Shown here piece by piece: positions 1-64,000 of a stretch of DNA of 64,000 nt. The position numbers and the translations under genes were made by a program. Location: contig JBDTCS010000135.1 in NCBI GenBank assembly GCA_039923455.1, positions 13,492 through 77,491 on the forward strand, written 5' to 3'. Position 1 is the first letter of the stretch. Each line of letters opens with the position of its first letter. This DNA is from Candidatus Kapaibacterium sp. (GTDB lineage: Bacteria; Bacteroidota; Ignavibacteria; Palsa-1295). The notes beneath the pieces were generated by a model, which was given only the letters and a program-made list of their open reading frames with translations, had not been told where the DNA came from and did not search any database.

Positions 1-1
1 C

Positions 2-1123
2 GTGTTTGAAGCCTGGGCGGATTCTTTAGAGCGCTTGGGTATTCGAAAGATCGAGGGCTCGATAATCGGTGATGATTCGTACTTTACGGATGACCTCTAC
101 CCGGCCGGATGGGCGCTCGAGGATGAGCCGTACTATTATGCGATGCAGACTTCGGCGCTCTCGTTTGCAGAGAATCAAGTTAGTGTAAGCGTCACGCCCG
201 GAACGAGTGTTGGATCAAAAGCGAGATTTGAGCTAATCCCTTCGACGAGTTACTTAACGGTGGTCAATCACGCAACCACAAAAGCGGATTCCATTCGGAA
301 GCGACTGACGGGCGGCGGGGACACTCTTATCGCCGCTGGCACTAATACGATCGAGATCACACGCGCACTCGGTTCGCCGACGATCATTATCAAAGGGGAG
401 ATACCGCTCTCCGGCGCCGAAGCACACGAACAGCTATCGGTTGTGAATCCGGCGCGCTATGCTGCGACGATCTTTCGAGAGGTGCTCGAAGCGCGCGGTA
501 TTCAGATCATCGGACCAACAATGACGATCTCGGAGCTCAAGAAACCGTTTCCCTATTTGAAGGCTCGTGTCCTCGCACAATATATTAGTCCACCACTACC
601 GGATATCATCAGCGTGATGAACAAGCAATCGGACAACATGTTTGCCGAGCAGCTGTTTCGTACGGTAGCCAAGGAACAAGAAGGCGAGGGCAGTTGGACG
701 AAGGGGATCGAAGCTATGAAAAAATATCTCGCTTCAATCGGAATCGCACCCGATAGAGTCGCGATCTATGACGGCTCCGGGCTTTCGCGAATGGATCTTA
801 TCTCGCCGGTTCAACTCGTAACGGTGCTACGGGCAATGTACGATCGCCCGACGCTCTTCAAGTTGTTTTACCCATCACTCTCGATCGTCGGAGTGGATGG
901 CACCCTGGCCCGAAGACTGAAGGATACCCGCGCACAAGGGAACGTCCACGCCAAGACGGGATTCGTAACCGGTGTTCGTTCTATTAGCGGTTACTTGACA
1001 ACCCACGAGAATGAACTGCTTGCTTTTAGTATCATTGGCAATAATTTCACCACACCGGTCTCGCTTGCGAACAATCTGCAAGACTTGGTTTTACTACGGC
1101 TTGTGAACTTTTCCCGTAAGTAG
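2..1123 (+). CDS. dacB: D-alanyl-D-alanine carboxypeptidase/endopeptidase (PBP4, peptidase S13 family), 5'-truncated at window edge
   Basis: 373-aa ORF running off the 5' edge. The sequence resembles PBP4/DacB C-terminal regions (..GDDSYFTDD.., ..VVNPARYAA.., ..MNKQSDNMFAEQLFRTV..GSGLSRMDLISP..KTGFVTGVRSISGYL..). Assigned by family resemblance from memory. Confidence 0.65.
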   Translation: MFEAWADSLERLGIRKIEGSIIGDDSYFTDDLYPAGWALEDEPYYYAMQTSALSFAENQVSVSVTPGTSVGSKARFELIPSTSYLTVVNHATTKADSIRKRLTGGGDTLIAAGTNTIEITRALGSPTIIIKGEIPLSGAEAHEQLSVVNPARYAATIFREVLEARGIQIIGPTMTISELKKPFPYLKARVLAQYISPPLPDIISVMNKQSDNMFAEQLFRTVAKEQEGEGSWTKGIEAMKKYLASIGIAPDRVAIYDGSGLSRMDLISPVQLVTVLRAMYDRPTLFKLFYPSLSIVGVDGTLARRLKDTRAQGNVHAKTGFVTGVRSISGYLTTHENELLAFSIIGNNFTTPVSLANNLQDLVLLRLVNFSRK

Positions 1124-1226
1124 AGTTCTTTACAGTAGCTATGCCGATAGGAGTGTTTGCAGGAGTTTGTTTTGGGTGAACGAGGTTCTACGTGCGTTCG
1201 CTTATCACCACCGTTATACAGGTCGA

Positions 1227-2591
1227 ATGAAGAGAGCTTGCTTGTTTTGTTTGCTCATAGTCGTGTTTGCCGCCGGTCAGAATGTTCGAGCGCAATTGCC
1301 GCCCTGGACGCGCTTCACGCTTCCGAGCGGGCTCGAGGTGCTTGTAGTCGAGAATCACCTGACACCTATTGTCACGGTCGAGATCGCGGTGAGGAATGGC
1401 TCGTTCACCGAGCCGCCCGAATACAACGGGCTCTCGCATCTTTACGAGCACATGTTCTTCACGGCCAACGAGCGTGACACTACGGAAGATGAATTTCTCT
1501 CGCACGTCGATGATCTCGGAATTCTCTTTAATGGTGAAACGCAAGAGGAGAACGTCCAATATTATTTTACACTTCCCAAACAAAACTTGAGCGCCGGCCT
1601 GGAATTCATGGCTACCGCGATCACCTCGCCACTCTTTAAAGAAGAGGAATTGCACAAGCAGCGTGAGATTGTCCTTGGGGAGTTCGATAGGAGTGAGGCA
1701 CTTCCACTCTTTCAGTTTGGGCGCAAAGTGAACGCGGCACTTTGGGGTGATAACATCAGCCGAAAAGAAAAATTGGGGCAGCGTTCCACGATTAAGACCG
1801 CAACGCGTCAAAAAATGCTGACGATCCAGCACAAGTATTATGTACCAAATAATTCGCTGCTGATCATCGCAGGTGATGTCAAGACCGAGGATATTAAGCG
1901 CCTTGTGCCTATCTATTTCTCCGGATGGCAAAGAGGGGACGATCCATTCGCGAAAGATCCGCCACCAGTGATTCCTGAGTTGACGCAGACGACGATTGTC
2001 GCCGATACGGTGGAGCAGCCAACCGCTACCGTTATGGTTCGCTGGCACGGCCCTTCGATCGGAATTGACGACAAAGGTACCTACGCTGCCGACGTATTCA
2101 GTTATATCATTGGTCAAGCGGAACATGAGTTTACGAAAAAATTGCAGGAGAGCGGACTCGCGCTCGGTGTTAATTTCTGGTACTACACGCAGCGTTACGT
2201 CGGCCCGATTCAAGCCGATATCGTAACTACACCGGAAAAGCTCGAGCAAGTGATGCGAATCTTCTGGGAGCAGGTTGCGAAGTTTGATGATCCTAATTAT
2301 TTCACCGACGACGAACTGGAAACTTCTAAACATGCGCTGCGAACGCAGATTCTATACAAAAGCGAACAGCTTTCTATTTTTGCGCAGGATCTCGCATTCT
2401 GGTGGGCTTCGACAGGATTAGATTATTATGAGCACTACTTAGATAATCTCAGTAAAATTACCCGTGAGGATATCCGCAATTATGTCCACCGGTATATTCA
2501 GGGAAAGCATTATGTACTCGGAGTCGCGATGAGCAAAGAGGCGAGCAAAACAGTACCGCTCGACCGACTGCAACCCTCGCAAAAGCCGTAG
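1227..2591 (+). CDS. M16 (pitrilysin/insulinase) family zinc peptidase, catalytic subunit
   Basis: Signal peptide MKRACLFCLLIVVFAAGQNVRAQ. Inverted zinc-binding motif HxxEH is present as HLYEH. Length ~455 aa from the ATG at 1227; the ORF is open from 1167. Confidence 0.8.
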   Translation: MKRACLFCLLIVVFAAGQNVRAQLPPWTRFTLPSGLEVLVVENHLTPIVTVEIAVRNGSFTEPPEYNGLSHLYEHMFFTANERDTTEDEFLSHVDDLGILFNGETQEENVQYYFTLPKQNLSAGLEFMATAITSPLFKEEELHKQREIVLGEFDRSEALPLFQFGRKVNAALWGDNISRKEKLGQRSTIKTATRQKMLTIQHKYYVPNNSLLIIAGDVKTEDIKRLVPIYFSGWQRGDDPFAKDPPPVIPELTQTTIVADTVEQPTATVMVRWHGPSIGIDDKGTYAADVFSYIIGQAEHEFTKKLQESGLALGVNFWYYTQRYVGPIQADIVTTPEKLEQVMRIFWEQVAKFDDPNYFTDDELETSKHALRTQILYKSEQLSIFAQDLAFWWASTGLDYYEHYLDNLSKITREDIRNYVHRYIQGKHYVLGVAMSKEASKTVPLDRLQPSQKP

Positions 2592-2611
2592 TACTTCGTT
2601 AAAAAAAGCTT

Positions 2612-3991
2612 GTGATGTTTGTTCGTACGCCAATGCAAATGATTTTTTTGAGCCGACTGATTTCTAAGGCTTCGCTTGTGGTCTTGTTAGCAGGTATCGT
2701 CGCCGCGTGCGCAAGTGCTCCGAAGGTAACTTCGACTCGCATCATCGACGATGTGCAGGAATTTACTGTCGATGGAGTGCAGGTGCTACTTCGGGAGAGT
2801 CGAGCGACTCCAGTAATCAGCGCAGTGTTGTTCATCAAAGGTGGCTCGAGCCAGATCGATACATCGCTTCCGATTTCGACCGAGTATTTCGCGATGAGTA
2901 TTGCGGCCGGCAGTGGTACCCAGCGAACTTCGAAAGCCAACTACCGCAATGCACTTCTGCGAATGGGGACCTATATCACCGGCGAAGATGGTCGCGATTT
3001 TTCGTTACTAAGCTTGCGATGTGTGCGTGAAAACTTTGATAGTTCGTGGCAATATTTTTCGGATGTCATCACGCAGCCTGCCTTCGATCAAGTCGAGTTT
3101 GATAATATGAAGCACAATGTGCTCGTCGAACTCGGAGCTGCCAGAAACGATGCGGATCGTTACTCACGGATTGTTGCCGACTCGCTCTTTTTTGCAGGGC
3201 ATCCTTACGGTAGGCATTTAACTACGGAAGATGTCGAACGCATCACACTCGATCAAATCCGCACGCATTATCACTCGATCATGAAGAAGTCGCGACTCTT
3301 GCTGACGGTGGTGGGGAATATTTCGAGGGATGAGCTTACGAAGAAATTAGTAGCAAGTCCCGTAACCAATCTTTCCGAGGGAAGTTTTGTCGAGCAGACG
3401 CTTTCTGCTCCACCAAAATCCAGAACGCCGGGTGCGACGCTGATTCAATTCAGCCGTAAGCTTCCGACGAATTATGCGATCGCGTATTATTCCATCCCGA
3501 GCAAAGGCGACTCGGATTACTATGCGTATGTGAGGCTCAGAAATTTCTTTGGAGGTTTTGTCTATAATCACATTCGTGTACAACACAATCTGGCGTACGC
3601 TCCGAATGTCGATGATGCAGAGTTTCGGACCTCGAATGGCATCATCTCGTTTCAAACCGGATACGTGGATAGCGCTGTGAAGATCATCGACGAAGATGTT
3701 GCATTCTTCCAAGACAACCGTATTCGTGAGTCAGCGATCAAAGAAGGAGTTGGTCGATGGACAACGAGTAACTACGTAAAAGCGGAGACAGCGCAAAGTC
3801 AGGCGTTCTTACTTGGTCAATCGAAACTGTTGACGGGAGATTGGCGAAACGCATTTGTGAATTACGACAAGCTCGCGAGTGTGACCTCGGATCAATTGCA
3901 GCGAGCCGCCCAAAAATATTTGCGCAATTTTAATTGGGTCGTCGTGGGTGATACGACTGGTATTAGTCAGCAGTTATTGCAATCGAGATAA
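2612..3991 (+). CDS. M16 family peptidase-like protein, probable non-catalytic partner (lipoprotein)
   Basis: 459-aa ORF directly downstream of the catalytic M16 gene. Lipoprotein-like signal ..LLAGIVAAC; no HxxEH motif. Tandem M16 active/inactive pairs are an established arrangement. Confidence 0.65.
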   Translation: MMFVRTPMQMIFLSRLISKASLVVLLAGIVAACASAPKVTSTRIIDDVQEFTVDGVQVLLRESRATPVISAVLFIKGGSSQIDTSLPISTEYFAMSIAAGSGTQRTSKANYRNALLRMGTYITGEDGRDFSLLSLRCVRENFDSSWQYFSDVITQPAFDQVEFDNMKHNVLVELGAARNDADRYSRIVADSLFFAGHPYGRHLTTEDVERITLDQIRTHYHSIMKKSRLLLTVVGNISRDELTKKLVASPVTNLSEGSFVEQTLSAPPKSRTPGATLIQFSRKLPTNYAIAYYSIPSKGDSDYYAYVRLRNFFGGFVYNHIRVQHNLAYAPNVDDAEFRTSNGIISFQTGYVDSAVKIIDEDVAFFQDNRIRESAIKEGVGRWTTSNYVKAETAQSQAFLLGQSKLLTGDWRNAFVNYDKLASVTSDQLQRAAQKYLRNFNWVVVGDTTGISQQLLQSR

Positions 3992-4022
3992 CGCCACTCG
4001 CGCTTAAAACAGCACGTACCTG

Positions 4023-4054
4023 CTCGGAGGATTTATTTCTTCCGAGCTTTTTTT
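4023..4054 (+). terminator. Rho-independent terminator of the M16 pair; hairpin overlaps the stop region of the convergent minus-strand gene
   Basis: 9-bp stem ctcggagga/tcttccgag (one G-U) with a 6-nt loop, followed by a T-run at 4048-4054. Confidence 0.55.
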
Positions 4055-5073
4055 GTTGGAGCCGCAAGGACGATCTCCTTGTGCTTGGCTGCCGATTGAT
4101 AAATTGCCTCCACTACCTGCATCCGACGTGCAGACTCCTCGCCCGAAGAGATCAGAGGCACGAGATCCTTCACCGCATTTATGAAGTGGCGTAATTCATT
4201 CTCGTATGACTTCTTGTAGAGGCTAAGCGGTGTTTGCGTTTTGACCGGTGTGAGATTCACCAGACTTCCGTGCACGCGTTTGAACACGCGCAACGGATTG
4301 ATGAACGCGCTGCCATCGGCACCAAAAACATTGCAATAGAAAAAGTCTCCTTCGCGATGGAACGTCCAACTCACTTCGATCGTAAGTGTCACGTCGTTTT
4401 CAAGACGAGCGAAAACCGCGGCTGAATCTTCTACGGTCTTCGTCTGCTGATTGTAGGCAGAAGCACTGACCGATAACACAGCCGGATAGTTCAGCAACCA
4501 GAGCGCCATATCGAGCATTACGATACCCATGTCCAAGAATACGCCGCCGCCCGACTTTTCTTTTTGTTGATGCCATGCCGCAAGGCTCGATTGTTGTTTG
4601 AGCCAGCCGGACTTGATGTAAAAAATCTTACCGAGTTCTTCTTTCTCGATAAAGGTCTTTAGGATCATCGTGTCAGGTCGGAATCGATTGTTCATTCCGA
4701 CCATCAGCTTGCGGCCATATTTCGCTGCCGCATCGACCATCTCCTTGGCTTCTTTGTACGTACGGGCGATCGGCTTTTCTACCAAGACGTCTTTGCCCGC
4801 TGCGAGCGCTGCGAGCGCGATCGGCTTATGCGCGTCAGTCGAAGAACAAATATCGATTGCTTGAATATCCGAGGCGATACTCGAAGCGAGCAGTTGTTCG
4901 ATGTCGGTAAAGTAATTCGGAATTCCGGCACGAGCCGCAACTGCTTGCACTTTACGTTTATCCGGATCGACTACTGCGACGATCTCGACATCGGGCATCC
5001 GCTGCAAAATGGGTAGATGCACTACTTGTCCGACGTTTCCGCAACCAACTAAGGCGACTTTGATTTTATCCAT
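4033..5073 (-). CDS. Gfo/Idh/MocA family NAD(P)-dependent oxidoreductase
   Basis: N-terminal Rossmann motif MDKIKVALVGCGNVGQ; 346 aa; overall resemblance to Gfo/Idh/MocA dehydrogenases. Confidence 0.75.
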   Translation of the reverse strand: MDKIKVALVGCGNVGQVVHLPILQRMPDVEIVAVVDPDKRKVQAVAARAGIPNYFTDIEQLLASSIASDIQAIDICSSTDAHKPIALAALAAGKDVLVEKPIARTYKEAKEMVDAAAKYGRKLMVGMNNRFRPDTMILKTFIEKEELGKIFYIKSGWLKQQSSLAAWHQQKEKSGGGVFLDMGIVMLDMALWLLNYPAVLSVSASAYNQQTKTVEDSAAVFARLENDVTLTIEVSWTFHREGDFFYCNVFGADGSAFINPLRVFKRVHGSLVNLTPVKTQTPLSLYKKSYENELRHFINAVKDLVPLISSGEESARRMQVVEAIYQSAAKHKEIVLAAPTKKARKK

Positions 5074-5226
5074 GTTGCAAAAATACTATTCAAAAAAGCT
5101 CTATCGGTGCAAATTAGGCAGTTTTCTTTTTCCTGCCATTTTTTCCTCGCCAATTATTGCAACACTTTTGGAAATTTTGGGTTAATAACTTTGCGTAAAT
5201 TTCGCCAATCCAACAAGGTCACGTCT

Positions 5227-6060
5227 ATGAAAAAAGTGTTAAGCGTTCTTGCAGGGCTCATTCTGTTGCCATCGATCGGATTCGGGCAGATGACAACGGT
5301 GGTAACCCCTATCGTGAAGGGATCGTCGGTCGATCGTGCTTCAAAGGTTGGAATGCACTTCCAGATTCAGACGGGCTCGACGAAATTGCCGTTTGTGCTC
5401 TCGGTTGGTGATACCTCTCTGAATCTCATGGCGGGTGATATTACGCAGATCGACGGCACGCTTCAGAATTTGTCAGACAGCATTTTGACCATCACGTGTA
5501 CGCGCACGCAAGTGCTTCCGGATAATTGGTCAACGAGCATTTGCTTTGGGACGGTTTGCCAGCCACCAATGGTAAGCGTCGCCAAATCCGTTTTTCAGCC
5601 ACACGAGAAAGACATCTTCTCTTTTCACGTAAACACGGATGAGTCTACTCCCATGGGGACACTCACAGCACGCTTGACGATCAGCGCTTCGACCGACAAT
5701 CCGGCCGATACATCGAGCATTGTGGTTACCGCCACTTCCCATACCGCGGGAGTTGCGACTCAGCAGGCCAAAAGTTTGGTTTTGAATACTGCCGAGATTA
5801 CAAGCATTTTTCCAAGTCCGCTCACATCTGGAGAGAGTTTAAATCTTCAAGTTTCGAGCCCAAATTCCGGAATCGCTTCGTTCTCAATCTATGACGCACT
5901 TGGACGCAGGCTCTCCGTAGCGCTTCCTAATCAGCAGATTTCGCGTGGGTTGACTAACTTGACCCTTCCGTCTCTGGAACTCCCTACGGGCAGTTATATG
6001 CTTCGTATGGAGCTTAATGGGTCCGCACTACAAGGCCGTATGTTCCAGCTGGTCCATTAA
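5227..6060 (+). CDS. Secreted hypothetical protein with T9SS type-A C-terminal sorting domain
   Basis: Signal peptide MKKVLSVLAGLILLPSIGFGQ. C-terminal ~80 aa match the T9SS CTD pattern (..IFPSPLTSGESLNLQ..SIYDALGRRL..LPTGSYMLRMELNG..). The ATG at 5227 was chosen over the upstream in-frame 5107. Confidence 0.6.
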   Translation: MKKVLSVLAGLILLPSIGFGQMTTVVTPIVKGSSVDRASKVGMHFQIQTGSTKLPFVLSVGDTSLNLMAGDITQIDGTLQNLSDSILTITCTRTQVLPDNWSTSICFGTVCQPPMVSVAKSVFQPHEKDIFSFHVNTDESTPMGTLTARLTISASTDNPADTSSIVVTATSHTAGVATQQAKSLVLNTAEITSIFPSPLTSGESLNLQVSSPNSGIASFSIYDALGRRLSVALPNQQISRGLTNLTLPSLELPTGSYMLRMELNGSALQGRMFQLVH

Positions 6061-6440
6061 TGGACATCAGCGGCAAGTAGCCAATATTAGCTGTTCTTGA
6101 CGATTTCGATTGTGAACAAGCGCTGGAATAGGGCGCTTGTTCTGTTTCAAATACAGGTTGAAACGAAGGTCTTTTCCACGACTTATCCCACTTTTTTCTT
6201 CATCCAAGAAAGCTCTTTACTTGGCGAGCAGAGGAGCATTAACTGGACGTTAACTCAAGAATTGCCCAAAATGCGGGTTAAGAGGCAGTTGCTATAAGAT
6301 ATCACCACGGATATCCACTACATATCAGCACCGGCGTTACTAATTAGGCAATCGTCCACAAATCTATCAACGGGCATGTACATAACGTTTGCAAAGCCGT
6401 TCTAAGGCAGAAATGATGGGGTCGCGCTCTGTTTATAACT

Positions 6441-6468
6441 AAAAATCCCCTTGAATTACAAGGGGATT
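6441..6468 (-). terminator. Intrinsic terminator for the minus-strand lipoprotein/TonB-receptor operon
   Basis: 10-bp inverted repeat aatccccttg/caaggggatt with a 5-nt loop. On the minus strand it is followed by TTTTT (plus-strand aaaaa at 6441-6445). Confidence 0.55.
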
Positions 6469-6534
6469 CTATTACGGCCGTGTTTCGAAATCCATCAACT
6501 CGTTGCGAGAGTAAGGTATGCTGATGGCAAAATG

Positions 6535-7389
6535 TTACTTTGGTGGTTTCACATAGACGGTCATCGTATCACGCGAAGCGCTGCCCCATACTCCGATTCC
6601 ACCGTTCATGTGGTTCAGAGATGGTTGATATGATGCACGTGCACCTCCGAATGCATTCATTCGTCTTTCATCGGCCCAATTCGAATCGAGTGCGAGGAAG
6701 CTCACCTTGTTGGCACCGAACCACGCGACGAGTCTGGGGTCGACTGGAATATTTGGTGCTGTATAAAGCTGTGAGTAACGCGCATATACTGTGCTGCTAT
6801 CAACAGGCGCTCCCGTAGCTGGAGGATGAACACGGCCTTGCGTCGTATCGAGGGCGGCGATCTCGAGTGCATAGCGTCTCGATGATTCATCTTGCGGACC
6901 AGCGGTCATATACACAACGAAGCTCCGAAGATTATTCGTATCATACACAACGGTCGCACCTCGAATGCTATCGGTGAATCCGGTAAAATGAATTCGTTGT
7001 GGCACACGCGTCGAAGCAGTTAGTAGATGCTCGTGATATCGAACAGTCAATCCGTAAGTCTTTCCGCTTTCGACGATCAGTGTCGACGCAGGCAAATAGT
7101 ATCTGCCTTTACGGGCGCCGCGCAAGAGCGTGTCTTGCTTGCCGTCAACGGTCACGATCACGATCGCGCTATCAATTGCACTCGCGAGATCATCCAGATA
7201 CACGCCGAAGGGTGTTGTCCGGTGCACGATGACAGAATCAATCGGTGCATCGGCGAAGAGATATCCCGTGACTACAAGCTGCTCTTTATATTCGGAGTCG
7301 ATCGGACTATCACACCCCGCCAAGAATCCACTCGTAACTACAAGCAAGCACAACAATCCGATCGGTAATTTCTTAAACATACACTTCAT
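6535..7389 (-). CDS. Lipoprotein, DUF4249-like, partner of the upstream TonB-dependent receptor
   Basis: Lipobox ..SGFLAGC. 284 aa, and only 2 bp downstream of the TonB-dependent receptor gene in the same operon. This is the usual position and size of DUF4249 partners of CarboxypepD_reg-type receptors; the family call rests on context and size. Confidence 0.45.
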   Translation of the reverse strand: MKCMFKKLPIGLLCLLVVTSGFLAGCDSPIDSEYKEQLVVTGYLFADAPIDSVIVHRTTPFGVYLDDLASAIDSAIVIVTVDGKQDTLLRGARKGRYYLPASTLIVESGKTYGLTVRYHEHLLTASTRVPQRIHFTGFTDSIRGATVVYDTNNLRSFVVYMTAGPQDESSRRYALEIAALDTTQGRVHPPATGAPVDSSTVYARYSQLYTAPNIPVDPRLVAWFGANKVSFLALDSNWADERRMNAFGGARASYQPSLNHMNGGIGVWGSASRDTMTVYVKPPK

Positions 7390-7391
7390 TC

Positions 7392-9716
7392 TTAAAATGT
7401 GAATTGTAAACCGATCGTGGGAAGAATTGGCAATAGCTTGACATCGCTGATCGTCGCAGGATTTGTAGACGCATCGACTTGCCGAATCCAGGTATTGCGG
7501 TGATTATACAAATTGTAGAAATCAAAATCCAACGTGGCATTCCTACTATCCGAGAACAAACTGAAGGAATAGGTTGCGGAAAAATCCATTCTGTTATAGG
7601 GTGGAAGCCTGAGTGCATTCCGTTGACCTTGCACGGTCATAATGCCGTGTTGACGATCAGGCTCCTCAATTCCGTACTCAGAGACGATCTGCGAATATGG
7701 CTGCCCCGAACCGTAGGTGAAGTTCGCACCCAAAGTCCAGCGATCATTTACTTTATAGGTGAGTGTCAGGTTCACATCGTTACGTCTGTCGTAGCTCGGA
7801 TAGAATTCCGCACCGTCGTTGATATCGGCAAATGTTCTGCGCGTCCAAGAAAGTGTATATCCGAACCAACCTACAAAATCGCCGATCTGCTTTTGCAGAA
7901 AGAATTCAATCCCGTATGCACGGCCGCTTCCGACAAAAAATATGTCGTGCAAATTGTTTGCCGCAACAATGTTCGGACGTATTTCAACGAGATTAGTCAG
8001 GTCTTTGTAGTACGCCTCGACATCGAAGGTGTAGCCGTCGAACGGGATTGTTGAAACACCAAGAATATATTGTATCGCGCGTGTAGCTTCCTGCGTCGAA
8101 TCGACCGGAAGCCAAATATCAAAGAAGGAGAGCGTTGGGTTTGTCGCGAGTTTAAGATACTGATGATACACGCCGACGCTTGCCTTCACGGTTACGTCGC
8201 CATTGATCATGTAGCGTGCACTGATGCGGGGATCGAAGTTAATGACCGACTTCGCACTGATCGCATCTGCACGTACACCGGCAGTCACCGTCGCACGTTC
8301 ATTGATCTTCCATTCATCCTGAATATACGCCGCACCATAAAATGGCTTAAGTAGCAGATCAGCATTCGGAGGGTTATTTCCTGCCGCGATCTTTAATTGG
8401 AATTGATACGCCGAAGCCTGAAACCCGACCTTGATCTGATGCTCCTCCTCCAAGAAGTATTCGAGACTTCCATAAAAAGAAAAATCACGGATCTCATTAT
8501 TCCACGTAAAACTATTCGCTCCCGAACCTGCAAGCAACGTAGAATAATAACGGCTTCCGGTGAATAGAAATTTTGTAAAGAGGTCACTTGCGAGCACGTG
8601 CGTCCAAACGATGGAACCCGCCTCATTGCCCCAGTTGATTCCGAGATCTGAGGCATCCTTGTCGCTTGTGTAGGTCAGATCGTCCGAGCCACCATATCCG
8701 CTAAGTGCGATTTTGTCATTTGGCCCGAGTGTCTGCGTAAACTTTCCGTTGAGATCAAAGAAATGATAATCGGGAATGTTAAGCGATTGCGCAAGCCCGG
8801 TAGCTTTCAGGAGAACGTCGATGTAGGTGCGCCGACCGGATAGCGATAGTGCTCCATCGCCGATTGGAGTTTCGATCGTCGCTCTACTTGAGATGAGTCC
8901 GAGCGAGACTTTGCCATTCGTTCGATTCAGATCGCCGTCTTTGTTCGTAACGGAAAGCACAGCCGATGCTCTTCCACCGTACTCGACAGGAAACCCACCC
9001 TTGATGAGTTCAACGTTTTTAATGGCATCACTATTGAACGTCGAGAAGAATCCGAAGAAGTGCGAGGGATTGTATAGCACTGCGCCGTCGAGCAAGACAA
9101 GGTTCTGATCAGGTGAGCCACCTCGAATGTACAGGCCGCTCGATATTTCGCTTGCCGTTAAAACTCCCGGCAGCATTTGCAGCAATCGAAACAGATCAGC
9201 CTCGCCGGCTTTTGGCATTGCCTGCAGTTGGGCGGGTTGAATATCAACGCGAGAGATCTGTTGCTCCTGATGCTCGACATCTTTATCAGCCTCAACCGTT
9301 ATTTCTTTTCCTACGACATTTTTTTGGGATAGCGCAAATGTTTCTCTGCGTTGCTCACCGCTCTTAAGGCGAATGGGATACGCGCCGGACTTATAGCCAA
9401 GGTATGTGATCTCGACGATAAGATCTTGATTTGACGGTAGATGGATCGCAAAATATCCGCTCTTATTAGTTATCGCTCCACGCTTCAGACTTCGAACCTG
9501 AACGGTGGCACCTATTAGCGTTTCCCCCGAGAGCGAATCCTTGACATAACCCGCGATCACCGCATCGGCAGAATCGGGCGCTTCGATAACGTTCGAAGGT
9601 TGGGCCAGACGGAGTGATCTGGCTGCGGTACCGAACGCAAAAACTTGGGTGAATGAAAAAATTGCAAGAGCTGATAGAGCTACCCGAAGGTGTCGGCTTC
9701 GAGATAAGATTTTCAT
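7392..9716 (-). CDS. TonB-dependent outer-membrane receptor with N-terminal carboxypeptidase-regulatory-like domain
   Basis: Signal peptide; CarboxypepD_reg-like segment (GYVKDSLSGETLIGATVQV..SGYFAIHLP); plug domain (..LQMLPGV..IRGG..LLDGAVLY..); long beta-rich barrel ending in ..GLQFTF (C-terminal aromatic). Confidence 0.8.
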   Translation of the reverse strand: MKILSRSRHLRVALSALAIFSFTQVFAFGTAARSLRLAQPSNVIEAPDSADAVIAGYVKDSLSGETLIGATVQVRSLKRGAITNKSGYFAIHLPSNQDLIVEITYLGYKSGAYPIRLKSGEQRRETFALSQKNVVGKEITVEADKDVEHQEQQISRVDIQPAQLQAMPKAGEADLFRLLQMLPGVLTASEISSGLYIRGGSPDQNLVLLDGAVLYNPSHFFGFFSTFNSDAIKNVELIKGGFPVEYGGRASAVLSVTNKDGDLNRTNGKVSLGLISSRATIETPIGDGALSLSGRRTYIDVLLKATGLAQSLNIPDYHFFDLNGKFTQTLGPNDKIALSGYGGSDDLTYTSDKDASDLGINWGNEAGSIVWTHVLASDLFTKFLFTGSRYYSTLLAGSGANSFTWNNEIRDFSFYGSLEYFLEEEHQIKVGFQASAYQFQLKIAAGNNPPNADLLLKPFYGAAYIQDEWKINERATVTAGVRADAISAKSVINFDPRISARYMINGDVTVKASVGVYHQYLKLATNPTLSFFDIWLPVDSTQEATRAIQYILGVSTIPFDGYTFDVEAYYKDLTNLVEIRPNIVAANNLHDIFFVGSGRAYGIEFFLQKQIGDFVGWFGYTLSWTRRTFADINDGAEFYPSYDRRNDVNLTLTYKVNDRWTLGANFTYGSGQPYSQIVSEYGIEEPDRQHGIMTVQGQRNALRLPPYNRMDFSATYSFSLFSDSRNATLDFDFYNLYNHRNTWIRQVDASTNPATISDVKLLPILPTIGLQFTF

Positions 9717-10064
9717 GTAAGAATAATATTACGAATGCTGGAATAATAGCTGCAAATTCAGAGAAATCAATAATCGTGCGTTCTAAACGCTTACCGTTCG
9801 ACTTTGAGTACGGATGATGTCGTAATAAATTGTTTAAGCCAGATTATTGGACTTTATCGCGTCCCGGTGGCCAAAGCTTTTCCACAGCAGGATCATTAGA
9901 TGGGGTTTATTCGATCCGTGGCTCGAGTTTGGTGAAATTTCAGGTCACATTGCCTTCGAATACGGCACAGAAATACCTTTGTTTCGTACACCTCGGGTCA
10001 AAAACTAGATTCCGTTCACGCCGACAAGGCCACACATTTGTCGTAAGTTTGCGGCCAGACTCTT

Positions 10065-11948
10065 ATGGCAAATATTTTTATTTCGTATAGTACGCAGGAT
10101 CGGACCAAGGCAACCAAGCTTTGTGATAATTTTCGTGCGCGCGGATATTCCGTCTGGATGGATGAGACGAATATCAGCGCAGCAACACAGTGGTCCAGCG
10201 AGATCGTCCGGGCGATCGAGGCAAGCAGTGTGTTTATCATTTTGCTTTCGCACTCATCGGTTGGGTCGCATAATGTCATAAAGGAGCTCTCGCTCGCATC
10301 GGAGAAGAAGAAGCACATCATTCCGGTGGAACTGGAGCCCACTGAAATTCCGCACGACTTGCAATATCAACTCGCAGGCATTCAGCGGGTGCCATACAGC
10401 GAGACAGCACGTATCGAAGCTGCGGTCGCACGGTTTGTTGGGGGAACGCCCACGATGCCGGAGCAGATCGCAAAAGCGAGTACACGCACCAAAGCAAATG
10501 TGGGATTTGGAAAATTATGGCTTCGCGCTGGCGTTCCGATAGCTTTGATCTTGATAGCAGCCGGTGTTTACTTTTTTGCAATAAAGAAAGGATCCATATC
10601 CGTTGAGCCTGTTAGTGCCTCTTCAGCTGCTTCGGCGAGGACGTGGCGAGTTGCGGTGCTGCCATTCGAAAGTCTCAGTTCTAATAAAGACGACGAATAT
10701 TTTGCCGAGGGCGTCACGGCATCGCTCATCAGTACGTTATCCCCACTTGCCGGAATTCGGGTAACCAATCGCAAGACTGCGATGGAATACAAGGGCAAAA
10801 AACTTGATCCAAAAACCATCGCCACCGAACTCGGCGTACGGTTCCTTGTCGATGGAACCGTACAGAAGGATGCGCAGCATGTAAAGATCAATGTGCAATT
10901 GATCGATACGAAGAATGGTAAAACGATCTTCGCGGATGACTTCGACGGTCCGCTCACGGATGCGCTGCGGACGCAGGATCAACTCGCACGAGCGATCGCA
11001 TTCGAATTGCAGAGCAAGTTGCTCGTAACGTTCGACTCCAGTTGGTATCTCGGTACTGCAAATCAAGAGTGCTACACCGCGTTTATGCAGGGAGCCCAGT
11101 ACATTGAAAATGCCGATAGTCTGCAACACATGGCCGCAGGGCTTGCGTTATTGGAGAAGGCCTCCAAGCTCGATCCAAAGTTTGCATGGCCCTATGTCAT
11201 GCGTGCGAACTACTATTTCCAGCGTTTTGCAACGCTCTCCCACGATCCGCACGATATCGAAATTATCGACTCACTTGCGAAATACATCGAGCGGACCGAC
11301 CCAAATTTTGCGTACGCAAATCTCTTGCTCGCTCAGGTCGCGAGCGTCCGAGTTGATCTCGAGGGTGCATTGCAACAATCGATGCTATTTATCCGAAAGC
11401 AACCGGACGATGCATTGGGCTATGCGCTCGCAGCGAAGTGTTATTACGCGAAGCGTGACTTCAATAAAACAGTAACGTTTGAGCAGGAAGTCATAAAGCA
11501 AGATATTACACGGCTTTGGGATTGGAATATCTTGATTGGGTGCCTGCAATCCCTCGGCGCCACCAAAGAGAGAGATCACTACATAGATCTCGCACTTCCC
11601 CTATTCGACCGTTATCTCGAAAAGCATCCATCTTCACTTTCCATACGGATTTGGTACGGGCAGCTACTCGCATACACGAACGATAAGCTTGCCACGCACC
11701 GACAAGTTGAGAAGATACTTCAGAGTGACCATCTTGAGACCACCGATTATTACAATCTGGCGTGTATCTATTCCGTGCTAAACGAGCCTGCGCCGGCGAT
11801 CTCGATGCTTAAGACTGCGCTGTCGAATGGCTACCGAAGTGTAGAATCGATTAGCACAGACCCTGACTTTAAAAACATCCGCGAGACCCCCGCATTCAAA
11901 GCGCTTCTCAAAGAAGCCGATACGAAGGCAGCACCCCTCAAACCGTAA
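10065..11948 (+). CDS. TIR-domain transmembrane protein: N-terminal cytoplasmic TIR, one TM helix, TolB-N-like domain, C-terminal TPR solenoid
   Basis: Residues 1-130 match TIR (ANIFISYSTQD..GYSVWMDE..SSVFIILLSHSSVGSHNVIKELSLA, with the conserved Glu in ..KEL..). TM helix ~aa 150-172 (GVPIALILIAAGVYFFAI). Then the TolB-N-like/curli-like periplasmic module (RVAVLPFESLS..DEYFAEGVTASLISTLS..IRV..GKKLDPKTIATELGVRFLVDGTVQ..VKINVQLIDTKNGKTIFADDFDG..DALRTQDQLARAIAFEL). Then TPR-like helices ending ..DPDFKNIRETPAFKALLKEA. Confidence 0.75.
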   Translation: MANIFISYSTQDRTKATKLCDNFRARGYSVWMDETNISAATQWSSEIVRAIEASSVFIILLSHSSVGSHNVIKELSLASEKKKHIIPVELEPTEIPHDLQYQLAGIQRVPYSETARIEAAVARFVGGTPTMPEQIAKASTRTKANVGFGKLWLRAGVPIALILIAAGVYFFAIKKGSISVEPVSASSAASARTWRVAVLPFESLSSNKDDEYFAEGVTASLISTLSPLAGIRVTNRKTAMEYKGKKLDPKTIATELGVRFLVDGTVQKDAQHVKINVQLIDTKNGKTIFADDFDGPLTDALRTQDQLARAIAFELQSKLLVTFDSSWYLGTANQECYTAFMQGAQYIENADSLQHMAAGLALLEKASKLDPKFAWPYVMRANYYFQRFATLSHDPHDIEIIDSLAKYIERTDPNFAYANLLLAQVASVRVDLEGALQQSMLFIRKQPDDALGYALAAKCYYAKRDFNKTVTFEQEVIKQDITRLWDWNILIGCLQSLGATKERDHYIDLALPLFDRYLEKHPSSLSIRIWYGQLLAYTNDKLATHRQVEKILQSDHLETTDYYNLACIYSVLNEPAPAISMLKTALSNGYRSVESISTDPDFKNIRETPAFKALLKEADTKAAPLKP

Positions 11949-11979
11949 TCCAAGTAGGGTAAACCAGTCTCCTTCATCG

Positions 11980-13989
11980 GTGGTTGTATTCACCGGAGTT
12001 TTGTGTATTCTTCGTCATGGTTATTTTTCCTGTTTTGATTTCTCATTTCTGCTAAAGTGTATGCTCTTCAACTTTCGTCCTATAGCTAAGGTCGCAGCCA
12101 TGATTGGTTGCACGATGGGTATGCTCTCCTCGACTGGAGGTGCTCAAACCACTATAACTCGTCCTGCAACTCCACCAGCGGTGACAGTTATGAGGAGTTC
12201 GCGCCCAGTGCCTGGTGCCGCGCTGATTATTCGTCATGCACCGAACACAGAGCAAGAGCAGGTACAACAACCCGAGCAGCAATTGACGGTCTATAGTCAC
12301 GGTGATCCGACGAACGAAGAGCAATTCGTTCTCGAAATGATCAATCGTGCTCGTGCAAATCCAACAGCCGAGGGTCTATTGCTTAGCACAACGAACGACC
12401 CAGATATCACCAATTCGTACACGCAATTCGGTACCCCAAGCCGAGCAAAAGTAAAGGCCGATTTTGCAACTTATCCAGCGCAACCACCGCTTGCGTTCAA
12501 TGCAAAGTTGATCTCTGCTGCACGAGGACATAGTCAGGATATGCTCGATCATAATTTTCAGGGACATAACGGCAGCAACGGATCAGCGTTCACGGATCGA
12601 CTGAATTCCGCAGGGTATACGGGTTGGACGGGTGCAGGAGAGAATGTCTTTTGCTATGGCAACAGCATGTTTGATATTCATGCGAGCTTCAATATTGATT
12701 TCGGTAACGATGCAACGCTCGGTCATCGGCAGAATATCATGAATTTCACAGGCTCGGTATTCACAGAAGTAGGGCTCGGAATAATTCACGGTGGTAGCGG
12801 CTTGCCGGATGTGGGGCCGATCCTAACAACAGAAGATTTTGCCGATGCCGGCAAGACGTTCATTCTTGGCGTTGTGTACGATGACAAAAATCACAATGGC
12901 TTTTATGATCCCGGCGAAGGGCTCGCAGGTGTGACGATCAAAGCATCTTCCGGTACTTACACCGCCGTTACTTCTACCTCGGGCGGCTATGCAATTCCGT
13001 TCTCGGGTTCCGGTAATGTAAGCGTAACGGCGTCCGGTGGGCCGCTGACCACAACCGTCACGCATATCATTGACTTCAATGCTGCCAACGTCAAGGTTGA
13101 TTTTACACCAGACAAAACCGGCCTGCCTTCGATTGTAACGCTGGTTGTTCCGCTTGCCGACACGACGATCAATCTTGATAGTGTTCGCTTCACGTGGAAT
13201 AAGGTATCGGGTGCGACTGTCTATCGTTTGCAAGTCGCGACAGATTCACTCTTCAAAAAGCTACTCGTTAGTGACTCGACACTCACGGATACATCGAAGG
13301 CATATCGCGGATTGAAAGATAGTGGCAGCTATTGGTGGCGCGCGCAAGCGAAGAATGCAAAAGGATGGGGTGACTATTCTCTGATCCAATCGTTCGGTGT
13401 GTCGCTTCCTCCGAACTCTGTTTTGTATGTTTCGCCATTGAACGCAGCTACGGTTGACACAGGGTACATCACATTCAGATGGCGGCCGTCCGCGAATCGT
13501 GTGACGGGATATTGGTTCATGCTTTCGAAAACTGCCGCGATGACGAACCCGATCGTTAACGATTCCGCTGTCTTCGATACGGAGACGTACGTCTTCTCAC
13601 ATGATCTCATGCAAGGCCAAACATACTATTGGCTAGTGCGAGCACAGAATGATATCGGTTGGAGCACCGCAGGTACTCCGAGAAGTTTTGTACTAAGCAC
13701 GGCGTCGGTTACGCTCAGCGCAGCAAGCGGTGCTCACTCGCTGATGGCGTCACCGAATCCAACTTCCGGCGAAACGCATATTCGCTTCACACTTGAAGCC
13801 TCACAAAGTGTATCACTCAAAATATTTAATACGCTCGGAGAAGAGATCGAGACGCTCGTTGCAGGGAAACTCACGCCGAACAATTATGATCTGACCTGGA
13901 ATGCAAAAGCGCTACCGGCAGGTGTGTACGTGTATCAATTACGCTCGGGTGATCGCGTCGAGAGCGGACAAATTATTCTGACGCGTTAA
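11980..13989 (+). CDS. Secreted CAP/SCP/PR-1-like domain protein with Fn3/Ig-like repeats and T9SS C-terminal sorting domain
   Basis: CAP-superfamily-like segment (..ARGHSQDMLDHNFQGHNG....LGHRQNIMNF..). Repeated ~90-aa beta modules. C-terminal T9SS CTD (ASPNPTSGETHIRF..KIFNTLGEEIETLV..LPAGVYVYQLRSG). The true start may be an internal Met. Confidence 0.55.
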   Translation: MVVFTGVLCILRHGYFSCFDFSFLLKCMLFNFRPIAKVAAMIGCTMGMLSSTGGAQTTITRPATPPAVTVMRSSRPVPGAALIIRHAPNTEQEQVQQPEQQLTVYSHGDPTNEEQFVLEMINRARANPTAEGLLLSTTNDPDITNSYTQFGTPSRAKVKADFATYPAQPPLAFNAKLISAARGHSQDMLDHNFQGHNGSNGSAFTDRLNSAGYTGWTGAGENVFCYGNSMFDIHASFNIDFGNDATLGHRQNIMNFTGSVFTEVGLGIIHGGSGLPDVGPILTTEDFADAGKTFILGVVYDDKNHNGFYDPGEGLAGVTIKASSGTYTAVTSTSGGYAIPFSGSGNVSVTASGGPLTTTVTHIIDFNAANVKVDFTPDKTGLPSIVTLVVPLADTTINLDSVRFTWNKVSGATVYRLQVATDSLFKKLLVSDSTLTDTSKAYRGLKDSGSYWWRAQAKNAKGWGDYSLIQSFGVSLPPNSVLYVSPLNAATVDTGYITFRWRPSANRVTGYWFMLSKTAAMTNPIVNDSAVFDTETYVFSHDLMQGQTYYWLVRAQNDIGWSTAGTPRSFVLSTASVTLSAASGAHSLMASPNPTSGETHIRFTLEASQSVSLKIFNTLGEEIETLVAGKLTPNNYDLTWNAKALPAGVYVYQLRSGDRVESGQIILTR

Positions 13990-14007
13990 ACGAATTGACA
14001 GAGCGCT

Positions 14008-15486
14008 TTAAGAAAGGATAGGGAACATAGCGGCCGGTTGTGCAATGCCGATATGTTCCTTCGGCTCGATGTTCGAGATCACAAGCGGTGTGAGATCATA
14101 GAGCACATCACCGCGATCAAGCCCATGTTCCGGAGTCGTATGTTCTGCGCGGTGAACGTCGGTTAATCGACCAATGAGTGTCGCCGCGTTTGCACTAATA
14201 ATCTCCACCAAACGATATTCACCGACTTCCGCATCCATGCGCGGAAAAACAACCGTCCAATTCGTATCGGTGCGGCCTTTCCACTGATCAGCATCTTTTT
14301 TTGAACGACCTTCGACAAGCACGGTTTGTCTGGTGCCGAGCTGCACCTGATTCTTGATGCCGGCAATTTCTCGTTGTATGACGATCAACTCCTGTAATCG
14401 TCGAGTCTTTTCGGCGAGTGGAACATCGTCTTCAAGTGTATCATAAGCTCGCGTGTTCGGACGAGGCGAGTAGTTAAACATGTAGGCGCCCTCATAACCT
14501 ACTTCCTCCATCACACGCTTCGTCATCTCGTGATCTTCGAGCGTCTCGGTACAAAAACCTACGATGACATCGGTCGATAGCGCGACTTCCGGCATCGCTC
14601 GTTTGACCATCTCGATGATCGACATATAGTGCGCACGCGTGTAGGTGCGATTCATCAACTTCAGAATCCTATCGGAGCCGGATTGAAACGGAAGGTGAAT
14701 ATACTTGCAAATATTGTCGTGCGAAGCCATCGTATCGACAAGCTTCTGATCAAAATCTTGCGGGTGACTTGTCGTGTAGCGAATGCGAAGATGAGGCACA
14801 GCTTTCGCACATGCCGCGAGCAGATCGGAAAAATCAAACCCGAGATCTTCGTAGGAATTTACATTTTGTCCGAGCAGCGTGATCTCTCGAAAGCCTTGCT
14901 GTTCCAGTGTTTTGCACTCATCGACGATCGAAGCTAACTCGCGTGAGCGTTCACGTCCGCGTGTGAAGGGTACGACGCAAAACGTACAAAACTTATCACA
15001 GCCGCGCATGACAGAAATATATGCACTGATGCCGTCAGCACGAAAGGGAAGAATATCGGAATAGGTCTCGGTGCGTGATAGCTGGACAGAGATACCCTTT
15101 TCGCCGGAACCGAGCGTCGATTCGATCAACTGTGGAAGCTTGCGATACTCGTCCGGTCCAATCACCAGATCAACCACATTCTCGGAGTTCTGCAACAGAT
15201 CTTTACGCAGATGTTCGGCCATACATCCCAGCACACCAACCACCATCTCCGGACGCTTTTTCTTTAAGCTCTTCCAGTGGTTCAGCCTATTCCAAACTTT
15301 TTCTTCTGCGTTCTCACGAATCGCGCAGGTGTTCATGAACGCGATCGTAGCTTCGGCGATATTTGCGGTCGGAGTATAACCTGCGTTGTGCAGAACAGAA
15401 AGTACGACCTCTGTGTCAGCCACGTTCATTTGGCATCCGTAGGTCTCGATGTATACTTTCTTTTGAGTTGTAAGGTCGTCCTGCAT
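14008..15486 (-). CDS. miaB: tRNA-i6A37 methylthiotransferase MiaB (radical SAM)
   Basis: N-terminus KVYIETYGCQMNVADTEV.., radical-SAM CxxxCxxC (CDKFCTFC), TRAM-like C-terminus; 492 aa. Confidence 0.85.
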   Translation of the reverse strand: MQDDLTTQKKVYIETYGCQMNVADTEVVLSVLHNAGYTPTANIAEATIAFMNTCAIRENAEEKVWNRLNHWKSLKKKRPEMVVGVLGCMAEHLRKDLLQNSENVVDLVIGPDEYRKLPQLIESTLGSGEKGISVQLSRTETYSDILPFRADGISAYISVMRGCDKFCTFCVVPFTRGRERSRELASIVDECKTLEQQGFREITLLGQNVNSYEDLGFDFSDLLAACAKAVPHLRIRYTTSHPQDFDQKLVDTMASHDNICKYIHLPFQSGSDRILKLMNRTYTRAHYMSIIEMVKRAMPEVALSTDVIVGFCTETLEDHEMTKRVMEEVGYEGAYMFNYSPRPNTRAYDTLEDDVPLAEKTRRLQELIVIQREIAGIKNQVQLGTRQTVLVEGRSKKDADQWKGRTDTNWTVVFPRMDAEVGEYRLVEIISANAATLIGRLTDVHRAEHTTPEHGLDRGDVLYDLTPLVISNIEPKEHIGIAQPAAMFPILS

Positions 15487-15645
15487 GATTCAAGTTCGAA
15501 TTCGTTCGCCTCTTCGCCTCGATCGGGAACAGCTTCCGAGCCTATGCGTTGTTCAGCGATACAGATTAGGTCCGCCGGGAGCACTCTCGCGATGGTGCTC
15601 GTTACAGACAGAGCGAACTGTCAAATAATTTCATAAACGGAACAG

Positions 15646-16695
15646 ATGGCAAATAAGGCCCAAAAAGCGATTCTTCTTTCGATCTTCGCCGTAGCAACCG
15701 TTCTTCTCATTGCTAATGCTGCCCAAGCGCAATTTTGGCATGTATTGCCTCCGCTTGCGACGGAAAAAAGTCTGAATGCGAGCTTCTCCCAGGATGAAAA
15801 GCAGGTGTTCTATCTTGCAAAGTCCGAGGCAGGGATAGCAAATATCTATCGGATTCCGATCAAAGGTGGTGCACCGGTCGCTGTGACAACGTACACGAAT
15901 GCACCGATCGTGCGTGCGTTCCATTTTACCAATCGTCCATACGTTGCCTACATGCAGGCCAAGACAAAAGAAGGCACCGACTATCACATTTATCGCGTCG
16001 CCGATGATGGAAAAGGCGGGCCTCTCGATCTAACGCCAACAGAACCGGGAGTAGAGAATATTATCATCGGGGCTTCGTACAATGGCATGTACATTTATTA
16101 TACCTCGAATAAGGAGAATCGCGGAAAGATAGATGTTTATCGCTACGACACGCAGCAATTCGTTTCTGAATTGGTTTTTCCGAACGATAAAGATTACCAA
16201 GTTCTGGCATGGACACGTGACCACATGAAGTTGCTCGTCCTCGATCCTGGCCCGGGTTCGATCTCACTTTTTGATGTCGTCACCACTCAGCGTCAAAAGC
16301 TTGCGGATCCTTATGCGGGCGGAAAGTTCGATTGGGCAGTGCTTGATCCATCCGGCCATTCACTGTTCGTCCTCGAAACGATCTCCGGCTCGACAACCGA
16401 AAAACAATTGGATATTGCATCTACTGTTTGGAAGACGCTAGGAACGGTCGATCTTAAGAGCCTTGACTATTCTCCGAACGGAAAGTTTTTGCTTTCGAGC
16501 GATGGACACAAGACCAGCGTGAAGGAGATAGCTACGCAAACAGAACTTGGACTTCCAAACGAAGCCGAGCACATAGCGATCGCACCGAAAGAAACCTTGG
16601 TGCTCTACACTACAACGGACGCCGCAGGAGCAATGTCTTTACATCTTTATGATATCACGAAGAAGACGACACTTGATCTTGTTATAGTAAAGTAA
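15646..16695 (+). CDS. Secreted beta-propeller-like hypothetical protein (TolB/DPP-IV-N-like repeats)
   Basis: Signal peptide MANKAQKAILLSIFAVATVLLIANAAQA; repeated ~45-aa beta-strand blocks; 349 aa. Confidence 0.5.
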   Translation: MANKAQKAILLSIFAVATVLLIANAAQAQFWHVLPPLATEKSLNASFSQDEKQVFYLAKSEAGIANIYRIPIKGGAPVAVTTYTNAPIVRAFHFTNRPYVAYMQAKTKEGTDYHIYRVADDGKGGPLDLTPTEPGVENIIIGASYNGMYIYYTSNKENRGKIDVYRYDTQQFVSELVFPNDKDYQVLAWTRDHMKLLVLDPGPGSISLFDVVTTQRQKLADPYAGGKFDWAVLDPSGHSLFVLETISGSTTEKQLDIASTVWKTLGTVDLKSLDYSPNGKFLLSSDGHKTSVKEIATQTELGLPNEAEHIAIAPKETLVLYTTTDAAGAMSLHLYDITKKTTLDLVIVK

Positions 16696-16764
16696 GTTAG
16701 AAAGAACTTGTAGTTTGCCAATTTTTCGTACCGCTCAACAGGTCATAATACATTCTTACCAATC

Positions 16765-18087
16765 TTGATGGACGCATTCAGAGTTAAAGGAGGGAAGCCT
16801 CTTCACGGAACCGTGCGCGTGAGCGGTACAAAGAATCTGATCTCGAAACTGATGGTCGCGTCGATGCTCGCCGACACTCCGAGCACATTCACAAATGTGC
16901 CTGTGCATCTGGGCGAGGTGGATATAACCGGTGATATCGCTCGGTCTCTCGGCTCCAAGATCGACTTCTCAAGCGATCATCACGGTACCATGTGTATCAA
17001 CACTCCGAAGTTCGAGACTACCATCGTACCCAAGCGGTTCGCCGGTATGAATCGTATTCCGATCTTGATGCTCGGACCAATGCTACATCGTATGGGGACA
17101 GCCTCTGTGCCAATGCCGGGTGGAGATAACATCGGTAAACGTCCCGTTAATTTTCACATTGCGGCATTGCAAGAGATGGGCGCGATCGTGGAATACTCCG
17201 ACGGATACTTCACGTGCACTGCCGAGAAACTTGTTGGCACTTCGCTTGTGCTACCGTTTCCATCGGTCGGTGCGACCGAGAATATCATGATGGCCGCTAC
17301 ACTCGCCGAGGGTACAACGATCATCGATAACGCAGCCGTTGAGCCTGAGATCGTCGAACTCATGAAATTCCTGCAAAAGATGGGGGCGATTATTTCGCTT
17401 GAAACAAATCGACGCATTATCATCGAAGGTGTGAAGCGTTTAGCCGGAGCGGAGCAATTCGTGATGCCGGATCGGATCGAAGCAGCGAGCTTTGCATGTG
17501 CTGCGATCGCAACACGCGGAGATATCTTTGTCGAAGGTGCTCAGCAATCGACGATGATCACTTTTCTAAATGCGCTTCGTAAGGCCGGTGCAGATTTTGA
17601 AGTGAGCGAATTCGGAATTCGTTTTTTCTATACCGGAAGATTAAAGCCACTCGCGATCGAAACCGATGTGCATCCCGGTTTCATGACCGATTGGCAGCAG
17701 CCGTGGGTGCTGATGATGACGCAGGCCGACGGAATGTCGGTGATCCATGAAACGGTGTATGAAGATCGTTTTGGGTATGTGAAGGAATTGCAAAAGATGG
17801 GTGCAAAGATCGAGCTCTATAAATCTTGCCTCGGTGGAAATCCGTGCCGATTTAAAACACTTGTGCATCCTCACTCGGCCGTTATACTTGGACCAACCAA
17901 ACTAAAGGGTGGCACCATTCATATTCCTGATCTTCGTGCAGGCTTTGTTTATCTTATTGCAGCTTCACTTGCTGAAGGCGAGAGCACCGTCCTCGGAATT
18001 CATCATGTCGAGCGCGGCTACGAGAAAATTCAAGATAAGCTTTTAGGACTCGGTGTTGATATCGAGAGAATACAAGTCGCGGATTAA
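16765..18087 (+). CDS. murA: UDP-N-acetylglucosamine 1-carboxyvinyltransferase
   Basis: FRVKGGKPLHGTVRVSGTKN.., active-site region ..MPGGDNIGKRPVNFHI..; 440 aa; full-length resemblance to MurA. Confidence 0.9.
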   Translation: MMDAFRVKGGKPLHGTVRVSGTKNLISKLMVASMLADTPSTFTNVPVHLGEVDITGDIARSLGSKIDFSSDHHGTMCINTPKFETTIVPKRFAGMNRIPILMLGPMLHRMGTASVPMPGGDNIGKRPVNFHIAALQEMGAIVEYSDGYFTCTAEKLVGTSLVLPFPSVGATENIMMAATLAEGTTIIDNAAVEPEIVELMKFLQKMGAIISLETNRRIIIEGVKRLAGAEQFVMPDRIEAASFACAAIATRGDIFVEGAQQSTMITFLNALRKAGADFEVSEFGIRFFYTGRLKPLAIETDVHPGFMTDWQQPWVLMMTQADGMSVIHETVYEDRFGYVKELQKMGAKIELYKSCLGGNPCRFKTLVHPHSAVILGPTKLKGGTIHIPDLRAGFVYLIAASLAEGESTVLGIHHVERGYEKIQDKLLGLGVDIERIQVAD

Positions 18088-18113
18088 TCTCATGCGAGCT
18101 AACTGCTTACGAG

Positions 18114-19496
18114 TTACAATCGAATAAACCTTCCAATGGCGATTGATCCATTCGAACCCGTCGTCCGAACCGTGTACCAGCCGCTCGGGAGCGCATGCGT
18201 ATCGAGTGCGAAGTTGGTTTTCCCTATCAACGTGTAGCGAAGCAGAACTCGCCCAAGTACATCCTGTACTTCCATTGTGCAGTTCGCTCCCAAACCTTGC
18301 CATGAAATATTCGTTGTGTTTTCTGCCGGATTGTCTGATAGGTGCAGCACGAGATTGGGTTCCGAACGCAGCGTGTGAACACCACTCGGGACCTTTCCGA
18401 TAAAGAGACCTGCATCGGTTCCGACAGCAAGGGTGCCACTAGAAGTATCATGTTTGATCATCCAAATTTTTCCAACAAGCGGCTTGCGCGGAAAACCGGT
18501 TGAATCCCAAGTATGCCCTCCATCGAACGACTCCTCCACGAGTCCGCCTTTGCTGGAATCCGGCCCACCTTGCAAAAATATTCCCGTCCAGAGATGTTGT
18601 GGTAATCCATTTTTTAACATGGCAGCATGTTGATCGATCTCGATCGCCCATGCATGTGGGTCAGGTGAGGGAAGCGTTGTCCAGTGTAAGCCATGATCTG
18701 TCGTCTCGACGATAGAAGCTTCGTTCGATTTCCAGCGTGTTGCGATCGCGACTTGCGGCGAATATTTTGAATAGACTATCTTCGGAATTTCCGGCATAGT
18801 CGCAAGATCGGCAGGATAGACGGGAGCCCAATGGGCGCCTTCGTCGGACGATCGAGCGATCACACCATCGAGCGAACCGGCAAGCAGTACCTTCGAATTG
18901 TCCGGCGAAACCGAGAGTGCGCAAAGTCCGACGCTGGTATCTGCGGGGCCAGTTTCTTGCCACGTTGCGCCATGATCGAGTGATCGATAGACGGGTCCCT
19001 GAAAATTCTGACCGTAATAGAGCGCGTCGGTTTTTTTGTGGTAAGTAAGATCCTCACCATCGATGCCCCCCGGATCGAGGACAACGCTCCAGTTTTTCCC
19101 ACCATTCGTCGAACGAAACGCCTTTCGAGTCGAGACTGCGAGGACGACATTTGTGTCGGATTCGAGGCAGAGGATCTGGCCAATATTTGTGGAGACAAAC
19201 TCTTCAAGGCCAGCACGGTAGTTTTGCCAGTAGAAGCCACCGTCGTCAGATCGCGAAATTCCTATAGAATCGGGGGAAGCCGCAAAGAGTATCCGGCCAT
19301 GCGAAAGGGGATTGAATTCGACACAGGGGATCTCTGCCAAGTAGGTCTTCTGCCAGTGGTACGATTGAGCCTCGACCATCGAACCAGTCACGCTTAGGAA
19401 GCTGAGGAGCAATAGCCAAAGACGGAATATTTCTCCCAGTCGATTCGCACCCGGTAACATTGTCAGAAACGAGGACTTATTCGAGCGTTCAAACAT
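18114..19496 (-). CDS. BNR/Asp-box repeat protein (Ycf48/sialidase-like beta-propeller) with T9SS C-terminal sorting domain
   Basis: Six SxDxGxTW-type BNR motifs (SDDGGFYWQ, STNGGKNWS, SLDHGATWQ, SSDEGAHWA, TTDHGLHWT, SFDGGHTWD). Signal peptide. C-terminal T9SS CTD (..DNPAENTTNISW..VQDVLGRVLL..LPSGWYTVRT..). Confidence 0.7.
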   Translation of the reverse strand: MFERSNKSSFLTMLPGANRLGEIFRLWLLLLSFLSVTGSMVEAQSYHWQKTYLAEIPCVEFNPLSHGRILFAASPDSIGISRSDDGGFYWQNYRAGLEEFVSTNIGQILCLESDTNVVLAVSTRKAFRSTNGGKNWSVVLDPGGIDGEDLTYHKKTDALYYGQNFQGPVYRSLDHGATWQETGPADTSVGLCALSVSPDNSKVLLAGSLDGVIARSSDEGAHWAPVYPADLATMPEIPKIVYSKYSPQVAIATRWKSNEASIVETTDHGLHWTTLPSPDPHAWAIEIDQHAAMLKNGLPQHLWTGIFLQGGPDSSKGGLVEESFDGGHTWDSTGFPRKPLVGKIWMIKHDTSSGTLAVGTDAGLFIGKVPSGVHTLRSEPNLVLHLSDNPAENTTNISWQGLGANCTMEVQDVLGRVLLRYTLIGKTNFALDTHALPSGWYTVRTTGSNGSIAIGRFIRL

Positions 19497-19861
19497 TGAT
19501 AGTGTGGTTTATTCCATCGCTTCAATTTGCAGTAAGGTTACCGGTTGCAATTAGAAGCGATAGAACAAACCACTCGTTCCAGAGTAAGGGATTGCGGGAA
19601 GGCTCACCATCGCCAAATTTTCCGCGTTGTTACGCTCTCAATGAGAGTTACCCACTTTTTGTTGTGTTGTTGTGTAACCGAAGCCAGGTTCGGGCAGTCA
19701 AAAAAAGAGGGTGCAGAATGCACCACAACAGATCCGTCTAGAGTATCTACAAAAGGCTGCTGGAAAAGGCTGCTGGACAATTCGTTCTGTTTTTCAGATA
19801 ACATCTCCTTGTCATGATATCAGCTGCTACACATTCCAATTGAGTCAGAAGCTTTGGCGCA

Positions 19862-22800
19862 TTGCATTCATTGTTTCTTTCTGTCTTCCTGCTTCTCGTG
19901 CTGGTGAGTGGCCGTCCACTCTTCGCGCAAGGCGGTATTCCATCCGATGTCCGATATTTCTTTATCGGATGGATGCCCGGCCTTATTCACGTGCCATATT
20001 TCAGTAATGTTACGGAGTCCTATTGGGTCCTTGTTGGATCCTATGCAGACAACAACGTTGTAACTATTTCCTACTTCGACGACAATGGTGTCGAGACGAG
20101 TGGCCCAACGATGATCCTGAGTAAGGGTCGCGTGTGGCAGCAAGCGCTCGATCGCAATCACATGCGTCCGACGAAGCCCGGCGAAGTGCCGGAATTCAAA
20201 GCTGCACGTATTCGTGCAAAATATCCTGTCAGCGTGCAGTGCTACAGCGAAGGCTCCGCCACCGGTGGAATGTTGCAGGCTATCCCGACTCCCGCACTGG
20301 GAAAAAAATATGTAGCCGCTGCTTGGGTAGACAACCCGATTCAGAGCAACCCGGGATTTATCAATCGTGATTCGGCAAGTTCCGAATTCATGGTTATCGC
20401 GCCGTATGATCACACAACGGTGACATTCACACCTGCATCCACAACATGCGCGGGCATCATCGGTGTTAACTCCGGTCAAGGGGCAACAGGCACACCGCAT
20501 CCGCAGACGGTTGTATTGCGTCGCGGGCAGATCTATTGGGTGCGCTCACACTCGATCGATCCATCGTATGATATGTCGGGTTCGTTGATTGTTTCGGATA
20601 AACCGGTTGCAGTTATCGCTGGCCACGAGCGCGCGCTGCTCGGTGATCCTTCGGGAATCTGGACAACACTCGATAACGACACACGCGATTTGATGATCGA
20701 GCAGATGACACCTGTCGAAGATTGGGAGTCGGAATATCCTTCAGCGCCTTTTGTGTCACCACCAAAAATCACCAGATTGCTCGTCAATGGTACGGGTGAT
20801 ATGTACAGAGTATATAGTGCAGATCCGAGCGGCAGCCAAGTGGATGCATGGATCGGTGGAAATATTTCGCCCTACACACTCGGGCTTTCGATGTACCAAA
20901 ATCCTATTCCTCATTACGACAACGTGATCGCACCTGTCGATCTTGTTGCCCACGATGGGAAAAAGATTTATGTCGTGATGTATGATTATTTCCAAGGACA
21001 GCACGATTTTGATCCGGGTGAAAAGACGAAGGACAAGGGTCATGATTCGACGACTTCTTCCGGCAATGGCGGAGGACAAACGCTCGACGAAACAACCTAC
21101 ACGTGCCCGAACGAAATGAACGTCGTGCCTGCAAATCGCTGGCGCAAAGATGCGGTTTGGAAAGTGCCGAACAATTCGCACTACCGCGGTTATCAGTTCA
21201 TCAACGTTATTACCTATCGTGATTCGATCGCAAAGTTGTTCTTGAGCAAAAATGGAGCACCCGGTACACCACTTTCTTCCTGGCCGTATGTCGGTAGCTT
21301 CTCTATCCCGTTGCATCCGGAATATATCGCTGTTCGTGTCAAACTTCCGGCTGCAGATTATTCTATGACGGCGAACACCCCGTTTGTAGTCTATAGCTAT
21401 GGTCGCACAGAGACGGAGTATAAAGACGGCTGGGGCTATGCTGCTCCGTGCGGACAAGCCTACGGTGCACACGACGAGAATAACAAGCCACGTATGGACG
21501 TCACACCTGATTGTTCTTCGTGGGGTGTAAGAATCTATGACTCGCGTCCGGGTGATGATGGAATCGCGGACATTGTATTGCTCGATGATGCGCAAGGTAT
21601 CTACGCGCGTCCGGGTCGCGTGAGCTATAACACTCGCTTGAACCCGACGGACCCGAACTTCGTCGCTGGCGATACTTCCGTATTGTTCCGTGTCGAGGTT
21701 ATCAACCCATTGTTAGATGCCTACGCTGCGATCTATACCGTGGATAAGGCCGGAAACGATACCGTGTTTGAGTTGCGCTACATCGCACCAAAGGTAACGT
21801 TTACTCCGACAAGCACGAGCGCACTTATGACGACTGTTGGTGCAGATTCGGTTACTCGATTTGTATTCCACAACAATTCGATTAAGGGGGGAGCACCGAT
21901 CGTAATCACCGATGCCAACTTCAAGTTAACGGATCCGTCATTCAAGATCACCTCAACGGTGCCGAGTATCCCGGCAACTCTAAAAGGTGGCGATTCGATC
22001 GTTATAAATGTAACATATACAGCGAGCGATACAGGAGTTGTGCATCTCGATAGTCTCTATCTGGTAACTGCGAATTGCTTCAATGATACTGTCGCAGTCA
22101 TCGGCTCCGGCGCTACGCCGATCATCGAGGCAACCGATATTGATTTCGGTGCTGTGCTCGTTGATAGCACGAAGTGCAAAGTGCTTACGGTAAAGAATGT
22201 TGGAAATGCAAACCTGATCATCGACAAGAATTGGGTGCTGCACAATGTTACGGAGTTCACCTTCGGGGATTACGCAGTGCTTCCGATCACATTGCGTCCG
22301 GGCGCATCGACAAAGCTTTCCTTCTGCTATACACCGCATAAGGTTGGCAATGACTCTACGAATCAGGATTGGGGTACCAATCTGCATGAACCATTCATGC
22401 ACAAGAATAAAGATTTCTCTGTGCTGATCGGTCGTGCAGTCAAGCCTGGCGTGCTTTGGGATCGTCTCAAGCAACCGTACGCCGTCGTCTGCCAACGCTC
22501 CGACACTGTTCGTATCTGGCTCTATAATAACACCTCTTCACAAAACGGTGCAACCGAGCACGTGAAGACAGTGCTTATCGAAGGCGCAGATGCTGCACAG
22601 TTCACCATGTGGAGAAATCAGCTCAACCTGACTCCGCTCGGTAACTTTGATATGGCTGTCGGCGATAGCATTTGGGTAGATCTGATCTTCACTCCGGATC
22701 TTGCAAAGGGTTTTGCACAACGTCACGCAACGCTTACGGCATATAACGCGACGCAGTCGAGTCCGTATGTAGATATCAGCGCAAACGTTACGCATGCAAA

Positions 22801-24217
22801 TCTGACAGGAAGTGTCACATCAATCAACTTCGGCGTAGTACAACCGGGTGTTGCTGTACCAATGCCATTGAAGATAACGAATTCGGGTGACGCTGATTTT
22901 ACCGTCGTAACAATGACGATGAGCGACCCAGTCACATTCGTAGCTACTGGGCTCAAAGTTGGCGATGTTATTCCGGCTGGTGCAAGTGTGAACGTGACCA
23001 TCACAGGTACGCTCGCTTCGAGTGGATCTGTTTCGGGAACACTTAGCATCACTGGTTCGGATAACTGCGCTTCGCTCAGTTTACCACTGACGATGGCGGC
23101 TGATTATGTTTCTGTACTCGGAACGGGCAATACCTTCCCCGAGACATTCATCAACTGCCGACACAGTGATGGAAGCGCCTACGCAACGAATAAGGGCACG
23201 CGAAATGTGAAGTTAGTGCAAGCGATTATCACTGGCGATGCCACGCATCCGAATGCGGATCAATTCGTCTTCGCAGACGGCTCGACAACCATGGTCGTCA
23301 ATCGCATATTGAAGCCAGGCGACACCGCAGTCTTCAATCTGAAGTTCTTGCCAACGAAGACCAAGAATCTTAGCGCAGTCATCGAGTACACGTGGGATAC
23401 AGCATCTGTTCCTGGATTCACATGGACATCGGATGACTATCTATCGGGGCCTGGTGCAGCGCTCGCCGATACAATTAGCGCGTTGTCGGGCGATACCAAG
23501 CCATACAGCGTGAAGACCGGCGAAGTGTTTGATGTGCCGATACACTTGACGCATCGCATGCCGACAAACTCGGAAGCCGTTGGATACACGTTCGATGTGA
23601 CATACAGACAGGATCTCTTCCATCTCGTGAGTGTCAACGTACCTGCCGGTTATCATCTGATTGGCGGATCGGGGAATGCCACCGATGATGGAAATGGCAA
23701 CGAGACTGTCTATATCAAGGCGCTCGGTGCGAATACGATCGACAATCTGGATGAAGTTGCAGTATTGCGTTTCCAACTTATGGTTGCGAAAGATTTGCAT
23801 AGCGACTTCACGGTTGCTCACGGCGCGTTCTTCGACAAGGATACCGTTGATTTGTGCTATGTTGCGACAGAGCAGATCCCGGGTAACTTCGTGCCGCAGG
23901 ATCTTTGCGGGGATAGCACGATCCGTCATAAACTCCGTACCGGAGTCATTGATGGACAGATTACGCAAGTGAAGCCGAATCCGGCGACGACTGTTGCATC
24001 TATTGAGTACGAGATCCGTCAACAGAACACACCTGTGACGATCGAACTCTATAACGTGCTTGGTGTAAAGATCCAAACCGTGCTCTCAAACGAGATGCAT
24101 GAGATCGGAGCTTATCGGGCAAACATCGATGCAAGTGAGTTGCAGAACGGTACCTACACGGTGAAGTTTTCCACCCCGGGCGGTTCGATGAATCGGATGA
24201 TCGTTGTCAGAAAGTGA
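19862..24217 (+). CDS. Giant (1451 aa) secreted adhesin-like protein with T9SS C-terminal sorting domain
   Basis: Signal peptide MHSLFLSVFLLLVLVSGRPLFAQG. Long beta-rich multidomain body. C-terminal CTD (VKPNPATTVASIEYEI..IELYNVLGVKIQTVL..LQNGTYTVKFSTPGG). Confidence 0.7.
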   Translation: MHSLFLSVFLLLVLVSGRPLFAQGGIPSDVRYFFIGWMPGLIHVPYFSNVTESYWVLVGSYADNNVVTISYFDDNGVETSGPTMILSKGRVWQQALDRNHMRPTKPGEVPEFKAARIRAKYPVSVQCYSEGSATGGMLQAIPTPALGKKYVAAAWVDNPIQSNPGFINRDSASSEFMVIAPYDHTTVTFTPASTTCAGIIGVNSGQGATGTPHPQTVVLRRGQIYWVRSHSIDPSYDMSGSLIVSDKPVAVIAGHERALLGDPSGIWTTLDNDTRDLMIEQMTPVEDWESEYPSAPFVSPPKITRLLVNGTGDMYRVYSADPSGSQVDAWIGGNISPYTLGLSMYQNPIPHYDNVIAPVDLVAHDGKKIYVVMYDYFQGQHDFDPGEKTKDKGHDSTTSSGNGGGQTLDETTYTCPNEMNVVPANRWRKDAVWKVPNNSHYRGYQFINVITYRDSIAKLFLSKNGAPGTPLSSWPYVGSFSIPLHPEYIAVRVKLPAADYSMTANTPFVVYSYGRTETEYKDGWGYAAPCGQAYGAHDENNKPRMDVTPDCSSWGVRIYDSRPGDDGIADIVLLDDAQGIYARPGRVSYNTRLNPTDPNFVAGDTSVLFRVEVINPLLDAYAAIYTVDKAGNDTVFELRYIAPKVTFTPTSTSALMTTVGADSVTRFVFHNNSIKGGAPIVITDANFKLTDPSFKITSTVPSIPATLKGGDSIVINVTYTASDTGVVHLDSLYLVTANCFNDTVAVIGSGATPIIEATDIDFGAVLVDSTKCKVLTVKNVGNANLIIDKNWVLHNVTEFTFGDYAVLPITLRPGASTKLSFCYTPHKVGNDSTNQDWGTNLHEPFMHKNKDFSVLIGRAVKPGVLWDRLKQPYAVVCQRSDTVRIWLYNNTSSQNGATEHVKTVLIEGADAAQFTMWRNQLNLTPLGNFDMAVGDSIWVDLIFTPDLAKGFAQRHATLTAYNATQSSPYVDISANVTHANLTGSVTSINFGVVQPGVAVPMPLKITNSGDADFTVVTMTMSDPVTFVATGLKVGDVIPAGASVNVTITGTLASSGSVSGTLSITGSDNCASLSLPLTMAADYVSVLGTGNTFPETFINCRHSDGSAYATNKGTRNVKLVQAIITGDATHPNADQFVFADGSTTMVVNRILKPGDTAVFNLKFLPTKTKNLSAVIEYTWDTASVPGFTWTSDDYLSGPGAALADTISALSGDTKPYSVKTGEVFDVPIHLTHRMPTNSEAVGYTFDVTYRQDLFHLVSVNVPAGYHLIGGSGNATDDGNGNETVYIKALGANTIDNLDEVAVLRFQLMVAKDLHSDFTVAHGAFFDKDTVDLCYVATEQIPGNFVPQDLCGDSTIRHKLRTGVIDGQITQVKPNPATTVASIEYEIRQQNTPVTIELYNVLGVKIQTVLSNEMHEIGAYRANIDASELQNGTYTVKFSTPGGSMNRMIVVRK

Positions 24218-24273
24218 TCGGACAACGTTCGGTAATTCCGACGAATCGTAGGAAATCGTAAGCAAATAATTAT

Positions 24274-24305
24274 CCCGTTGATCGAAAGATCGGCGGGATT
24301 TTTTT
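24274..24305 (+). terminator. Strong rho-independent terminator after the giant gene
   Basis: 10-bp stem cccgttgatc/gatcggcggg (two G-U pairs), GAAA tetraloop, then T8. Confidence 0.65.
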
Positions 24306-24337
24306 GGTGTAGATTTTTTTGGTGTAGATTTTTTTGG
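24298..24337. repeat. 15-bp tandem repeat (atttttttggtgtag; two full copies plus a partial third)
   Basis: Exact direct repetition of phased T7 tracts with a 15-bp period immediately after the terminator hairpin, between two convergent genes. Confidence 0.6.
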
Positions 24338-24367
24338 AACGAGGGATAGAGTCTTAACAAGCTGCGA

Positions 24368-25204
24368 TTAATCAGGCTCTCCGTCCTCTTCTTCGTCAGT
24401 CGGAATGCCTCGCATCTGGCGGAGGATTCTACCGGCGCGGCGCTGAATATAGGTGGTTGGCTTTGAGGCACTCCAACGAATCGGATTGGGGAGGACTGCG
24501 GCAAGTTGCGCAGATTGTTGCGGCGTAAGATCCTTAGCGTGTTTATGAAAATGAAAATTTGCTGCGGCTTCAGCTCCATAGATTCCCGGTCCGAACTCAA
24601 CGACGTTCGCATAGGTCTGAAGGATTCGATCCTTAGGCCAAATAAATTCTATCAGGAGCGTGTAATATGCTTCGACGCCTTTGCGAATAAAACTTCGCCA
24701 CGGCAGGAGAAATAAATTTTTTGCAAGCTGCTGTGATATCGTACTTGCGCCTCGCATCGGGCGATTCGGGTGTCTGGCATGTGCTCGCTGCGAATTCTCG
24801 ATCTCGACCATGTCGAACCCGTGATGTACAAAAAAGCGTTGGTCTTCGCCGGCTACAATCGCGGAGTAAAGTGAGTGAGCGACTTCATCTTTTCCAAGAT
24901 TGGTGTGCATCCAGAGAATACTCTCACCCGCAAATAGATGATCGATGCTTCGAAAGATCATCATCGCTGTGAAGGGGGGATTGATGAACCGCAGCATCGC
25001 GACTTGCACTATCGGTATCACGAGCGCGAGCACCGTGATCTTCCAAGCATACGAAAAGAGCTTTCGAAGGTTGATTGAACCCAACCTTGAGGCTTTTACC
25101 TTCGCGGATTCTTCAACGGGCGGGGCTCCACTTGGTTGCGGATCCGTTGTTCGGGTTGCGGATGCGGATGATCGTTCGTTCACGTATTTTTTCAACGTTT
25201 GCAA
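24368..25204 (-). CDS. mtgA: Monofunctional biosynthetic peptidoglycan transglycosylase (GT51)
   Basis: N-terminal TM helix then GT51 motifs (..EDQRFFVHHGFD....TISQQLAKNLFL...RKGVEAYYTLLIE..ILQTYANVVEFG..GAEAAANFHFHK..AAVLPNP); 278 aa. Confidence 0.8.
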   Translation of the reverse strand: MQTLKKYVNERSSASATRTTDPQPSGAPPVEESAKVKASRLGSINLRKLFSYAWKITVLALVIPIVQVAMLRFINPPFTAMMIFRSIDHLFAGESILWMHTNLGKDEVAHSLYSAIVAGEDQRFFVHHGFDMVEIENSQRAHARHPNRPMRGASTISQQLAKNLFLLPWRSFIRKGVEAYYTLLIEFIWPKDRILQTYANVVEFGPGIYGAEAAANFHFHKHAKDLTPQQSAQLAAVLPNPIRWSASKPTTYIQRRAGRILRQMRGIPTDEEEDGEPD

Positions 25205-25209
25205 GAATA

Positions 25210-26445
25210 ATGCTGAGAATCCCTGAGGAGTACATCCGAGCCTTAGAAGAGGTTCTCCATACTTCGCTCGTGAGTGAGGTGAATGGAAACCGGAGGAACT
25301 CGGCGTTTGAGCGAAGAATCGCGCCGTTCGTTTCGCAGATCACATCCGGCTTAACAAAAGGGCATTCCGATTTTGTGGCAACGAAATATCTTCGCGAGCG
25401 AGAACTGCGTGAAGCGTATCTCGCGTACTTCATGACGACGAACGTTCTGAAGATATGGCAACCCCTCCGTGAACTTGCGGTGTCAGGATTCTTTGACACA
25501 CCTCACCCGCTTTCGCTGCTCGATCTTGGAACAGGCACAGGCACTGCAGTTTGGGGAGTGCTGCTATTTCTCCTCCATGAGAAAAGTTGGACGAAGGAGC
25601 AATTTGGTACGGCTTCGTTTTTGGCAACGGATTCGGTTAGCGAAAACTTGCATATCGCTCGCGAGTTCTGCGTAGCCTTGAAAAATGCGGCACCATCTAT
25701 AAGCAAGGTTACCGTCGCCTTTGAGGCGCTCGATATTTCCAATCACTCGAAGATCGCAAAATTAGTGAGTGGACACGCACCCTTTCGTTTGATCACAATG
25801 ATGAATGTGCTGAACGAGGTGGATGAAGTTGGCGATGATTCGTTGATAGCGACTTTGCTTAGCGTGTTAGCGCCTGATGGTGCGCTCGTATGGATAGAGC
25901 CAGCCTCACGTGAATTATCGCGAAGAGCACTCCGATTTCGCGATCGTCTCACGAAGCATCAAGCCTTTATTTTTGCTCCATGTCTCCGAAGCTTGGATTG
26001 CCCCGCGCTCGAAGTAGAGAATAATTGGTGTCACACCGAAGTGAAGTGGGAGCGACCTGAGTTTATTCGCCAGATTGATGATCTCACCGGAAATCTGAGA
26101 CTTTCTATAAAGTCAACGTACGGGGTGGCCCTAAGACAAGATAAGCATTTGACGGATGCACTTTTGGGCAAACGCGATCTTCTGGACGCAGGGAGAGTCG
26201 TGAGCGAAGTATTTCATGAAAAAGGGCGAGATCGGGTGTTCGTCTGTAATGAATCAGGTCGAGAGGAGTATGTACTGAACAAGCGGGATCGAAATCCGGA
26301 TAACTCGGACCTGAAGGAATCGGAGCGCTACGACATAGTGGAATTCACGAATTTGGAGCGCCGGGAGCATGATGTGAAAGTGGGGGAAAATGGTTTTTTC
26401 AACATTAAAACCGTCCATTCGGGAGCACGGAGTGTTGATAAGTAG
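25210..26445 (+). CDS. SAM-dependent methyltransferase, Rsm22-like (small ribosomal subunit methyltransferase family)
   Basis: Class-I MTase glycine motif LLDLGTGTGTAVWG and overall resemblance to Rsm22/COG5459 proteins. The ATG at 25210 was chosen; the ORF is open from 25075 and its start lies 5 bp from the divergent mtgA start. Confidence 0.5.
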   Translation: MLRIPEEYIRALEEVLHTSLVSEVNGNRRNSAFERRIAPFVSQITSGLTKGHSDFVATKYLRERELREAYLAYFMTTNVLKIWQPLRELAVSGFFDTPHPLSLLDLGTGTGTAVWGVLLFLLHEKSWTKEQFGTASFLATDSVSENLHIAREFCVALKNAAPSISKVTVAFEALDISNHSKIAKLVSGHAPFRLITMMNVLNEVDEVGDDSLIATLLSVLAPDGALVWIEPASRELSRRALRFRDRLTKHQAFIFAPCLRSLDCPALEVENNWCHTEVKWERPEFIRQIDDLTGNLRLSIKSTYGVALRQDKHLTDALLGKRDLLDAGRVVSEVFHEKGRDRVFVCNESGREEYVLNKRDRNPDNSDLKESERYDIVEFTNLERREHDVKVGENGFFNIKTVHSGARSVDK

Positions 26446-27361
26446 AGATTTTGGGTAGGAAATTGGAGAAAAGTGTGATTTTATTCCATTTTTTCTTTCG
26501 TTTCGCTTGTTTTTAGCTTTTTATTTGTGCATATTTGTCCACCGCTATTGATGGTGCACCTGTGGATATCTGGTGGGAGCACTAAAAAGTAGTTTTTAGC
26601 GGTAGGAGGCCGGTTCACAAACCGCTCCGCTTTTGAATCAGGGACAAACCTGGCTACCTAATGATCGCAACTCTTGATCGCCTTATGGTACTTGCGCAGA
26701 AATTGCGTGATGCCGAGAAACATAGCGAACGGGATCCAATATACGTGGCTCTGGAATTGAACGAGCTCCATGTTTTGACTCGTCTCGTTGAAGACTATCT
26801 GGGCGACGTGGATTCTTTTTCCCCACGCTCCTCCAATAATCTGTCGTCTTCGTTCGACTGATTCCTCGTCGGTGATTGATTCGTCAACCGATCTGGAAAA
26901 GCTGATCTGGGCGCAAGATCCGTCATAACTATAAAAAATCTCCAGTTTCCTGGTAGTGAGGGTTAGCCGCAGGCGTCTTCGCCGAAGTACCTCGAATCGG
27001 CATAGTTTCCGCTCGGAATTATGACAATTCGGTGCACGTTGAAATTATGGTGCAAATTACCCAGGAGCACAAGCAAGGCAATAATTTGATGCCCTACCGC
27101 AGATTGTATCGATTGGCGTTCCGATGTGTTGTGTTGTGTGACAAGTTCTTTTAAATTGTTCCAAAATCGGATCACATTCGGTCATGCATCAAGGCGGAAC
27201 GGCAGCGCGGGAGTAAATGCCCCAATATATTTCTTTTCGCTGAGTCTTTTTTGTCGCGCTTCGGTCGAGGGGCGTGTCTCTTTATAGGTGGTGTGGTGTG
27301 CCGTGTTCAGGCTATGCGTCAGATAGCGTTATCACGAGGTCTATAAAACGAAGAAATCACT

Positions 27362-28933
27362 ATGGATCGCCGATCTTTCCTAACACTCTTTAATGGTTCG
27401 CAAGGGACAGAATACGTCCCAGCAAGTTCATTGCCTCGTCCGGAGAGTACAGGCCTCGAAGCATACGTTCCGAGTGCGAATGCACCTTGGGATGCGATCA
27501 GAGCTGGGCACCTCCTGCGTCGAACGACGATGCTTCCCCGCTGGGCAGATATTGGCACTGTGTTAGCGATGAGTCCGTCGGCCGCAGTGGACGTTCTGTT
27601 GAACACTTCGAGTGTGCCTGCCGAGCCTTCGATGGCAAATCACGACACATCCAGCGAAGCGGGGTTGAACAACACACTGATTGCACAGCTTCAAGCCACT
27701 TGGGCGCAGGATGCAGCAACCTTGCGCAAATGGTGGTCAGCGACCATGCGAGATTCCGGACTCTCGATCGTCGAAAAACTTACCATGTTCTGGAGTGGTC
27801 ACTTCACCTCTGAGTTCTTAGCCAGTGGTTCTTACGTTCTTGCAACACTGCTGTATCGACAAAACAAGATGCTTCGCGAGAACGGGCTCAAAAATTTTCA
27901 GGATCTTACATTCTACGTTACGCTAGATGGTGCGATGCTCGTCTATCTGGGTGGCAATCTAAATACGAAGGGCGCACCAAATGAGAACTATGCTCGTGAG
28001 GTGATGGAGCTCTTCACGATGGGACTCGGATGGTACACCGAAGGAGATATCCATAACGCCGCACGGGTGCTGACCGGTTGGAAGGTTGGTCAGTACAACA
28101 ACGAGCTCGCACTCAACGGAATTTTTAACCCGTACTTCTGGCCGGCAGATCACGATACGGAGAATAAACAATTCCTGGGCGTCACTATTCCAGCTCGCGA
28201 TGCCACCACGAACACGGAGTTCTTAGTCAAAAAGGATGAGATTCGATTACTAACCGACACTATATTTCAGGTGCGGCCTCAAGCCGTTGCAAAATTTATT
28301 TGCACAAAGCTCTATAAGTTTTTTGTCTATAGCAATCCTGCGGGAACGGATGATGCAGTTATCTCTGCGATGTCCGATCTCTTCATTCAAAATAATTTTG
28401 AGATCAAGCCAGTCTTGAGTGCGCTTCTGAAGAGTGCTCACTTCTTTGATAATGCGAATATTGGCGCGCAGATAAAGACGCCCGCGGAATTCGTGATCGG
28501 CCTCGAGCGTCAACTTGCGCTCATCACAGATGTCTCGACGAGTATGAGCCCGCTCGGGCAATTGCTATTCGATCCACCGAATGTAAGCGGCTGGCCTGGC
28601 TATCACGATTGGATCACGACAAATACATTTCCCGTTCGCTCCGACCTTGCCACAAGTGTTGTTGCCTCGATGGATGACACCTCAACGATGGCGTTCATTC
28701 AGCAGTTTGCAAATTATAAGGACCCGAATGGCTTGATCGATAGTGTTGCGGCGCTACTGTTGCCGCGCCCACTTTCGAAAGATCGTAAGGATGCGCTTGT
28801 CGGAAAATTGCTCGCTGGTGCGATGCCAAATGAATGGTCTTCGATCCTACTCACGAGCACCGCGACTGCAGCACGTAACATGCGCGACGTCCTGAACACC
28901 ATCACCGATCTTCCTGATTTCCAACTTTGCTAA
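27362..28933 (+). CDS. DUF1800 family protein (Tat-like signal)
   Basis: N-terminal RRSFL twin-arginine-like motif; 523 aa. Immediately upstream of a DUF1501 gene, which is the canonical DUF1800/DUF1501 gene pair. Confidence 0.6.
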   Translation: MDRRSFLTLFNGSQGTEYVPASSLPRPESTGLEAYVPSANAPWDAIRAGHLLRRTTMLPRWADIGTVLAMSPSAAVDVLLNTSSVPAEPSMANHDTSSEAGLNNTLIAQLQATWAQDAATLRKWWSATMRDSGLSIVEKLTMFWSGHFTSEFLASGSYVLATLLYRQNKMLRENGLKNFQDLTFYVTLDGAMLVYLGGNLNTKGAPNENYAREVMELFTMGLGWYTEGDIHNAARVLTGWKVGQYNNELALNGIFNPYFWPADHDTENKQFLGVTIPARDATTNTEFLVKKDEIRLLTDTIFQVRPQAVAKFICTKLYKFFVYSNPAGTDDAVISAMSDLFIQNNFEIKPVLSALLKSAHFFDNANIGAQIKTPAEFVIGLERQLALITDVSTSMSPLGQLLFDPPNVSGWPGYHDWITTNTFPVRSDLATSVVASMDDTSTMAFIQQFANYKDPNGLIDSVAALLLPRPLSKDRKDALVGKLLAGAMPNEWSSILLTSTATAARNMRDVLNTITDLPDFQLC

Positions 28934-29022
28934 ATCTGCCTTTTGGGGAATAGGAAATTAGGGTGTCGCCAAATCTACAAATGTTTTTTATAGAAGAATT
29001 TATTGACTGATCGTTACCGCCT

Positions 29023-30609
29023 ATGAAACGTCGTACATTCCTTCAAGGCATCGCGGCAACAGCCGCAGCCGCTCCGATCATGCTCAATGGCGTGCCTGCG
29101 CGTGCTATGACCTCGCTGCCTTTGCTTGCGCAAATGGAGGCGGATGCCGGTGACAAAATCCTCATCATCATTCAACTCTTTGGAGGTAATGACGGGCTCA
29201 ACACCGTCATCCCGATCGGTCAGGATGAATATTACAAACTTCGTCCCGTGCTCGGCATCGCCGAAAAGGATGCAGACAATGTGCTTGGAGCGGGCAAAGT
29301 ATATCTGAACCGAGCGCTCAGCAATGGATCTCGCGGTGGACTTACGGCAATGCTCGGTAACGGCACGGCTGCACTCATTCAGGGCATTGGTTACGACAAA
29401 CCCAATCTATCCCATTTTCGCTCGACAGATATTTGGCTGAGTGGAATAAACAATTCCGATCCGAACGTGCGGTTGGATACGGGTTGGGTTGGGCGTTACC
29501 TCGAAAAGCGCTATCCAACTTTTCCGCTATCATTGCCGGACGATCCACTCGCGATTCAGCTCGGTGGTTTCTCACTGGCGCTTATGAGTTCGAAGGGTCG
29601 TATGGGAATCGAAGTCGGCGATCCGAGTAAACAAAAAGGTGTCAGTTCGACGCTCGGAACCCTCGACATGGATAGTGTTGGGACGCACTACGAGATGGAG
29701 TATGCATTCGTGGCTGATATCGCAGCCCGTTCGAATAAGTATGCTGCAAATGTCAAGGCTGCTTACGCTGCCGGATCAGCAAAATTGCAAGCGCAATATG
29801 CCTCCGATGTGCTTTCGCAACAGATGGCATCCGTCGCAGCATTGATCGCGGGTGGACTCAAGACGCGAGTATATGTGGTATCGATGGGTGGCTTCGACAC
29901 ACACGTGACACAGCAAACCGATGCGCTGAACGGTCCACACCCTACCTTGCTCGGAAGACTCGCTGACTCAACCGCGCAATTCATGTTTGACATGGTTCGC
30001 CTCGGATATGCGAATAATATTATCGGAATGACCGTGAGTGAATTCGGACGTCGTCCGGCTGAGAATGGATCGTTTGGAACAGACCACGGCGCATCGAGTG
30101 TGCAGTTCGTATTCGGCACACAAGTTAACAGCGGAGTTTTTGGACAGACGCCAGATCTGACAAACCTGGATGAGAACGGCGACCTACCCTATCAAATCGA
30201 CTATCGAAGAGTGTACACCGAAATACTCGGTGATTGGTTTGGACTGACGCTCCCCGAAGCTCGCGTAATCTTGCAAGATGATTCTCTGACACCGATCGAT
30301 GTGATCAAGCCGCAAGCGGGTGTTGCCGCTCCGGCACAACCTGTGCGTGTCGAGCTTATCCAAATGGTGAACTATCCGAATCCGTTTAGTGCATCGACAA
30401 CAGTTCAGATCAATTTAGAAGCACGCTCCACGATACGCGTGGACATCACGAACACTGCAGGCCAACACATTGCCACACTTGCCGAAGGAATGCACGAACC
30501 CGGCACATACAAATTCCCATTTACGCAAGCCGAAGCTTCCGGTACATACATCTGTTCCGTCGAAGCGGGCGGTAAGCATTACACACGGATGATGCAGTGC
30601 ACAAAATAG
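29023..30609 (+). CDS. DUF1501 (sulfatase-like fold) protein with Tat signal AND a T9SS C-terminal sorting domain
   Basis: Tat motif MKRRTFLQGIAATAAAAPIMLNGVPARA. DUF1501-like body (..GGFDTH....EFGRRPAENGSFGTDHG..). C-terminal CTD (NYPNPFSASTTVQINL..VDITNTAGQHIATL..GTYKF..YICSVEAGG). Confidence 0.7.
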   Translation: MKRRTFLQGIAATAAAAPIMLNGVPARAMTSLPLLAQMEADAGDKILIIIQLFGGNDGLNTVIPIGQDEYYKLRPVLGIAEKDADNVLGAGKVYLNRALSNGSRGGLTAMLGNGTAALIQGIGYDKPNLSHFRSTDIWLSGINNSDPNVRLDTGWVGRYLEKRYPTFPLSLPDDPLAIQLGGFSLALMSSKGRMGIEVGDPSKQKGVSSTLGTLDMDSVGTHYEMEYAFVADIAARSNKYAANVKAAYAAGSAKLQAQYASDVLSQQMASVAALIAGGLKTRVYVVSMGGFDTHVTQQTDALNGPHPTLLGRLADSTAQFMFDMVRLGYANNIIGMTVSEFGRRPAENGSFGTDHGASSVQFVFGTQVNSGVFGQTPDLTNLDENGDLPYQIDYRRVYTEILGDWFGLTLPEARVILQDDSLTPIDVIKPQAGVAAPAQPVRVELIQMVNYPNPFSASTTVQINLEARSTIRVDITNTAGQHIATLAEGMHEPGTYKFPFTQAEASGTYICSVEAGGKHYTRMMQCTK

Positions 30610-30734
30610 TTGTTTGCACTAAATAGTAGTACGCAGAGCCGTTGTGCTCGTGGTGATTTTGCTGTAGACCCGATAGACTAACAATTTTGAGACCTGACCG
30701 GCGAGCATTGGATCGAGCTTGACCGGAATCCACT

Positions 30735-33700
30735 GTGTGTGAGAAACGAAAGGAAGTGAATCTGATTTTCGTACCCACTATCCCAATCTCTCAACGAACG
30801 CGCGGAGTAAGAAGAAGCTTCTCACAGAGAGGTCACTCACTCCGAAGTTTCGCGTTTTGTCTAATCACAGTACTTTCGTGTTTCGCTTCGAGCGCGAACG
30901 CGCAATTCCCTGCGCCCTGCGATAAGGATAAATCGTGCATCGGAAATGCGCTTACAATCAGAGCGACTTCGGGCAAAGCTGCGCAATACGTTGATATAGA
31001 TACTTCAGCAGTGCTTCGATCGCTCGATACCGCAATGACGTTTGAGTGCTGGGTGCGCCCTGAGTTGCAGCCCGGCAAGCGGCAGTTCATTGGAGGTCTT
31101 TGGGGTCCGAACAAAGACAACAATGATCAATGGGTGTTGTACATTCAGGATAACCAGATCGTCTTCGCACTAAGCGCCGATGCTTCGTTCAAAGGTGATG
31201 TCGATAATACCATCGCTACGGCGAATGTCGCAGATCTTTATACGCGAGGTTGGGTGCATATTGCTGCGGTGTGGGATGGTGTGACAACGGTCGCTCGCAT
31301 TTATGTCGATGGTGTGCTCTTGATAAATGCGACGAACTCGCTTTTTCCGATCACGCATTTGCATCCGATCGAAAGCAAGACGCTCTCGATGCAGCTCGCA
31401 AGCTGTAATGCACTTTATGATGACACGGTTCGCTTTCGCACCTTCAAAGGCAAGCTTGATGAGATCCGCCTTTGGCGTAGAGCCCTCTCACAACCGGAGG
31501 TGCTTTGCCAAAGATACTTATCGCTCAATGGCAACGAGCCCGGGCTTATCATGTATTTTCGATGCAACGAACCAGGCAACACGCAATTCATGTGTGATGC
31601 TGCCGGAAATTTCATTGGACGTATGCGAAGCGGGGCGTTCTGTGATACGAGCAATCGAGTGCTCCCCGTAACCTTCGCTGCAGTTCCTGCTTCGGTTACG
31701 GGCAATCTTGCTTGCACGGTTGATACCACATTAAGCTTTACCGTCATTGACACCGCGTTCTGCGGGGACCGTGTGAACATTGGAGTTTTTGGCGGCAACT
31801 CGGCGCTCTTTACCGTCAGCCCAACGACGGCAGTGTTACAGCAAAATGTGCCGTTCACTTTTACGGTTCAATTACATGCGACGCTCATCGGACCGATCTC
31901 AACCGACTTGTACGTCTATAATCAAAATCGCTGCAATGCGCAGATCCGCATTCCGATACGCTACAATCGATCGACGGAGCTATCGTATTCGAAGGGTTCG
32001 CTCAATCTTGATACGCTCTACGTTGGATGTATTCAAGAAACATCGCGTGAGGATACGGTGACGATCTGCAACGTGTCGAATCGGGCAGTGACAATCTCGA
32101 AAGCAATTTTTGATAGCCTCAGATATTCCTATCACCCTGCGGCACCATCCGGGCCATTGCCGCAAGTCTTGCCACCGGGTGCTTGCTGGAAGATCGTCGT
32201 GCACATGGATGTGCTCGATTCTTCGAAGACACTCTATGACACGCTTCGCATAGTGAGCGATGACCGCTGCCCGGGAAGCGGTGCAATTCCAATCTTTGGC
32301 AGATCGCAGGAAGTAATCGCCTTGCTCGCACCGAATGGTAAGACACACGTGGACTCAATGAACTTCGGCCGCGTCTGTCCCGGATTCATTAGCAACGTAC
32401 AACTCTATCAGTATCGAGGTTTAGTGCCGGATACCGTACACATTGACTCGATAACGTATTCGACGTTCCAATTTTTTGGTGCAGGCTTTCAATTTCCGCT
32501 GAAGCTCGCACCGAAAAATGCGTACACGCCGACCTACATTCGGTTCAAACCCGACAAACCGGGTCCGTTCACGGGCGAGATGACGCTCTACTCAAGCTAT
32601 CGTGGCTGCTCGATTGTAAAGCATATTCAACTCGCAGGAGTTGGCATATCGGTCGATGTCGGATTTGATCAGCCGAATATTCTTTTCGGTAATGTTACGA
32701 TAGGTAAGTTCAAACAAATTACCGTGACGGTCACCAATCACGGCAAAGATTCGCGCCCGATGTCAACCTACCTGAAGGTGGGCGATGTCTTCGCAATCGT
32801 CGCGGGAAAGAGCTTTACGATCAATCCTGGTGAGACGAAGTCGATCACCGTCGAATTCCGTCCGAGAGAGCTGAAGACGTATCCGGATACACTTTGTCTT
32901 TTTGATCAAGGCTGCTATCAATCCGTATGTATTCCGATCACCGGCACGGGAGTTTTTGATCAGCTTTCGTTCACGCCTCCATTTTTGCGTATGGATAATG
33001 TTATCGGTTGCAAGTGTCAGACCGATACCGTTATCGTAGAAAATATTTCTTCTGGGAGCGTCACGATCACTTCGGACAATCTGAATGATCCGAGTGGTAA
33101 GCTGAAGATGATCAGTGGCTCCTACGCGGGAAGTTTTGCCGCCGGACGAAAGCTGCAATACATCGTGCAGTATTGCCCGAACGATCTCAATCAAGATCGC
33201 GCAGATGATGCCTATATCGATATCAAACTTTCCGATGGGCAGATTTATCAAGTTTTGATTCGCGCAACCTCGGTTGCACCAAAACTATACGTGACGCCGC
33301 TGACAACGTTTAACATCGTTGAGGTTGGTTGGCAAAAGCGAGACAGCATCTTAGTGGAAAATGAGAGTGCCGTTCCATTACATGTGACCTCTGTCAGCGT
33401 GCCTCCGGGATATGTGGTGATTCAAACATTTCCACCACTGCCAACAACCCTCAATCCTCGTGACACGTTGTGGGTCGAGGTCGAATTCAGGCCGCTTGCA
33501 GAGACAAGTTACGATGGGCCGATCACGCTCTCACTCGATGATCCATGCTCGCTTAGTTATTCCGGTGTCATCACTGGTCGTGGACAGATTGTCCGGCTCG
33601 AAGTTGCGATGAGTTTTATCAATTATGGATTGATCAAGCCGTGCGATTGTGTGACGCGTGTGATTCCATTGCCGAATTATAGTAACACGCTCCCAATCTC

Positions 33701-35756
33701 TATCGACTCAATCTGGATTGATGGCGCGGGCGTTGCTTCGCCATTCCCGGCGGTATTCAATTGGAGTTCGAAAGTTAGTCCGACCGGTGCGCTACCATAT
33801 CTGATACCAAAACTTGGTGCCGATACGTTGCTCGTTTCGTTCTGCCCGAACATCCCTGCCATTCTGGCGAACACGCTTACGAATGCGACGTTGCACATCA
33901 AAGCCAGCAAGCCCGGATGGTCGCAAACGTTTACGACCGTTCTGAGTGGCCGACGTGAATTAAATTTCCAGCCGAGTAAAGTGCTCGCAAGCTTCCCTGC
34001 AACGCGTGTGGATACGAGTGCTGCACCGATCAACGTAGATATTTCGGTACCGGATGCATTCGTGAATCCGAGTGGGGATAGTGTGATCATTGACGCGATT
34101 TCGTTTGCGCCCGACCAGAAGGTTTTCTCGGCCGTTGCAGCCAATGGTGCACCGTTGCCTTGGATCATTCATCGCAATCAAAAATTCTCGATCAAAGTCA
34201 GCTTCTTCCCGAGAGCTCCGAAAGATTATGTAGCACGCTTGCTCCTGCACACGATCTTCCCATGCGTCGGGTATGATACATCGATCTTGTGTAAAGGTAC
34301 AGGTTTTGCGCCTGCCTTCGGTTTGCAGATGGCCTTCGATACTTCGATTGTCGGGAAAGATACGATTCATCTGACCACCTGCGACACGCTCACGCTACCA
34401 ATCATGATCAGCCGTGCGATACCGCAGAGCATTATTGATATTCTCTTCCGCTTGCAGTACGATACCACATCGCTCAAGTTCTTAGATATCGTTTCACAGT
34501 TTACAACCGATGCGACGGTAAATGACTCATCGGGCAATGCGCTCGCGAAGCTGAAGAATGCGCGGAACGTACAAGCCGGAGTAGTCGCTACGTTGAGATT
34601 CATCGTACGTGGAACAGCGCGCGGATTCCCAATCATTCTTGATAATATTTTCTTCGATAGCGATTCGCTCGTATTCTTTAAGATCGTTGCAGGCCTCGAT
34701 AAAGGCTATATTCGGATCGATGATCCGATGATCACGATCACCCAAAAAACGAGCTTTGATACCGTGAATGCTCGCTCATGCGACGACCGAATTGTGATCG
34801 TTCGGAATCCCGGATTGATACCCGTCCGTTTCGATTCGCTTTCCGGATTGCCGAAGTGGCATACCGTTACGAAGAGCAGCAAGCCATACCCGACCATTTT
34901 GCAGCCGGGAGATTCTATCGTGCTTACTGTGACGTTCTGCCCACGCAGCCAAGTGACGTTCGATACTTCGATGCTCGCTGTCTCGAATCAGCCGTGCCCG
35001 ATCGCAGATAGCGGCGCGTTGCATAGCTTCGGATATGCTGCACCATTCCCGTTCACACTCTCGATTGGCGGAGTTGTTACGACGGTCGATTCTGTACGCG
35101 GGCAAATTGCGGACACGGTGTATGTACCGATTTTGATTGATCGCGATTTCCCACTTTCGCCGATCGACATGAACTATAGCTTGCAATACAACAGGCGCTC
35201 GCTCGAATATATGAGTGTTGCCTCGAAGTATGCGAAGGCAACCGTCACGCAATTGCCAGGGGGGATCTCGATCAAACTTCCCGGTTCAACCAACGTGAAG
35301 AAGGGCGAGATTGCGAGAGTGAAATTTGTGATCGCTGTGCCGGATAGCATTCTGACACTGATGATCCTTTCGCCTGATCCGTTCACAAGTGACTCCGACC
35401 TTTGGCTGACACCAAAGCCTGCCGGAGATACTACGATGGTTCGCGTCGACAAGAAGTGCAACATTACGCGACTCGTATTTACGACAGGAATTAACACGCT
35501 CTCCGTACCGGTGCCCAATCCATCGACGAATCGCGTTCGGATTGACGTGGAATTTGTCGAAGACGCGAATGCAACGCTCAAGATATTCGATGCGACGGGA
35601 CGCGAAGTCTATCGACCGCTTTCGGGTGATGTGCTAATGAAGGGCGGAAAATATTCTGTTGATCTGGATGTTTCACGCTTCTCACCCGGCGCCTATTTCT
35701 ATCGGATTGAAGCAGGAACGTACCGTGAGACGAAACGTATGTTAATACTTCGCTAA
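30735..35756 (+). CDS. Giant (1673 aa) secreted protein: N-terminal LamG/ConA-like lectin domain, many Ig/PapD-like beta modules, T9SS C-terminal sorting domain
   Basis: Signal-like hydrophobic segment LRSFAFCLITVLSCFASSANAQ sits after a ~35-aa N-extension. LamG-like region ends ..LDEIRLWRRALSQPEV. C-terminal CTD (PVPNPSTNRVRIDVEF..LKIFDATGREVY..SPGAYFYRIEAG). Confidence 0.7.
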   Translation: MCEKRKEVNLIFVPTIPISQRTRGVRRSFSQRGHSLRSFAFCLITVLSCFASSANAQFPAPCDKDKSCIGNALTIRATSGKAAQYVDIDTSAVLRSLDTAMTFECWVRPELQPGKRQFIGGLWGPNKDNNDQWVLYIQDNQIVFALSADASFKGDVDNTIATANVADLYTRGWVHIAAVWDGVTTVARIYVDGVLLINATNSLFPITHLHPIESKTLSMQLASCNALYDDTVRFRTFKGKLDEIRLWRRALSQPEVLCQRYLSLNGNEPGLIMYFRCNEPGNTQFMCDAAGNFIGRMRSGAFCDTSNRVLPVTFAAVPASVTGNLACTVDTTLSFTVIDTAFCGDRVNIGVFGGNSALFTVSPTTAVLQQNVPFTFTVQLHATLIGPISTDLYVYNQNRCNAQIRIPIRYNRSTELSYSKGSLNLDTLYVGCIQETSREDTVTICNVSNRAVTISKAIFDSLRYSYHPAAPSGPLPQVLPPGACWKIVVHMDVLDSSKTLYDTLRIVSDDRCPGSGAIPIFGRSQEVIALLAPNGKTHVDSMNFGRVCPGFISNVQLYQYRGLVPDTVHIDSITYSTFQFFGAGFQFPLKLAPKNAYTPTYIRFKPDKPGPFTGEMTLYSSYRGCSIVKHIQLAGVGISVDVGFDQPNILFGNVTIGKFKQITVTVTNHGKDSRPMSTYLKVGDVFAIVAGKSFTINPGETKSITVEFRPRELKTYPDTLCLFDQGCYQSVCIPITGTGVFDQLSFTPPFLRMDNVIGCKCQTDTVIVENISSGSVTITSDNLNDPSGKLKMISGSYAGSFAAGRKLQYIVQYCPNDLNQDRADDAYIDIKLSDGQIYQVLIRATSVAPKLYVTPLTTFNIVEVGWQKRDSILVENESAVPLHVTSVSVPPGYVVIQTFPPLPTTLNPRDTLWVEVEFRPLAETSYDGPITLSLDDPCSLSYSGVITGRGQIVRLEVAMSFINYGLIKPCDCVTRVIPLPNYSNTLPISIDSIWIDGAGVASPFPAVFNWSSKVSPTGALPYLIPKLGADTLLVSFCPNIPAILANTLTNATLHIKASKPGWSQTFTTVLSGRRELNFQPSKVLASFPATRVDTSAAPINVDISVPDAFVNPSGDSVIIDAISFAPDQKVFSAVAANGAPLPWIIHRNQKFSIKVSFFPRAPKDYVARLLLHTIFPCVGYDTSILCKGTGFAPAFGLQMAFDTSIVGKDTIHLTTCDTLTLPIMISRAIPQSIIDILFRLQYDTTSLKFLDIVSQFTTDATVNDSSGNALAKLKNARNVQAGVVATLRFIVRGTARGFPIILDNIFFDSDSLVFFKIVAGLDKGYIRIDDPMITITQKTSFDTVNARSCDDRIVIVRNPGLIPVRFDSLSGLPKWHTVTKSSKPYPTILQPGDSIVLTVTFCPRSQVTFDTSMLAVSNQPCPIADSGALHSFGYAAPFPFTLSIGGVVTTVDSVRGQIADTVYVPILIDRDFPLSPIDMNYSLQYNRRSLEYMSVASKYAKATVTQLPGGISIKLPGSTNVKKGEIARVKFVIAVPDSILTLMILSPDPFTSDSDLWLTPKPAGDTTMVRVDKKCNITRLVFTTGINTLSVPVPNPSTNRVRIDVEFVEDANATLKIFDATGREVYRPLSGDVLMKGGKYSVDLDVSRFSPGAYFYRIEAGTYRETKRMLILR

Positions 35757-35783
35757 ATAAATTTTGGGAGCGTTCACTACCGA

Positions 35784-37889
35784 TTGATGACCGATCAAAA
35801 AAAGAGACGGGTATTTTGTGGATGGCCGTTCACCATACGTGTGATCGACTTTTTCGCCGTGTTCATGTTCTTTGCAATCGGCGGTTTCGGTTCAGGCAAT
35901 TTTGTGAGTCGAGCGAGTGCACAGGGGCTGAATGCTGTTGATCCGGTGGTCGTAGAACCAAGCCATCCGTTTCATCTCGGTCTCTACGGTGGTTATGCAA
36001 TCAACTTTCATAGAACGCAAGCCGATATTTTTGTCGATTGTCCGGAGTGTGGGCAGTTTAGTCAAGGGACAGGAAGTGGTTTTGCGTTAGGTCTCTTCGG
36101 TGAATTGCCCGTGCTGACGGAAGGTGTTCAAGCCTATCTCGGAATTAATTACGCGCAACGTGGTGGCACGTTCGGTGAAGTGAATACGGGTGGATTACCC
36201 ATTCTCGATCCACAGACAAGTCAGTATGTGACGTTAACACGCAAACACTCTTCGTCGGCCAATCTCGGGTATGTTGTGATCGATCTGGGGCTCAGCTATC
36301 GTCCCTTCATATCGTTTCCGATATACATACGCGGTGCGCTCAATTACAATCCGGCGCTCGGTGCTTCTTCGAGTTATCATGAAACCGAAGAAATTATCTC
36401 TCCACAAGGTGTGCTCTATCCGGAGAATAATCAAAGGACTCGTGACGTTGCGAGCGGAATCATCACGGGTGTTACTTCTCCATTTGGAATCGCTGGGACG
36501 TTAGGCTATCCACTGCCGGTCGGACACAATATTACGGCATCCCCCGAAATAAGTTACTATCAGCCACTGAGCAGTGTGGTCGCTTCGAGTCACTGGAAAG
36601 TGTCGGCCTTGCAGTTGGGTGTAGCGCTTCGGTACCACGCTGGTGAGCCCGAGCCTTTGCCACCACCGGCTCCACCACCTCCTGCACCGCCTGAAGTCCC
36701 GAAGCCACTTCCACCGGTGATTTCGCTTGCCACTTTGGCCGGACAAAAGATCGATATTCTCGAAACAATCGTCACCGAGACATTCCCGATCTTGCCTTAC
36801 GTTTTTTATGATAGTGCATCGAGTGCGCTACCGGCACGATACGTCCAGATTCCGGCAAAGGACACGCGGAATTTCGCGGAGAGTGATCTACCGCATCAGT
36901 CACTCGATGCGTATCATCAGATATTAAATGTTGTCGGTAGCCGAATGTTGGCTGACGAAAAAGCGGACCTTACGTTACGCGGTACTACAGACGGAAAAGA
37001 GACCGTGGGTGATGAAGAGTCTAAAAAGCTCGCAATCGCTCGTGCACAGAGCATCAAGGATTATCTCGTTACTAACTGGGCGATCGCTCCGGAACGCATC
37101 ACAGTCGAGAGCGGCGGAGCTCCAACATTTCCCTCTACCGAAGAATATCCGGAAGGAATTGCAGAAAATAGACGCGTTGAACTTTCATCGAACAATGATG
37201 AATTGCTTCGACCAATTTTGCATGAGCGCTTCAAGCAGCATGTGATTCATCCTGCACGGATTCCGCTCACAACAACGATGCAAGAGCCCGCTCGTGCGGA
37301 TCATTGGAAGCTCACGGCTTACGCAAAGGGCAAGCCGGTGTGGCAGCAAGAGGGTGCTGGCGCACCACCAACGAGCATTCCGTGGGAGCTTGATCAGAAG
37401 AGTGCGACAAATATTGCCGAGCAGATCATGGGACGTGACTCACTTACCTGCGAACTTACAGTAACTGCAAAAGACGGACTGACATCCGTTTCACGCGTGA
37501 AGCTTGCAGGAGAAAAATCGGTGAATCCGTTCGAGCTTAGTCGGTTGAGTTTGATCGTGTTCGATTTTGACAAGTTCGAAATCACCGAGCAGAATCGAAG
37601 AATGATCTCGCATTTTGTCTCGCACTCTATTCTGCCTTCGTCACAATCCACGATTGTCGGCTCGACCGATAACCTCGGTGAGGCCAGGCACAATCAACAG
37701 CTTTCCGAAGGCCGCGCGTTTGCCGTTCGTGATCTAATACTCCAAGAGCGTAGTGATACAAAGATCGTCAGCACGGATGGCGTTGGAGCTTCCCGTCAGC
37801 TATATAGCAACGATGCTCCTGAGGGACGCTATTATTGCAGAACGGTGACCGTCGAAGTGCAAACACCGCTCGAAGATGTTGTGCACTAA
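35784..37889 (+). CDS. OmpA-family outer-membrane protein: N-terminal beta-barrel, Pro-rich hinge, two OmpA-like peptidoglycan-binding domains
   Basis: Amphipathic beta-strand N-domain; hinge EPEPLPPPAPPPPAPPEVPKPLPP; OmpA_C hallmarks (..NRRVELSS.. and ..GEARHNQQLSEGRAFAV..). Sits 28 bp downstream of giant T9SS cargo gene 2. Confidence 0.7.
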   Translation: MMTDQKKRRVFCGWPFTIRVIDFFAVFMFFAIGGFGSGNFVSRASAQGLNAVDPVVVEPSHPFHLGLYGGYAINFHRTQADIFVDCPECGQFSQGTGSGFALGLFGELPVLTEGVQAYLGINYAQRGGTFGEVNTGGLPILDPQTSQYVTLTRKHSSSANLGYVVIDLGLSYRPFISFPIYIRGALNYNPALGASSSYHETEEIISPQGVLYPENNQRTRDVASGIITGVTSPFGIAGTLGYPLPVGHNITASPEISYYQPLSSVVASSHWKVSALQLGVALRYHAGEPEPLPPPAPPPPAPPEVPKPLPPVISLATLAGQKIDILETIVTETFPILPYVFYDSASSALPARYVQIPAKDTRNFAESDLPHQSLDAYHQILNVVGSRMLADEKADLTLRGTTDGKETVGDEESKKLAIARAQSIKDYLVTNWAIAPERITVESGGAPTFPSTEEYPEGIAENRRVELSSNNDELLRPILHERFKQHVIHPARIPLTTTMQEPARADHWKLTAYAKGKPVWQQEGAGAPPTSIPWELDQKSATNIAEQIMGRDSLTCELTVTAKDGLTSVSRVKLAGEKSVNPFELSRLSLIVFDFDKFEITEQNRRMISHFVSHSILPSSQSTIVGSTDNLGEARHNQQLSEGRAFAVRDLILQERSDTKIVSTDGVGASRQLYSNDAPEGRYYCRTVTVEVQTPLEDVVH

Positions 37890-37904
37890 ACACTGGATAG
37901 AGTA

Positions 37905-38429
37905 TTAGAAAAGTGCTAGCGAATTTTCTTTGCGTGGTCGTGCGGAAATCTTTTGTACGATCACGTTAGCGAGTGCCCAGATTCCAAGCTCATCTTGTTC
38001 GTGGAATCTATCAAGATCGGGGCTATCGAGATCAAGCACTCCGAAGAGCGTACCATTCGGTAGTACGAGCGGTAAAACGATTTCCGATTGCGAACCTGCG
38101 TCGCAGGCGATATGCCCAGGGAAAGCATTCACATCGGGCACACGAATTGTTTTTTGATCCCTGGCAGCCGTTCCACAAACACCTTTGCCGATCTCGATCA
38201 TCGTGCACGCTGGCTTTCCTCCGAAGGGACCAAGCACCAGTCTGGTGCCATCGAACAAATAAAAGCCGGACCAATTTAGCCGCTCGATCTCCGTGAAAAT
38301 AAAAGCGGCTGCATTCGAAAGCGTGGTGATGACTGGCTCGTCCGCATCGAGGAGTGACTCGAGTTCATTGCGAAGTGAACTCCACTTTTCTGTCTCAGAA
38401 AGTTCTGAGTGATCGGTTGAATGAAACAT
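37905..38429 (-). CDS. GAF-domain protein, free methionine-(R)-sulfoxide reductase-like (fRMsr/YebR family)
   Basis: ..NAAAFIF..LNWSGFYLF.....LVLGPFGGKPACTMIEIGKGVCGTAA...IRVPDVNAFPGHIACDAGSQSEIVLPL. The internal Met at 38429 gives ~175 aa, the expected size. Confidence 0.6.
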   Translation of the reverse strand: MFHSTDHSELSETEKWSSLRNELESLLDADEPVITTLSNAAAFIFTEIERLNWSGFYLFDGTRLVLGPFGGKPACTMIEIGKGVCGTAARDQKTIRVPDVNAFPGHIACDAGSQSEIVLPLVLPNGTLFGVLDLDSPDLDRFHEQDELGIWALANVIVQKISARPRKENSLALF

Positions 38430-38556
38430 TGCAGGCCGTAAGCGTAAATAACGTGAACGTAAATGGGTTCGAGAACCCGCGATCCCGTTAGTTGGGTCCT
38501 TCCGCAGGTGTCGTTTTGGAACCCAATTCGGCATTCGAACAGTTCAGCTTTACTGT

Positions 38557-39033
38557 ATGATCAAGCTATTTCGTAATATGTCGACCGGTGGGATGCCGCA
38601 AGCAACGCTTGTGGAGCGCGCACTCGCCTACATTTTACGAGGGTTGACGCTTACGATCATCTTCATCTGCTTGATGGATGCGATCAACGTGGATGTGATC
38701 TTTGCTGCCGTTTCGGGCAATATGCGCTATCAGGATAATCCTGCGATTACCGATTCGCAGTTTGATACCGGTAGCGCGACGCAAGCCTACATCAATATTT
38801 TTGCCCAGGCCGCGCCGATCAATCATCTTCCGGCCTCGAAGATTGCAATCACCTACAAGTTTCTCGGCACAACGATCTACGAAGATGTCGATAGCCCTAC
38901 CGTTCTCGATGGTGGCTCGACTGTTTCGCTGATCTATTGTATTCGCGCATACAAAGGTGATGCTGCAAATAGTTACGCCCACGTGCGTCCCACACTCGAT
39001 CGCACGATAAGCTTCCTCCGCATTCTGATATAG
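38557..39033 (+). CDS. Hypothetical protein (one predicted TM segment)
   Basis: 158-aa ORF with host-like codon usage and a hydrophobic segment LTLTIIFICLMDAINVDVIFAAV. No recognisable family. An antisense 115-aa ORF overlaps it. Confidence 0.3.
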   Translation: MIKLFRNMSTGGMPQATLVERALAYILRGLTLTIIFICLMDAINVDVIFAAVSGNMRYQDNPAITDSQFDTGSATQAYINIFAQAAPINHLPASKIAITYKFLGTTIYEDVDSPTVLDGGSTVSLIYCIRAYKGDAANSYAHVRPTLDRTISFLRILI

Positions 39034-39166
39034 CCCTCAGCGCTTCCAACATACCATTCTGATCGTCTTGATCGCACAACTACCCAAAGTAGTGGTGTGA
39101 CGCAAAGCACGTTCCGAACAATTCGTAGTATTTGGGATTCGCTAATTTTGGCTATATCAAACTTCT

Positions 39167-40480
39167 ATGCTATTCAGACGAATACATTTTAAAAAGCGTT
39201 TTTGGCATGCCGCGCTTCTTGCTGCCGCAATGCTATCGACACTATGGACTCAGCGATCGGAAGCGCAGGAAAACCCGAACGGGGTTGCCACGATCACGAT
39301 GCACTCGGCAGTTGTCGAAGCATTAGAGCACAATCCAACACTTGGTGCACTACGCTTCGAACCCAAGGCCGCACGTGCGGATGAAGTCACAGCAGGCCTT
39401 CGCCCAAACCCAACTGCGACGGTGAATGCCGATTTGCTGCCAAGTGATGGGCTCTCCAGCAAGGACAAAAACTATGGCATATCGCTCAGCTTTCCATTCG
39501 AACTCGGCGGAAAGCGAGATGCCCGTTTGGCTTTTGCAAGGGAAGGGAGTTCACTCGCGGATCTGCAATACGCGGATGCACTACGACAAACGACGCTTGC
39601 AGTGCGCCTAAGTTATATCGACTTCGCAAGCACGCGAGCGCGAGCGCTTGCGACACAAGAGAATCTTGGTCTCCTCGATTCGCTCGTCATCATCAGCAAG
39701 GCGCGCGTAGCAGGAAAGGATATTGCTCAAGTTGAACTCACACGTACGGAAGTCGAGCGAGAAAAATTTGCACTCGAAAGTGCGAAGGCAATGGAAGATC
39801 ATCGTGCAGCGAGAACCTCTCTTTTTGCTTTACTCGGACGTCCGGCCGGCCAGGTAATTCAATTGCCCGATACGACACTATTTATTGCTGTCGCGGCTAT
39901 CTCAAAACGTGAGTTGCCATCACTCGACTCACTTATTGCGACCGCAAGTAGCGCAAGAACTGACATTCAGGCGTTGGAAGCTAACGAGCAATTAGCGGCA
40001 GCAAATGCAGACTTGCAACGGTCGCTCGCTTCGATCGATCTCTCGATCTCGCTTGACTACATGCGTTCACAATCGATTACCTACTACGGCACAACGCTTT
40101 CCTTCCCGTTACCGCTCTTCAATCGGAATCAGGGCGAGATCGAGAAAGCAAGTATCCGACAAGAGCAAGTGAAGCAGCAAACATTCGCTGCGCTCGCACA
40201 GCTTCGTGCCGATGTAACGAACGCTTGGTTCGACGCTAAGAATAAACAGCACACACTCCGAACGCTTGTCGAGAGTGTTCTGCAAAAGTCGTTCGACGTT
40301 CGATCGGCGATTGAATATTCCTATCGCAGGGGCGGCACATCGCTGATCGATTTTCTCGATGCAGCCCGCACATACAACGAGCTCCGGCAATCTTATGTCG
40401 ATGCACTCGGTGACTACGCAAAAAGTTTGGTAACTCTCAACGCAATTATCGGAAAGGATATTTTCAATGAAATTCAATAA
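39167..40480 (+). CDS. TolC-family outer-membrane efflux protein (CzcC/CusC-like)
   Basis: Signal peptide and two-repeat TolC-like coiled-coil architecture. First gene of an OMF-MFP-RND operon; 14-bp overlap with the next gene. Confidence 0.75.
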   Translation: MLFRRIHFKKRFWHAALLAAAMLSTLWTQRSEAQENPNGVATITMHSAVVEALEHNPTLGALRFEPKAARADEVTAGLRPNPTATVNADLLPSDGLSSKDKNYGISLSFPFELGGKRDARLAFAREGSSLADLQYADALRQTTLAVRLSYIDFASTRARALATQENLGLLDSLVIISKARVAGKDIAQVELTRTEVEREKFALESAKAMEDHRAARTSLFALLGRPAGQVIQLPDTTLFIAVAAISKRELPSLDSLIATASSARTDIQALEANEQLAAANADLQRSLASIDLSISLDYMRSQSITYYGTTLSFPLPLFNRNQGEIEKASIRQEQVKQQTFAALAQLRADVTNAWFDAKNKQHTLRTLVESVLQKSFDVRSAIEYSYRRGGTSLIDFLDAARTYNELRQSYVDALGDYAKSLVTLNAIIGKDIFNEIQ

Positions 40481-41498
40481 ATCATTCCTCACACAAGCTC
40501 GTAAACAACGAGTGAGTCTAAGTTTAATTGTAGTGTTGTTCGGCACATTCGGACTGCACTCGTGCACAACCACAGAACATCCGAACGAAAAGAGCACGGT
40601 CGATACTGGTGCGGCCTCCAGAATTCGACCCATCGTTTCGGCTAATGGCGAGAAGATCACTTTCTCGGAAGGAGATTCATCCCGCAAGGTCTTGACCCTC
40701 GGCAAAGCGGAATTTAAGAATGTCTCGATCACGACTACCGCTCCTGCTCGAATTATTCTCACTACGGTCTCGACGCCCGGCTCGAAGATTAGTGTGCCGG
40801 TTTTCGAGACATCCGATCTAACGCAACTTTTCACAGACTACACACGCGCCAAACACGACCTTGGCCGAGCAACAAGAGAGCTCGAACGCTTGCGTGATCT
40901 TTTTGCGCATAATGCGGTCGCCGGCAAAGACGTCACACAGGCCGAGAGCGATCAACTATCCGCACAAGTCACTCTGACGGGTCTTGAGTCACGATTGCTT
41001 ACAGCCGGGCTCTCAGCGAATGAACTGGAGCATTTGCGTCCGGATATTTCGCTCTTACTCGCCAATGTTCCGGAGTCCGAGATTACCAGTGTACAGATGG
41101 GCGAGGATGCACAGATCGAATTCGATTCGTTTCGTGGCGAGATTATGCACGGTCGTGTGCTCGATATCGGTCACGCCGTCGATCCGACTACTCGCACGTT
41201 CAATGTGCGAATCGAGCTTGCCAACAAGGTCAAGATGCTGCGCCCAGGCATGTTCGCACGTGCTTCGTTCGGTGTGGATGTGTTGCGCAGATTTGTGGTG
41301 CCACAATCTGCTGTCGTCTCTGTGCAAGGGAAGTCTTTCGTGTTTGTAACGACGGATGGAAAAAGCTTCGAACGCCGAGAAGTCACACTCGGTCAACAAT
41401 CCAAAAGCGATTTCATCATCATGAGTGGCCTGGCCGAAGGTGAATCGGTGGTGACAGAAGGTGCAGTCCTGCTCAAAGGTCTGAGCTTCGGATCATAA
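40467..41498 (+). CDS. Efflux RND transporter periplasmic adaptor subunit (MFP; CzcB/CusB-like)
   Basis: Lipoprotein-like N-terminus, coiled-coil hairpin, beta-barrel/MP domains (..MLRPGMFARASF..VPQSAVV..GKSFVFV..). Confidence 0.8.
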   Translation: MKFNKSFLTQARKQRVSLSLIVVLFGTFGLHSCTTTEHPNEKSTVDTGAASRIRPIVSANGEKITFSEGDSSRKVLTLGKAEFKNVSITTTAPARIILTTVSTPGSKISVPVFETSDLTQLFTDYTRAKHDLGRATRELERLRDLFAHNAVAGKDVTQAESDQLSAQVTLTGLESRLLTAGLSANELEHLRPDISLLLANVPESEITSVQMGEDAQIEFDSFRGEIMHGRVLDIGHAVDPTTRTFNVRIELANKVKMLRPGMFARASFGVDVLRRFVVPQSAVVSVQGKSFVFVTTDGKSFERREVTLGQQSKSDFIIMSGLAEGESVVTEGAVLLKGLSFGS

Positions 41499-41529
41499 CA
41501 ATCTCAATGTAAAGACAAGGAGAAAAATT

Positions 41530-44500
41530 ATGATTCGCAAATTAGTACATTTCGCAATGCGGCAGCGCGTGCTGACGCTCTTGTTTGCGCTGCTCATAAT
41601 CGTGGGTGGCATCGCATCGTATCTCACGCTCAAGATCGAGGCCTATCCGGATGTCGCTGACACCGAAGTAGATGTGATCACAAAATATCCGGGTCGTGCA
41701 GCAGCAGAAGTCGAGCAACAAGTCACGATACCTATTGAGCGTGCACTCAATTCTGTTCCACGAGTTGTGAACAGACGCTCGCGCACGATCTTTGGTCTCT
41801 CGATCGTAAAGCTCACGTTCGATGAAGGCACCGACGATTATTTCGCACGGCAGCAAGTGATAGAAAAATTGCGTGGGGCGGATATTCCGGATGGGCTTAA
41901 TCCCGATCTGGCACCGCTATCTACACCAGTCGGAGAAATATTCCGATACGTAATCGAAGGGAAGCCCGGCATCAGCGCAATGGATCTTCGCACGTTGCAA
42001 GATTGGGTTGTCGTGCCAAAGCTGTTGCAAGCCAAAGGTGTAGCTGATGTTGCGAACTTTGGTGGATTGGTGAAGCAGTTTAGTGTGATCCTCGATCCGA
42101 TCAAACTGCGTAAATATGCACTCACCGTTAATGCCGTTCAAACCGCGATACAGGCGAACAATTCAAACACCGGCGGTAACATCATCGAGCGAGGCAGCCA
42201 GGGACTATCGATTCGAGGCATTGGTACCATTCGTTCGGCGGATGACATTGCTTCGATCGTACTTGCTTCGAGCAACTCCACCGGCACGCCGATCTTTGTG
42301 AAAGATGTCGGCTCGATCGAGATCACTGCGCTTCCACCATCCGGCGTACTTGGCTATACGGACATCGCTCGACACAACGACGTAAGTAATGGCGTCGAAG
42401 GCATCGTCTTGATGCGCCGTGGTGAAAACCCCAGCGAGGTGCTTAAATCGTTGAAAGAAAAACTTGAGGAGGCGAAGGCCGCCATGCCGGAAGGCGTGGA
42501 GATCTTCACGATTTATGATCGCAGTGAACTAGTCGAGAACACGCTGCACACCGTCAGTCACACGTTGATCGAAGGTGTGACGATCGTCGTGATTATTCTT
42601 CTCTTCTTCCTCGGGAATATACGGGCCGCACTACTTACCGCAATCACGATTCCGCTATCCCTGCTTTTCGCATTCATCGTGATGCGGTTCACTGGTATCC
42701 CTGCGAATTTGCTTTCCCTCGGAGCGATTGACTTCGGCATCATTGTCGATGGCGCGGTGATCATGACCGAAGCGATCATGCGAAAATTTTCGCATACACC
42801 GAAAGATGTGCGTGATCGACTCGGTACCGTCCGGTTGATCCTCGAGGCTACGCAAGAGGTTGATCGACAGATATTTTTTTCTGTTGTGATCATCATAATT
42901 GCGTATCTACCACTGTTCACGCTTACTCGCGTGGAAGGGAAGCTGTTCTCACCTATGGCATATACCCTCTCGTATGCCATAGGTGGCTCACTTCTCTTTG
43001 CATTGACGGTCGTGCCGGTTATCGCGACCTATCTCTTCCGTTCGGGTGTGGTCAAGGAGTGGGAGAACCCCATTGTAAAACTCCTTGATCGCTCCTACGG
43101 AAGACTTACCGCAACGCTACTCAAATATCGGAAGCTCGTACTGGCTTCCGCAGTTTGCGTTGTGCTTGGTGCGCTTTTCATTGGATCACAACTCGGTACC
43201 GAGTTCTTACCTGAACTCGATGAAGGTGCGGTCGTCATTCGAACCGTGTTGCCGGCAGGTATTTCGCTGACCGAGGCCGCGCATTATCCGCCCATGATTC
43301 GAGAGGTCGTCAGCGCATTCCCGGAAGCGCGAGTGGTCATCACGCATCTGGGTCGCAATGATGATGGTACGGATCCCTACGGCCCGAACCGCATTGAGAC
43401 CCATATCGAACTCACGAAGTATGACACATGGCCGAGCGGAGTCGACAAGCATCAATTGCTGAAGGAGATAAAAGCAGGGCTCGAAAACAAAATACCCGGA
43501 GCGTCATTCAGCTTTTCGCAACCTATCCTTGACAATGTGACAGAAGCCGTCACGGGGTCAAGTGCCGATCTTGCGGTGCTGGTGAATGGAGATGATCTTG
43601 GTAAATTGCGAGCCTACGCCGACACCATCTATCACGTGATAAAAGGCATTCGCGGAGCGACCGAGTCGGGCATCGAGGAAGAGGGGGATCAAGCGCAACT
43701 GCGTATCGAAGTGAAGCGCCAAGCAGCGGCGCGCTATGGTATTAATGTTCGTGATGTCGAAGATGTGATAGAGTTGGCTGTTGCAGGAAAGCCCGTCAGC
43801 ACACTCTACGAAGGTGAGCGGAAGTTTGATATCGTGGTACGCTATCAAGCAAATACGCGTTCGACCGTCGAGGAAGTATCGCGACTTGAAGTAACTTCAC
43901 CGGCGGGTCAGCGCATTCCGATCTCCGAACTTGCCGACATTCGTATCGAAGATGGCTCGACGATCATCGCAAGAGAAGATGGGCACAGACAAGTTGGCGT
44001 GCGAACGAACGTTCGTGAACGCGATCAAGGAAGCTTTGTCGCGGAGGCGCAAGCAAAAGTTGCGCAGGTGTTGCATCTGCAAAAAGGCTATTCGGTCGAT
44101 TGGGGTGGACAATTCGAAAATCTGACGCGCGCGAAAGATCATCTTGTGGTGATCATTCCGATTACGCTATTTTTGATTTTTGGCTTACTCTTCATCACTT
44201 TCAAGTCTGTGAAATATGCACTCATCGTTTTGGTGAATGTTCCGCTTGCACTCGTCGGTGGTATTCTGGCATTGTGGGGCCGTGGTATCAACTTCTCGGT
44301 CTCCTCCGGTGTCGGATTTATATCGTTGTTCGGTGTGGCTGTGATGTCGGGAGTCTTGCTGATCGCTCGGTTTAATCAGCTTCGTTTCGTGCACCACATG
44401 CCGCTTAAGGAAGCAGTCGAGCAAGGTGCACGCGATGAATTGCGACCGATACTTATGATGATGCTTGTTGCATTGCTTGGCCTCATTCCCGCATCGCTCG

Positions 44501-44766
44501 CAACGGGAATAGGTTCGGACGTGCAGCGACCGCTTGCAACCGTGATCGTCGGAGGTTTGGCGAGTGCTTTGCTGCTCACACTCATTGTGTTGCCTGCGTT
44601 ATATTATTCCATCGAGAAGCGAGGGAGAGTCAACAAAGCCGCTATCGCAATCGAATTGCAAGAGCTTGACGAGCATGATCACGCCTTGCAACTTCGCGAA
44701 GAGCACGATCGCGAACTTCGGGAGTTGCGTGAGCAACAAAATAATAGTGACACTCACAAACAGTGA
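41530..44766 (+). CDS. czcA: Heavy-metal efflux RND permease, CusA/CzcA family
   Basis: 1078 aa; 12-TM RND topology; HME-RND-type conserved blocks (..GAIDFGIIVDGAVIM.. , ..ISLFGVAVMSGVLL..). Third gene of the operon. Confidence 0.9.
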   Translation: MIRKLVHFAMRQRVLTLLFALLIIVGGIASYLTLKIEAYPDVADTEVDVITKYPGRAAAEVEQQVTIPIERALNSVPRVVNRRSRTIFGLSIVKLTFDEGTDDYFARQQVIEKLRGADIPDGLNPDLAPLSTPVGEIFRYVIEGKPGISAMDLRTLQDWVVVPKLLQAKGVADVANFGGLVKQFSVILDPIKLRKYALTVNAVQTAIQANNSNTGGNIIERGSQGLSIRGIGTIRSADDIASIVLASSNSTGTPIFVKDVGSIEITALPPSGVLGYTDIARHNDVSNGVEGIVLMRRGENPSEVLKSLKEKLEEAKAAMPEGVEIFTIYDRSELVENTLHTVSHTLIEGVTIVVIILLFFLGNIRAALLTAITIPLSLLFAFIVMRFTGIPANLLSLGAIDFGIIVDGAVIMTEAIMRKFSHTPKDVRDRLGTVRLILEATQEVDRQIFFSVVIIIIAYLPLFTLTRVEGKLFSPMAYTLSYAIGGSLLFALTVVPVIATYLFRSGVVKEWENPIVKLLDRSYGRLTATLLKYRKLVLASAVCVVLGALFIGSQLGTEFLPELDEGAVVIRTVLPAGISLTEAAHYPPMIREVVSAFPEARVVITHLGRNDDGTDPYGPNRIETHIELTKYDTWPSGVDKHQLLKEIKAGLENKIPGASFSFSQPILDNVTEAVTGSSADLAVLVNGDDLGKLRAYADTIYHVIKGIRGATESGIEEEGDQAQLRIEVKRQAAARYGINVRDVEDVIELAVAGKPVSTLYEGERKFDIVVRYQANTRSTVEEVSRLEVTSPAGQRIPISELADIRIEDGSTIIAREDGHRQVGVRTNVRERDQGSFVAEAQAKVAQVLHLQKGYSVDWGGQFENLTRAKDHLVVIIPITLFLIFGLLFITFKSVKYALIVLVNVPLALVGGILALWGRGINFSVSSGVGFISLFGVAVMSGVLLIARFNQLRFVHHMPLKEAVEQGARDELRPILMMMLVALLGLIPASLATGIGSDVQRPLATVIVGGLASALLLTLIVLPALYYSIEKRGRVNKAAIAIELQELDEHDHALQLREEHDRELRELREQQNNSDTHKQ

Positions 44767-44777
44767 CGAGTCAATGC

Positions 44778-44803
44778 GAAAGGCCTCGGTTACGAGGCCT
44801 TTC
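44778..44803. terminator. Bidirectional stem-loop between convergent czcA and a small secreted-protein gene (no clear U-tract)
   Basis: 11-bp perfect stem gaaaggcctcg/cgaggcctttc with a 4-nt loop. It overlaps the stop of the minus-strand gene. Confidence 0.4.
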
Positions 44804-45383
44804 CAAAATGCCTGCGCTCGAATTCCTCAATACTTAACCACTCCCGCGCGTGGAGCTCTTTGAGCCACACCACGCCTGTGAGCAGATTCAGTTTGAAATC
44901 GCAAGACCAATCCTGCTCACATCCTATGTCGTGCTCGATCGAGCCAAAACGTGTGCTATCGAAGGTGATAGAATCTTCGTTCACATAAAAGTTGTAACCA
45001 CTCGGGCAGCGACTCATCATTCCGCGCATCACTTTGAGTGTATCGTGGCGCTGAAACATCGGCATCGCGCGCTTGCTCATCAGCACGTAGTAATTCCTGT
45101 AGGGCTCTTCGAGAAACGTGAGCGGGTCCGCGTCATCCGTCTCATCTTCATCTGGCATATCACCGACTGTATCGAACTTGTTCGCGCTAAGCGCGAGGGT
45201 GTCGGTCACAGGTAGCTTCGCTACGAGTGTCGGAACTGCAGTGGATTGCGCAGGCACGAGCAGCGAAATTATAGCTTGCTTTGAACTTTTGGGATGACGA
45301 TTTGTGCGGCCCTTGGCGATATACATATAACCAACCAAAGCGATTGCGAAGACGAGTAGCAGAGCGATCTGCGAGCGTTTCAT
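44790..45383 (-). CDS. Small secreted/lipoprotein-like hypothetical protein, paralog A
   Basis: Signal peptide MKRSQIALLLVFAIALVGYMYIA. Shares with its neighbour the motifs MSRCPSGY and C-terminal EWLS..E..R.FGKAS. Confidence 0.5.
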   Translation of the reverse strand: MKRSQIALLLVFAIALVGYMYIAKGRTNRHPKSSKQAIISLLVPAQSTAVPTLVAKLPVTDTLALSANKFDTVGDMPDEDETDDADPLTFLEEPYRNYYVLMSKRAMPMFQRHDTLKVMRGMMSRCPSGYNFYVNEDSITFDSTRFGSIEHDIGCEQDWSCDFKLNLLTGVVWLKELHAREWLSIEEFERRHFGKAS

Positions 45384-45460
45384 GATTCACCTCTTACAAA
45401 AATGCGCGCGAAGAAATGACAACGTGAAGAAAACGTATGAAGACAACTCATACAGAAAAC

Positions 45461-45904
45461 TTAGGATGCTTTTCCGAATTTGCGCAATTCATAGTCGTAT
45501 AAGCTGAGCCATTCGGTAGCACCTTCGTCATGCAAGTATACGACACCAAGGGCAAGATCGATCTTGAATTCGGCGAGATTCCGTGTCCCGCATCCAATCG
45601 AAAGCTGCGCAACTCCGAACTCAAGGTTCTTATCAGCTTGCTTAAGATTCATAACAAACCCATACCCACTCGGGCAACGGCTCATGCGGCTCAATTCGAA
45701 CCCTGGGGAAGGAATGTGGCGTTCGAACATCGGAAATATACTTTTCCGCATCAGATTGTTAACGATCTCGATCGCTGGCACGGAGTCGGCTTTAGCGAAT
45801 AATTTGTCCGAAGCCGTACCTATTGACGCTGTGTGTCCGGACGTTACACCTGCCGTAACTCCAAGCCCGATAACGAGTAATGTGATGAATAATGTTGATC
45901 TCAT
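45461..45904 (-). CDS. Small secreted hypothetical protein, paralog B (tandem duplicate of 44790-45383)
   Basis: Signal peptide MRSTLFITLLVIGLGVTAG. Conserved MSRCPSGYGF, IGCG and EWLSLYDYELRKFGKAS align with paralog A. Confidence 0.5.
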   Translation of the reverse strand: MRSTLFITLLVIGLGVTAGVTSGHTASIGTASDKLFAKADSVPAIEIVNNLMRKSIFPMFERHIPSPGFELSRMSRCPSGYGFVMNLKQADKNLEFGVAQLSIGCGTRNLAEFKIDLALGVVYLHDEGATEWLSLYDYELRKFGKAS

Positions 45905-45948
45905 GGTGATTTCCCCAGGATATTTTGCGGATACTATTTATAAGCCGT

Positions 45949-46728
45949 TCATTCGGCGGTCACTAAATTAGTAACACTTGCATCATGCATTCGACTCACT
46001 GTGCCCTTACGTCTTATTTTCAATCGTATCACGCTTTCCACTACGCCCCAATTGATCATCCAACTAACCCAAGCGCTGAGCACGATCACGAGTGAGTGCT
46101 CCATCCCAAGTACGAGCGAAGCAAACGGCACCCAAAGTCGAAGCGTCACCGCAGCAAATGTGAGCGCGTAACTTCGATACATCCATTCACGGTGCGCCGT
46201 GAAGTCACGTGCTCGAGCTGAACGATATGCCATTAATGTAGTATGAAACCAGAAGATCGCGAGCGTCGCAAAGCCAAGCGCAGCAATTGGGCCACCGTTT
46301 GCAAGGAATGCCATATAGAATCCACCCGGCGCTGCAATGAGAAGTATTGCTGCAACATAAATCTTCCCAAGCGTTCGATGGGCCTTGCGAAACTTCTTGC
46401 GCGAAACGCTCAGAAGTTGAAATGGACCAATGATGAGCGCAAGCATTCCACCGCTAATATGAATATAGAAGAAGCTTCGCCAAATAAGATCCTTCGGCAA
46501 GTCGCCTTTCGCGAGCAGGAAATTGATATCCGGACGAAACGAGAAGTAGGGGATCGTAATCGCGAAAAGAAGCAACGCGAAGAATGCCATCACACTCCAA
46601 GCGCCGAGTCTGAGGTATTTGATCGGGAAAACCGTACGCGATGCGGGCCTTGACATTCGATGGAATGACAGATAATCGGAAGAGACACTGGTCACACTAA
46701 TTCCGTTCACCATCCTTGCTGGTAACAA
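45949..46728 (-). CDS. DUF2306-like integral membrane protein
   Basis: ~6 TM helices and an HRxxGxxY-like motif (AHRTLGKIYV). 259 aa; the start is uncertain. Confidence 0.5.
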   Translation of the reverse strand: MLPARMVNGISVTSVSSDYLSFHRMSRPASRTVFPIKYLRLGAWSVMAFFALLLFAITIPYFSFRPDINFLLAKGDLPKDLIWRSFFYIHISGGMLALIIGPFQLLSVSRKKFRKAHRTLGKIYVAAILLIAAPGGFYMAFLANGGPIAALGFATLAIFWFHTTLMAYRSARARDFTAHREWMYRSYALTFAAVTLRLWVPFASLVLGMEHSLVIVLSAWVSWMINWGVVESVIRLKIRRKGTVSRMHDASVTNLVTAE

Positions 46729-46857
46729 TATGCAGCCTCCCTGAAAAGCTACGGGGTAATCATTGTAACTGTTTCATCGCGGATCAAAGAATCCAAACTG
46801 CCTTAGGATAGGTTTGTATGGTGGAATTTCGATCATGCTACAAAGAGGCAAAAACCT

Positions 46858-47997
46858 ATGAATTTCCCTATTTCCAAAGGTAAGGCGACACGTCAGGCGC
46901 ACGTGGATCTGCCGGAAGGTTCGTTCGAAGAAGAGCACGGCAGAGAAGGCTTTTTTGGCCGAGTTTCGCATCTCTATCACGCGCACCCACCGACGGGCTG
47001 GAGTCGGATCGAGGGCAAGCTTCGTCCGCACGCATTTAACTTCAACAAGATTGAGCCCTCAGATATGACCGATCCGCTCGGCGTACCGACGGCTTTACTC
47101 TATAATAACGACGTAATACTGAGCATCTCTCGCAGAGCCGAAGCTGCACCACACTATTCGCGCAATGCAGATGGTGACGAGCTCTTCTTCATTCATCGTG
47201 GAGCAGGAAAAATCGAAACCGATTTTGGCGTCATCGAATATGAAAAAGGTGACTACATTATCATTCCTCGTGCGACAACCTATCGGTTTGTCCCATCGGT
47301 CACGGATAACTTCATCGTGATCATCGAAGCGCATTCTGAAATCTTGCCTGCTACACCGGAACAAAAGGGAATGGTCGGCATGCATGCGATCTTTGATATG
47401 AGTGCTGTGGTGATTCCTGACTTCATTCCGTATGAGAAGGAGGACTCGAACGGTCGAGAGTATGAGATCCGAGTAAAGCGATTGGGCGAATACACTTCGA
47501 TTTTTTATCCATTCAATCCGATCGATCTCGTCGGTTGGAAGGGTGATTTGACGGTGATGAAGATCAACATGCGGGACATTCGCCCGATCATGTCGCATCG
47601 CGTGCATCTACCACCGAGTGCGCACACGACGTTCTTAGCACATAATTTTGTTATCTGCTCCTTCTTGCCTCGTCCGCTCGAAGAAGATCCAACGACGCTT
47701 AAAGTGCCGTTCTATCATCGCAATACCGATTATGATGAGGTGCTATTTTATCACGACGGTGATTTCTTCTCGCGTGATAACATCGAAGCCGGCATGGTGA
47801 CGCTGCATCCACAAGGCATTCATCACGGACCGCACCCTAAGGCATTGCGCAATCAGGACAAGCTGAAGCGCACCGATGAGTACGCAGTGATGCTCGATGC
47901 GAAGAATCCACTTATCATCGCTCCCGAAGCGGAATCGGTTGAGTGGAAAGAGTATTGGAAATCGTGGATGGATAAGCCGGAAGCGGTGAAAGCATAA
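46858..47997 (+). CDS. hmgA: Homogentisate 1,2-dioxygenase (short bacterial form)
   Basis: Cupin-fold dioxygenase with an HGD-like C-terminal metal-site region (..FYHRNTDYDEVLFYHDGDFFSRD..VTLHPQGIHHGPHP..); 379 aa. Confidence 0.65.
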   Translation: MNFPISKGKATRQAHVDLPEGSFEEEHGREGFFGRVSHLYHAHPPTGWSRIEGKLRPHAFNFNKIEPSDMTDPLGVPTALLYNNDVILSISRRAEAAPHYSRNADGDELFFIHRGAGKIETDFGVIEYEKGDYIIIPRATTYRFVPSVTDNFIVIIEAHSEILPATPEQKGMVGMHAIFDMSAVVIPDFIPYEKEDSNGREYEIRVKRLGEYTSIFYPFNPIDLVGWKGDLTVMKINMRDIRPIMSHRVHLPPSAHTTFLAHNFVICSFLPRPLEEDPTTLKVPFYHRNTDYDEVLFYHDGDFFSRDNIEAGMVTLHPQGIHHGPHPKALRNQDKLKRTDEYAVMLDAKNPLIIAPEAESVEWKEYWKSWMDKPEAVKA

Positions 47998-48020
47998 GCC
48001 GGAAGCGGTGAAAGCATAAG
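47977..48020. repeat. Perfect 22-bp tandem duplication (ccggaagcggtgaaagcataag x2) spanning the hmgA stop codon
   Basis: The two copies are exact and adjacent: 47977-47998 and 47999-48020. The TAA stop at 47995-47997 lies in copy 1. Confidence 0.85.
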
Positions 48021-48052
48021 TTGCCTGTTGCACCTCATAAGAGACATGCGTT

Positions 48053-48823
48053 TTGAAATTCAAAAATAAAATAGTCTTCATCACCGGTGCCACCAGTGGC
48101 ATCGGTCACGCAACAGCTCGTGCGTTTGCTTCCGAGGGCGCAAAATTATTGCTTTGTGCGAGACGCACCGAGCGATTGCAAGCTGTTGAGGAAGAATTGC
48201 TTGCGGAGCATCACGGCCTCGTGGTTCACACGTTTACGCTGGATGTTCGCGATCAAAATGCGGTGAGCAATGTGCTGGGAAGACTTCCTGAAAATTGGAG
48301 AGAGATCGACATACTCGTTAACAACGCCGGCTTATCGCGTGGTCTGGACAAATTGCAAGATGGCGTGATCGAAGATTGGGAAGAGATGATCGATACGAAT
48401 GTCAAAGGCTTGCTCTATGTAACCAGGGCGCTGGTGCCTGGTATGATCGAGCGAGGTCGTGGACATATTGTGAACATCGGCTCCATCGCCGGACATGAGG
48501 TTTATCCAAAGGGCAATGTCTATTGCGCTTCAAAACATGCGGTCGATGCAATCACAAAGGGTTTACGAATGGATCTTGTCGATACGCCGCTTCGAGTAAC
48601 GACAATTGATCCGGGTTTGGTCGAGACGGAATTCTCACTTGTTCGCTTTCACGGCGATGCGGACAAAGCCGAGAAAGTGTATCAAGGTTATACGCCGCTT
48701 GCGCCGGATGATATTGCTGATTCGATAATTTGGTGCGTCTCACGTCCTGCGCATGTGCAGATCGCTGAGATAATTATCTTCCCCACTGCACAAGCTGCAG
48801 CGACAATCGTCAACCGAAAATAA
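48053..48823 (+). CDS. SDR-family NADP-dependent oxidoreductase (YdfG-like 3-hydroxy acid dehydrogenase)
   Basis: TGATSGIGHATA Rossmann motif, NNAG, catalytic S..Y(CAS)K; 256 aa. Confidence 0.85.
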   Translation: MKFKNKIVFITGATSGIGHATARAFASEGAKLLLCARRTERLQAVEEELLAEHHGLVVHTFTLDVRDQNAVSNVLGRLPENWREIDILVNNAGLSRGLDKLQDGVIEDWEEMIDTNVKGLLYVTRALVPGMIERGRGHIVNIGSIAGHEVYPKGNVYCASKHAVDAITKGLRMDLVDTPLRVTTIDPGLVETEFSLVRFHGDADKAEKVYQGYTPLAPDDIADSIIWCVSRPAHVQIAEIIIFPTAQAAATIVNRK

Positions 48824-48833
48824 TACGAACGCC

Positions 48834-48864
48834 CCCCAGAGCTTATGCTTCTGGGGTTTCTTCG
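48834..48864 (+). terminator. Intrinsic terminator after the SDR gene; overlaps the 3' end of the convergent YfhO-like gene
   Basis: 8-bp stem ccccagag/ttctgggg with a 7-nt loop, followed by tttcttcg. Confidence 0.5.
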
Positions 48865-51575
48865 CTTGGCTCCTCTTTCTCTTCGACCGCTTTCTTTTTG
48901 CGCCCACCAACAGCGCCTCCGATACCAACGATGATGCCGGCGATTGCGAGGATGTTCGCGATCAGAGAGATCGTCCGACCTTGTGCGTATCGTGCGTCAT
49001 AATAAGTTAGCTTGATCGTGTGCTCACCAGCCGGGACCTTCATCGCACGGAACGTATGATCAGCCTTGTAAATCGTTAGTGGCTTACCATCAAGCGTGGC
49101 CGTCCAATCGGGATACCAATTGTCGGACATGAATACGAGTCGATCACCTTGTGTGTTGGTCTTGATCTCGACCGATTCATTCTTGTATGAAGTAACATCA
49201 GCGTGCTCCTTCGCCTGATCGATCTGATTCGTATCGACCACACCGAGACCTTCCGGCTCCTTATCGAAATAGAGAACATCACGTGGATCGAACACGCCAT
49301 CATGCATTGCGTGAAGTTGATCGATAGGGGCTTTCACCTCATAATGCCTTACGAGAAATACTCGCGGTAGTGCCTGCGGATTCTGCCATACAACTGTTGG
49401 CTGCGCTTTCTGCTGACCCTCTTGTGCTTGGGTTTGCTCTTTCGAAATATAGACCGGCGTGAACCGAGCTTGATCTTCGGTGATCGCGCCGTTCGCGATG
49501 ATATACTTCGTGTTCAACATATTCCACATAAATGGATTGTTGATCACATTGCCGTTCGCGTTGCCCGTGATATCGACGACATCCTGATAGGAACGCATCT
49601 TTGCAGCATGATAACCGGCAATAGTCTGCATGCCAAATGCGGCGATCGAGTTACTAACGGCGTTGTTCAGATCAAGGACGCGATAGAGGCCTTTATCTTG
49701 TTTGATAAAATCCACGTAATCATGATTGGCAAAGTGTTCGTCGTATTCAGCCTTGGTTGTGATCTCGAGCGGACGCGTATCGACGCGCCAAAGATCAAAA
49801 GCAGAAAGTACAAAAATCCCAACTCCGAGTATGAACGGCGAGACTTTCATTCTGCGCAAGAACATGAAGATGAGTCCCGAGGCAACAATCAGGAGTAACA
49901 TTCCAATCACTGCATCATTCATTGCAACCGACGCAACGTATTCCTGAAGCGATACAATGGTAGACACATACGACTTTCCACTCTTGGCCATATCTGCCTT
50001 CATGCTGCTCTCGAATGCACTCCGACCGATGAGAAATACGATGAGCAGTGCACCACCGGCGTACATAGCATACTGAAAATATTTGGCGACTCTCGATTCT
50101 TCTTGTCGATCGTTCGCCTTCCAAATCTTGAGCAGATACTCCAGCATGAGCCCCGCCAAGATTGGAAAGCAAAGTTGCATCAGGACGAGCGCCATACTTG
50201 GTGCTCGAAATTTATTGAAGACCGGGAAATTATGAAACATCGGTCCGAAGACGACCGGAAACGTCCCGCCAAAAGAAAGCAAAATTGCAAAGACACTGAT
50301 GATCGCAAGGGGCCCAACGATTCTATCCTTTTTCCACAAGACGAAAATTCCGACGACCGCGAGCAGCAATACAATAATGCCTGTATAATTTGCTGTGTCG
50401 GTAAACGGCATTTGTCCCCAATAGGTCGGCAGGCGAACGTTGTCCGGGACATTGAGATCACCACCCGAGTATGGCATCTTGCCATAACCAAACCAACCCG
50501 GTACAATGAAGGTGATCATTTCACCTGGTGAGAACGACCACTGTGTTGCATAATCCCAATCAAGTCCACCAGATTTATCGACACCTGCAGTGCTCGAAGC
50601 TTTCTTCGGAGCGTCTCCACTGTTATCTGCTATTGGTGCTGAACCACGAATGGAAAACGGCTCATAGCCGAGTGTGGACATATAGCGATCGGCAGACATC
50701 GCAAATGCAAACCCTACCATCAAGAGCGAAAGCACGCCTGCACGCAAGATTGGCACAATGCTTTCTTTGCGAATCAGATCATTGATCACTCCATAGATAA
50801 AATAGATCAGGATCGCAAGAAAAATATAGAACGCCATCTGCATGTGCGTGGACTCAAGCAGAAAATGGAACGACGTGCCGAGCAACGCACACCAAAAAAC
50901 GACCATCTGCCACTTCATCCCCTTGCGCCGAAGCATCTCGACGCCCATGAAGATATAAGGCATCGTCATAATGGCAAACACTTTTGTGTTGTGACCGATC
51001 ATAACATACGTGATGATCCACGCCGAGAACATCGCGCTAAAAGCAGTAAAGAGTGCAGCAAGCCGAGTGGTGTTCCTCGTTACTCGCATGAAAAGGAACA
51101 TGCCGAGGCCGAGAATAAAGTAATGCCAGACATTCGTCATGCCGTCCGTGTTGCCGAAAAGTGCAACGGGTACGGATTGGACGAGATCGAATATCTCGTG
51201 CACGACGTCGTTCGTTCGATTGCCGGTGACGACAAGTGCCGCGAAGGCCGGCATACCGCTAAAAATATTGGGAATCCATTGCGGCACATCAACGCCAGCT
51301 TTTTGCGATGCCTCGGTAAAAGGCTTGAAGCTTTCGCTCGCGACATTATCACCCGCGTTGAATGTGTGGTCTTTGTCGAGCGCCTTCATAAAAAAGAAGA
51401 CGAGCGAGAGAAAAATTATCACCACCGAAACCAGATCTCGCCAACGCTCCGGAAGCATCCGATCGATAGGATCTGCCGAGGGCGCAGTGCGCATTTCGTG
51501 CAAGCTTTTGCTCGCACTCTTTCGGGTTTGTGCGGGCTGGTTGCCTTTTGTCGGTCTCGTGCGATCAGATGCCAT
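48843..51575 (-). CDS. YfhO-family polytopic membrane protein (putative envelope glycosyltransferase)
   Basis: 910 aa; many TM helices over the first ~500 aa, then a large extracytoplasmic domain and a final TM (..LIANILAIAGIIVGIGG..). This architecture is typical of YfhO. Confidence 0.65.
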   Translation of the reverse strand: MASDRTRPTKGNQPAQTRKSASKSLHEMRTAPSADPIDRMLPERWRDLVSVVIIFLSLVFFFMKALDKDHTFNAGDNVASESFKPFTEASQKAGVDVPQWIPNIFSGMPAFAALVVTGNRTNDVVHEIFDLVQSVPVALFGNTDGMTNVWHYFILGLGMFLFMRVTRNTTRLAALFTAFSAMFSAWIITYVMIGHNTKVFAIMTMPYIFMGVEMLRRKGMKWQMVVFWCALLGTSFHFLLESTHMQMAFYIFLAILIYFIYGVINDLIRKESIVPILRAGVLSLLMVGFAFAMSADRYMSTLGYEPFSIRGSAPIADNSGDAPKKASSTAGVDKSGGLDWDYATQWSFSPGEMITFIVPGWFGYGKMPYSGGDLNVPDNVRLPTYWGQMPFTDTANYTGIIVLLLAVVGIFVLWKKDRIVGPLAIISVFAILLSFGGTFPVVFGPMFHNFPVFNKFRAPSMALVLMQLCFPILAGLMLEYLLKIWKANDRQEESRVAKYFQYAMYAGGALLIVFLIGRSAFESSMKADMAKSGKSYVSTIVSLQEYVASVAMNDAVIGMLLLIVASGLIFMFLRRMKVSPFILGVGIFVLSAFDLWRVDTRPLEITTKAEYDEHFANHDYVDFIKQDKGLYRVLDLNNAVSNSIAAFGMQTIAGYHAAKMRSYQDVVDITGNANGNVINNPFMWNMLNTKYIIANGAITEDQARFTPVYISKEQTQAQEGQQKAQPTVVWQNPQALPRVFLVRHYEVKAPIDQLHAMHDGVFDPRDVLYFDKEPEGLGVVDTNQIDQAKEHADVTSYKNESVEIKTNTQGDRLVFMSDNWYPDWTATLDGKPLTIYKADHTFRAMKVPAGEHTIKLTYYDARYAQGRTISLIANILAIAGIIVGIGGAVGGRKKKAVEEKEEPSEETPEA

Positions 51576-51758
51576 GCGTTTTTCGAGTTCGGTGCCAGTA
51601 AAAGAAAGTCAATACCTGAAGGATCCAATGGAATTTTGCCGGAGCGGCGAGTCAGCCGCAAACCTGAAAGGAATGCAACTTATCGCGGGTGAAAATAGTG
51701 CGTAACGAGGTCGAGTACGATGATTTTGTTGAGAACTGGCGAGCCCTCGGATGCACCA

Positions 51759-53363
51759 CTAAGCGACCCTGCGGGTAGAAGTTTTTGATGATCCGAACCC
51801 CTTATTTTTGCCATAGAGGCTGCTGTTCTTATCCTCGTAGCGTTCTAATTTTTCCAGCACACGGAGCCAAAGCCAATCAAACGGAAGTATTTGTATCGCC
51901 TCGAAGATCTCGTTGTAGTCAGGTGTGGAGGTCTGCAATTGACTGAAGTATTTTTCGCCTTTGATCTTGGTCGCGGTGTAGGAAAACGAGGTGCTCTCCA
52001 TAATCAGAAGCAACTTAAAGAAGAACGCACTCTGCCTATTCGAATGCATCTGAAGATAGCGCGACCGATAGGTCCGGAGTGCTTGCATACGGTTAATGAC
52101 GCCCGTGAAGTCATCATTCTCGAGCAAGTACAATATGTGCATCAGCAACACAGCGATGTTGAATCCCCGTTTATCTTTTGCATAGGTGGGCACGAGCCGA
52201 AGAAATTTTCGCTTGTCGAATTGCGGCGGAGTCTCGGGCGTCTCCGCTTCCGACCGCAGATTTTTCAGATTCTCCAGATGCAATCCGTACCGAAGGTAAA
52301 GCTCAAAGATGCGCCACTTCTCCTTACGTTGCTCCTGTTGCAGATCGAAACGGGGATACTTGCTGACGGTCTCAAATATCTCCTCGGCCTCCTGGAAATG
52401 CTCCGTCTGCAAGGCGAGAAGGAAATAATACTCCATATAGAGAAACCAGTTGGTGTCGCCGGTTGGGAAGCGCTCAGCGCACTCAGCAACGGCGAGCTTA
52501 CCCCGATCGTAATCTCGCAAGTGAAGATGGCATACCAATCGTTTTAATGCAAACTCACCCAATCTGGCCTTAGAAAAAAGATGAATCCGTGAGCGAATGT
52601 AGGATTCCGCTTCTTCGCAGATTTGGATTGTCTCCTCGAATCGCTGGACAATCTGAAATGAGAGTGCGCGTAGCCTAAAGTATTGGAGGGATATCTCGTA
52701 GGTATCATACTCCTTTCGGATTTTTTCCAACTCGTCACTGTACGACGCTGCTAACTCTGCGACTTCCGGTTGTTCGGCGCCGGTTGCAGCAAATTTGATG
52801 GTGACGCGTCGAAAATACCCAAGGGCTTTTGTCTCGGCGATCAGCGTACCGATAGAATGCTCAATTTCCTCGCTAACTCGCTCAAAGGCCCTTGAGTCAC
52901 CGGTTAATGAATGGTGTTCGCTAAGTTGAAGTTGGAGGGATAGTGCGATGCTCGTGAGCTCAAATTTCTTCGCGAGTGTGAGCGTTTCGTTTGCGATTTT
53001 GATTGCTGCGCTTCGTGCCCCAAGTCGCAAGAGCATGGTTGACCAAAATAGTCCCTTCTGGCATTCGAGCAATACTCTTGTACTTTCTGAATATTCAGGC
53101 TCGCGCATTTTGAGCAGCAGAAGCGCGTGAAGCAACCGGCGCCGAAGCCGGTGTTTGAGGACCGAAAGTTTGAGACCGCCATGCTCTACTCCGAAAATCT
53201 CACGAGCGGCATCACTATCTTCATGGAAGGCACCATTTTTAATCCCTTGGAATAGTAGCTCAACCTGACTGGTTGGGTTTTGTGACCTATTCGGATAAAA
53301 AACTTCCTCGAATTGAGGAGGAGAGCCTGTAAATATATACCCGATTTCGCGCAATAATTTCAT
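51759..53363 (-). CDS. Hypothetical all-alpha (TPR-like) cytoplasmic protein, 534 aa
   Basis: Long ORF with host-like codon usage and predicted helical repeats. No signal peptide and no recognisable catalytic motifs. Confidence 0.5.
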   Translation of the reverse strand: MKLLREIGYIFTGSPPQFEEVFYPNRSQNPTSQVELLFQGIKNGAFHEDSDAAREIFGVEHGGLKLSVLKHRLRRRLLHALLLLKMREPEYSESTRVLLECQKGLFWSTMLLRLGARSAAIKIANETLTLAKKFELTSIALSLQLQLSEHHSLTGDSRAFERVSEEIEHSIGTLIAETKALGYFRRVTIKFAATGAEQPEVAELAASYSDELEKIRKEYDTYEISLQYFRLRALSFQIVQRFEETIQICEEAESYIRSRIHLFSKARLGEFALKRLVCHLHLRDYDRGKLAVAECAERFPTGDTNWFLYMEYYFLLALQTEHFQEAEEIFETVSKYPRFDLQQEQRKEKWRIFELYLRYGLHLENLKNLRSEAETPETPPQFDKRKFLRLVPTYAKDKRGFNIAVLLMHILYLLENDDFTGVINRMQALRTYRSRYLQMHSNRQSAFFFKLLLIMESTSFSYTATKIKGEKYFSQLQTSTPDYNEIFEAIQILPFDWLWLRVLEKLERYEDKNSSLYGKNKGFGSSKTSTRRVA

Positions 53364-53588
53364 CTTTCCAAATCGATAAAATATGCTGAATATTGGCTGG
53401 TTTCAATGTTCTATTCCAAAAGAAAACAGCTGCGAGAATTTGGCCTTTCATCAATAACGGCCAAATTAGCACGATTTATATGTAAATAAATCGTAAATTA
53501 GTTCATTTTTTTGAGGCATTTATGATGCAAATTTGTATTACGAAGTTCGCAGTTATAACTTAGACAACGAAAATTAGGAGAGAGTGAC

Positions 53589-53798
53589 ATGATTACGGTG
53601 TATGCAATTTTGCTATATCTACATATGATTTTTTCAGGCACGTCATACACGCAAGCTACGATGAACACAATCATCGCTGCGAACCAGCCTTCTATTACGG
53701 CGATCCAGCAGGACTCCGTCCTCTTGGATCAAGTTATGACCCAGTATGGTGACATTGCGAGGGGGGTCGAAGTCATCGATCCGAGCGAAGGCAAATAG
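53589..53798 (+). CDS. Possible small protein (69 aa)
   Basis: An AT-rich promoter-like tract precedes it, and a purine-rich aggagagagtgac lies 1-13 nt upstream of the ATG. No homolog recognised. Confidence 0.25.
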   Translation: MITVYAILLYLHMIFSGTSYTQATMNTIIAANQPSITAIQQDSVLLDQVMTQYGDIARGVEVIDPSEGK

Positions 53799-54035
53799 CC
53801 TAAAGTTTGGAAGTCCGCATTTGGGTGCGAACCCGACCGAGGACTTCAGTGGTATAGAGTTCAATCCACTTAATCTGAAATAGGTCTGAGTCTTCTTGAC
53901 GTTCGGGAGTAGATGTAGCGGAAGCTGCGCTGCTCCCCCAAGCTGGGAGGGGTCAAACTTATAACTGCAACACTCGTCCTTTGGGTATGGGAGAAACATC
54001 TTTTACCTTCTCCGTACCCGAAGGAGTTTTTTTGA
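53799..54035 (+). ncRNA. Candidate structured ncRNA / leader (uncharacterised)
   Basis: Nested helices: gaagtcc..ggacttc (7 bp) enclosing gggt-GCGA-accc; ctccc-ccaagct-gggag (5 bp). A terminal hairpin ccttc..gaagg followed by T7 ends at 54033. No convincing ORF. Confidence 0.2.
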
Positions 54036-54256
54036 AGAGAAATTTTGGTGTAAATGTTTGCCCGTAATTTCCTTCGCCCGAAGCGCCCCAAATTAATCGA
54101 ATTAATATACCAATTCAATCGAATTGATGTACCCACAAGGTGATCAACGACTTGTGATCCATTAGATTACTCTTCTTTTTGTATCGAATTTTGCTCGGGA
54201 CTTTGTCGCCGATCTGCACGTTCTACCTTCTCGCTTCACAGAAGTCTTCGATTTTG

Positions 54257-55804
54257 CACATGACAAACTTCACACCTCGCGAGCGCAAATACGTTTGGTG
54301 GTTAGCCGGATTTACATTTGCTTCCCGCGTGGTGCTCGGGTTGCGAGGTGAGGTCAATCAGGCAAGCCGGTTATTGCTCGATGATTCGTATTACCTTTTT
54401 AGTTGCGCACGCCACCTTGCGCTCGGTCATGGAATAACCGCCGACGGTATCCATCCGACCAATGGGATTCAACCACTCCTTGTCTTTCTCGAAGTGCCGT
54501 TCTTTTGGATTGCGGGCAACGACAGATGGCTCGGTGTTCAACTCAGCTTTATTCTCTTCGCATTGTTTAGCTCGGCATCTGTCGTGATCGCTGCGCGGGT
54601 GATGTCACACCTGCGAATTCAGAATGATGCGGCCCGAGAGGTCGCTCCAATGCAGAATCCCGTCATCCTTTGCGCCGGCTTATGGGCTATCAGCTTTCCG
54701 CTCTTTGCACTCATGATGAATGGGCTTGAGACCAGTCTCTACTCGCTGCTCATCTTGCTTGCGATCGATCAATATATCGTAATCGAAGCTTCCGCACAAA
54801 GATCCTGGATGCAGTTCGCTCGGTTTGGCGGGCTGCTCGGTCTGTTGATACTCGCTCGCATTGACGCACTTTTTTTCTTGCTCGCGATAGCAGTGTTCGA
54901 ACTGGTAAGATTTCGTGCGGCGTCGATTCCAAGAATTGCTGTGCTCGGAGTGACAGCGCTTCTCGTGAGTGCTCCGTGGTGGATCTATAATTATCTTGGC
55001 TTCGGAAGCTTCCTGCCGATTAGCGGACAAGCAGAATCGATTGGTGCGGTCGATCTGGGAAGGAATCTTGTGGTCGCCTTAACCAGATTCGCAAATATTT
55101 CCGTTGCCGCTTTCGCGCTCCCATATAATCAACTCGCGAGCTACCTGCAGATCCTACTTTCGCTCGCGATTCTGACAGCAGTCGTGTTTGTGATCCGTCG
55201 CTACAGATTGCACTCCGGCCTGCGCAAAGGTTATCGTCTTGATGCACTCGCTCCGTTCGCTGTTGCAGGTGGGATCCTCGCGATCATTTACGTCGCCCAA
55301 TTTCACGCACCATATTTTTTGGATCGCTACTTTCAGCCGATACGAATTGTTTGGTTCTTTATAGCCGCTGTCCTTATTGCAAAGGTATCATGGCAACCTA
55401 CGTCGAAGCTTGCGCGATATGGTGCTCTAGTATATATGATTGCGGCCACAATTTTTTTCGCGATATTTTACTCGCTGAATTTTACTGCTCCACACGTAAG
55501 CGATCTCTACCGAACCGCACTTTGGGCAAAGCAACATCCGAACGTGATAGTCGGAATGGAGCAGTCGGGTGTCGCAGGATTCACCGCGGACAATGTCTGG
55601 AATCTGGATGGAAAAATGAATCCTGACGCGATGCGAGCGATCAAGGCCGGCACGATCGCAGCCTATATTAACAGCCAGAAATTTTCGTACCTCGCCGATT
55701 GGGATTCGATCGTACAAGAACTCCTCGTGCATGCGAACGCCGTGCACCAATACAAGTTGATTGACAGCATCGATCGAGTGCAGATCTATCAGCGTATCGA
55801 GTAA
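54257..55804 (+). CDS. GT-C-fold membrane glycosyltransferase-like protein (GT39/ArnT/PMT-like)
   Basis: ~12 TM helices with extracytoplasmic loops, an N-terminal region resembling PMT/ArnT family (..DDSYYLFSCARHLALGHG..) and a C-terminal soluble domain. Internal Met at 54257 chosen; the ORF is open from 54179. Confidence 0.45.
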   Translation, partial: HMTNFTPRERKYVWWLAGFTFASRVVLGLRGEVNQASRLLLDDSYYLFSCARHLALGHGITADGIHPTNGIQPLLVFLEVPFFWIAGNDRWLGVQLSFILFALFSSASVVIAARVMSHLRIQNDAAREVAPMQNPVILCAGLWAISFPLFALMMNGLETSLYSLLILLAIDQYIVIEASAQRSWMQFARFGGLLGLLILARIDALFFLLAIAVFELVRFRAASIPRIAVLGVTALLVSAPWWIYNYLGFGSFLPISGQAESIGAVDLGRNLVVALTRFANISVAAFALPYNQLASYLQILLSLAILTAVVFVIRRYRLHSGLRKGYRLDALAPFAVAGGILAIIYVAQFHAPYFLDRYFQPIRIVWFFIAAVLIAKVSWQPTSKLARYGALVYMIAATIFFAIFYSLNFTAPHVSDLYRTALWAKQHPNVIVGMEQSGVAGFTADNVWNLDGKMNPDAMRAIKAGTIAAYINSQKFSYLADWDSIVQELLVHANAVHQYKLIDSIDRVQIYQRIE

Positions 55805-55958
55805 ACCACACGAGCTCCCGCTGCTTGCTGGCGTCGTTTGGTTTTATCGCAGGATGGTTAGATGCTGCTCGTCCAAATCCAGTATAGAGGACGCCTGCGC
55901 GTTATGCGCTCGCAGAAGTTTCAGCATATATTTGCTCTCTGATCAAAGTATAGAATCT

Positions 55959-56384
55959 ATGGCTGAATTAAAAACGAAGGCAACAGCCGCGAGTGTCGCG
56001 AAATTCTTAAAGACGCTTGCTGATGCGCAAGTTCGCGAGGACTGTAATACCATCATCCAAATGATGAGTAAAGCCACAAGAGCCGAAGCGAAAATGTGGG
56101 GCAGTGCGATCATAGGCTTCGGAGATTATCATTATATCTACGAAAGCGGTAGAGAACTCGACTGGTTCGTCATTGGCTTCTCGCCGCGGAAGCAAAATAT
56201 TACCCTCTACCTCACAACGGCGGGATCGGAGAAGCACGAAGCGTTGCTCGAGAAGCTTGGCAAACACAAGACCACCAAGGGATGTCTATATATTAAGAAG
56301 CTTTCGGACGTCGATGAAAGCATCCTCAAAAAAATGATTGAGGCTACCGTTGCTGGAGTAGAAAAGAAAAAGAAGCAATCATAG
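55959..56384 (+). CDS. DUF1801 (YdhG-like) domain protein
   Basis: 141 aa from MAELKTKATAASVAKFLKTL..; resembles YdhG/DUF1801 family. The ATG at 55959 was chosen rather than the upstream in-frame extension. Confidence 0.55.
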   Translation: MAELKTKATAASVAKFLKTLADAQVREDCNTIIQMMSKATRAEAKMWGSAIIGFGDYHYIYESGRELDWFVIGFSPRKQNITLYLTTAGSEKHEALLEKLGKHKTTKGCLYIKKLSDVDESILKKMIEATVAGVEKKKKQS

Positions 56385-56471
56385 CACGTGCTATTCTATT
56401 GCTTCTTTCTTTAGTAAATACTATCACCTACAAACTTTCGCACTTTCGCTACTCGTCTACCGATAGCGGGT

Positions 56472-57575
56472 TTAGAAACCCCAATTCACGATTCCGTGGA
56501 ATCCATCGACAATGCGTACTTGCTGTTCGGTTGGCATGACAAACTCTGTGTGATGCAATCCACCGATAAGTTTTAACCTATCATTGATACGCAATCCGAT
56601 ACCAACGGTGCCAGAGATATAGCTGCGAAAATGGATCGTAGTCTCGAACTCTGAATAACCAAAAATACGAGCGTTCGAAGATTGGTACTTGAAGCGAACG
56701 AATGGCGCATTGACGAACGGTTCATCGCGGCTGTTGCCGATCTGATACCGTGCTGCGCCGAGCGTCATCATAAACATTCCATCACCGTTGATATCGGTGG
56801 TGAAGCCAGCGGCGTAGAGCAGGAGATGGTGCGCAACGTGCATCGCTTGTCCGGCGATACCAAAATTATTGCCATCGATGGTTGCAAAATTATTATACTC
56901 GATCGCGATTCTTCCATACTTCGCCATATCGTATGCATTCAGCGTCGGCAAATTCGGAGAAGCGAGTGACATCTCGACTTTGAGTCCGGCGAGATCACTG
57001 ATAAATCGTGGGAAAGATGGAATGCCGCCGTAGTACGGATTCGAAAGCAGTCCGCGCTGTCCTGCCAAACGCTCTGCGTATTGCGCACTGACCTCTCCAC
57101 GATCAATAGCCGAGATCAAGCGGTTCTGCTGCACATCAAGCGTTACACCGAGGAGTTCTTCACTCAAAACCGAAGAAAGCTTCAGCGTCGAAGCGTCACG
57201 AATCTCTTTTTGATTATCAATACTAACACCGACGGTGTATTCTTCTTTTGCGTTGACAATAAGCGGATTTGTGCTGCCGAGCAGAACATCGTAGCTGTTC
57301 GTGCGTACGTCTGCTCGGACGATCTCCTCATGCACGAGTGCACCATCTTTGCCATAGACGCGAATGCGAAACTCATGTTCGCCATCACGAACTTTGATCG
57401 TGCCGGGTAGCACACCATGAAAAAGCACTTTGCTCGCAAATCCCAACTGTGATGGTGTGGCACCGGTGAATGCGTTTGCAGTGGACGTAGCAAGAAGCAT
57501 AGCACAAAGCGCGCAAGCAGCGAGAATCAATTGTGTGCGCAGTTTCCCTTGAGACTGCATAGGAGTTTTAGTCAT
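56472..57575 (-). CDS. Outer-membrane beta-barrel hypothetical protein
   Basis: Signal peptide ..LILAACALCAMLLATSTANA; amphipathic beta strands; C-terminus ..GIVNWGF (terminal Phe typical of outer-membrane beta-barrels). The start is ambiguous between 57575 and 57647. Confidence 0.5.
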   Translation of the reverse strand: MTKTPMQSQGKLRTQLILAACALCAMLLATSTANAFTGATPSQLGFASKVLFHGVLPGTIKVRDGEHEFRIRVYGKDGALVHEEIVRADVRTNSYDVLLGSTNPLIVNAKEEYTVGVSIDNQKEIRDASTLKLSSVLSEELLGVTLDVQQNRLISAIDRGEVSAQYAERLAGQRGLLSNPYYGGIPSFPRFISDLAGLKVEMSLASPNLPTLNAYDMAKYGRIAIEYNNFATIDGNNFGIAGQAMHVAHHLLLYAAGFTTDINGDGMFMMTLGAARYQIGNSRDEPFVNAPFVRFKYQSSNARIFGYSEFETTIHFRSYISGTVGIGLRINDRLKLIGGLHHTEFVMPTEQQVRIVDGFHGIVNWGF

Positions 57576-57843
57576 GTTCAACGGGTCTCGTTTTGCGCTT
57601 CGGGAGTGTCTGAAAAAAGTTGAAATATTTTTAATCTTTTTTCTCACATTCTCCGAATCGCGGTCGTTTTCACGTGGAATAGGATTGCTTCTAATCCTGC
57701 CGAGGTGGGAATTCCAAGGCGCTATTCCACTAAGATATCTTCCTCTGGTTGTAACGAACGAATCGAATATTCGTAGCCCCTATTTAACTGCTCTACTCAA
57801 CCGAAAAGTCATCTAGAGCGATACTCGATCTGAATCTCGGAAC

Positions 57844-57867
57844 TACGATGTACAATTATACATCGTA
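57844..57867. promoter_or_regulatory. Perfect 9-bp inverted repeat with 6-bp spacer (tacgatgta-caatta-tacatcgta), candidate operator
   Basis: Exact palindrome read from the sequence. It lies in the 650-bp divergent intergenic region between the beta-barrel gene and lpdA. Confidence 0.3.
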
Positions 57868-58298
57868 AGACACAGTAAGTCAAGTCTTAAGTTACAGCTT
57901 TCCGGGCTCTAAATGTAAAAGTACAAAATAGGCAGTTGCAAAAGTGTCCAGCAATTTTGAGCGTTGTCCATTTTTGGGACGTTTCCTATTCGGCTGTCGT
58001 TATGCGCTTCAGCAGGGACTGCTTTGCGGTTTATTCACGCAACGTTTTTCGTAATCGTGCAGGAGTGCACTGAAGCCAACTTGCTCAAAAGAACCATCCC
58101 AAAGCACAACGGAATAACACTCGTAAATTTGCCTTCACTAAGATATACGAGAAGAATGACCCGAGGGTTTTTCGAGGAGAGTGTTCGAGTAGAGTGGTAG
58201 AGCGGGAAATTCTGAACCAAAGAGCCTTTGCGCCGAAGCTACTTAGTTAGATTAGAGATTACAGTGTATTAGGATTAGCTTTTTTATTATCAGAGATT

Positions 58299-59783
58299 AT
58301 GCCAGTCAGTCCAGCGAATGCCGCGAATAAAGAAGTGGCCACAGGCTCAACCAATGGTGCGATGCCAGCCAAAAAAGGAACACATAGTTTTGAATTTGAT
58401 GTACTTGTTCTCGGTGGAGGCCCCGGAGGTTACCCCGCTGCTATCCGCTCTGCGCAATTAGGAATGAAAGTGGGGCTCATCGAGCGTGAAAAACTTGGTG
58501 GAGTGTGTCTCAACTGGGGTTGCATTCCAACCAAAGCACTCTTGAAGAATGCAGAGGTCTTCGCGCAAATGCAAAACGCAAAAGAGTGGGGTGTGAGCTT
58601 TGATAATATGAAAGTCGATTTCAAAGCCGTTGTTGCTCGTTCACGTGCCGTAAGCGATCGCGTTGTCAAGGGCGTCGAGTATCTGATGCGCAAGAATAAG
58701 ATCGAAGTGATCAAAGGCAACGGTGCGCTCACCGGCAAGAACTCGATCGAGGTAACCGGAACTGACGGAACAAAGCGAACGGTCACAGCAAAGAACATCG
58801 TGATTGCAACCGGCGCTCGCGCACGCATGCTGCCGGGACTCAAAGCTGATGGGAAACAGATACTCTCGAGTACCGAAGCGATGTCGATGGATCACATCCC
58901 GGAGTCGATGACGATTATCGGCGCAGGCGCGATTGGAATGGAGTTCGCATATTTCTATCATACCTACGGCACGAAGGTCACGGTTGTCGAGATGATGCCA
59001 AACATTCTTCCGGTCGAAGACACCGATGTCTCGATCGAACTGGAAAAAGTATATAAGAAGAAGGGCTTGCAGATCTTTACCAAGACGAAGGTCAATGGTG
59101 TCACGGTCGGGAAGGGCAAGACGATCGTCGAGATCGAACCCGTTGCCGGTGGTGAAAAGCAAAAGCTGGAATCCGAATGCACGCTGATCGCGATCGGTGT
59201 CATGGGTAATTCGGAGAACGTAGGTTTTGAGAAGCTCGGCCTCAAGATGACGAAAGGATTTTTGGATGTTGATGATTACATGCGCACAAATGTCGAGGGT
59301 ATTTATGCCGTCGGAGATATTGCCGGACCACCTTGGCTTGCGCACGTTGCTACGCATGAAGGTGTAGTCGCTGCCGAGACGATCGCCGGTGAACACGCGA
59401 CACCACTCGACTACGATAATATCCCGGGTTGCACTTACTGCCAGCCACAGGTTGCAAGCGTCGGTCGGACGGAGCGCGCACTCAAAGAAGCAGGCGTTGC
59501 ATACAAGGTTGGTCTCTTTCCATTTACCGCACTCGGCAAGGCTCGTGCGATCAATGAGACGGAAGGATTTGTGAAGTTGCTTGTCGATACAAAATATGGT
59601 GAGATACTCGGTGCACACATGATCGGACCGGAGGTTACCGAGATCTTAGCAGAGATCGTTGTCGCTCGTGCCCACGGTGCAACCGCACTCTCGTTACTCA
59701 AAACGATTCACGCACATCCGACACTTTCCGAAGCGATCATGGAAGCCGCCGGTGTTGCTGAAGGAGAAGCAATTCATATATAA
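58299..59783 (+). CDS. lpdA: Dihydrolipoyl dehydrogenase (E3)
   Basis: FAD motif VLVLGGGPGGYPAAIRSAQLG, redox-active disulfide GGVCLNWGCIPTKAL, NAD motif TIIGAGAIGMEFA, C-terminal dimerisation HAHPTLSEA. Confidence 0.9.
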   Translation: MPVSPANAANKEVATGSTNGAMPAKKGTHSFEFDVLVLGGGPGGYPAAIRSAQLGMKVGLIEREKLGGVCLNWGCIPTKALLKNAEVFAQMQNAKEWGVSFDNMKVDFKAVVARSRAVSDRVVKGVEYLMRKNKIEVIKGNGALTGKNSIEVTGTDGTKRTVTAKNIVIATGARARMLPGLKADGKQILSSTEAMSMDHIPESMTIIGAGAIGMEFAYFYHTYGTKVTVVEMMPNILPVEDTDVSIELEKVYKKKGLQIFTKTKVNGVTVGKGKTIVEIEPVAGGEKQKLESECTLIAIGVMGNSENVGFEKLGLKMTKGFLDVDDYMRTNVEGIYAVGDIAGPPWLAHVATHEGVVAAETIAGEHATPLDYDNIPGCTYCQPQVASVGRTERALKEAGVAYKVGLFPFTALGKARAINETEGFVKLLVDTKYGEILGAHMIGPEVTEILAEIVVARAHGATALSLLKTIHAHPTLSEAIMEAAGVAEGEAIHI

Positions 59784-59822
59784 ATTATCGGATTCACTAT
59801 TCGTGCTTACGCACAATCAGTT

Positions 59823-60110
59823 ATGTATATCAGCAATCGTCGTTATCAAACGGATCCCAAGTCAGCCGATGAGGTCATCCGTAGAGTCGAAGATGGCTTC
59901 GCACATATACTTTCCGCGAGCCCTGGTTTCGTGAATTACTATTGTTTTCGGAACGCCGACGGGATTATAAATTCGATAAGTATTTTCAACACCGAACAAG
60001 AAGCCGAGTCATCGAATCGTGCGGCAGCGCAATGGGTTTCGAAGCATCTCGCTGAGTTATTGCCGAACCCTCCGGAGATCGTTGCCGGAGAATTGGGTGT
60101 AAGGCGATAA
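59823..60110 (+). CDS. Small hypothetical protein (95 aa), possibly ABM/Dabb-like
   Basis: Short ORF between lpdA and lipB on the same strand. The fold guess is weak. Confidence 0.35.
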   Translation: MYISNRRYQTDPKSADEVIRRVEDGFAHILSASPGFVNYYCFRNADGIINSISIFNTEQEAESSNRAAAQWVSKHLAELLPNPPEIVAGELGVRR

Positions 60111-60117
60111 GCTTCGC

Positions 60118-60795
60118 ATGCAACTACTTAATCTTGGTCTGACTCCATATTCCGAAGCGTGGGATCTGCAACGCCGCATCTTCGAAGGAGTGGTAGGTGG
60201 CCGCGGTGAGGATACACTCATCCTGCTCGAACATCCGCACGTCTATACGCAAGGGCGCATCACCGATAAAGATAATCTCCTCTTCGATCCCTCGACGCTA
60301 GATGTGATCGGTGCAGAGACATTCGAGATTGATCGTGGTGGCGACGTAACCTATCATGGCCCCGGACAACTTGTCGGCTATCCTATACTGAATCTCGCGC
60401 ACTTCAAAGAAGATCTTGGTTGGTATCTTCGAACGTTGGAAGATTCGATCATCGAGACATTGAAATATTATGGCATCGTTGGTTTCGGAATCCCACGTCG
60501 CACAGGTGTTTGGGTCGGTAGCGATGGCAATGAGGAAAAAGTTTGTGCGATCGGTATCAAGGCATCACGTTGGTGCACGATGCATGGTTTTGCATTCAAC
60601 GTATCGACCGATCTCTCCTACTTTAATCTTATTGTTCCTTGCGGAATCTCCGATCGAAAGGTTACAAGTCTTGAAAAGCTTTTGGATCGAAGTATCTTGA
60701 TGGACGAAGTTCGACAAGTCTACGCAGAGAGCTTTGCGAAGGTCTTTGAGCGCACGCTCGTCGAAAAGGAGAGCGCCCCGATCGCGCTCGCTTAG
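60118..60795 (+). CDS. lipB: Lipoyl(octanoyl) transferase
   Basis: ..LILLEHPHVYTQGR.. , ..DRGGDVTYHGPGQLVGYPIL.., catalytic Lys region ..KVCAIGIKASRW..; 225 aa. Confidence 0.85.
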   Translation: MQLLNLGLTPYSEAWDLQRRIFEGVVGGRGEDTLILLEHPHVYTQGRITDKDNLLFDPSTLDVIGAETFEIDRGGDVTYHGPGQLVGYPILNLAHFKEDLGWYLRTLEDSIIETLKYYGIVGFGIPRRTGVWVGSDGNEEKVCAIGIKASRWCTMHGFAFNVSTDLSYFNLIVPCGISDRKVTSLEKLLDRSILMDEVRQVYAESFAKVFERTLVEKESAPIALA

Positions 60796-60805
60796 CTTGC
60801 GAAAT

Positions 60806-61333
60806 ATGGAGCGCATCATTATCGTCGGCACCAGTGGCTCCGGCAAAACGACACTTGCACGTACACTCGCAAATCGGATCAACGGAAGTCACATCGAGAT
60901 TGACGCACTCTTTCACCTGCCCGATTGGAAAGAGACACCGGACGAGGAGATGCTCGCAAGGCTTGACGAGCTCACGAATGCCGAGCGCTGGACGACCTGC
61001 GGTAACTACCGAAAATTTCTCATCCCGATCGCACTCCCAAAAGCCGACACCATCGTTTGGCTCGATTACAATCTCGCGTTCGTGCTCGCTCGATTACTTC
61101 GTCGCACATTTCGCAGGCTTCTCAGACGTGAAGAACTTTGGAACGGCAATCGTGAGAGTTGGCGAATGTTCTTCAGTCGTGAGTCGATTTTCTTATGGGC
61201 GCTCAAGAGTCATTACGCAAATCGGCCGGTTTACTCAAAACTTTTCGCGCACGAAACGGATCGCTTGATCCACCTTCGCTCACCCCTCGAGACAAAACAG
61301 TGGCTGAACTCAATAACCTCGGACCTTGATTGA
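60806..61333 (+). CDS. P-loop NTPase, adenylate-kinase-like (topology-modulation protein FlaR-like / AAA family)
   Basis: Walker A GTSGSGKTT; ~175 aa; resembles small P-loop kinases. Confidence 0.6.
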   Translation: MERIIIVGTSGSGKTTLARTLANRINGSHIEIDALFHLPDWKETPDEEMLARLDELTNAERWTTCGNYRKFLIPIALPKADTIVWLDYNLAFVLARLLRRTFRRLLRREELWNGNRESWRMFFSRESIFLWALKSHYANRPVYSKLFAHETDRLIHLRSPLETKQWLNSITSDLD

Positions 61334-61809
61334 GCCGCAGCCGCCGCGGTCTGGTGTATCCCCGCAGGCCTACCAAATCTTGAACTATAACCCGATATGT
61401 CCACGTAAGTCTTCGATGAAGATATTCAGCGGTGAAACTTTGCCTCAACGATCGCTCGCATGTCACACCTGGTAGCACCCGAATTCCCGATCTTCTTACG
61501 GAAGCCAAAGCTATTTGCAAGGCTGAGAATTCCCAAATGTAGTGGTATTGTCGTGGTGGGTTTTTGAGATTATGGGATTATGTTCGTTTGTCGAAATGGG
61601 CGGAGTGTTTGGTAGGCAGACACTTCGTCCGAATTCGCAACAGTGATTGGTCAAACCGCGAGTGAGAGAGAGGAATTGCTTTTTTGAAAGTGACGCTCGC
61701 GGTTGACTGATCGCGTTTTTCTATTTTTTTATCTGCCAACGGTTCGCCCGGGACTTCCAGTCTTACGCGGGTGTCCGACTTATCATTTGGGTATTCTCAT
61801 TTCCGCATT

Positions 61810-63891
61810 ATGAAACGCTTCAGCACCCTACTTCCAATTCTGTTCTTGATCGTATTTTTTCAGGCATCATCGGCTCACGCACAGAACAGGGCGTTTGGAG
61901 CAAAATCCTTTTTATTGGATGATGGCCTCGTCCCCACACATACGGTGACGCTCAATTTCCCAGGCCCAGGTGCGGGACCGGCGAGCAATGTAGTCTTCAA
62001 TTTTCCGAATTCCGGAGGGACCTTAGTGCCGATCGGTGCGCTTGACGGACAAACGCTTCGTTGGAATGGCGGCACCAGTTTATGGGAAGCTTCGAGTCTG
62101 TTGCTAAATAGTGGTACGGCCATCGGGATCGGCTCGGCACCATTTCCTAGTGTGGGAAAGCTAAGCCTGCTGGATAATATAACCGCTACTGGGTTCAATC
62201 CAGTATCTATCTATTTCCTATCCACGGTGAATCCGGCAGCTGGTCCCGGAAATATTTACTATGGATTGAATCAGGAAACACAAGCCCAAGGTTCCACTCC
62301 GATCACAGCCATTGATGCGGGTCCGATTGGCATAGCAGGTCGAGGCACGTCTATTCGGATAGGTGCAAATAGTGTCGATCGACTCATCGGTGTTGTTGGC
62401 AGTGGCGAGAACAACGGCACCGCAACAGCAAATAATGTCTACGGACTTTACGGGCAGATCAAGAATTTTACTGGTGGTACCGTCAACAATGCCTATGCTG
62501 TTCACGGTATCGTCTTCGGTGGAAGCAACACGGTGAACGCTTCGGATTTTCACGCTGCGAACGCCGTGAATTCGGTTACCAATCTATACGGCTTGTTGAT
62601 CGATCCGCTGACAACTGGCACGTCATCCAACACCGCGATCCTGTATAATTATCCGACGAACCCATTTGCAGTCAATGGTGACGGCACGGTCTGGCTCGGA
62701 GGAAATCCACCGTTTCCAACCGGAAGCTTAGCTGTAACGCAAACAACAACGGACGCAGGTGGCAACCCGATGATACGCGGTACCCTTACCGTCAATCCGG
62801 TTTCTGCTTACAACTGGGGTAGTGCGGCAGCAAGCTTTCAATTCAAAGTTGGTGGTACGGGAGATATGTCAAGTGCGAATGTGATTGGTGTCTCGGGTTC
62901 TGGGTCGATGAATCGTGTGGCTCCAAACACTGTCGGAAGTTTGATCGGCGGTACCTTTAGTGCTATTGCCTCCGGCAGCGCTAACATTACAAAAATGTTC
63001 GGTGTAAGTACGCTCGTCAGAAATTTTGGCTCCGGCACTGCCCAAAATGCGTATAGCATGTATGCCAGCGACGGATTCGGTCCGATGACAAATCAATATG
63101 GCCTCTTCATTGAACAAATGACAGCCGGCACCAACAACACTGCAATACTCTATAACCACGCAACAAACCCATTCTCGGTCAACGGCGATGGAAGTGTTTG
63201 GATCGGTGGATTTCCGCCGCTACCAACGGGAAGCTTAGCAGTAACCCAGACCACTCCGGATGCAGGAGGTGATCCGATGATTCAGGGAAGACTCACCGTG
63301 AATCCGGTAGCCCCGTATAACTGGGGTAGCGCTGCAGCTAGTTTTGACTATACCGTTGGTGGAACTGGCGATATGAGCGGCGCAAGCGTGGGTGGCGTTA
63401 CCGGCAGTGCACACTCGAATCGTGCTGCACCAAACACTGTCGGAAGCTTGATCGGAGGAAGTTTCGACGCGATCGCACTTGGCAGCGCCAACACAACCAA
63501 AATGTATGGAGCGACGACGCTTATTCGAAACTTCGGTACCGGCACCGCACAAAATGCTTACAACTTTTATGCGTCCAACGCATTCGGCCCAATCACAAAT
63601 CTTTACGGTATGTTCATCGAACAGATGACAGCCGGTACAAAGAACGTTGCGATTTTGTACAACCATGCGACGCAACCCTTCACGGTTACCGGTAGCGGTC
63701 AAGTTGGAATTGGAACAGCTACTCCGAATGCGCAAGCAGCGCTACACATAGCAACTACGGACGCGATGATCGTACCGGTCGGCTCAACCGCGCAACGCCC
63801 ATCAGCGCCAGCAATTGGGATGATCCGCTTTAATACCTCGACTGCTCACTTCGAAGGCTATAACGGAGCAACGTGGAATAATCTTGATTAA
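61810..63891 (+). CDS. Secreted Gly/Thr/Asn-rich protein with three ~175-aa tandem repeats (beta-helix/tail-fibre-like)
   Basis: Signal peptide MKRFSTLLPILFLIVFFQASSAHAQ. Near-identical repeats (TGSLAVTQTT.DAGG.PMI.G.LTVNPV..YNWGSAAASF...VGGTGDMS.A.V.GV.GS....R.APNTVGSLIGG.F.AIA.GSAN.TKM.G..TL.RNFG.GTAQNAY..YAS..FGP.TN.YG.FIEQMTAGT.N.AILYNHAT.PF.V.G.G). The C-terminal GQVGIGTATPNAQAALHIA motif is typical of fibre proteins. No T9SS CTD. Confidence 0.6.
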   Translation: MKRFSTLLPILFLIVFFQASSAHAQNRAFGAKSFLLDDGLVPTHTVTLNFPGPGAGPASNVVFNFPNSGGTLVPIGALDGQTLRWNGGTSLWEASSLLLNSGTAIGIGSAPFPSVGKLSLLDNITATGFNPVSIYFLSTVNPAAGPGNIYYGLNQETQAQGSTPITAIDAGPIGIAGRGTSIRIGANSVDRLIGVVGSGENNGTATANNVYGLYGQIKNFTGGTVNNAYAVHGIVFGGSNTVNASDFHAANAVNSVTNLYGLLIDPLTTGTSSNTAILYNYPTNPFAVNGDGTVWLGGNPPFPTGSLAVTQTTTDAGGNPMIRGTLTVNPVSAYNWGSAAASFQFKVGGTGDMSSANVIGVSGSGSMNRVAPNTVGSLIGGTFSAIASGSANITKMFGVSTLVRNFGSGTAQNAYSMYASDGFGPMTNQYGLFIEQMTAGTNNTAILYNHATNPFSVNGDGSVWIGGFPPLPTGSLAVTQTTPDAGGDPMIQGRLTVNPVAPYNWGSAAASFDYTVGGTGDMSGASVGGVTGSAHSNRAAPNTVGSLIGGSFDAIALGSANTTKMYGATTLIRNFGTGTAQNAYNFYASNAFGPITNLYGMFIEQMTAGTKNVAILYNHATQPFTVTGSGQVGIGTATPNAQAALHIATTDAMIVPVGSTAQRPSAPAIGMIRFNTSTAHFEGYNGATWNNLD

Positions 63892-63903
63892 AGAATTGCG
63901 CCC

Positions 63904-63928
63904 TCCTCCATCGCTTTGCGATGGAGGG
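63904..63928 (+). terminator. Stem-loop after the repeat-protein gene (weak U-tract)
   Basis: 10-bp stem cctccatcgc/gcgatggagg, starting 13 bp after the stop codon. Confidence 0.3.
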
Positions 63929-64000
63929 ATGCAATACATTTAGGTGAGACTCACAAATGTATTTGGATTCGATTCGCGCATGAGCGCATAGACTGCGTCG

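Follow-up and report, generated by a model that had tools for sequence, protein, structure and literature searches.

Can a bacterium carry a receptor laid out in the manner of an animal Toll-like receptor (TLR), with a TIR domain inside the cell, a single membrane-spanning helix and a repeat-rich sensor outside? This question is raised by one open reading frame (ORF) in the 64,000-nucleotide stretch of DNA analyzed here (hereafter the window). ORF 10065-11948, on the forward strand, runs from an ATG to a TAA stop (11946-11948), and the start of the predicted protein matches the M-A-D-I-F-I-S-Y-S start of its homologs. An identical protein (P0001) is present on two independent JGI metagenome contigs. 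A preliminary description of the locus had proposed the order TIR-TM-TolB-like-TPR, which was borne out by Pfam and NCBIfam profile scans and by an AlphaFold2 model of the 627-aa protein (mean pLDDT 86.5): from the N- to the C-terminus these gave a TIR domain, a disordered linker, one transmembrane (TM) helix, a TolB-N/CadC-like alpha/beta module, a TPR solenoid and a TPR_END cap (Table 1). Judged from its sequence, the ORF likely encodes a single-pass membrane protein that carries a TIR domain able to cleave NAD in the cell interior and a CadC-like/TPR sensor on the other side of the membrane.

Table 1. Location of the gene and of the predicted parts of its product within the window.
Feature	Residues	Position	Strand	Basis or remark
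Whole gene, TIR-TM-TolB/CadC-like-TPR protein	627 aa	10065..11948	+	ORF list
TIR domain, predicted cytoplasmic	1-125	10065..10439	+	Pfam TIR_2
Codon of Glu74, putative catalytic glutamate	74	10284..10286	+	Alignment with Glu77 of TIR-APAZ
Lys/Arg-rich disordered linker, predicted cytoplasmic	126-152	10440..10520	+	pLDDT <50 for residues 128-152
Single predicted transmembrane helix	153-173	10521..10583	+	Hydropathy, AlphaFold2
Linker, predicted periplasmic	174-191	10584..10637	+	pLDDT <50 for residues 174-191
TolB-N/CadC-N-like alpha/beta module with LPFESLS..DEYFAEG motif	192-298	10638..10958	+	
TPR-like helical solenoid, most divergent part of the family	299-621	10959..11927	+	TPR matches over 300-621
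C-terminal TPR end-cap, ..DPDFKNIRETPAFKALL..	562-616	11748..11912	+	NCBIfam NF047558

The N-terminal domain, claimed from the outset to be a TIR domain, passed the profile test: Pfam TIR_2 (PF13676) matched residues 4-119 with 85.7 bits (E=4.7e-24) against a gathering cut-off of 28, and the domain has the flavodoxin-like alpha/beta fold of TIR domains. By sequence, the closest solved TIR was that of the short pAgo-associated SPARTA TIR-APAZ protein; the closest PADLOC models were also SPARTA, with matches confined to the TIR part (residues 3-112). In alignment with TIR-APAZ, E74 (within ..SHNVIKEL..) falls on E77 (VIKEL versus VLKEL). A conserved catalytic glutamate had been claimed, and one does occupy the catalytic position; it is E74, however, and not E34 of the VWMDE motif. 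E74 was invariant across 27 aligned homologs bearing the TM helix (TM-type), and a glutamate was found at this position in 255 of 256 non-identical family members, TM-type and soluble together, the lone exception having an X. Its retention in members that have diverged to 25-50% identity speaks for selection on catalysis. The position four residues before the catalytic glutamate is often Trp in TIR NADases; here it is Asn70, which is not disqualifying for catalysis since SPARTA carries Gly at the equivalent position. We read this as a TIR domain of the SPARTA/SARM1 type whose catalytic glutamate is intact, and predict NADase activity for it. In SPARTA TIR-APAZ the E77A substitution abolishes NADase activity (PMC9097488).

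Behind the helix, similarity to CadC was apparent in both sequence and structure. The NCBIfam CadC model aligned residues 131-419 with CadC 148-421 (E=5.8e-8; 32 bits against a 400-bit cut-off), and Foldseek matched the sensor block to CadC (3lya/3ly7) with E ~3e-6 over ~318 columns. With 66.8 bits, the C-terminal cap exceeded the TPR_END_plus cut-off of 32 (E=1.2e-18), and PDB sequence matches to it came from the same cap in a PDZ-domain protein. Across the family, conservation was highest in the TIR domain and the TPR part was most variable, a pattern that fits the expectation of a conserved effector joined to a variable sensor. Ser/Thr kinases, class III cyclases and a winged-helix protein (P0062) were also found to carry this block behind a TM helix, the receptor kinases and cyclases sharing it at ~28% identity over residues 196-616 with E down to 1e-39. 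Since many TIR paralogs and many TolB-like+TPR cyclase fusions are devoid of a TM helix, the block is not specifically periplasmic; the CadC-type periplasmic sensor of the preliminary description therefore stands with respect to its homology to the CadC periplasmic domain but not with respect to that specificity. Furthermore, because it also works in proteins without a TM helix, the block may serve generally as an oligomerization scaffold and not as the receptor of an extracytoplasmic ligand.

The reading we favor, at a probability of about one half, is that of an inner-membrane protein in N-in/C-out orientation, in which a SPARTA/SARM1-like TIR domain is tethered to a periplasmic CadC-type sensor and ligand-controlled oligomerization of the TIR domains leads to cleavage of NAD+. 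With regard to activation by oligomerization, the ligand and the biological role of the TIR-TM protein, we infer the following course. A partner molecule or ligand, with a peptide, protein or envelope component as the most likely candidates, would attach to the variable TPR surface of the periplasmic module, and its binding would alter the self-association of the protein. The TIR domains would then be drawn together to form a composite active site in which NAD+ would be cleaved. The cell would then either run short of NAD+ and stop growing or receive a signal derived from ADP-ribose. Kinase, class III cyclase and winged-helix outputs are generally activated by dimerization or oligomerization. 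According to a preprint, TIR NADases likewise require oligomerization for activation, and the NADase of SPARTA is switched on in this way (bioRxiv 10.1101/2023.09.23.559129).

The gene is no isolated invention, a point missed in the preliminary description. It is one member of a large family that has expanded in Kapabacteria/Ignavibacteriota, with tandem arrays of up to nine consecutive genes, most of them encoding soluble paralogs, and at least 17 family copies in one genome. The TM helix was absent from 111 of the 151 TIR-bearing paralogs at the fetched loci. Members that possess it formed two coherent clades, one of 41 including this gene and one of 23 drawn mainly from Verrucomicrobiota, and only two parsimony changes in TM presence were needed among 227 sequences; the TM-type relatives number at least 60 in two clades and at least two phyla. 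The closest homologs (loci L003, L006 and L007 and the P0012 contig) were 44-47% identical, with no conserved synteny among them. The paralog family and its tandem arrays, which recall the repertoires of NLRs and TLRs in their style, have so far gone unstudied.

This family structure bears on an alternative that we consider unlikely, namely that TIR does no catalysis and serves as a scaffold for assembly, as in animal TLR/MyD88 signaling, the membrane protein nucleating mixed assemblies with soluble TIR-TolBL-TPR paralogs from other sites in the genome, which would give the output. TM-type and soluble paralogs do coexist in the same genomes (one TM-type and at least five soluble in DASTAO; four and at least five in JAUZOQ), and in several arrays (L004, L009, L010, L011 and L013) the soluble members are many and the TM members one or two. 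Yet the glutamate at the catalytic position, for which a pure scaffold would have no need, is kept in TM-type and soluble members alike; tblastn found no paralog elsewhere in the window; and other arrays (L016, L044 and L058) are without any TM member.

Two further alternatives concern the hydrophobic segment. The protein contained a lone segment of this kind at ~151-175 (Kyte-Doolittle 2.36 over 19 aa), no other exceeding 1.6, and hydropathy gave no N-terminal signal-like segment; neither a signal peptide nor a lipobox was present. AlphaFold2 modeled the segment as an isolated helix of ~21 residues with disordered linkers on either side, and it was conserved by position, not by sequence, in 27 of 27 aligned homologs. 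The positive-inside rule was obeyed in the 66 TM-type members, with K+R at 3.9 on the TIR side versus 2.5 on the other and net charge at +3.6 versus +0.8. A K+R excess on the TIR side was seen in 48 of the 66 and a deficit in nine (Wilcoxon p ~1e-8 for the K+R bias, the sequences not being independent). In Cys content and charge, the C-terminal block of TM-type members differed little from that of soluble ones, and these differences were not used as evidence. Hydropathy, charge bias and the AlphaFold2 model favor the arrangement claimed beforehand, with the TIR domain predicted to be cytoplasmic and the sensor periplasmic.

Given such a topology, the membrane tether might serve to keep a self-activating TIR NADase dispersed and inactive, activation then being proteolytic release of the TIR domain triggered via the periplasmic domain, not ligand-induced clustering. 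In the amoeba protein TirC, the highly active TIR NADase is tolerated only with the N-terminal TM helix in place, and removal of the helix results in filaments and cell death (PMC13142454). The long disordered linkers flanking the helix in our protein (128-152 and 174-191) are, moreover, plausible protease sites. However, no protease gene was conserved beside family members, and soluble paralogs with the same TIR domain are evidently tolerated in the copy numbers given above, so a free TIR domain of this kind is not lethal in itself; we regard proteolytic release as improbable.

Alternatively, the segment could be a peripheral anchor or no true membrane span at all, leaving the protein in the cytoplasm like its soluble paralogs and E. 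coli TIR-II. Most family members do without the hydrophobic segment, their TolB-like+TPR block working in the cytoplasm, and single TIR-TPR proteins are validated cytoplasmic anti-phage systems (PMC11350192). The strength and isolation of the helix between its linkers, the coherence of the two TM clades and the charge bias all speak against a cytoplasmic protein, as does the presence of a helix at the same place in the homologous kinase, cyclase and winged-helix receptors, and this makes it highly improbable.

Lastly, homologs go by the database names 'FlgO family outer membrane protein' (from NCBI), 'adenylate cyclase' and 'TolB-like protein'. Taken at their word, such names would make this an outer-membrane protein of the FlgO family, a cyclase acting on adenylate or a plain DNA-binding regulator of CadC type, identities that the domain scans refute and that have next to no chance of being correct. 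Pfam FlgO scored 16.4 bits (cut-off 22.6) on a protein whose N-terminus is a TIR domain without signal peptide or lipobox, the cyclase model PF00211 had no match in the 627 aa, and Trans_reg_C had none either, residues 1-125 being TIR and the CadC model (32 versus 400 bits) covering the sensor part only.

The ligand gating and the role in defense suggested in the preliminary description are conjectural. The surroundings of the gene are housekeeping and outer-membrane genes and form no defense island; within ~8 kb lie genes for a TonB-dependent receptor, a DUF4249 protein, a CAP/T9SS protein, MiaB and an EPSP synthase family protein, among others. In agreement with the preliminary description, no ThsA, SIR2 or Macro partner was found in the window within ~8 kb. 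A SIR2_2 gene lies 2.4 kb from the homolog at locus L003 only, and was not recurrent across the fetched loci. Neighbor clustering at 82 homolog loci yielded no conserved non-family partner gene, nor was there one in the window, which makes a single-gene system plausible. The neighbors that did recur across the 82 loci (MnmG, MnmE, a SIS-domain protein, T9SS-tailed proteins and TonB-dependent receptors) reflect shared synteny among related genomes and include no effector-like partner. No match was obtained in 50,697 phage records, and plasmid matches were limited to the C-terminal block, in rhizobial cyclases. A gathering-threshold Rfam scan of the whole window returned no RNA elements, and a scan for sigma-70-type promoters around the gene gave no more matches than shuffled sequence. 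Terminator-like matches around the gene were uninformative.

Among known systems, the protein resembles CadC/ToxR-type regulators (E. coli CadC, PDB 3LY7/3LYA): like them, it is predicted to be a single-pass protein with a cytoplasmic N-terminal output and one TM helix followed by a homologous sensor, periplasmic in CadC, of alpha/beta and helical subdomains. Where those regulators have an OmpR-type winged helix as output, it has a TIR domain, and its TPR solenoid, closed by a TPR_END cap, is longer than their helical part. Receptor Ser/Thr kinases and class III adenylate cyclases (e.g. rhizobial plasmid-borne 'adenylate/guanylate cyclase domain-containing proteins') have the same TM-TolB-like-TPR block and also exist in TM and TM-less versions, but phosphorylate or synthesize cAMP where NAD+ cleavage is presumed here. 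SPARTA, with which the catalytic glutamate aligns, has an APAZ domain, an adjacent Argonaute and nucleic-acid sensing, none of which applies to this protein, which is predicted to be membrane-anchored with a periplasmic sensor. Thoeris ThsB was rejected as a counterpart: up to a distance of ~8 kb the window carries no gene for ThsA (SIR2 or Macro, with SLOG), none was recurrent at the 82 loci, and ThsB is without a TM helix or such a sensor block.

E. coli TIR-II likewise combines an N-terminal TIR with a C-terminal TPR in a stand-alone single protein, a likeness at the level of generic domains. Its defense requires conserved active-site residues of its TIR NADase; it has a TPR domain, plus an ATPase domain in ~30% of cases, and was reported with no TolB-like/CadC-like module and no attributed TM segment (PMC11350192). 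In the view of the authors of that E. coli TIR survey, bacterial TIR systems seem to lack the pairing of TM and repeats that marks TLRs (PMC11350192). The statement in the preliminary description that established bacterial TIR systems are soluble was too strong, as one E. coli TIR system contains a TM domain (PMC11350192).

Animal TLRs share with our protein an extracytoplasmic repeat solenoid (as predicted here), one TM helix, a cytoplasmic TIR domain and multigene expansion. Unlike TLRs, however, it has TPR in place of LRR repeats and an N-terminal TIR in type II orientation, where the TIR of TLRs is C-terminal and the orientation type I; furthermore, the glutamate of the catalytic position is retained and no MyD88-like adaptor set has been demonstrated. 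The resemblance is convergent, an analogy of layout and not homology. The TLR-style TM layout is undescribed for bacteria in the literature found. That literature, on TIR in Kapabacteria, TolB-like cyclases, COG5616 and membrane-anchored prokaryotic TIR, contained no description of a TIR-TM-TolB/CadC-like-TPR architecture. One may speculate, at long odds, that Kapabacteria and their relatives built a TLR-like innate sensing network from one gene family independently of animals. TM TIR receptors with hypervariable periplasmic TPR sensors would detect cues from beyond the cytoplasm, for instance a phage adsorbing or injecting its DNA, effectors of competitors or damage to the envelope, and would seed hetero-oligomeric assemblies with dozens of soluble array paralogs, amplifying the signal as NAD+-derived messengers or NAD+ collapse.

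The bacterial TIR systems compared here all sense their trigger inside the cell. In this gene and its relatives (at least 60), the TLR hallmarks of TM helix and repeat ectodomain are joined to a TIR domain with its catalytic residue; if that domain is active and controlled from the periplasm, a stimulus beyond the cytoplasm could set off NAD+-based signaling or suicide. TIR chemistry would then have gained a new route of input, in clear convergence with animal TLRs. One sensor cassette serves kinases, cyclases, DNA-binding domains and TIR, which also places TIR among the interchangeable outputs of bacterial transmembrane signaling, a view that bears on whether bacterial TIR domains are immune effectors only. 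In two proteins (P0021 and P0029), a TIR and a cyclase are fused upstream of the block.

The TIR gene spans window positions 10065-11948 on the + strand (ATG to TAA, 627 aa), exactly the interval reported in the preliminary description, and its start codon is supported by homologs beginning M-A-D-I-F-I-S-Y-S. Two independent JGI metagenome contigs encode an identical protein flanked by the same genes, and the GC content of the gene is similar to that of the remainder of the window. HMM matches, hydropathy and an AlphaFold2 model (built on 27 homologs; mean pLDDT 86.5) bore out the domain order proposed earlier, namely TIR, transmembrane (TM) helix, TolB-like module and TPR solenoid (see Table). 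The Pfam TIR model also matched (E=7e-8). Residues 131-419 gave a partial match to positions 148-421 of the NCBIfam CadC equivalog (E=5.8e-8), far under the model cut-off, and Pfam scores for TolB_N (E=0.07) and FlgO (E=0.008) were sub-threshold. The hydropathy scan revealed a single hydrophobic segment (~151-175, Kyte-Doolittle 2.36 over 19 aa) and no signal-peptide-like segment at the N-terminus. The evidence best fits a single-pass receptor in which the periplasmic CadC-type/TPR module would control self-association, which would in turn assemble the cytoplasmic TIR domains and give NADase activity; oligomerisation-driven activation, a ligand and a biological role are what we infer for this protein.

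Table. Features of the window protein, its genomic neighbourhood and its family
Feature	Position	Source or remark
TIR domain	residues 4-119	Pfam TIR_2, 85.7 bits (cut-off 28), E=4.7e-24
TPR_END_plus cap	residues 562-616	NCBIfam, E=1.2e-18
TIR domain	residues 1-125	AlphaFold2 model
Disordered linker	residues 128-152	AlphaFold2 model
Isolated helix	residues 153-173	AlphaFold2 model
Second disordered linker	residues 174-191	AlphaFold2 model
Alpha/beta module	residues 194-296	AlphaFold2 model
Helical solenoid	residues 300-621	AlphaFold2 model
CAP/fn3 protein, T9SS sorting tail	window 11980-13989	starts 31 bp downstream of TIR gene stop
TonB-dependent receptor with DUF4249	within ~8 kb of TIR gene	divergently transcribed
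MiaB, EPSP synthase family protein, GFO/IDH/MocA oxidoreductase, M16 peptidase	within ~8 kb of TIR gene	
Tandem array	L004 1-21878	
Tandem array	L011 4471-20190	
Tandem array	L016 1041-11514	
Tandem array	L044 4745-18773	
Tandem array	L058 5055-13933	
TIR-TolB-like-TPR, no TM helix		n=111, 82 fetched loci
TIR-TM-TolB-like-TPR		n=33, 82 fetched loci
TIR-TM-TolB-like, no TPR		n=3, 82 fetched loci
TIR-TolB-like, no TM helix, no TPR		n=4, 82 fetched loci

SPARTA TIR-APAZ chains are the nearest TIR sequences with a solved structure, and alignment of VIKEL in the window protein on VLKEL in SPARTA places E74 on Glu77, whose substitution (E77A) abolishes SPARTA NADase activity (PMC9097488). E74 is invariant across all 27 aligned TM-type homologs (those with the TM helix) and kept in 255 of 256 non-identical family members pooled from all searches, the lone exception being an X. 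Four residues upstream the window protein has Asn and SPARTA has Gly; thus Trp is not required there. The Glu of VWMDE, which the preliminary description also quoted, is E34 and does not share this conservation; in that stretch it is W31 and D33 that are conserved. The TIR domain is probably catalytic. A main rival holds that it is a non-catalytic scaffold recruiting soluble paralogs, i.e. family members lacking the TM helix; no paralog was found elsewhere in the window.

The TIR domain is predicted to be cytoplasmic, since a folded 125-aa domain without a signal peptide precedes the sole TM helix, since NAD+ is a cytoplasmic substrate, and since positive charge is in excess on the N-side of the helix. 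Among 66 TM-type members, the 15 N-side residues carried on average 3.9 K+R (net charge +3.6) and the C-side 2.5 (net +0.8); K+R was higher on the N-side in 48, equal in nine and lower in nine (Wilcoxon p ~1e-8, for sequences that are related). A second main rival is membrane tethering with the TIR domain freed by proteolysis, as has been suggested for amoeba TirC (PMC13142454).

The earlier idea that one sensor cassette serves interchangeable cytoplasmic outputs proved right: the TolB-like+TPR block occurs behind a TM helix in Ser/Thr kinases, class III cyclases, a 3-TM family and one winged-helix protein (P0062), and that of the window protein shares ~28% identity with the C-terminal part of adenylate cyclases borne on rhizobial plasmids. 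The block is not specifically periplasmic, many TIR and cyclase fusions having no hydrophobic segment before it. The preliminary interpretation is borne out in part, for the architecture and the shared cassette, and its proposed function is putative. A further main rival is that the window protein does not truly span the membrane. In a neighbour-joining tree of 227 full-length members, 158 soluble proteins formed one clade and TM-type proteins two (41, including the window protein, and 23, mainly Verrucomicrobiota), with just two parsimony changes in TM state, so the helix is a stable inherited subfamily trait and not noise.

Several homologs recovered in the searches vary the cassette. In P0021 (751 aa) and P0029 (758 aa), TIR is joined to a class III nucleotidyl cyclase and the block, and the cyclase-block junction lacks a TM helix; from their sequences, two nucleotide-signalling outputs would share one sensor. 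Giant proteins (P0121, 2837 aa; P0122, 2283 aa; P0124; P0128) carry four to seven TolB-like modules each, so this module is clearly in wide use as a building unit. Short (~356 aa) TIR-TM-TolB-like proteins without the solenoid (P0028-P0033; L021 10001-10945; L067 9959-11074) share ~47% identity with residues 1-316 of the window protein; full-length members also occur in their genomes.

Full-length homologs (31-47% identity) were recovered from Kapabacteria/Bacteroidota MAGs by word-indexed search, and an exhaustive HMMER search with residues 1-331 gave 540 representatives of 50%-identity clusters at E<=1e-30, including TM-type, soluble and also non-TIR proteins, the last with several TolB-like modules. 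Relatives were placed at 77 loci by a scan of GTDB species representatives, and 33 genomes had called family genes; these are mainly Kapaibacterium/Ignavibacteriota/Bacteroidota MAGs, the others being Verrucomicrobiota and one Flavobacteriales MAG. Architectures were counted among ORFs of the fetched loci using custom HMMs (see Table). An additional, previously unreported finding was that the family forms tandem arrays in Kapaibacterium/Ignavibacteriota MAGs, with up to nine consecutive TIR-TolB-like-TPR paralogs, mostly soluble, zero to two TM-type members per array, and stop and start codons that often overlap (L004, L011, L016, L044); genome CAVTNP holds at least 17 copies. Mean pairwise identity was highest in the TIR region (0.51-0.55 family-wide, 0.59-0.82 within arrays) and lowest in the TPR region (0.25-0.33 family-wide). 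The second TM-type clade, in marine Verrucomicrobiota, comprises proteins of 665-730 aa (loci L065-L082, e.g. L066 1673-11986, L068 9995-14304), some of which pair with a TIR protein of 750-770 aa and another architecture.

By analogy, the window protein would work like CadC/ToxR-type or receptor-cyclase-type transmembrane sensors, but with TIR as output. Its layout resembles that of TLRs by convergence; its repeats are TPR rather than LRR, and its TIR domain is N-terminal and retains the catalytic Glu. Membership was rejected for CadC (no winged helix), Thoeris (no ThsA), SPARTA (no APAZ or Argonaute) and FlgO (score under threshold). Literature searches found no published description of a TIR-TM-CadC-like/TPR protein, and a survey of TIR systems in E. 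coli states that bacterial ones seem to lack TLR-type TM and repeat features (PMC11350192). This architecture is genuine, conserved and of conceptual interest, yet not categorically new, as family proteins already figure in public databases, where their names are generic or misleading ('FlgO family outer membrane protein', 'TolB-like protein', 'adenylate cyclase', 'TIR domain-containing protein'). There are two candidate roles. A conflict or immune role is favoured by the expansion of the family, the variability of the TPR region and TIR domains resembling those of SPARTA and ThsB; ordinary signalling via an NAD-derived messenger is favoured by the interchange of output with kinases, cyclases and winged-helix domains, by neighbours of housekeeping type, by 44-47%-identity relatives in other genomes and by the absence of a mobile-element link.

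The neighbourhood within ~8 kb is not a defence island. The protein is autonomous: its closest homologs (44-47% identity) lie in unrelated neighbourhoods, e.g. beside ClpX or Dus, and neighbour clustering across all fetched loci gave no recurrent effector-like partner. Phage genomes contained no match, and no Rfam element was found in the window. Co-transcription with the CAP/fn3 gene is possible; the pairing is unconserved among the closest homologs. At L003, a SIR2_2-domain gene (14313-15254) is found 2.4 kb downstream from P0005, a close homolog, with ClpX and a methyltransferase between; seen at this one locus, the association is probably coincidental. The window also encodes a second protein with a T9SS C-terminal sorting domain (18114-19496, BNR/sortilin-like) and very large ORFs at 19862-24217 (1451 aa), 30735-35756 (1673 aa) and 41530-44766 (1078 aa). 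Its housekeeping genes at 4033-5073, 14008-15486 and 16765-18087 show 66-77% protein identity to genes of L046, L051 and L052, which come from the CAIUMP ('uncultured Ignavibacteriae') and JADGPZ (Kapaibacterium) MAGs, and this assigns the source organism to that lineage; soluble family members adjoin MiaB in both L051 and L052.

Follow-up and report, generated by a model that had tools for sequence, protein, structure and literature searches.

In the stretch of 64,000 nucleotides analysed here (the window), a gene for a giant T9SS cargo protein is followed by a gene for a protein with a beta-barrel and two OmpA-like domains (the OmpA protein). Our preferred reading, to which we give a probability of about one half, is that the pair is part of a conserved envelope module of four genes found in Kapaibacteria and Ignavibacteria, in which the OmpA protein would act as an anchor for its cognate cargo. 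The giant protein would be exported via the T9SS and shown on the surface as a stalked, lectin-headed protein. The OmpA protein would be embedded in the outer membrane, bound to peptidoglycan in the periplasm, and would provide a fixed docking site that retains the cognate cargo at the cell surface; the DUF1501/DUF1800 enzyme pair encoded by the other two genes may also be held there. Such a protein would unite in one polypeptide the roles that PorP-like barrels and PorE-like OmpA_C proteins share for static type B cargos in Flavobacterium and Porphyromonas, though by means of an unrelated barrel and on behalf of type A cargos. Comparison of gene neighbourhoods supports a functional tie between the OmpA protein and cargo, rather than the chance placement of a stray housekeeping gene.

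Table 1. Features of the four-gene module in the window (window coordinates; residues are those of the protein concerned).
Feature	Coordinates	Strand	Extent	Basis or remark
DUF1800 protein	27362..28933	+	523 aa	Pfam DUF1800 1e-92; gene 1 of module
DUF1501 protein	29023..30609	+	528 aa	Pfam DUF1501 9e-23; gene 2 of module
Giant T9SS cargo gene	30735..35756	+	1673 aa from GTG 30735; 1666 aa from GTG 30756	
Cargo signal peptide region	30756..30902	+		Long Arg-rich n-region, hydrophobic core FAFCLITVLSCFASSANA; sequence
LamG / concanavalin A-like head	30981..31502	+	residues 83-256	Laminin_G_3 9.2e-18
Seven tandem ASH / choice-of-anchor D Ig modules	31962..34307	+	residues 410-1191	Iterated profile search
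Membrane-proximal stalk of cargo	34308..35513	+		AF2, Pfam, Foldseek
Type A T9SS C-terminal sorting domain (CTD)	35514..35747	+	residues 1594-1671	PF18962, TIGR04183
Intergenic spacer, cargo/OmpA	35757..35786	+	30 nt	Both ORFs share one reading frame
Barrel-2xOmpA outer-membrane protein	35787..37889	+	700 aa	MEO6939581.1, 'OmpA family protein'
Predicted 12-stranded beta-barrel	35973..36638	+	residues 63-284	AF2
Pro-rich periplasmic linker EPEPLPPPAPPPPAPPEVPKPLPP	36639..36719	+		Sequence; low pLDDT at ~residues 290-310
OmpA-like domain 1	36720..37196	+	residues ~312-470	Pfam OmpA second stretch; AF2; invariant columns
Beta-sandwich insert between OmpA-like domains	37215..37553	+	residues 477-589	AF2
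OmpA-like domain 2	37554..37883	+	residues 590-699	Pfam OmpA 593-683

Architecture of the two proteins

The earlier note on this DNA had located both open reading frames correctly, and the architecture that it proposed for both products is confirmed here. The giant protein, named 'choice-of-anchor D domain-containing protein' by NCBI (MEO6939580.1), has a Laminin_G_3 domain that terminates in LDEIRLWRRALSQPEV and a CTD matched by Por_Secre_tail (PF18962, 35.7 bits, cut-off 27) and TIGR04183 (33.4 bits, cut-off 23); the type B signal CHU_C reached 16.7 bits on the cargo, below its cut-off of 27. At the level of sequence signals, these matches and the signal peptide show a T9SS cargo with a type A CTD, and they bear out the lectin head, CTD and cargo status that had been claimed. 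The protein matches choice-of-anchor D (NF012200) at 4.5e-26 and ASH at 4e-21, and an iterated profile finds eight ASH-type Ig modules (residues 410-525, 531-638, 636-740, 738-847, 844-951, 949-1075, 1072-1191 and 1326-1434), the eighth of which lies in the stalk between two cohesin-like modules. Residues 1185-1673 were modelled as four all-beta modules in succession (AF2, pLDDT 86). Pfam Cohesin matches the stalk at 6e-4, under its cut-off, and its Foldseek matches, otherwise to generic Ig arrays, include 2w1n (cohesin plus FN3) at 1.7e-9. There is probably a further module at residues 305-410; with eight ASH modules, two cohesin-like modules and the CTD, this gives about 12 beta-sandwich modules, and the earlier count of more than ten Ig-like modules was approximately right.

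Upstream of the cargo signal core, the only canonical in-frame starts are GTG 30735 and GTG 30756. PGAP takes GTG 30756 (1666 aa) and JGI an internal Met (1573 aa). The mature N-terminus read from the sequence is QFPAPCD, and in the orthologs at loci L001 and L003 an ordinary signal peptide abuts a conserved mature start, QFPAxCD. An N-terminal extension of ~35 residues had been singled out as unusual; it is not conserved, because homolog N-termini carry ordinary signal peptides, and to judge from these it is a start-codon artefact or uncertainty and no conserved feature.

The OmpA gene may start at TTG 35784 or ATG 35787, of which NCBI takes the ATG, and the distance from the cargo stop is correspondingly 27 or 30 nt, in place of the 28 bp first given. 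Scans of the 30-nt spacer found neither a terminator-like nor a promoter-like site. Modelling by AF2 with 110 homologs (pLDDT 89.3) predicts an outer-membrane barrel, to which a Pro-rich tether joins two domains of the peptidoglycan-binding type. The barrel is matched by Foldseek to the OmpA, Ail, OmpX, NspA, OmpT and Pla barrels; among 31 family members, OMP_b-brl_2 was found in nine, OMP_b-brl in four and PorP_SprF in none, and neither PF11751 nor TIGR03519 gave a match. The barrel is OmpA/OmpX-like, not PorP/SprF-like, as had been suspected. An invariant Cys88 lies in what is predicted to be external loop 1. Across 910 representative clusters, the barrel is nearly always fused to the 2xOmpA part, and the top 150 are almost all 640-750 aa in length.

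Pfam OmpA matches the protein in two stretches (68.6 bits). OmpA-like domain 1 has a conserved lead-in hairpin, ETIVTETFPILPYVFYDSAS, and MotB-type NCBIfam matches at residues 355-470; it has a conserved Asp402 and an invariant Arg419, lacks the canonical Asn, and places Asp and Arg 2 residues further apart than is canonical. OmpA-like domain 2 has the canonical peptidoglycan-binding triad D628/N636/R643 with spacing of 8 and 7, each residue being invariant among 110 homologs, and the triad matches the description of PorE (PMC12773672). This domain resembles the OprF C-domain 5u1h (Foldseek 4.8e-9, TM 0.74). No Pfam match at E<=10 was obtained for the intervening beta-sandwich insert.

Gene order and the family-wide link to CTD cargos

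The DUF1800 protein of the window has a twin-arginine-like N-terminus, MDRRSFLTLF, and no CTD, and the DUF1501 protein starts with a classic Tat signal (MKRRTFLQGIAATAAAAP...ARA) and ends in a type A T9SS CTD (Por_Secre_tail 3e-4; custom CTD HMM 2e-15); DUF1501 orthologs at other loci are likewise CTD-terminated. The clade of the window has the order DUF1800-DUF1501-giant-OmpA (window, L001, L003, L007, L008, L009, L028 and L044), with the giant divided between two ORFs at L008. Other loci have OmpA-DUF1800-DUF1501-giant (L032, L042, L088), the same order plus one extra gene (L026, L027, L038), sprA-OmpA-giant (L089), or giant-OmpA without DUF1800/DUF1501 (L023), and DUF1800 is linked to the OmpA family at 26 loci in two gene orders. 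The giant and OmpA genes stay clustered down to ~30-35% identity across at least four gene orders, and cargo/OmpA identities drop in step (66/58%, ~52/46%, ~33/30%). The relatives of the module belong to Kapaibacteria/Ignavibacteria. Giant homologs form more than 100 full-length clusters of 1620-1710 aa with 35% to 67% identity, and matching longest-contig sizes suggest that at least 30 OmpA homologs (>=40% identity) are on the same contig as a cargo homolog. Judged by gene order, the conserved unit is the four genes (DUF1800, DUF1501, giant, OmpA), not the pair. Of the cargo-plus-anchor module first proposed, the functional tie stands on this linkage and on the enrichment described below, and the two-gene extent does not. 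Nor is a partner encoded immediately downstream a conserved feature of this pair, since other lineages have OmpA first and the giant last.

A sister clade (cluster 7, ~17 loci, 33-38% identity), whose OmpA protein is apparently orthologous to that of the window, has the arrangement LysE-OmpA-DUF1800-DUF1501 with no adjacent giant, and at L087 a giant ortholog is found on its own; both observations run against the anchor reading. The earlier note had held that an OmpA gene conserved without the giant would speak against a dedicated pair, and these loci are in part such cases. The co-occurrence that it looked for is present through several gene orders, and in the sister clade the two genes are not adjacent.

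OmpA-family paralogs number two or three per genome, and the ten PorP-like proteins of F. johnsoniae are a comparable multi-paralog case (PMC9143113). The gene at position -1 is CTD-terminated in 35 of 79 OmpA-family loci (44%) vs 80 of 772 (10%) at other flank positions, with an odds ratio of 6.9 and a Fisher p of 8e-13 when loci are counted regardless of phylogeny. Cargo lies upstream rather than downstream of the OmpA paralog at a ratio of 35:10 (p 2.5e-4), Pfam Por_Secre_tail is found in 31/39 large upstream ORFs, and the association is seen in at least 11 of 25 OmpA sub-clusters. The cargos are mutually non-homologous, their ASH-Ig stalks carrying Kelch, VWA, WD40 or LamG heads, and the gaps are tiny, many being 4-nt overlaps. 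At the 44 loci (56%) with no CTD gene at -1, the upstream neighbours include LysE, DUF1015, glycosyltransferase, OMP decarboxylase and DNA glycosylase. The CTDs adjoining OmpA genes do not clearly form a distinct subclass by sequence, with a weak nearest-neighbour signal (53% vs 29 +/- 10%) and a mean identity of 22.4% vs 22.0%.

Candidate roles of the OmpA protein

In five F. johnsoniae operons the gene for a type B cargo is accompanied by genes for an SprF-like barrel and a homolog of PorE, and a static wall-anchored complex has been proposed for their products (PMC12618676). Type A CTDs use a common shuttle, PorV (PMC12618676), and the known type A cargos are PorV-shuttled, A-LPS-linked and need no private partner (PMC9143113, PMC12618676). 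The SprB/SprF analogy drawn in the earlier note is loosened by this division, SprB having a type B CTD and the present cargo a type A CTD (PorV route, PMC12618676). A further point against an anchor is that in the model the external docking surface of the 12-stranded, short-loop barrel is limited. The OmpA protein could instead be a general outer membrane-peptidoglycan tether of the OmpA/OprF/Pal housekeeping type that does not interact specifically with the giant; its genes would simply be located where envelope and cargo genes abound, and the linkage would reflect envelope-gene co-expression or vertically inherited gene order. This would accommodate the sequence and fold matches, which are all to generic OmpA-family members, the sister clade with no adjacent giant, the 44 of 79 loci lacking a CTD gene at -1, the high local background of CTD genes (10% of flank positions, and six genes in the window), and the absence of any known requirement for private partners among type A cargos (PMC12618676). 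We nevertheless consider it unlikely, if a serious contender: inertia alone would not predict a neighbourhood kept to ~30% identity though its order is scrambled, and it sits poorly with multiple paralogs per genome, each of which adjoins an unrelated cargo of its own, and with the strong bias to position -1 and the 4-nt overlaps.

It is quite unlikely that the OmpA protein is a PorE-like accessory of the T9SS machinery, linking the translocon or the secretion/attachment site to the cell wall, with the giant as a structural cargo and not a privately anchored adhesin. A gene for sprA is near in only 3/89 loci, several paralogs per genome with diverse cargos suit roles tied to individual cargos better than a single component of the machinery, and beyond the OmpA_C fold there is neither similarity to PorE nor a lipobox. 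In its favour, the OmpA gene of L089 is immediately flanked by sprA (2305 aa, SprA_N) on one side and the giant on the other, and sprA is ~3.5 kb away in L016 and L024. The length of the giant is unusually fixed across its clusters, whereas typical adhesins are variable. The PorE-PorP-PG1035 system is a precedent for a cargo within a wall-anchored T9SS sub-complex (PMC9143113). Very unlikely, in our estimate, is that the true partners of the OmpA protein are the DUF1800 and DUF1501 exported enzymes, with the giant a passenger inserted in some lineages. OmpA-DUF1800-DUF1501 is the most widely shared arrangement (26 loci; clusters 1, 2, 7 and 11, and cluster 6 in permuted order), it exists without the giant in cluster 7, and DUF1800-DUF1501 pairs are a known conserved operon elsewhere (PMC5122149); however, L023 and L089 keep the giant-OmpA adjacency without these genes, and distant paralogs without them are paired with other cargos. 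This possibility is compatible with the anchor reading, because DUF1501 is itself a CTD cargo.

Comparison with known systems

In both Foldseek and Pfam, the OmpA protein is matched best by classical OmpA/OprF-type porins. Like E. coli OmpA, P. aeruginosa OprF and Capnocytophaga OmpA, it has a small N-terminal barrel that a flexible linker connects to a periplasmic OmpA_C domain bearing the D/N/R triad. It differs from them in a barrel of 12 predicted strands rather than 8, two OmpA_C-like copies separated by a beta-sandwich, a lone invariant Cys in external loop 1, and membership of a multi-paralog family encoded beside T9SS cargos.

The TraA/TraB outer-membrane-exchange adhesin of Myxococcus xanthus, in which one function requires both proteins (PMC3325183), is similar in layout. 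Like the giant, TraA carries a lectin-type head (PA14 in place of LamG) on a repetitive stalk that contains Cys, and it ends in a sorting signal. The next gene of the same operon encodes TraB, which binds peptidoglycan through an OmpA-like domain and whose N-terminal part has been proposed to touch or traverse the outer membrane. The sorting signal of TraA is MYXO-CTERM instead of a T9SS CTD, TraA is polymorphic where the giant is conserved and of fixed length, and the host phylum is different. Homology of the OmpA protein to TraB was rejected: NF033763 reaches 30 bits where the cut-off is 700, and matches the OmpA domain only.

The type B/PorP systems are SprB-SprF and Fjoh_3952-3951-3950 of Flavobacterium johnsoniae and PG1035-PorP-PorE of Porphyromonas gingivalis (PMC9143113, PMC12618676). 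There, as in the window, the gene for a large adhesin-like T9SS protein adjoins a gene for an outer-membrane beta-barrel, peptidoglycan-binding OmpA_C domains occur within the module, and genomes have several partner paralogs, each beside its own cargo, usually directly downstream and often translationally coupled. A static wall-anchored surface complex is proposed in both cases, here from genes and predictions. The cargos here are type A, unlike those of the SprB type, the host lineage is Kapaibacteria/Ignavibacteria, and the module includes DUF1800 and DUF1501 in a gene order that is not fixed. The OmpA protein lacks the TPR, WD40 and CRD domains and the lipobox of PorE, and its barrel is of the OmpA/OmpX type with 12 predicted strands, in contrast to the 14-stranded FadL-type fold of PorP/SprF. 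Unlike PorP plus PorE, barrel and peptidoglycan-binding part are joined in one polypeptide, with two OmpA_C-like domains.

The giant cargo and its downstream neighbour

Both ORFs were located where the earlier note had placed them. The first encodes a protein of 1673 aa. A Laminin_G_3 domain occupies residues 83-256, choice-of-anchor D and ASH-type Ig domains follow, and a type A C-terminal sorting domain (CTD) lies at residues 1594-1671. The CTD scores 35.7 bits with PF18962 and 33.4 bits with TIGR04183, both above the curated cut-offs, and the type B model CHU_C gives 16.7 bits on the giant, below its cut-off of 27. Iterated searching with a profile of the ASH module detected eight copies at residues 410-1434, and an AF2 model (pLDDT 86) contains four consecutive all-beta modules at residues 1185-1673, two of them weakly cohesin-like. 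This domain content indicates a lectin-type head, a stalk of approximately 12 beta-sandwich beads and a terminal CTD. The CTD at the extreme C-terminus and the N-terminal signal peptide identify the giant as a T9SS type A cargo. Its length is unusually constant, with more than 100 clusters at 1620-1710 aa and 100% coverage down to 35% identity; about 26 Cys positions are conserved. Cohesin-dockerin docking was set aside as a binding mechanism, the cohesin similarity being sub-threshold and found among generic Ig-array matches, with no dockerin-like motif apparent by eye.

The unusual N-extension ascribed to the cargo by the earlier note did not survive comparison. The hydrophobic signal core sits before the conserved mature N-terminus, and the only canonical in-frame starts 5' of the core are GTG 30735 and GTG 30756; PGAP calls GTG 30756 (1666 aa) and JGI an internal Met (1573 aa). 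At two related loci (L001 and L003) the orthologs carry an unremarkable signal peptide directly ahead of the conserved mature start QFPAxCD. A functional extension was rejected on its absence from these orthologs and the disagreement of the gene callers, and judged from the sequences it is an annotation uncertainty and no conserved feature. At three other loci giant cargo genes are divided between two ORFs (L008; L054, 2113 and 328 aa; L059, 2979 and 314 aa), probably by frameshifts or by misassembly of these long, repeat-rich genes, and such pieces could pass for small CTD proteins beside the OmpA gene. An apparent triplet of giant, ~320-aa PorP-like protein and OmpA protein in L054 and L059 was dismissed: the ORFs of 328 and 314 aa are not PorP; each is a C-terminal fragment with a CTD, probably from a split giant.

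In the NCBI annotation of the MAG, a Candidatus Kapaibacterium sp., the second ORF appears as a 700-aa "OmpA family protein". In an AF2 model (110 homologs, pLDDT 89.3) a signal peptide is followed by 12 strands at residues 63-284, a Pro-rich linker, OmpA-like domain 1 (~312-470), a beta-sandwich (477-589) that has no Pfam match, and OmpA-like domain 2 (590-699). The protein thus consists of a predicted barrel and two domains of wall-binding type on a Pro-rich tether. The signal peptide ends ...SRASA/QG and lacks a lipobox Cys. PF00691 matches in two stretches (68.6 bits; cut-off 27.2) and is present in 31/31 family members, and the OprF C-domain is a Foldseek match (4.8e-9, TM 0.74). Domain 2 has a triad of D628, N636 and R643, with spacings of 8 and 7, that is invariant across the 110 homologs; the spacing equals that of the peptidoglycan-binding Asp/Asn/Arg triad of PorE, D576/N584/R591 (PMC12773672). 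Domain 2 therefore carries the canonical triad and is predicted to bind peptidoglycan. Domain 1 is degenerate, since it keeps D402 and R419 but has no Asn and a segment 2 residues longer. Cys88, invariant in 110/110 homologs, falls in predicted external loop 1 of the barrel, where it has no conserved partner Cys, and an intermolecular disulfide is conceivable; Cys684, 92% conserved, lies within periplasmic domain 2. No read-through or fusion forms of the two ORFs were seen among homologs. Promoter and terminator scans revealed no obvious terminator or other interruption in the gap between the genes, although their counts equal those in shuffled sequence and say only that nothing obvious interrupts these 30 nt.

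The barrel is not a PorP/SprF protein. Neither PorP_SprF (PF11751) nor TIGR03519 matched the whole protein or the barrel alone at E<=10, and neither gave a match at E<=1 when 31 diverse members of the family were scanned; OMP_b-brl_2 and OMP_b-brl matched 9 and 4 of the 31, respectively. The PorP/SprF barrel is a 14-stranded, FadL-type outer-membrane barrel (PMC9143113), in contrast to the 12 strands modeled here (pLDDT 89). Foldseek against PDB returned OmpA C-domains, the small barrels OmpA, Ail, OmpX and NspA, the 10-stranded OmpT and Pla, and a weak OmpF match; there was no FadL, PorV or PorP chain among the 50 matches listed, of 199 at E<=0.001. The profile scans and the OmpA/OmpX-type matches together rule out PorP/SprF membership and bear out the earlier suggestion of an OmpA-type barrel in place of PorP. 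With the barrel alone as query, 910 representative clusters were found; almost every one of the best 150 has a length of 640-750 aa, so the barrel practically never occurs apart from the double OmpA part.

Coordinates of features in the window and at related loci
Sequence	Feature	Position	Strand	Description
Window	TIR-TPR gene	10065-11948	+	TIR-domain protein with TPR repeats, 627 aa
Window	CAP/fn3 gene	11980-13989	+	T9SS CTD, 669 aa; directly 3' of TIR-TPR gene
Window	Second giant T9SS cargo	19862-24217	+	1451 aa; IgGFc_binding, ASH Ig, CTD; no OmpA-family gene after it
Window	66-aa ORF	26661-26861	+	Upstream of DUF1800
Window	DUF1800 gene	27362-28933		Begins MDRRSFLTLF (RR motif); no CTD
Window	DUF1501 gene	29023-30609		Tat signal, type A T9SS CTD
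Window	Giant cargo ORF	30735-35756	+	LamG head, Ig stalk, type A CTD
Window	OmpA protein ORF	35787 (ATG)-37889	+	30 nt past cargo stop, same reading frame
Window	Cargo and OmpA ORFs	30735-37889		In-frame; nothing but a TAA stop and nine sense codons between them
Window	Cys88 of OmpA protein	36048-36050
Window	RND efflux operon	39167-44766	+	OEP, membrane-fusion protein, AcrB-type pump; 3' of module
L001	66-aa gene	1040-1240		Matching position
L003	66-aa gene	1290-1490		Matching position
L008	Split giant	4844-9860		807 and 893 aa
L044	Second DUF1800-DUF1501 pair	13294-17165		Just downstream of OmpA gene; window clade
L089	sprA, OmpA, giant	833-15013		sprA 2305 aa; OmpA 35% identity; giant LamG cargo 35% identity

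Gene order in relatives and the wider family

Homologs of the OmpA protein form well over 100 clusters, ranging from 96% down to 27% identity and almost all full-length, from Kapaibacteria, Ignavibacteria and Chlorobi-like MAGs. The species-representative genomes scanned contained 381 relatives, and the loci examined are the best 80 of these and 5 from contig look-ups. The clade of the window (44-59% identity) has one constant order, in which DUF1800 is followed by DUF1501 with CTD, the giant, OmpA and a convergent GAF gene. Three loci (L032, found in MAGs labelled Chloroherpeton thalassium, L042 and L088) have OmpA, DUF1800, DUF1501-CTD, giant, and their giants of 1670-1678 aa are 32-37% identical to the window cargo over the whole length; three more (L026, L027, L038) have this order with one extra gene. 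In the Ignavibacteria MAG GCA_020852855 (L089) sprA is directly followed by OmpA and then the giant, and at L023 the giant precedes OmpA with DUF1800/DUF1501 absent within 10 kb. The linkage is tight and resists rearrangement, and a neighbourhood kept through at least four arrangements argues for functional coupling rather than inherited gene order. The earlier note's module of cargo plus dedicated anchor holds in its linkage but not as a pair: the unit is replaced by one of four genes, given the linkage of DUF1800 and DUF1501 and the permuted orders.

The second DUF1800-DUF1501 pair at L044 is consistent with tandem duplication as a route to cyclically permuted gene orders. Genes of exactly 66 aa upstream of DUF1800 possibly encode a conserved small protein of the module, judged by length and position. 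The DUF1501 protein has a textbook Tat signal (MKRRTFLQGIAATAAAAP...ARA) together with its CTD, which implies a Tat-then-T9SS export route; the DUF1800 protein, lacking a CTD, might travel with DUF1501. The RND efflux operon is syntenic in L001 and L002, not in L003, and has no bearing on the giant and OmpA genes. No T9SS core genes were found among the annotated ORFs covering approximately 1-15.5 kb and 19.9-45.4 kb of the window, and an Rfam scan of the window gave no hits.

Several genomes encode two or three paralogs of the barrel-double-OmpA family, and family members tend to be encoded directly after large type A cargos. When a simple gene model of 85 loci was searched with a CTD profile, a CTD-ending gene occupied position -1 of OmpA in 35/79 cases against 80/772 for other flank positions (odds ratio 6.9, Fisher p 8e-13, without phylogenetic correction and on a local background that is already cargo-rich). 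Upstream exceeds downstream placement by 35:10, the pattern recurs in at least 11 of 25 OmpA sequence sub-clusters, and an independent Pfam search found Por_Secre_tail in 31/39 large ORFs upstream of OmpA genes. The heads of these cargos are diverse (Kelch, VWA, VWA plus WD40, LamG, Ig_7), and outside ASH stalks and CTDs the cargos are unrelated. Gaps to the OmpA gene are of a few nucleotides, and 4-nt overlaps are frequent. A test for a CTD subclass among OmpA-linked cargos gave a weak signal only, from an alignment biased towards those CTDs.

A candidate wall anchor and its rivals

We propose that the giant would be exported by the T9SS and then retained at the surface by its cognate barrel-double-OmpA protein, which would itself be pinned to peptidoglycan. 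That the OmpA protein serves as the cognate outer-membrane/wall anchor of its cargo has, in our estimate, about an even chance (roughly 0.5). Of the earlier interpretation, the comparative linkage and the OmpA-type barrel support this reading; the pair as unit and the N-extension have fallen away.

The OmpA protein might instead be a generic tether between outer membrane and wall, which we consider unlikely. Co-occurrence with the giant, a check suggested by the earlier note, is only partial: the genes are linked in several orders, but in a clade at 33-38% identity (~17 loci) the order is LysE, OmpA, DUF1800, DUF1501-CTD with no giant adjacent, and at L087 a giant ortholog stands alone. No genome among the examined loci has both this form and that of the window, so the two look orthologous. 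Furthermore, the window has six CTD-bearing ORFs and one barrel-double-OmpA gene; thus, not every cargo has such a partner. Set beside these observations are the linkage that withstands rearrangement and the placement behind type A cargos, and we continue to favour a cognate anchor.

A component of the secretion machine resembling PorE is a decidedly improbable identity for the OmpA protein. The adjacency of sprA at L089 would fit it, as would the oppositely oriented sprA ~3.5 kb upstream at L016 and L024, but these are only 3/89 loci and sprA linkage was rejected as a general feature. PorE-like proteins are lipoproteins with TPR, a WD40 beta-propeller, CRD and OmpA_C, of which the OmpA protein shares the OmpA_C part only; profile scans found no TPR, WD40 or CarboxypepD_reg match in it or in family members. 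It is more improbable still that DUF1800/DUF1501 are the real partners of the OmpA protein, as their persistence in the clade without an adjacent giant could suggest. This would be compatible with anchoring, because DUF1501 is itself a CTD cargo.

More tentatively, and doubtful as a whole, the family may constitute a hitherto unrecognised class of surface anchors that are tethered to the wall and each specific for one type A CTD cargo. Each paralog would capture its cognate stalked adhesin after export, non-covalently or via the external Cys88, and fix it at a site of outer-membrane attachment to peptidoglycan, and retention would be independent of, or additional to, PorV/PorU lipid anchoring. 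In the module of the window the anchor might also organise the Tat- and T9SS-exported DUF1501/DUF1800 enzyme pair beside the giant.

Relation to known systems

In current T9SS models, only type B cargos have outer-membrane partners of their own, which are PorP/SprF-like and in some cases accompanied by PorE-like wall anchors, and all type A cargos share the PorV shuttle and are lipid-anchored. The barrel-double-OmpA family is large, with hundreds of 50%-identity clusters from Kapaibacteria, Ignavibacteria and Chlorobi-like lineages, and is encoded directly after varied type A cargos. If our proposal is correct, the rule of cargo plus cognate anchor would reach type A substrates and lineages in which the T9SS has hardly been studied. 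It would also open a first functional approach to a strikingly conserved giant surface protein of fixed length, to the widespread uncharacterised DUF1800/DUF1501 pair and to an apparent Tat-plus-T9SS export route. Through the adjacency, over 100 naturally paired sequences are at hand for co-evolution analysis or complex prediction. A search of our literature library, which is incomplete, found no paper that describes the family, ties it to type A cargos or reports the four-gene module.

Static anchoring of type B cargos by PorP-like barrels and PorE-like OmpA_C proteins has been proposed; F. johnsoniae has five operons of a PorE homolog, a type B cargo and an SprF-like barrel, and P. gingivalis a PorE-PorP-PG1035 complex (PMC12618676, PMC9143113). 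Type A cargos are thought to share PorV (PMC12618676). PorP/SprF partners adjoin the cargos with the type B CTD (TIGR04131 / CHU_C) that depend on them, whereas the giant beside the OmpA protein has a type A CTD; PorP and PorE are separate proteins, whereas here an unrelated barrel is fused to its own wall anchors. A second, non-homologous parallel is TraA/TraB of Myxococcus (PMC3325183), where a protein with lectin head, stalk and sorting tag is followed by an overlapping OmpA-domain gene. The OmpA protein scores 30.4 bits with the TraB model (NF033763), far from its cut-off of 700 and through the OmpA domain only.
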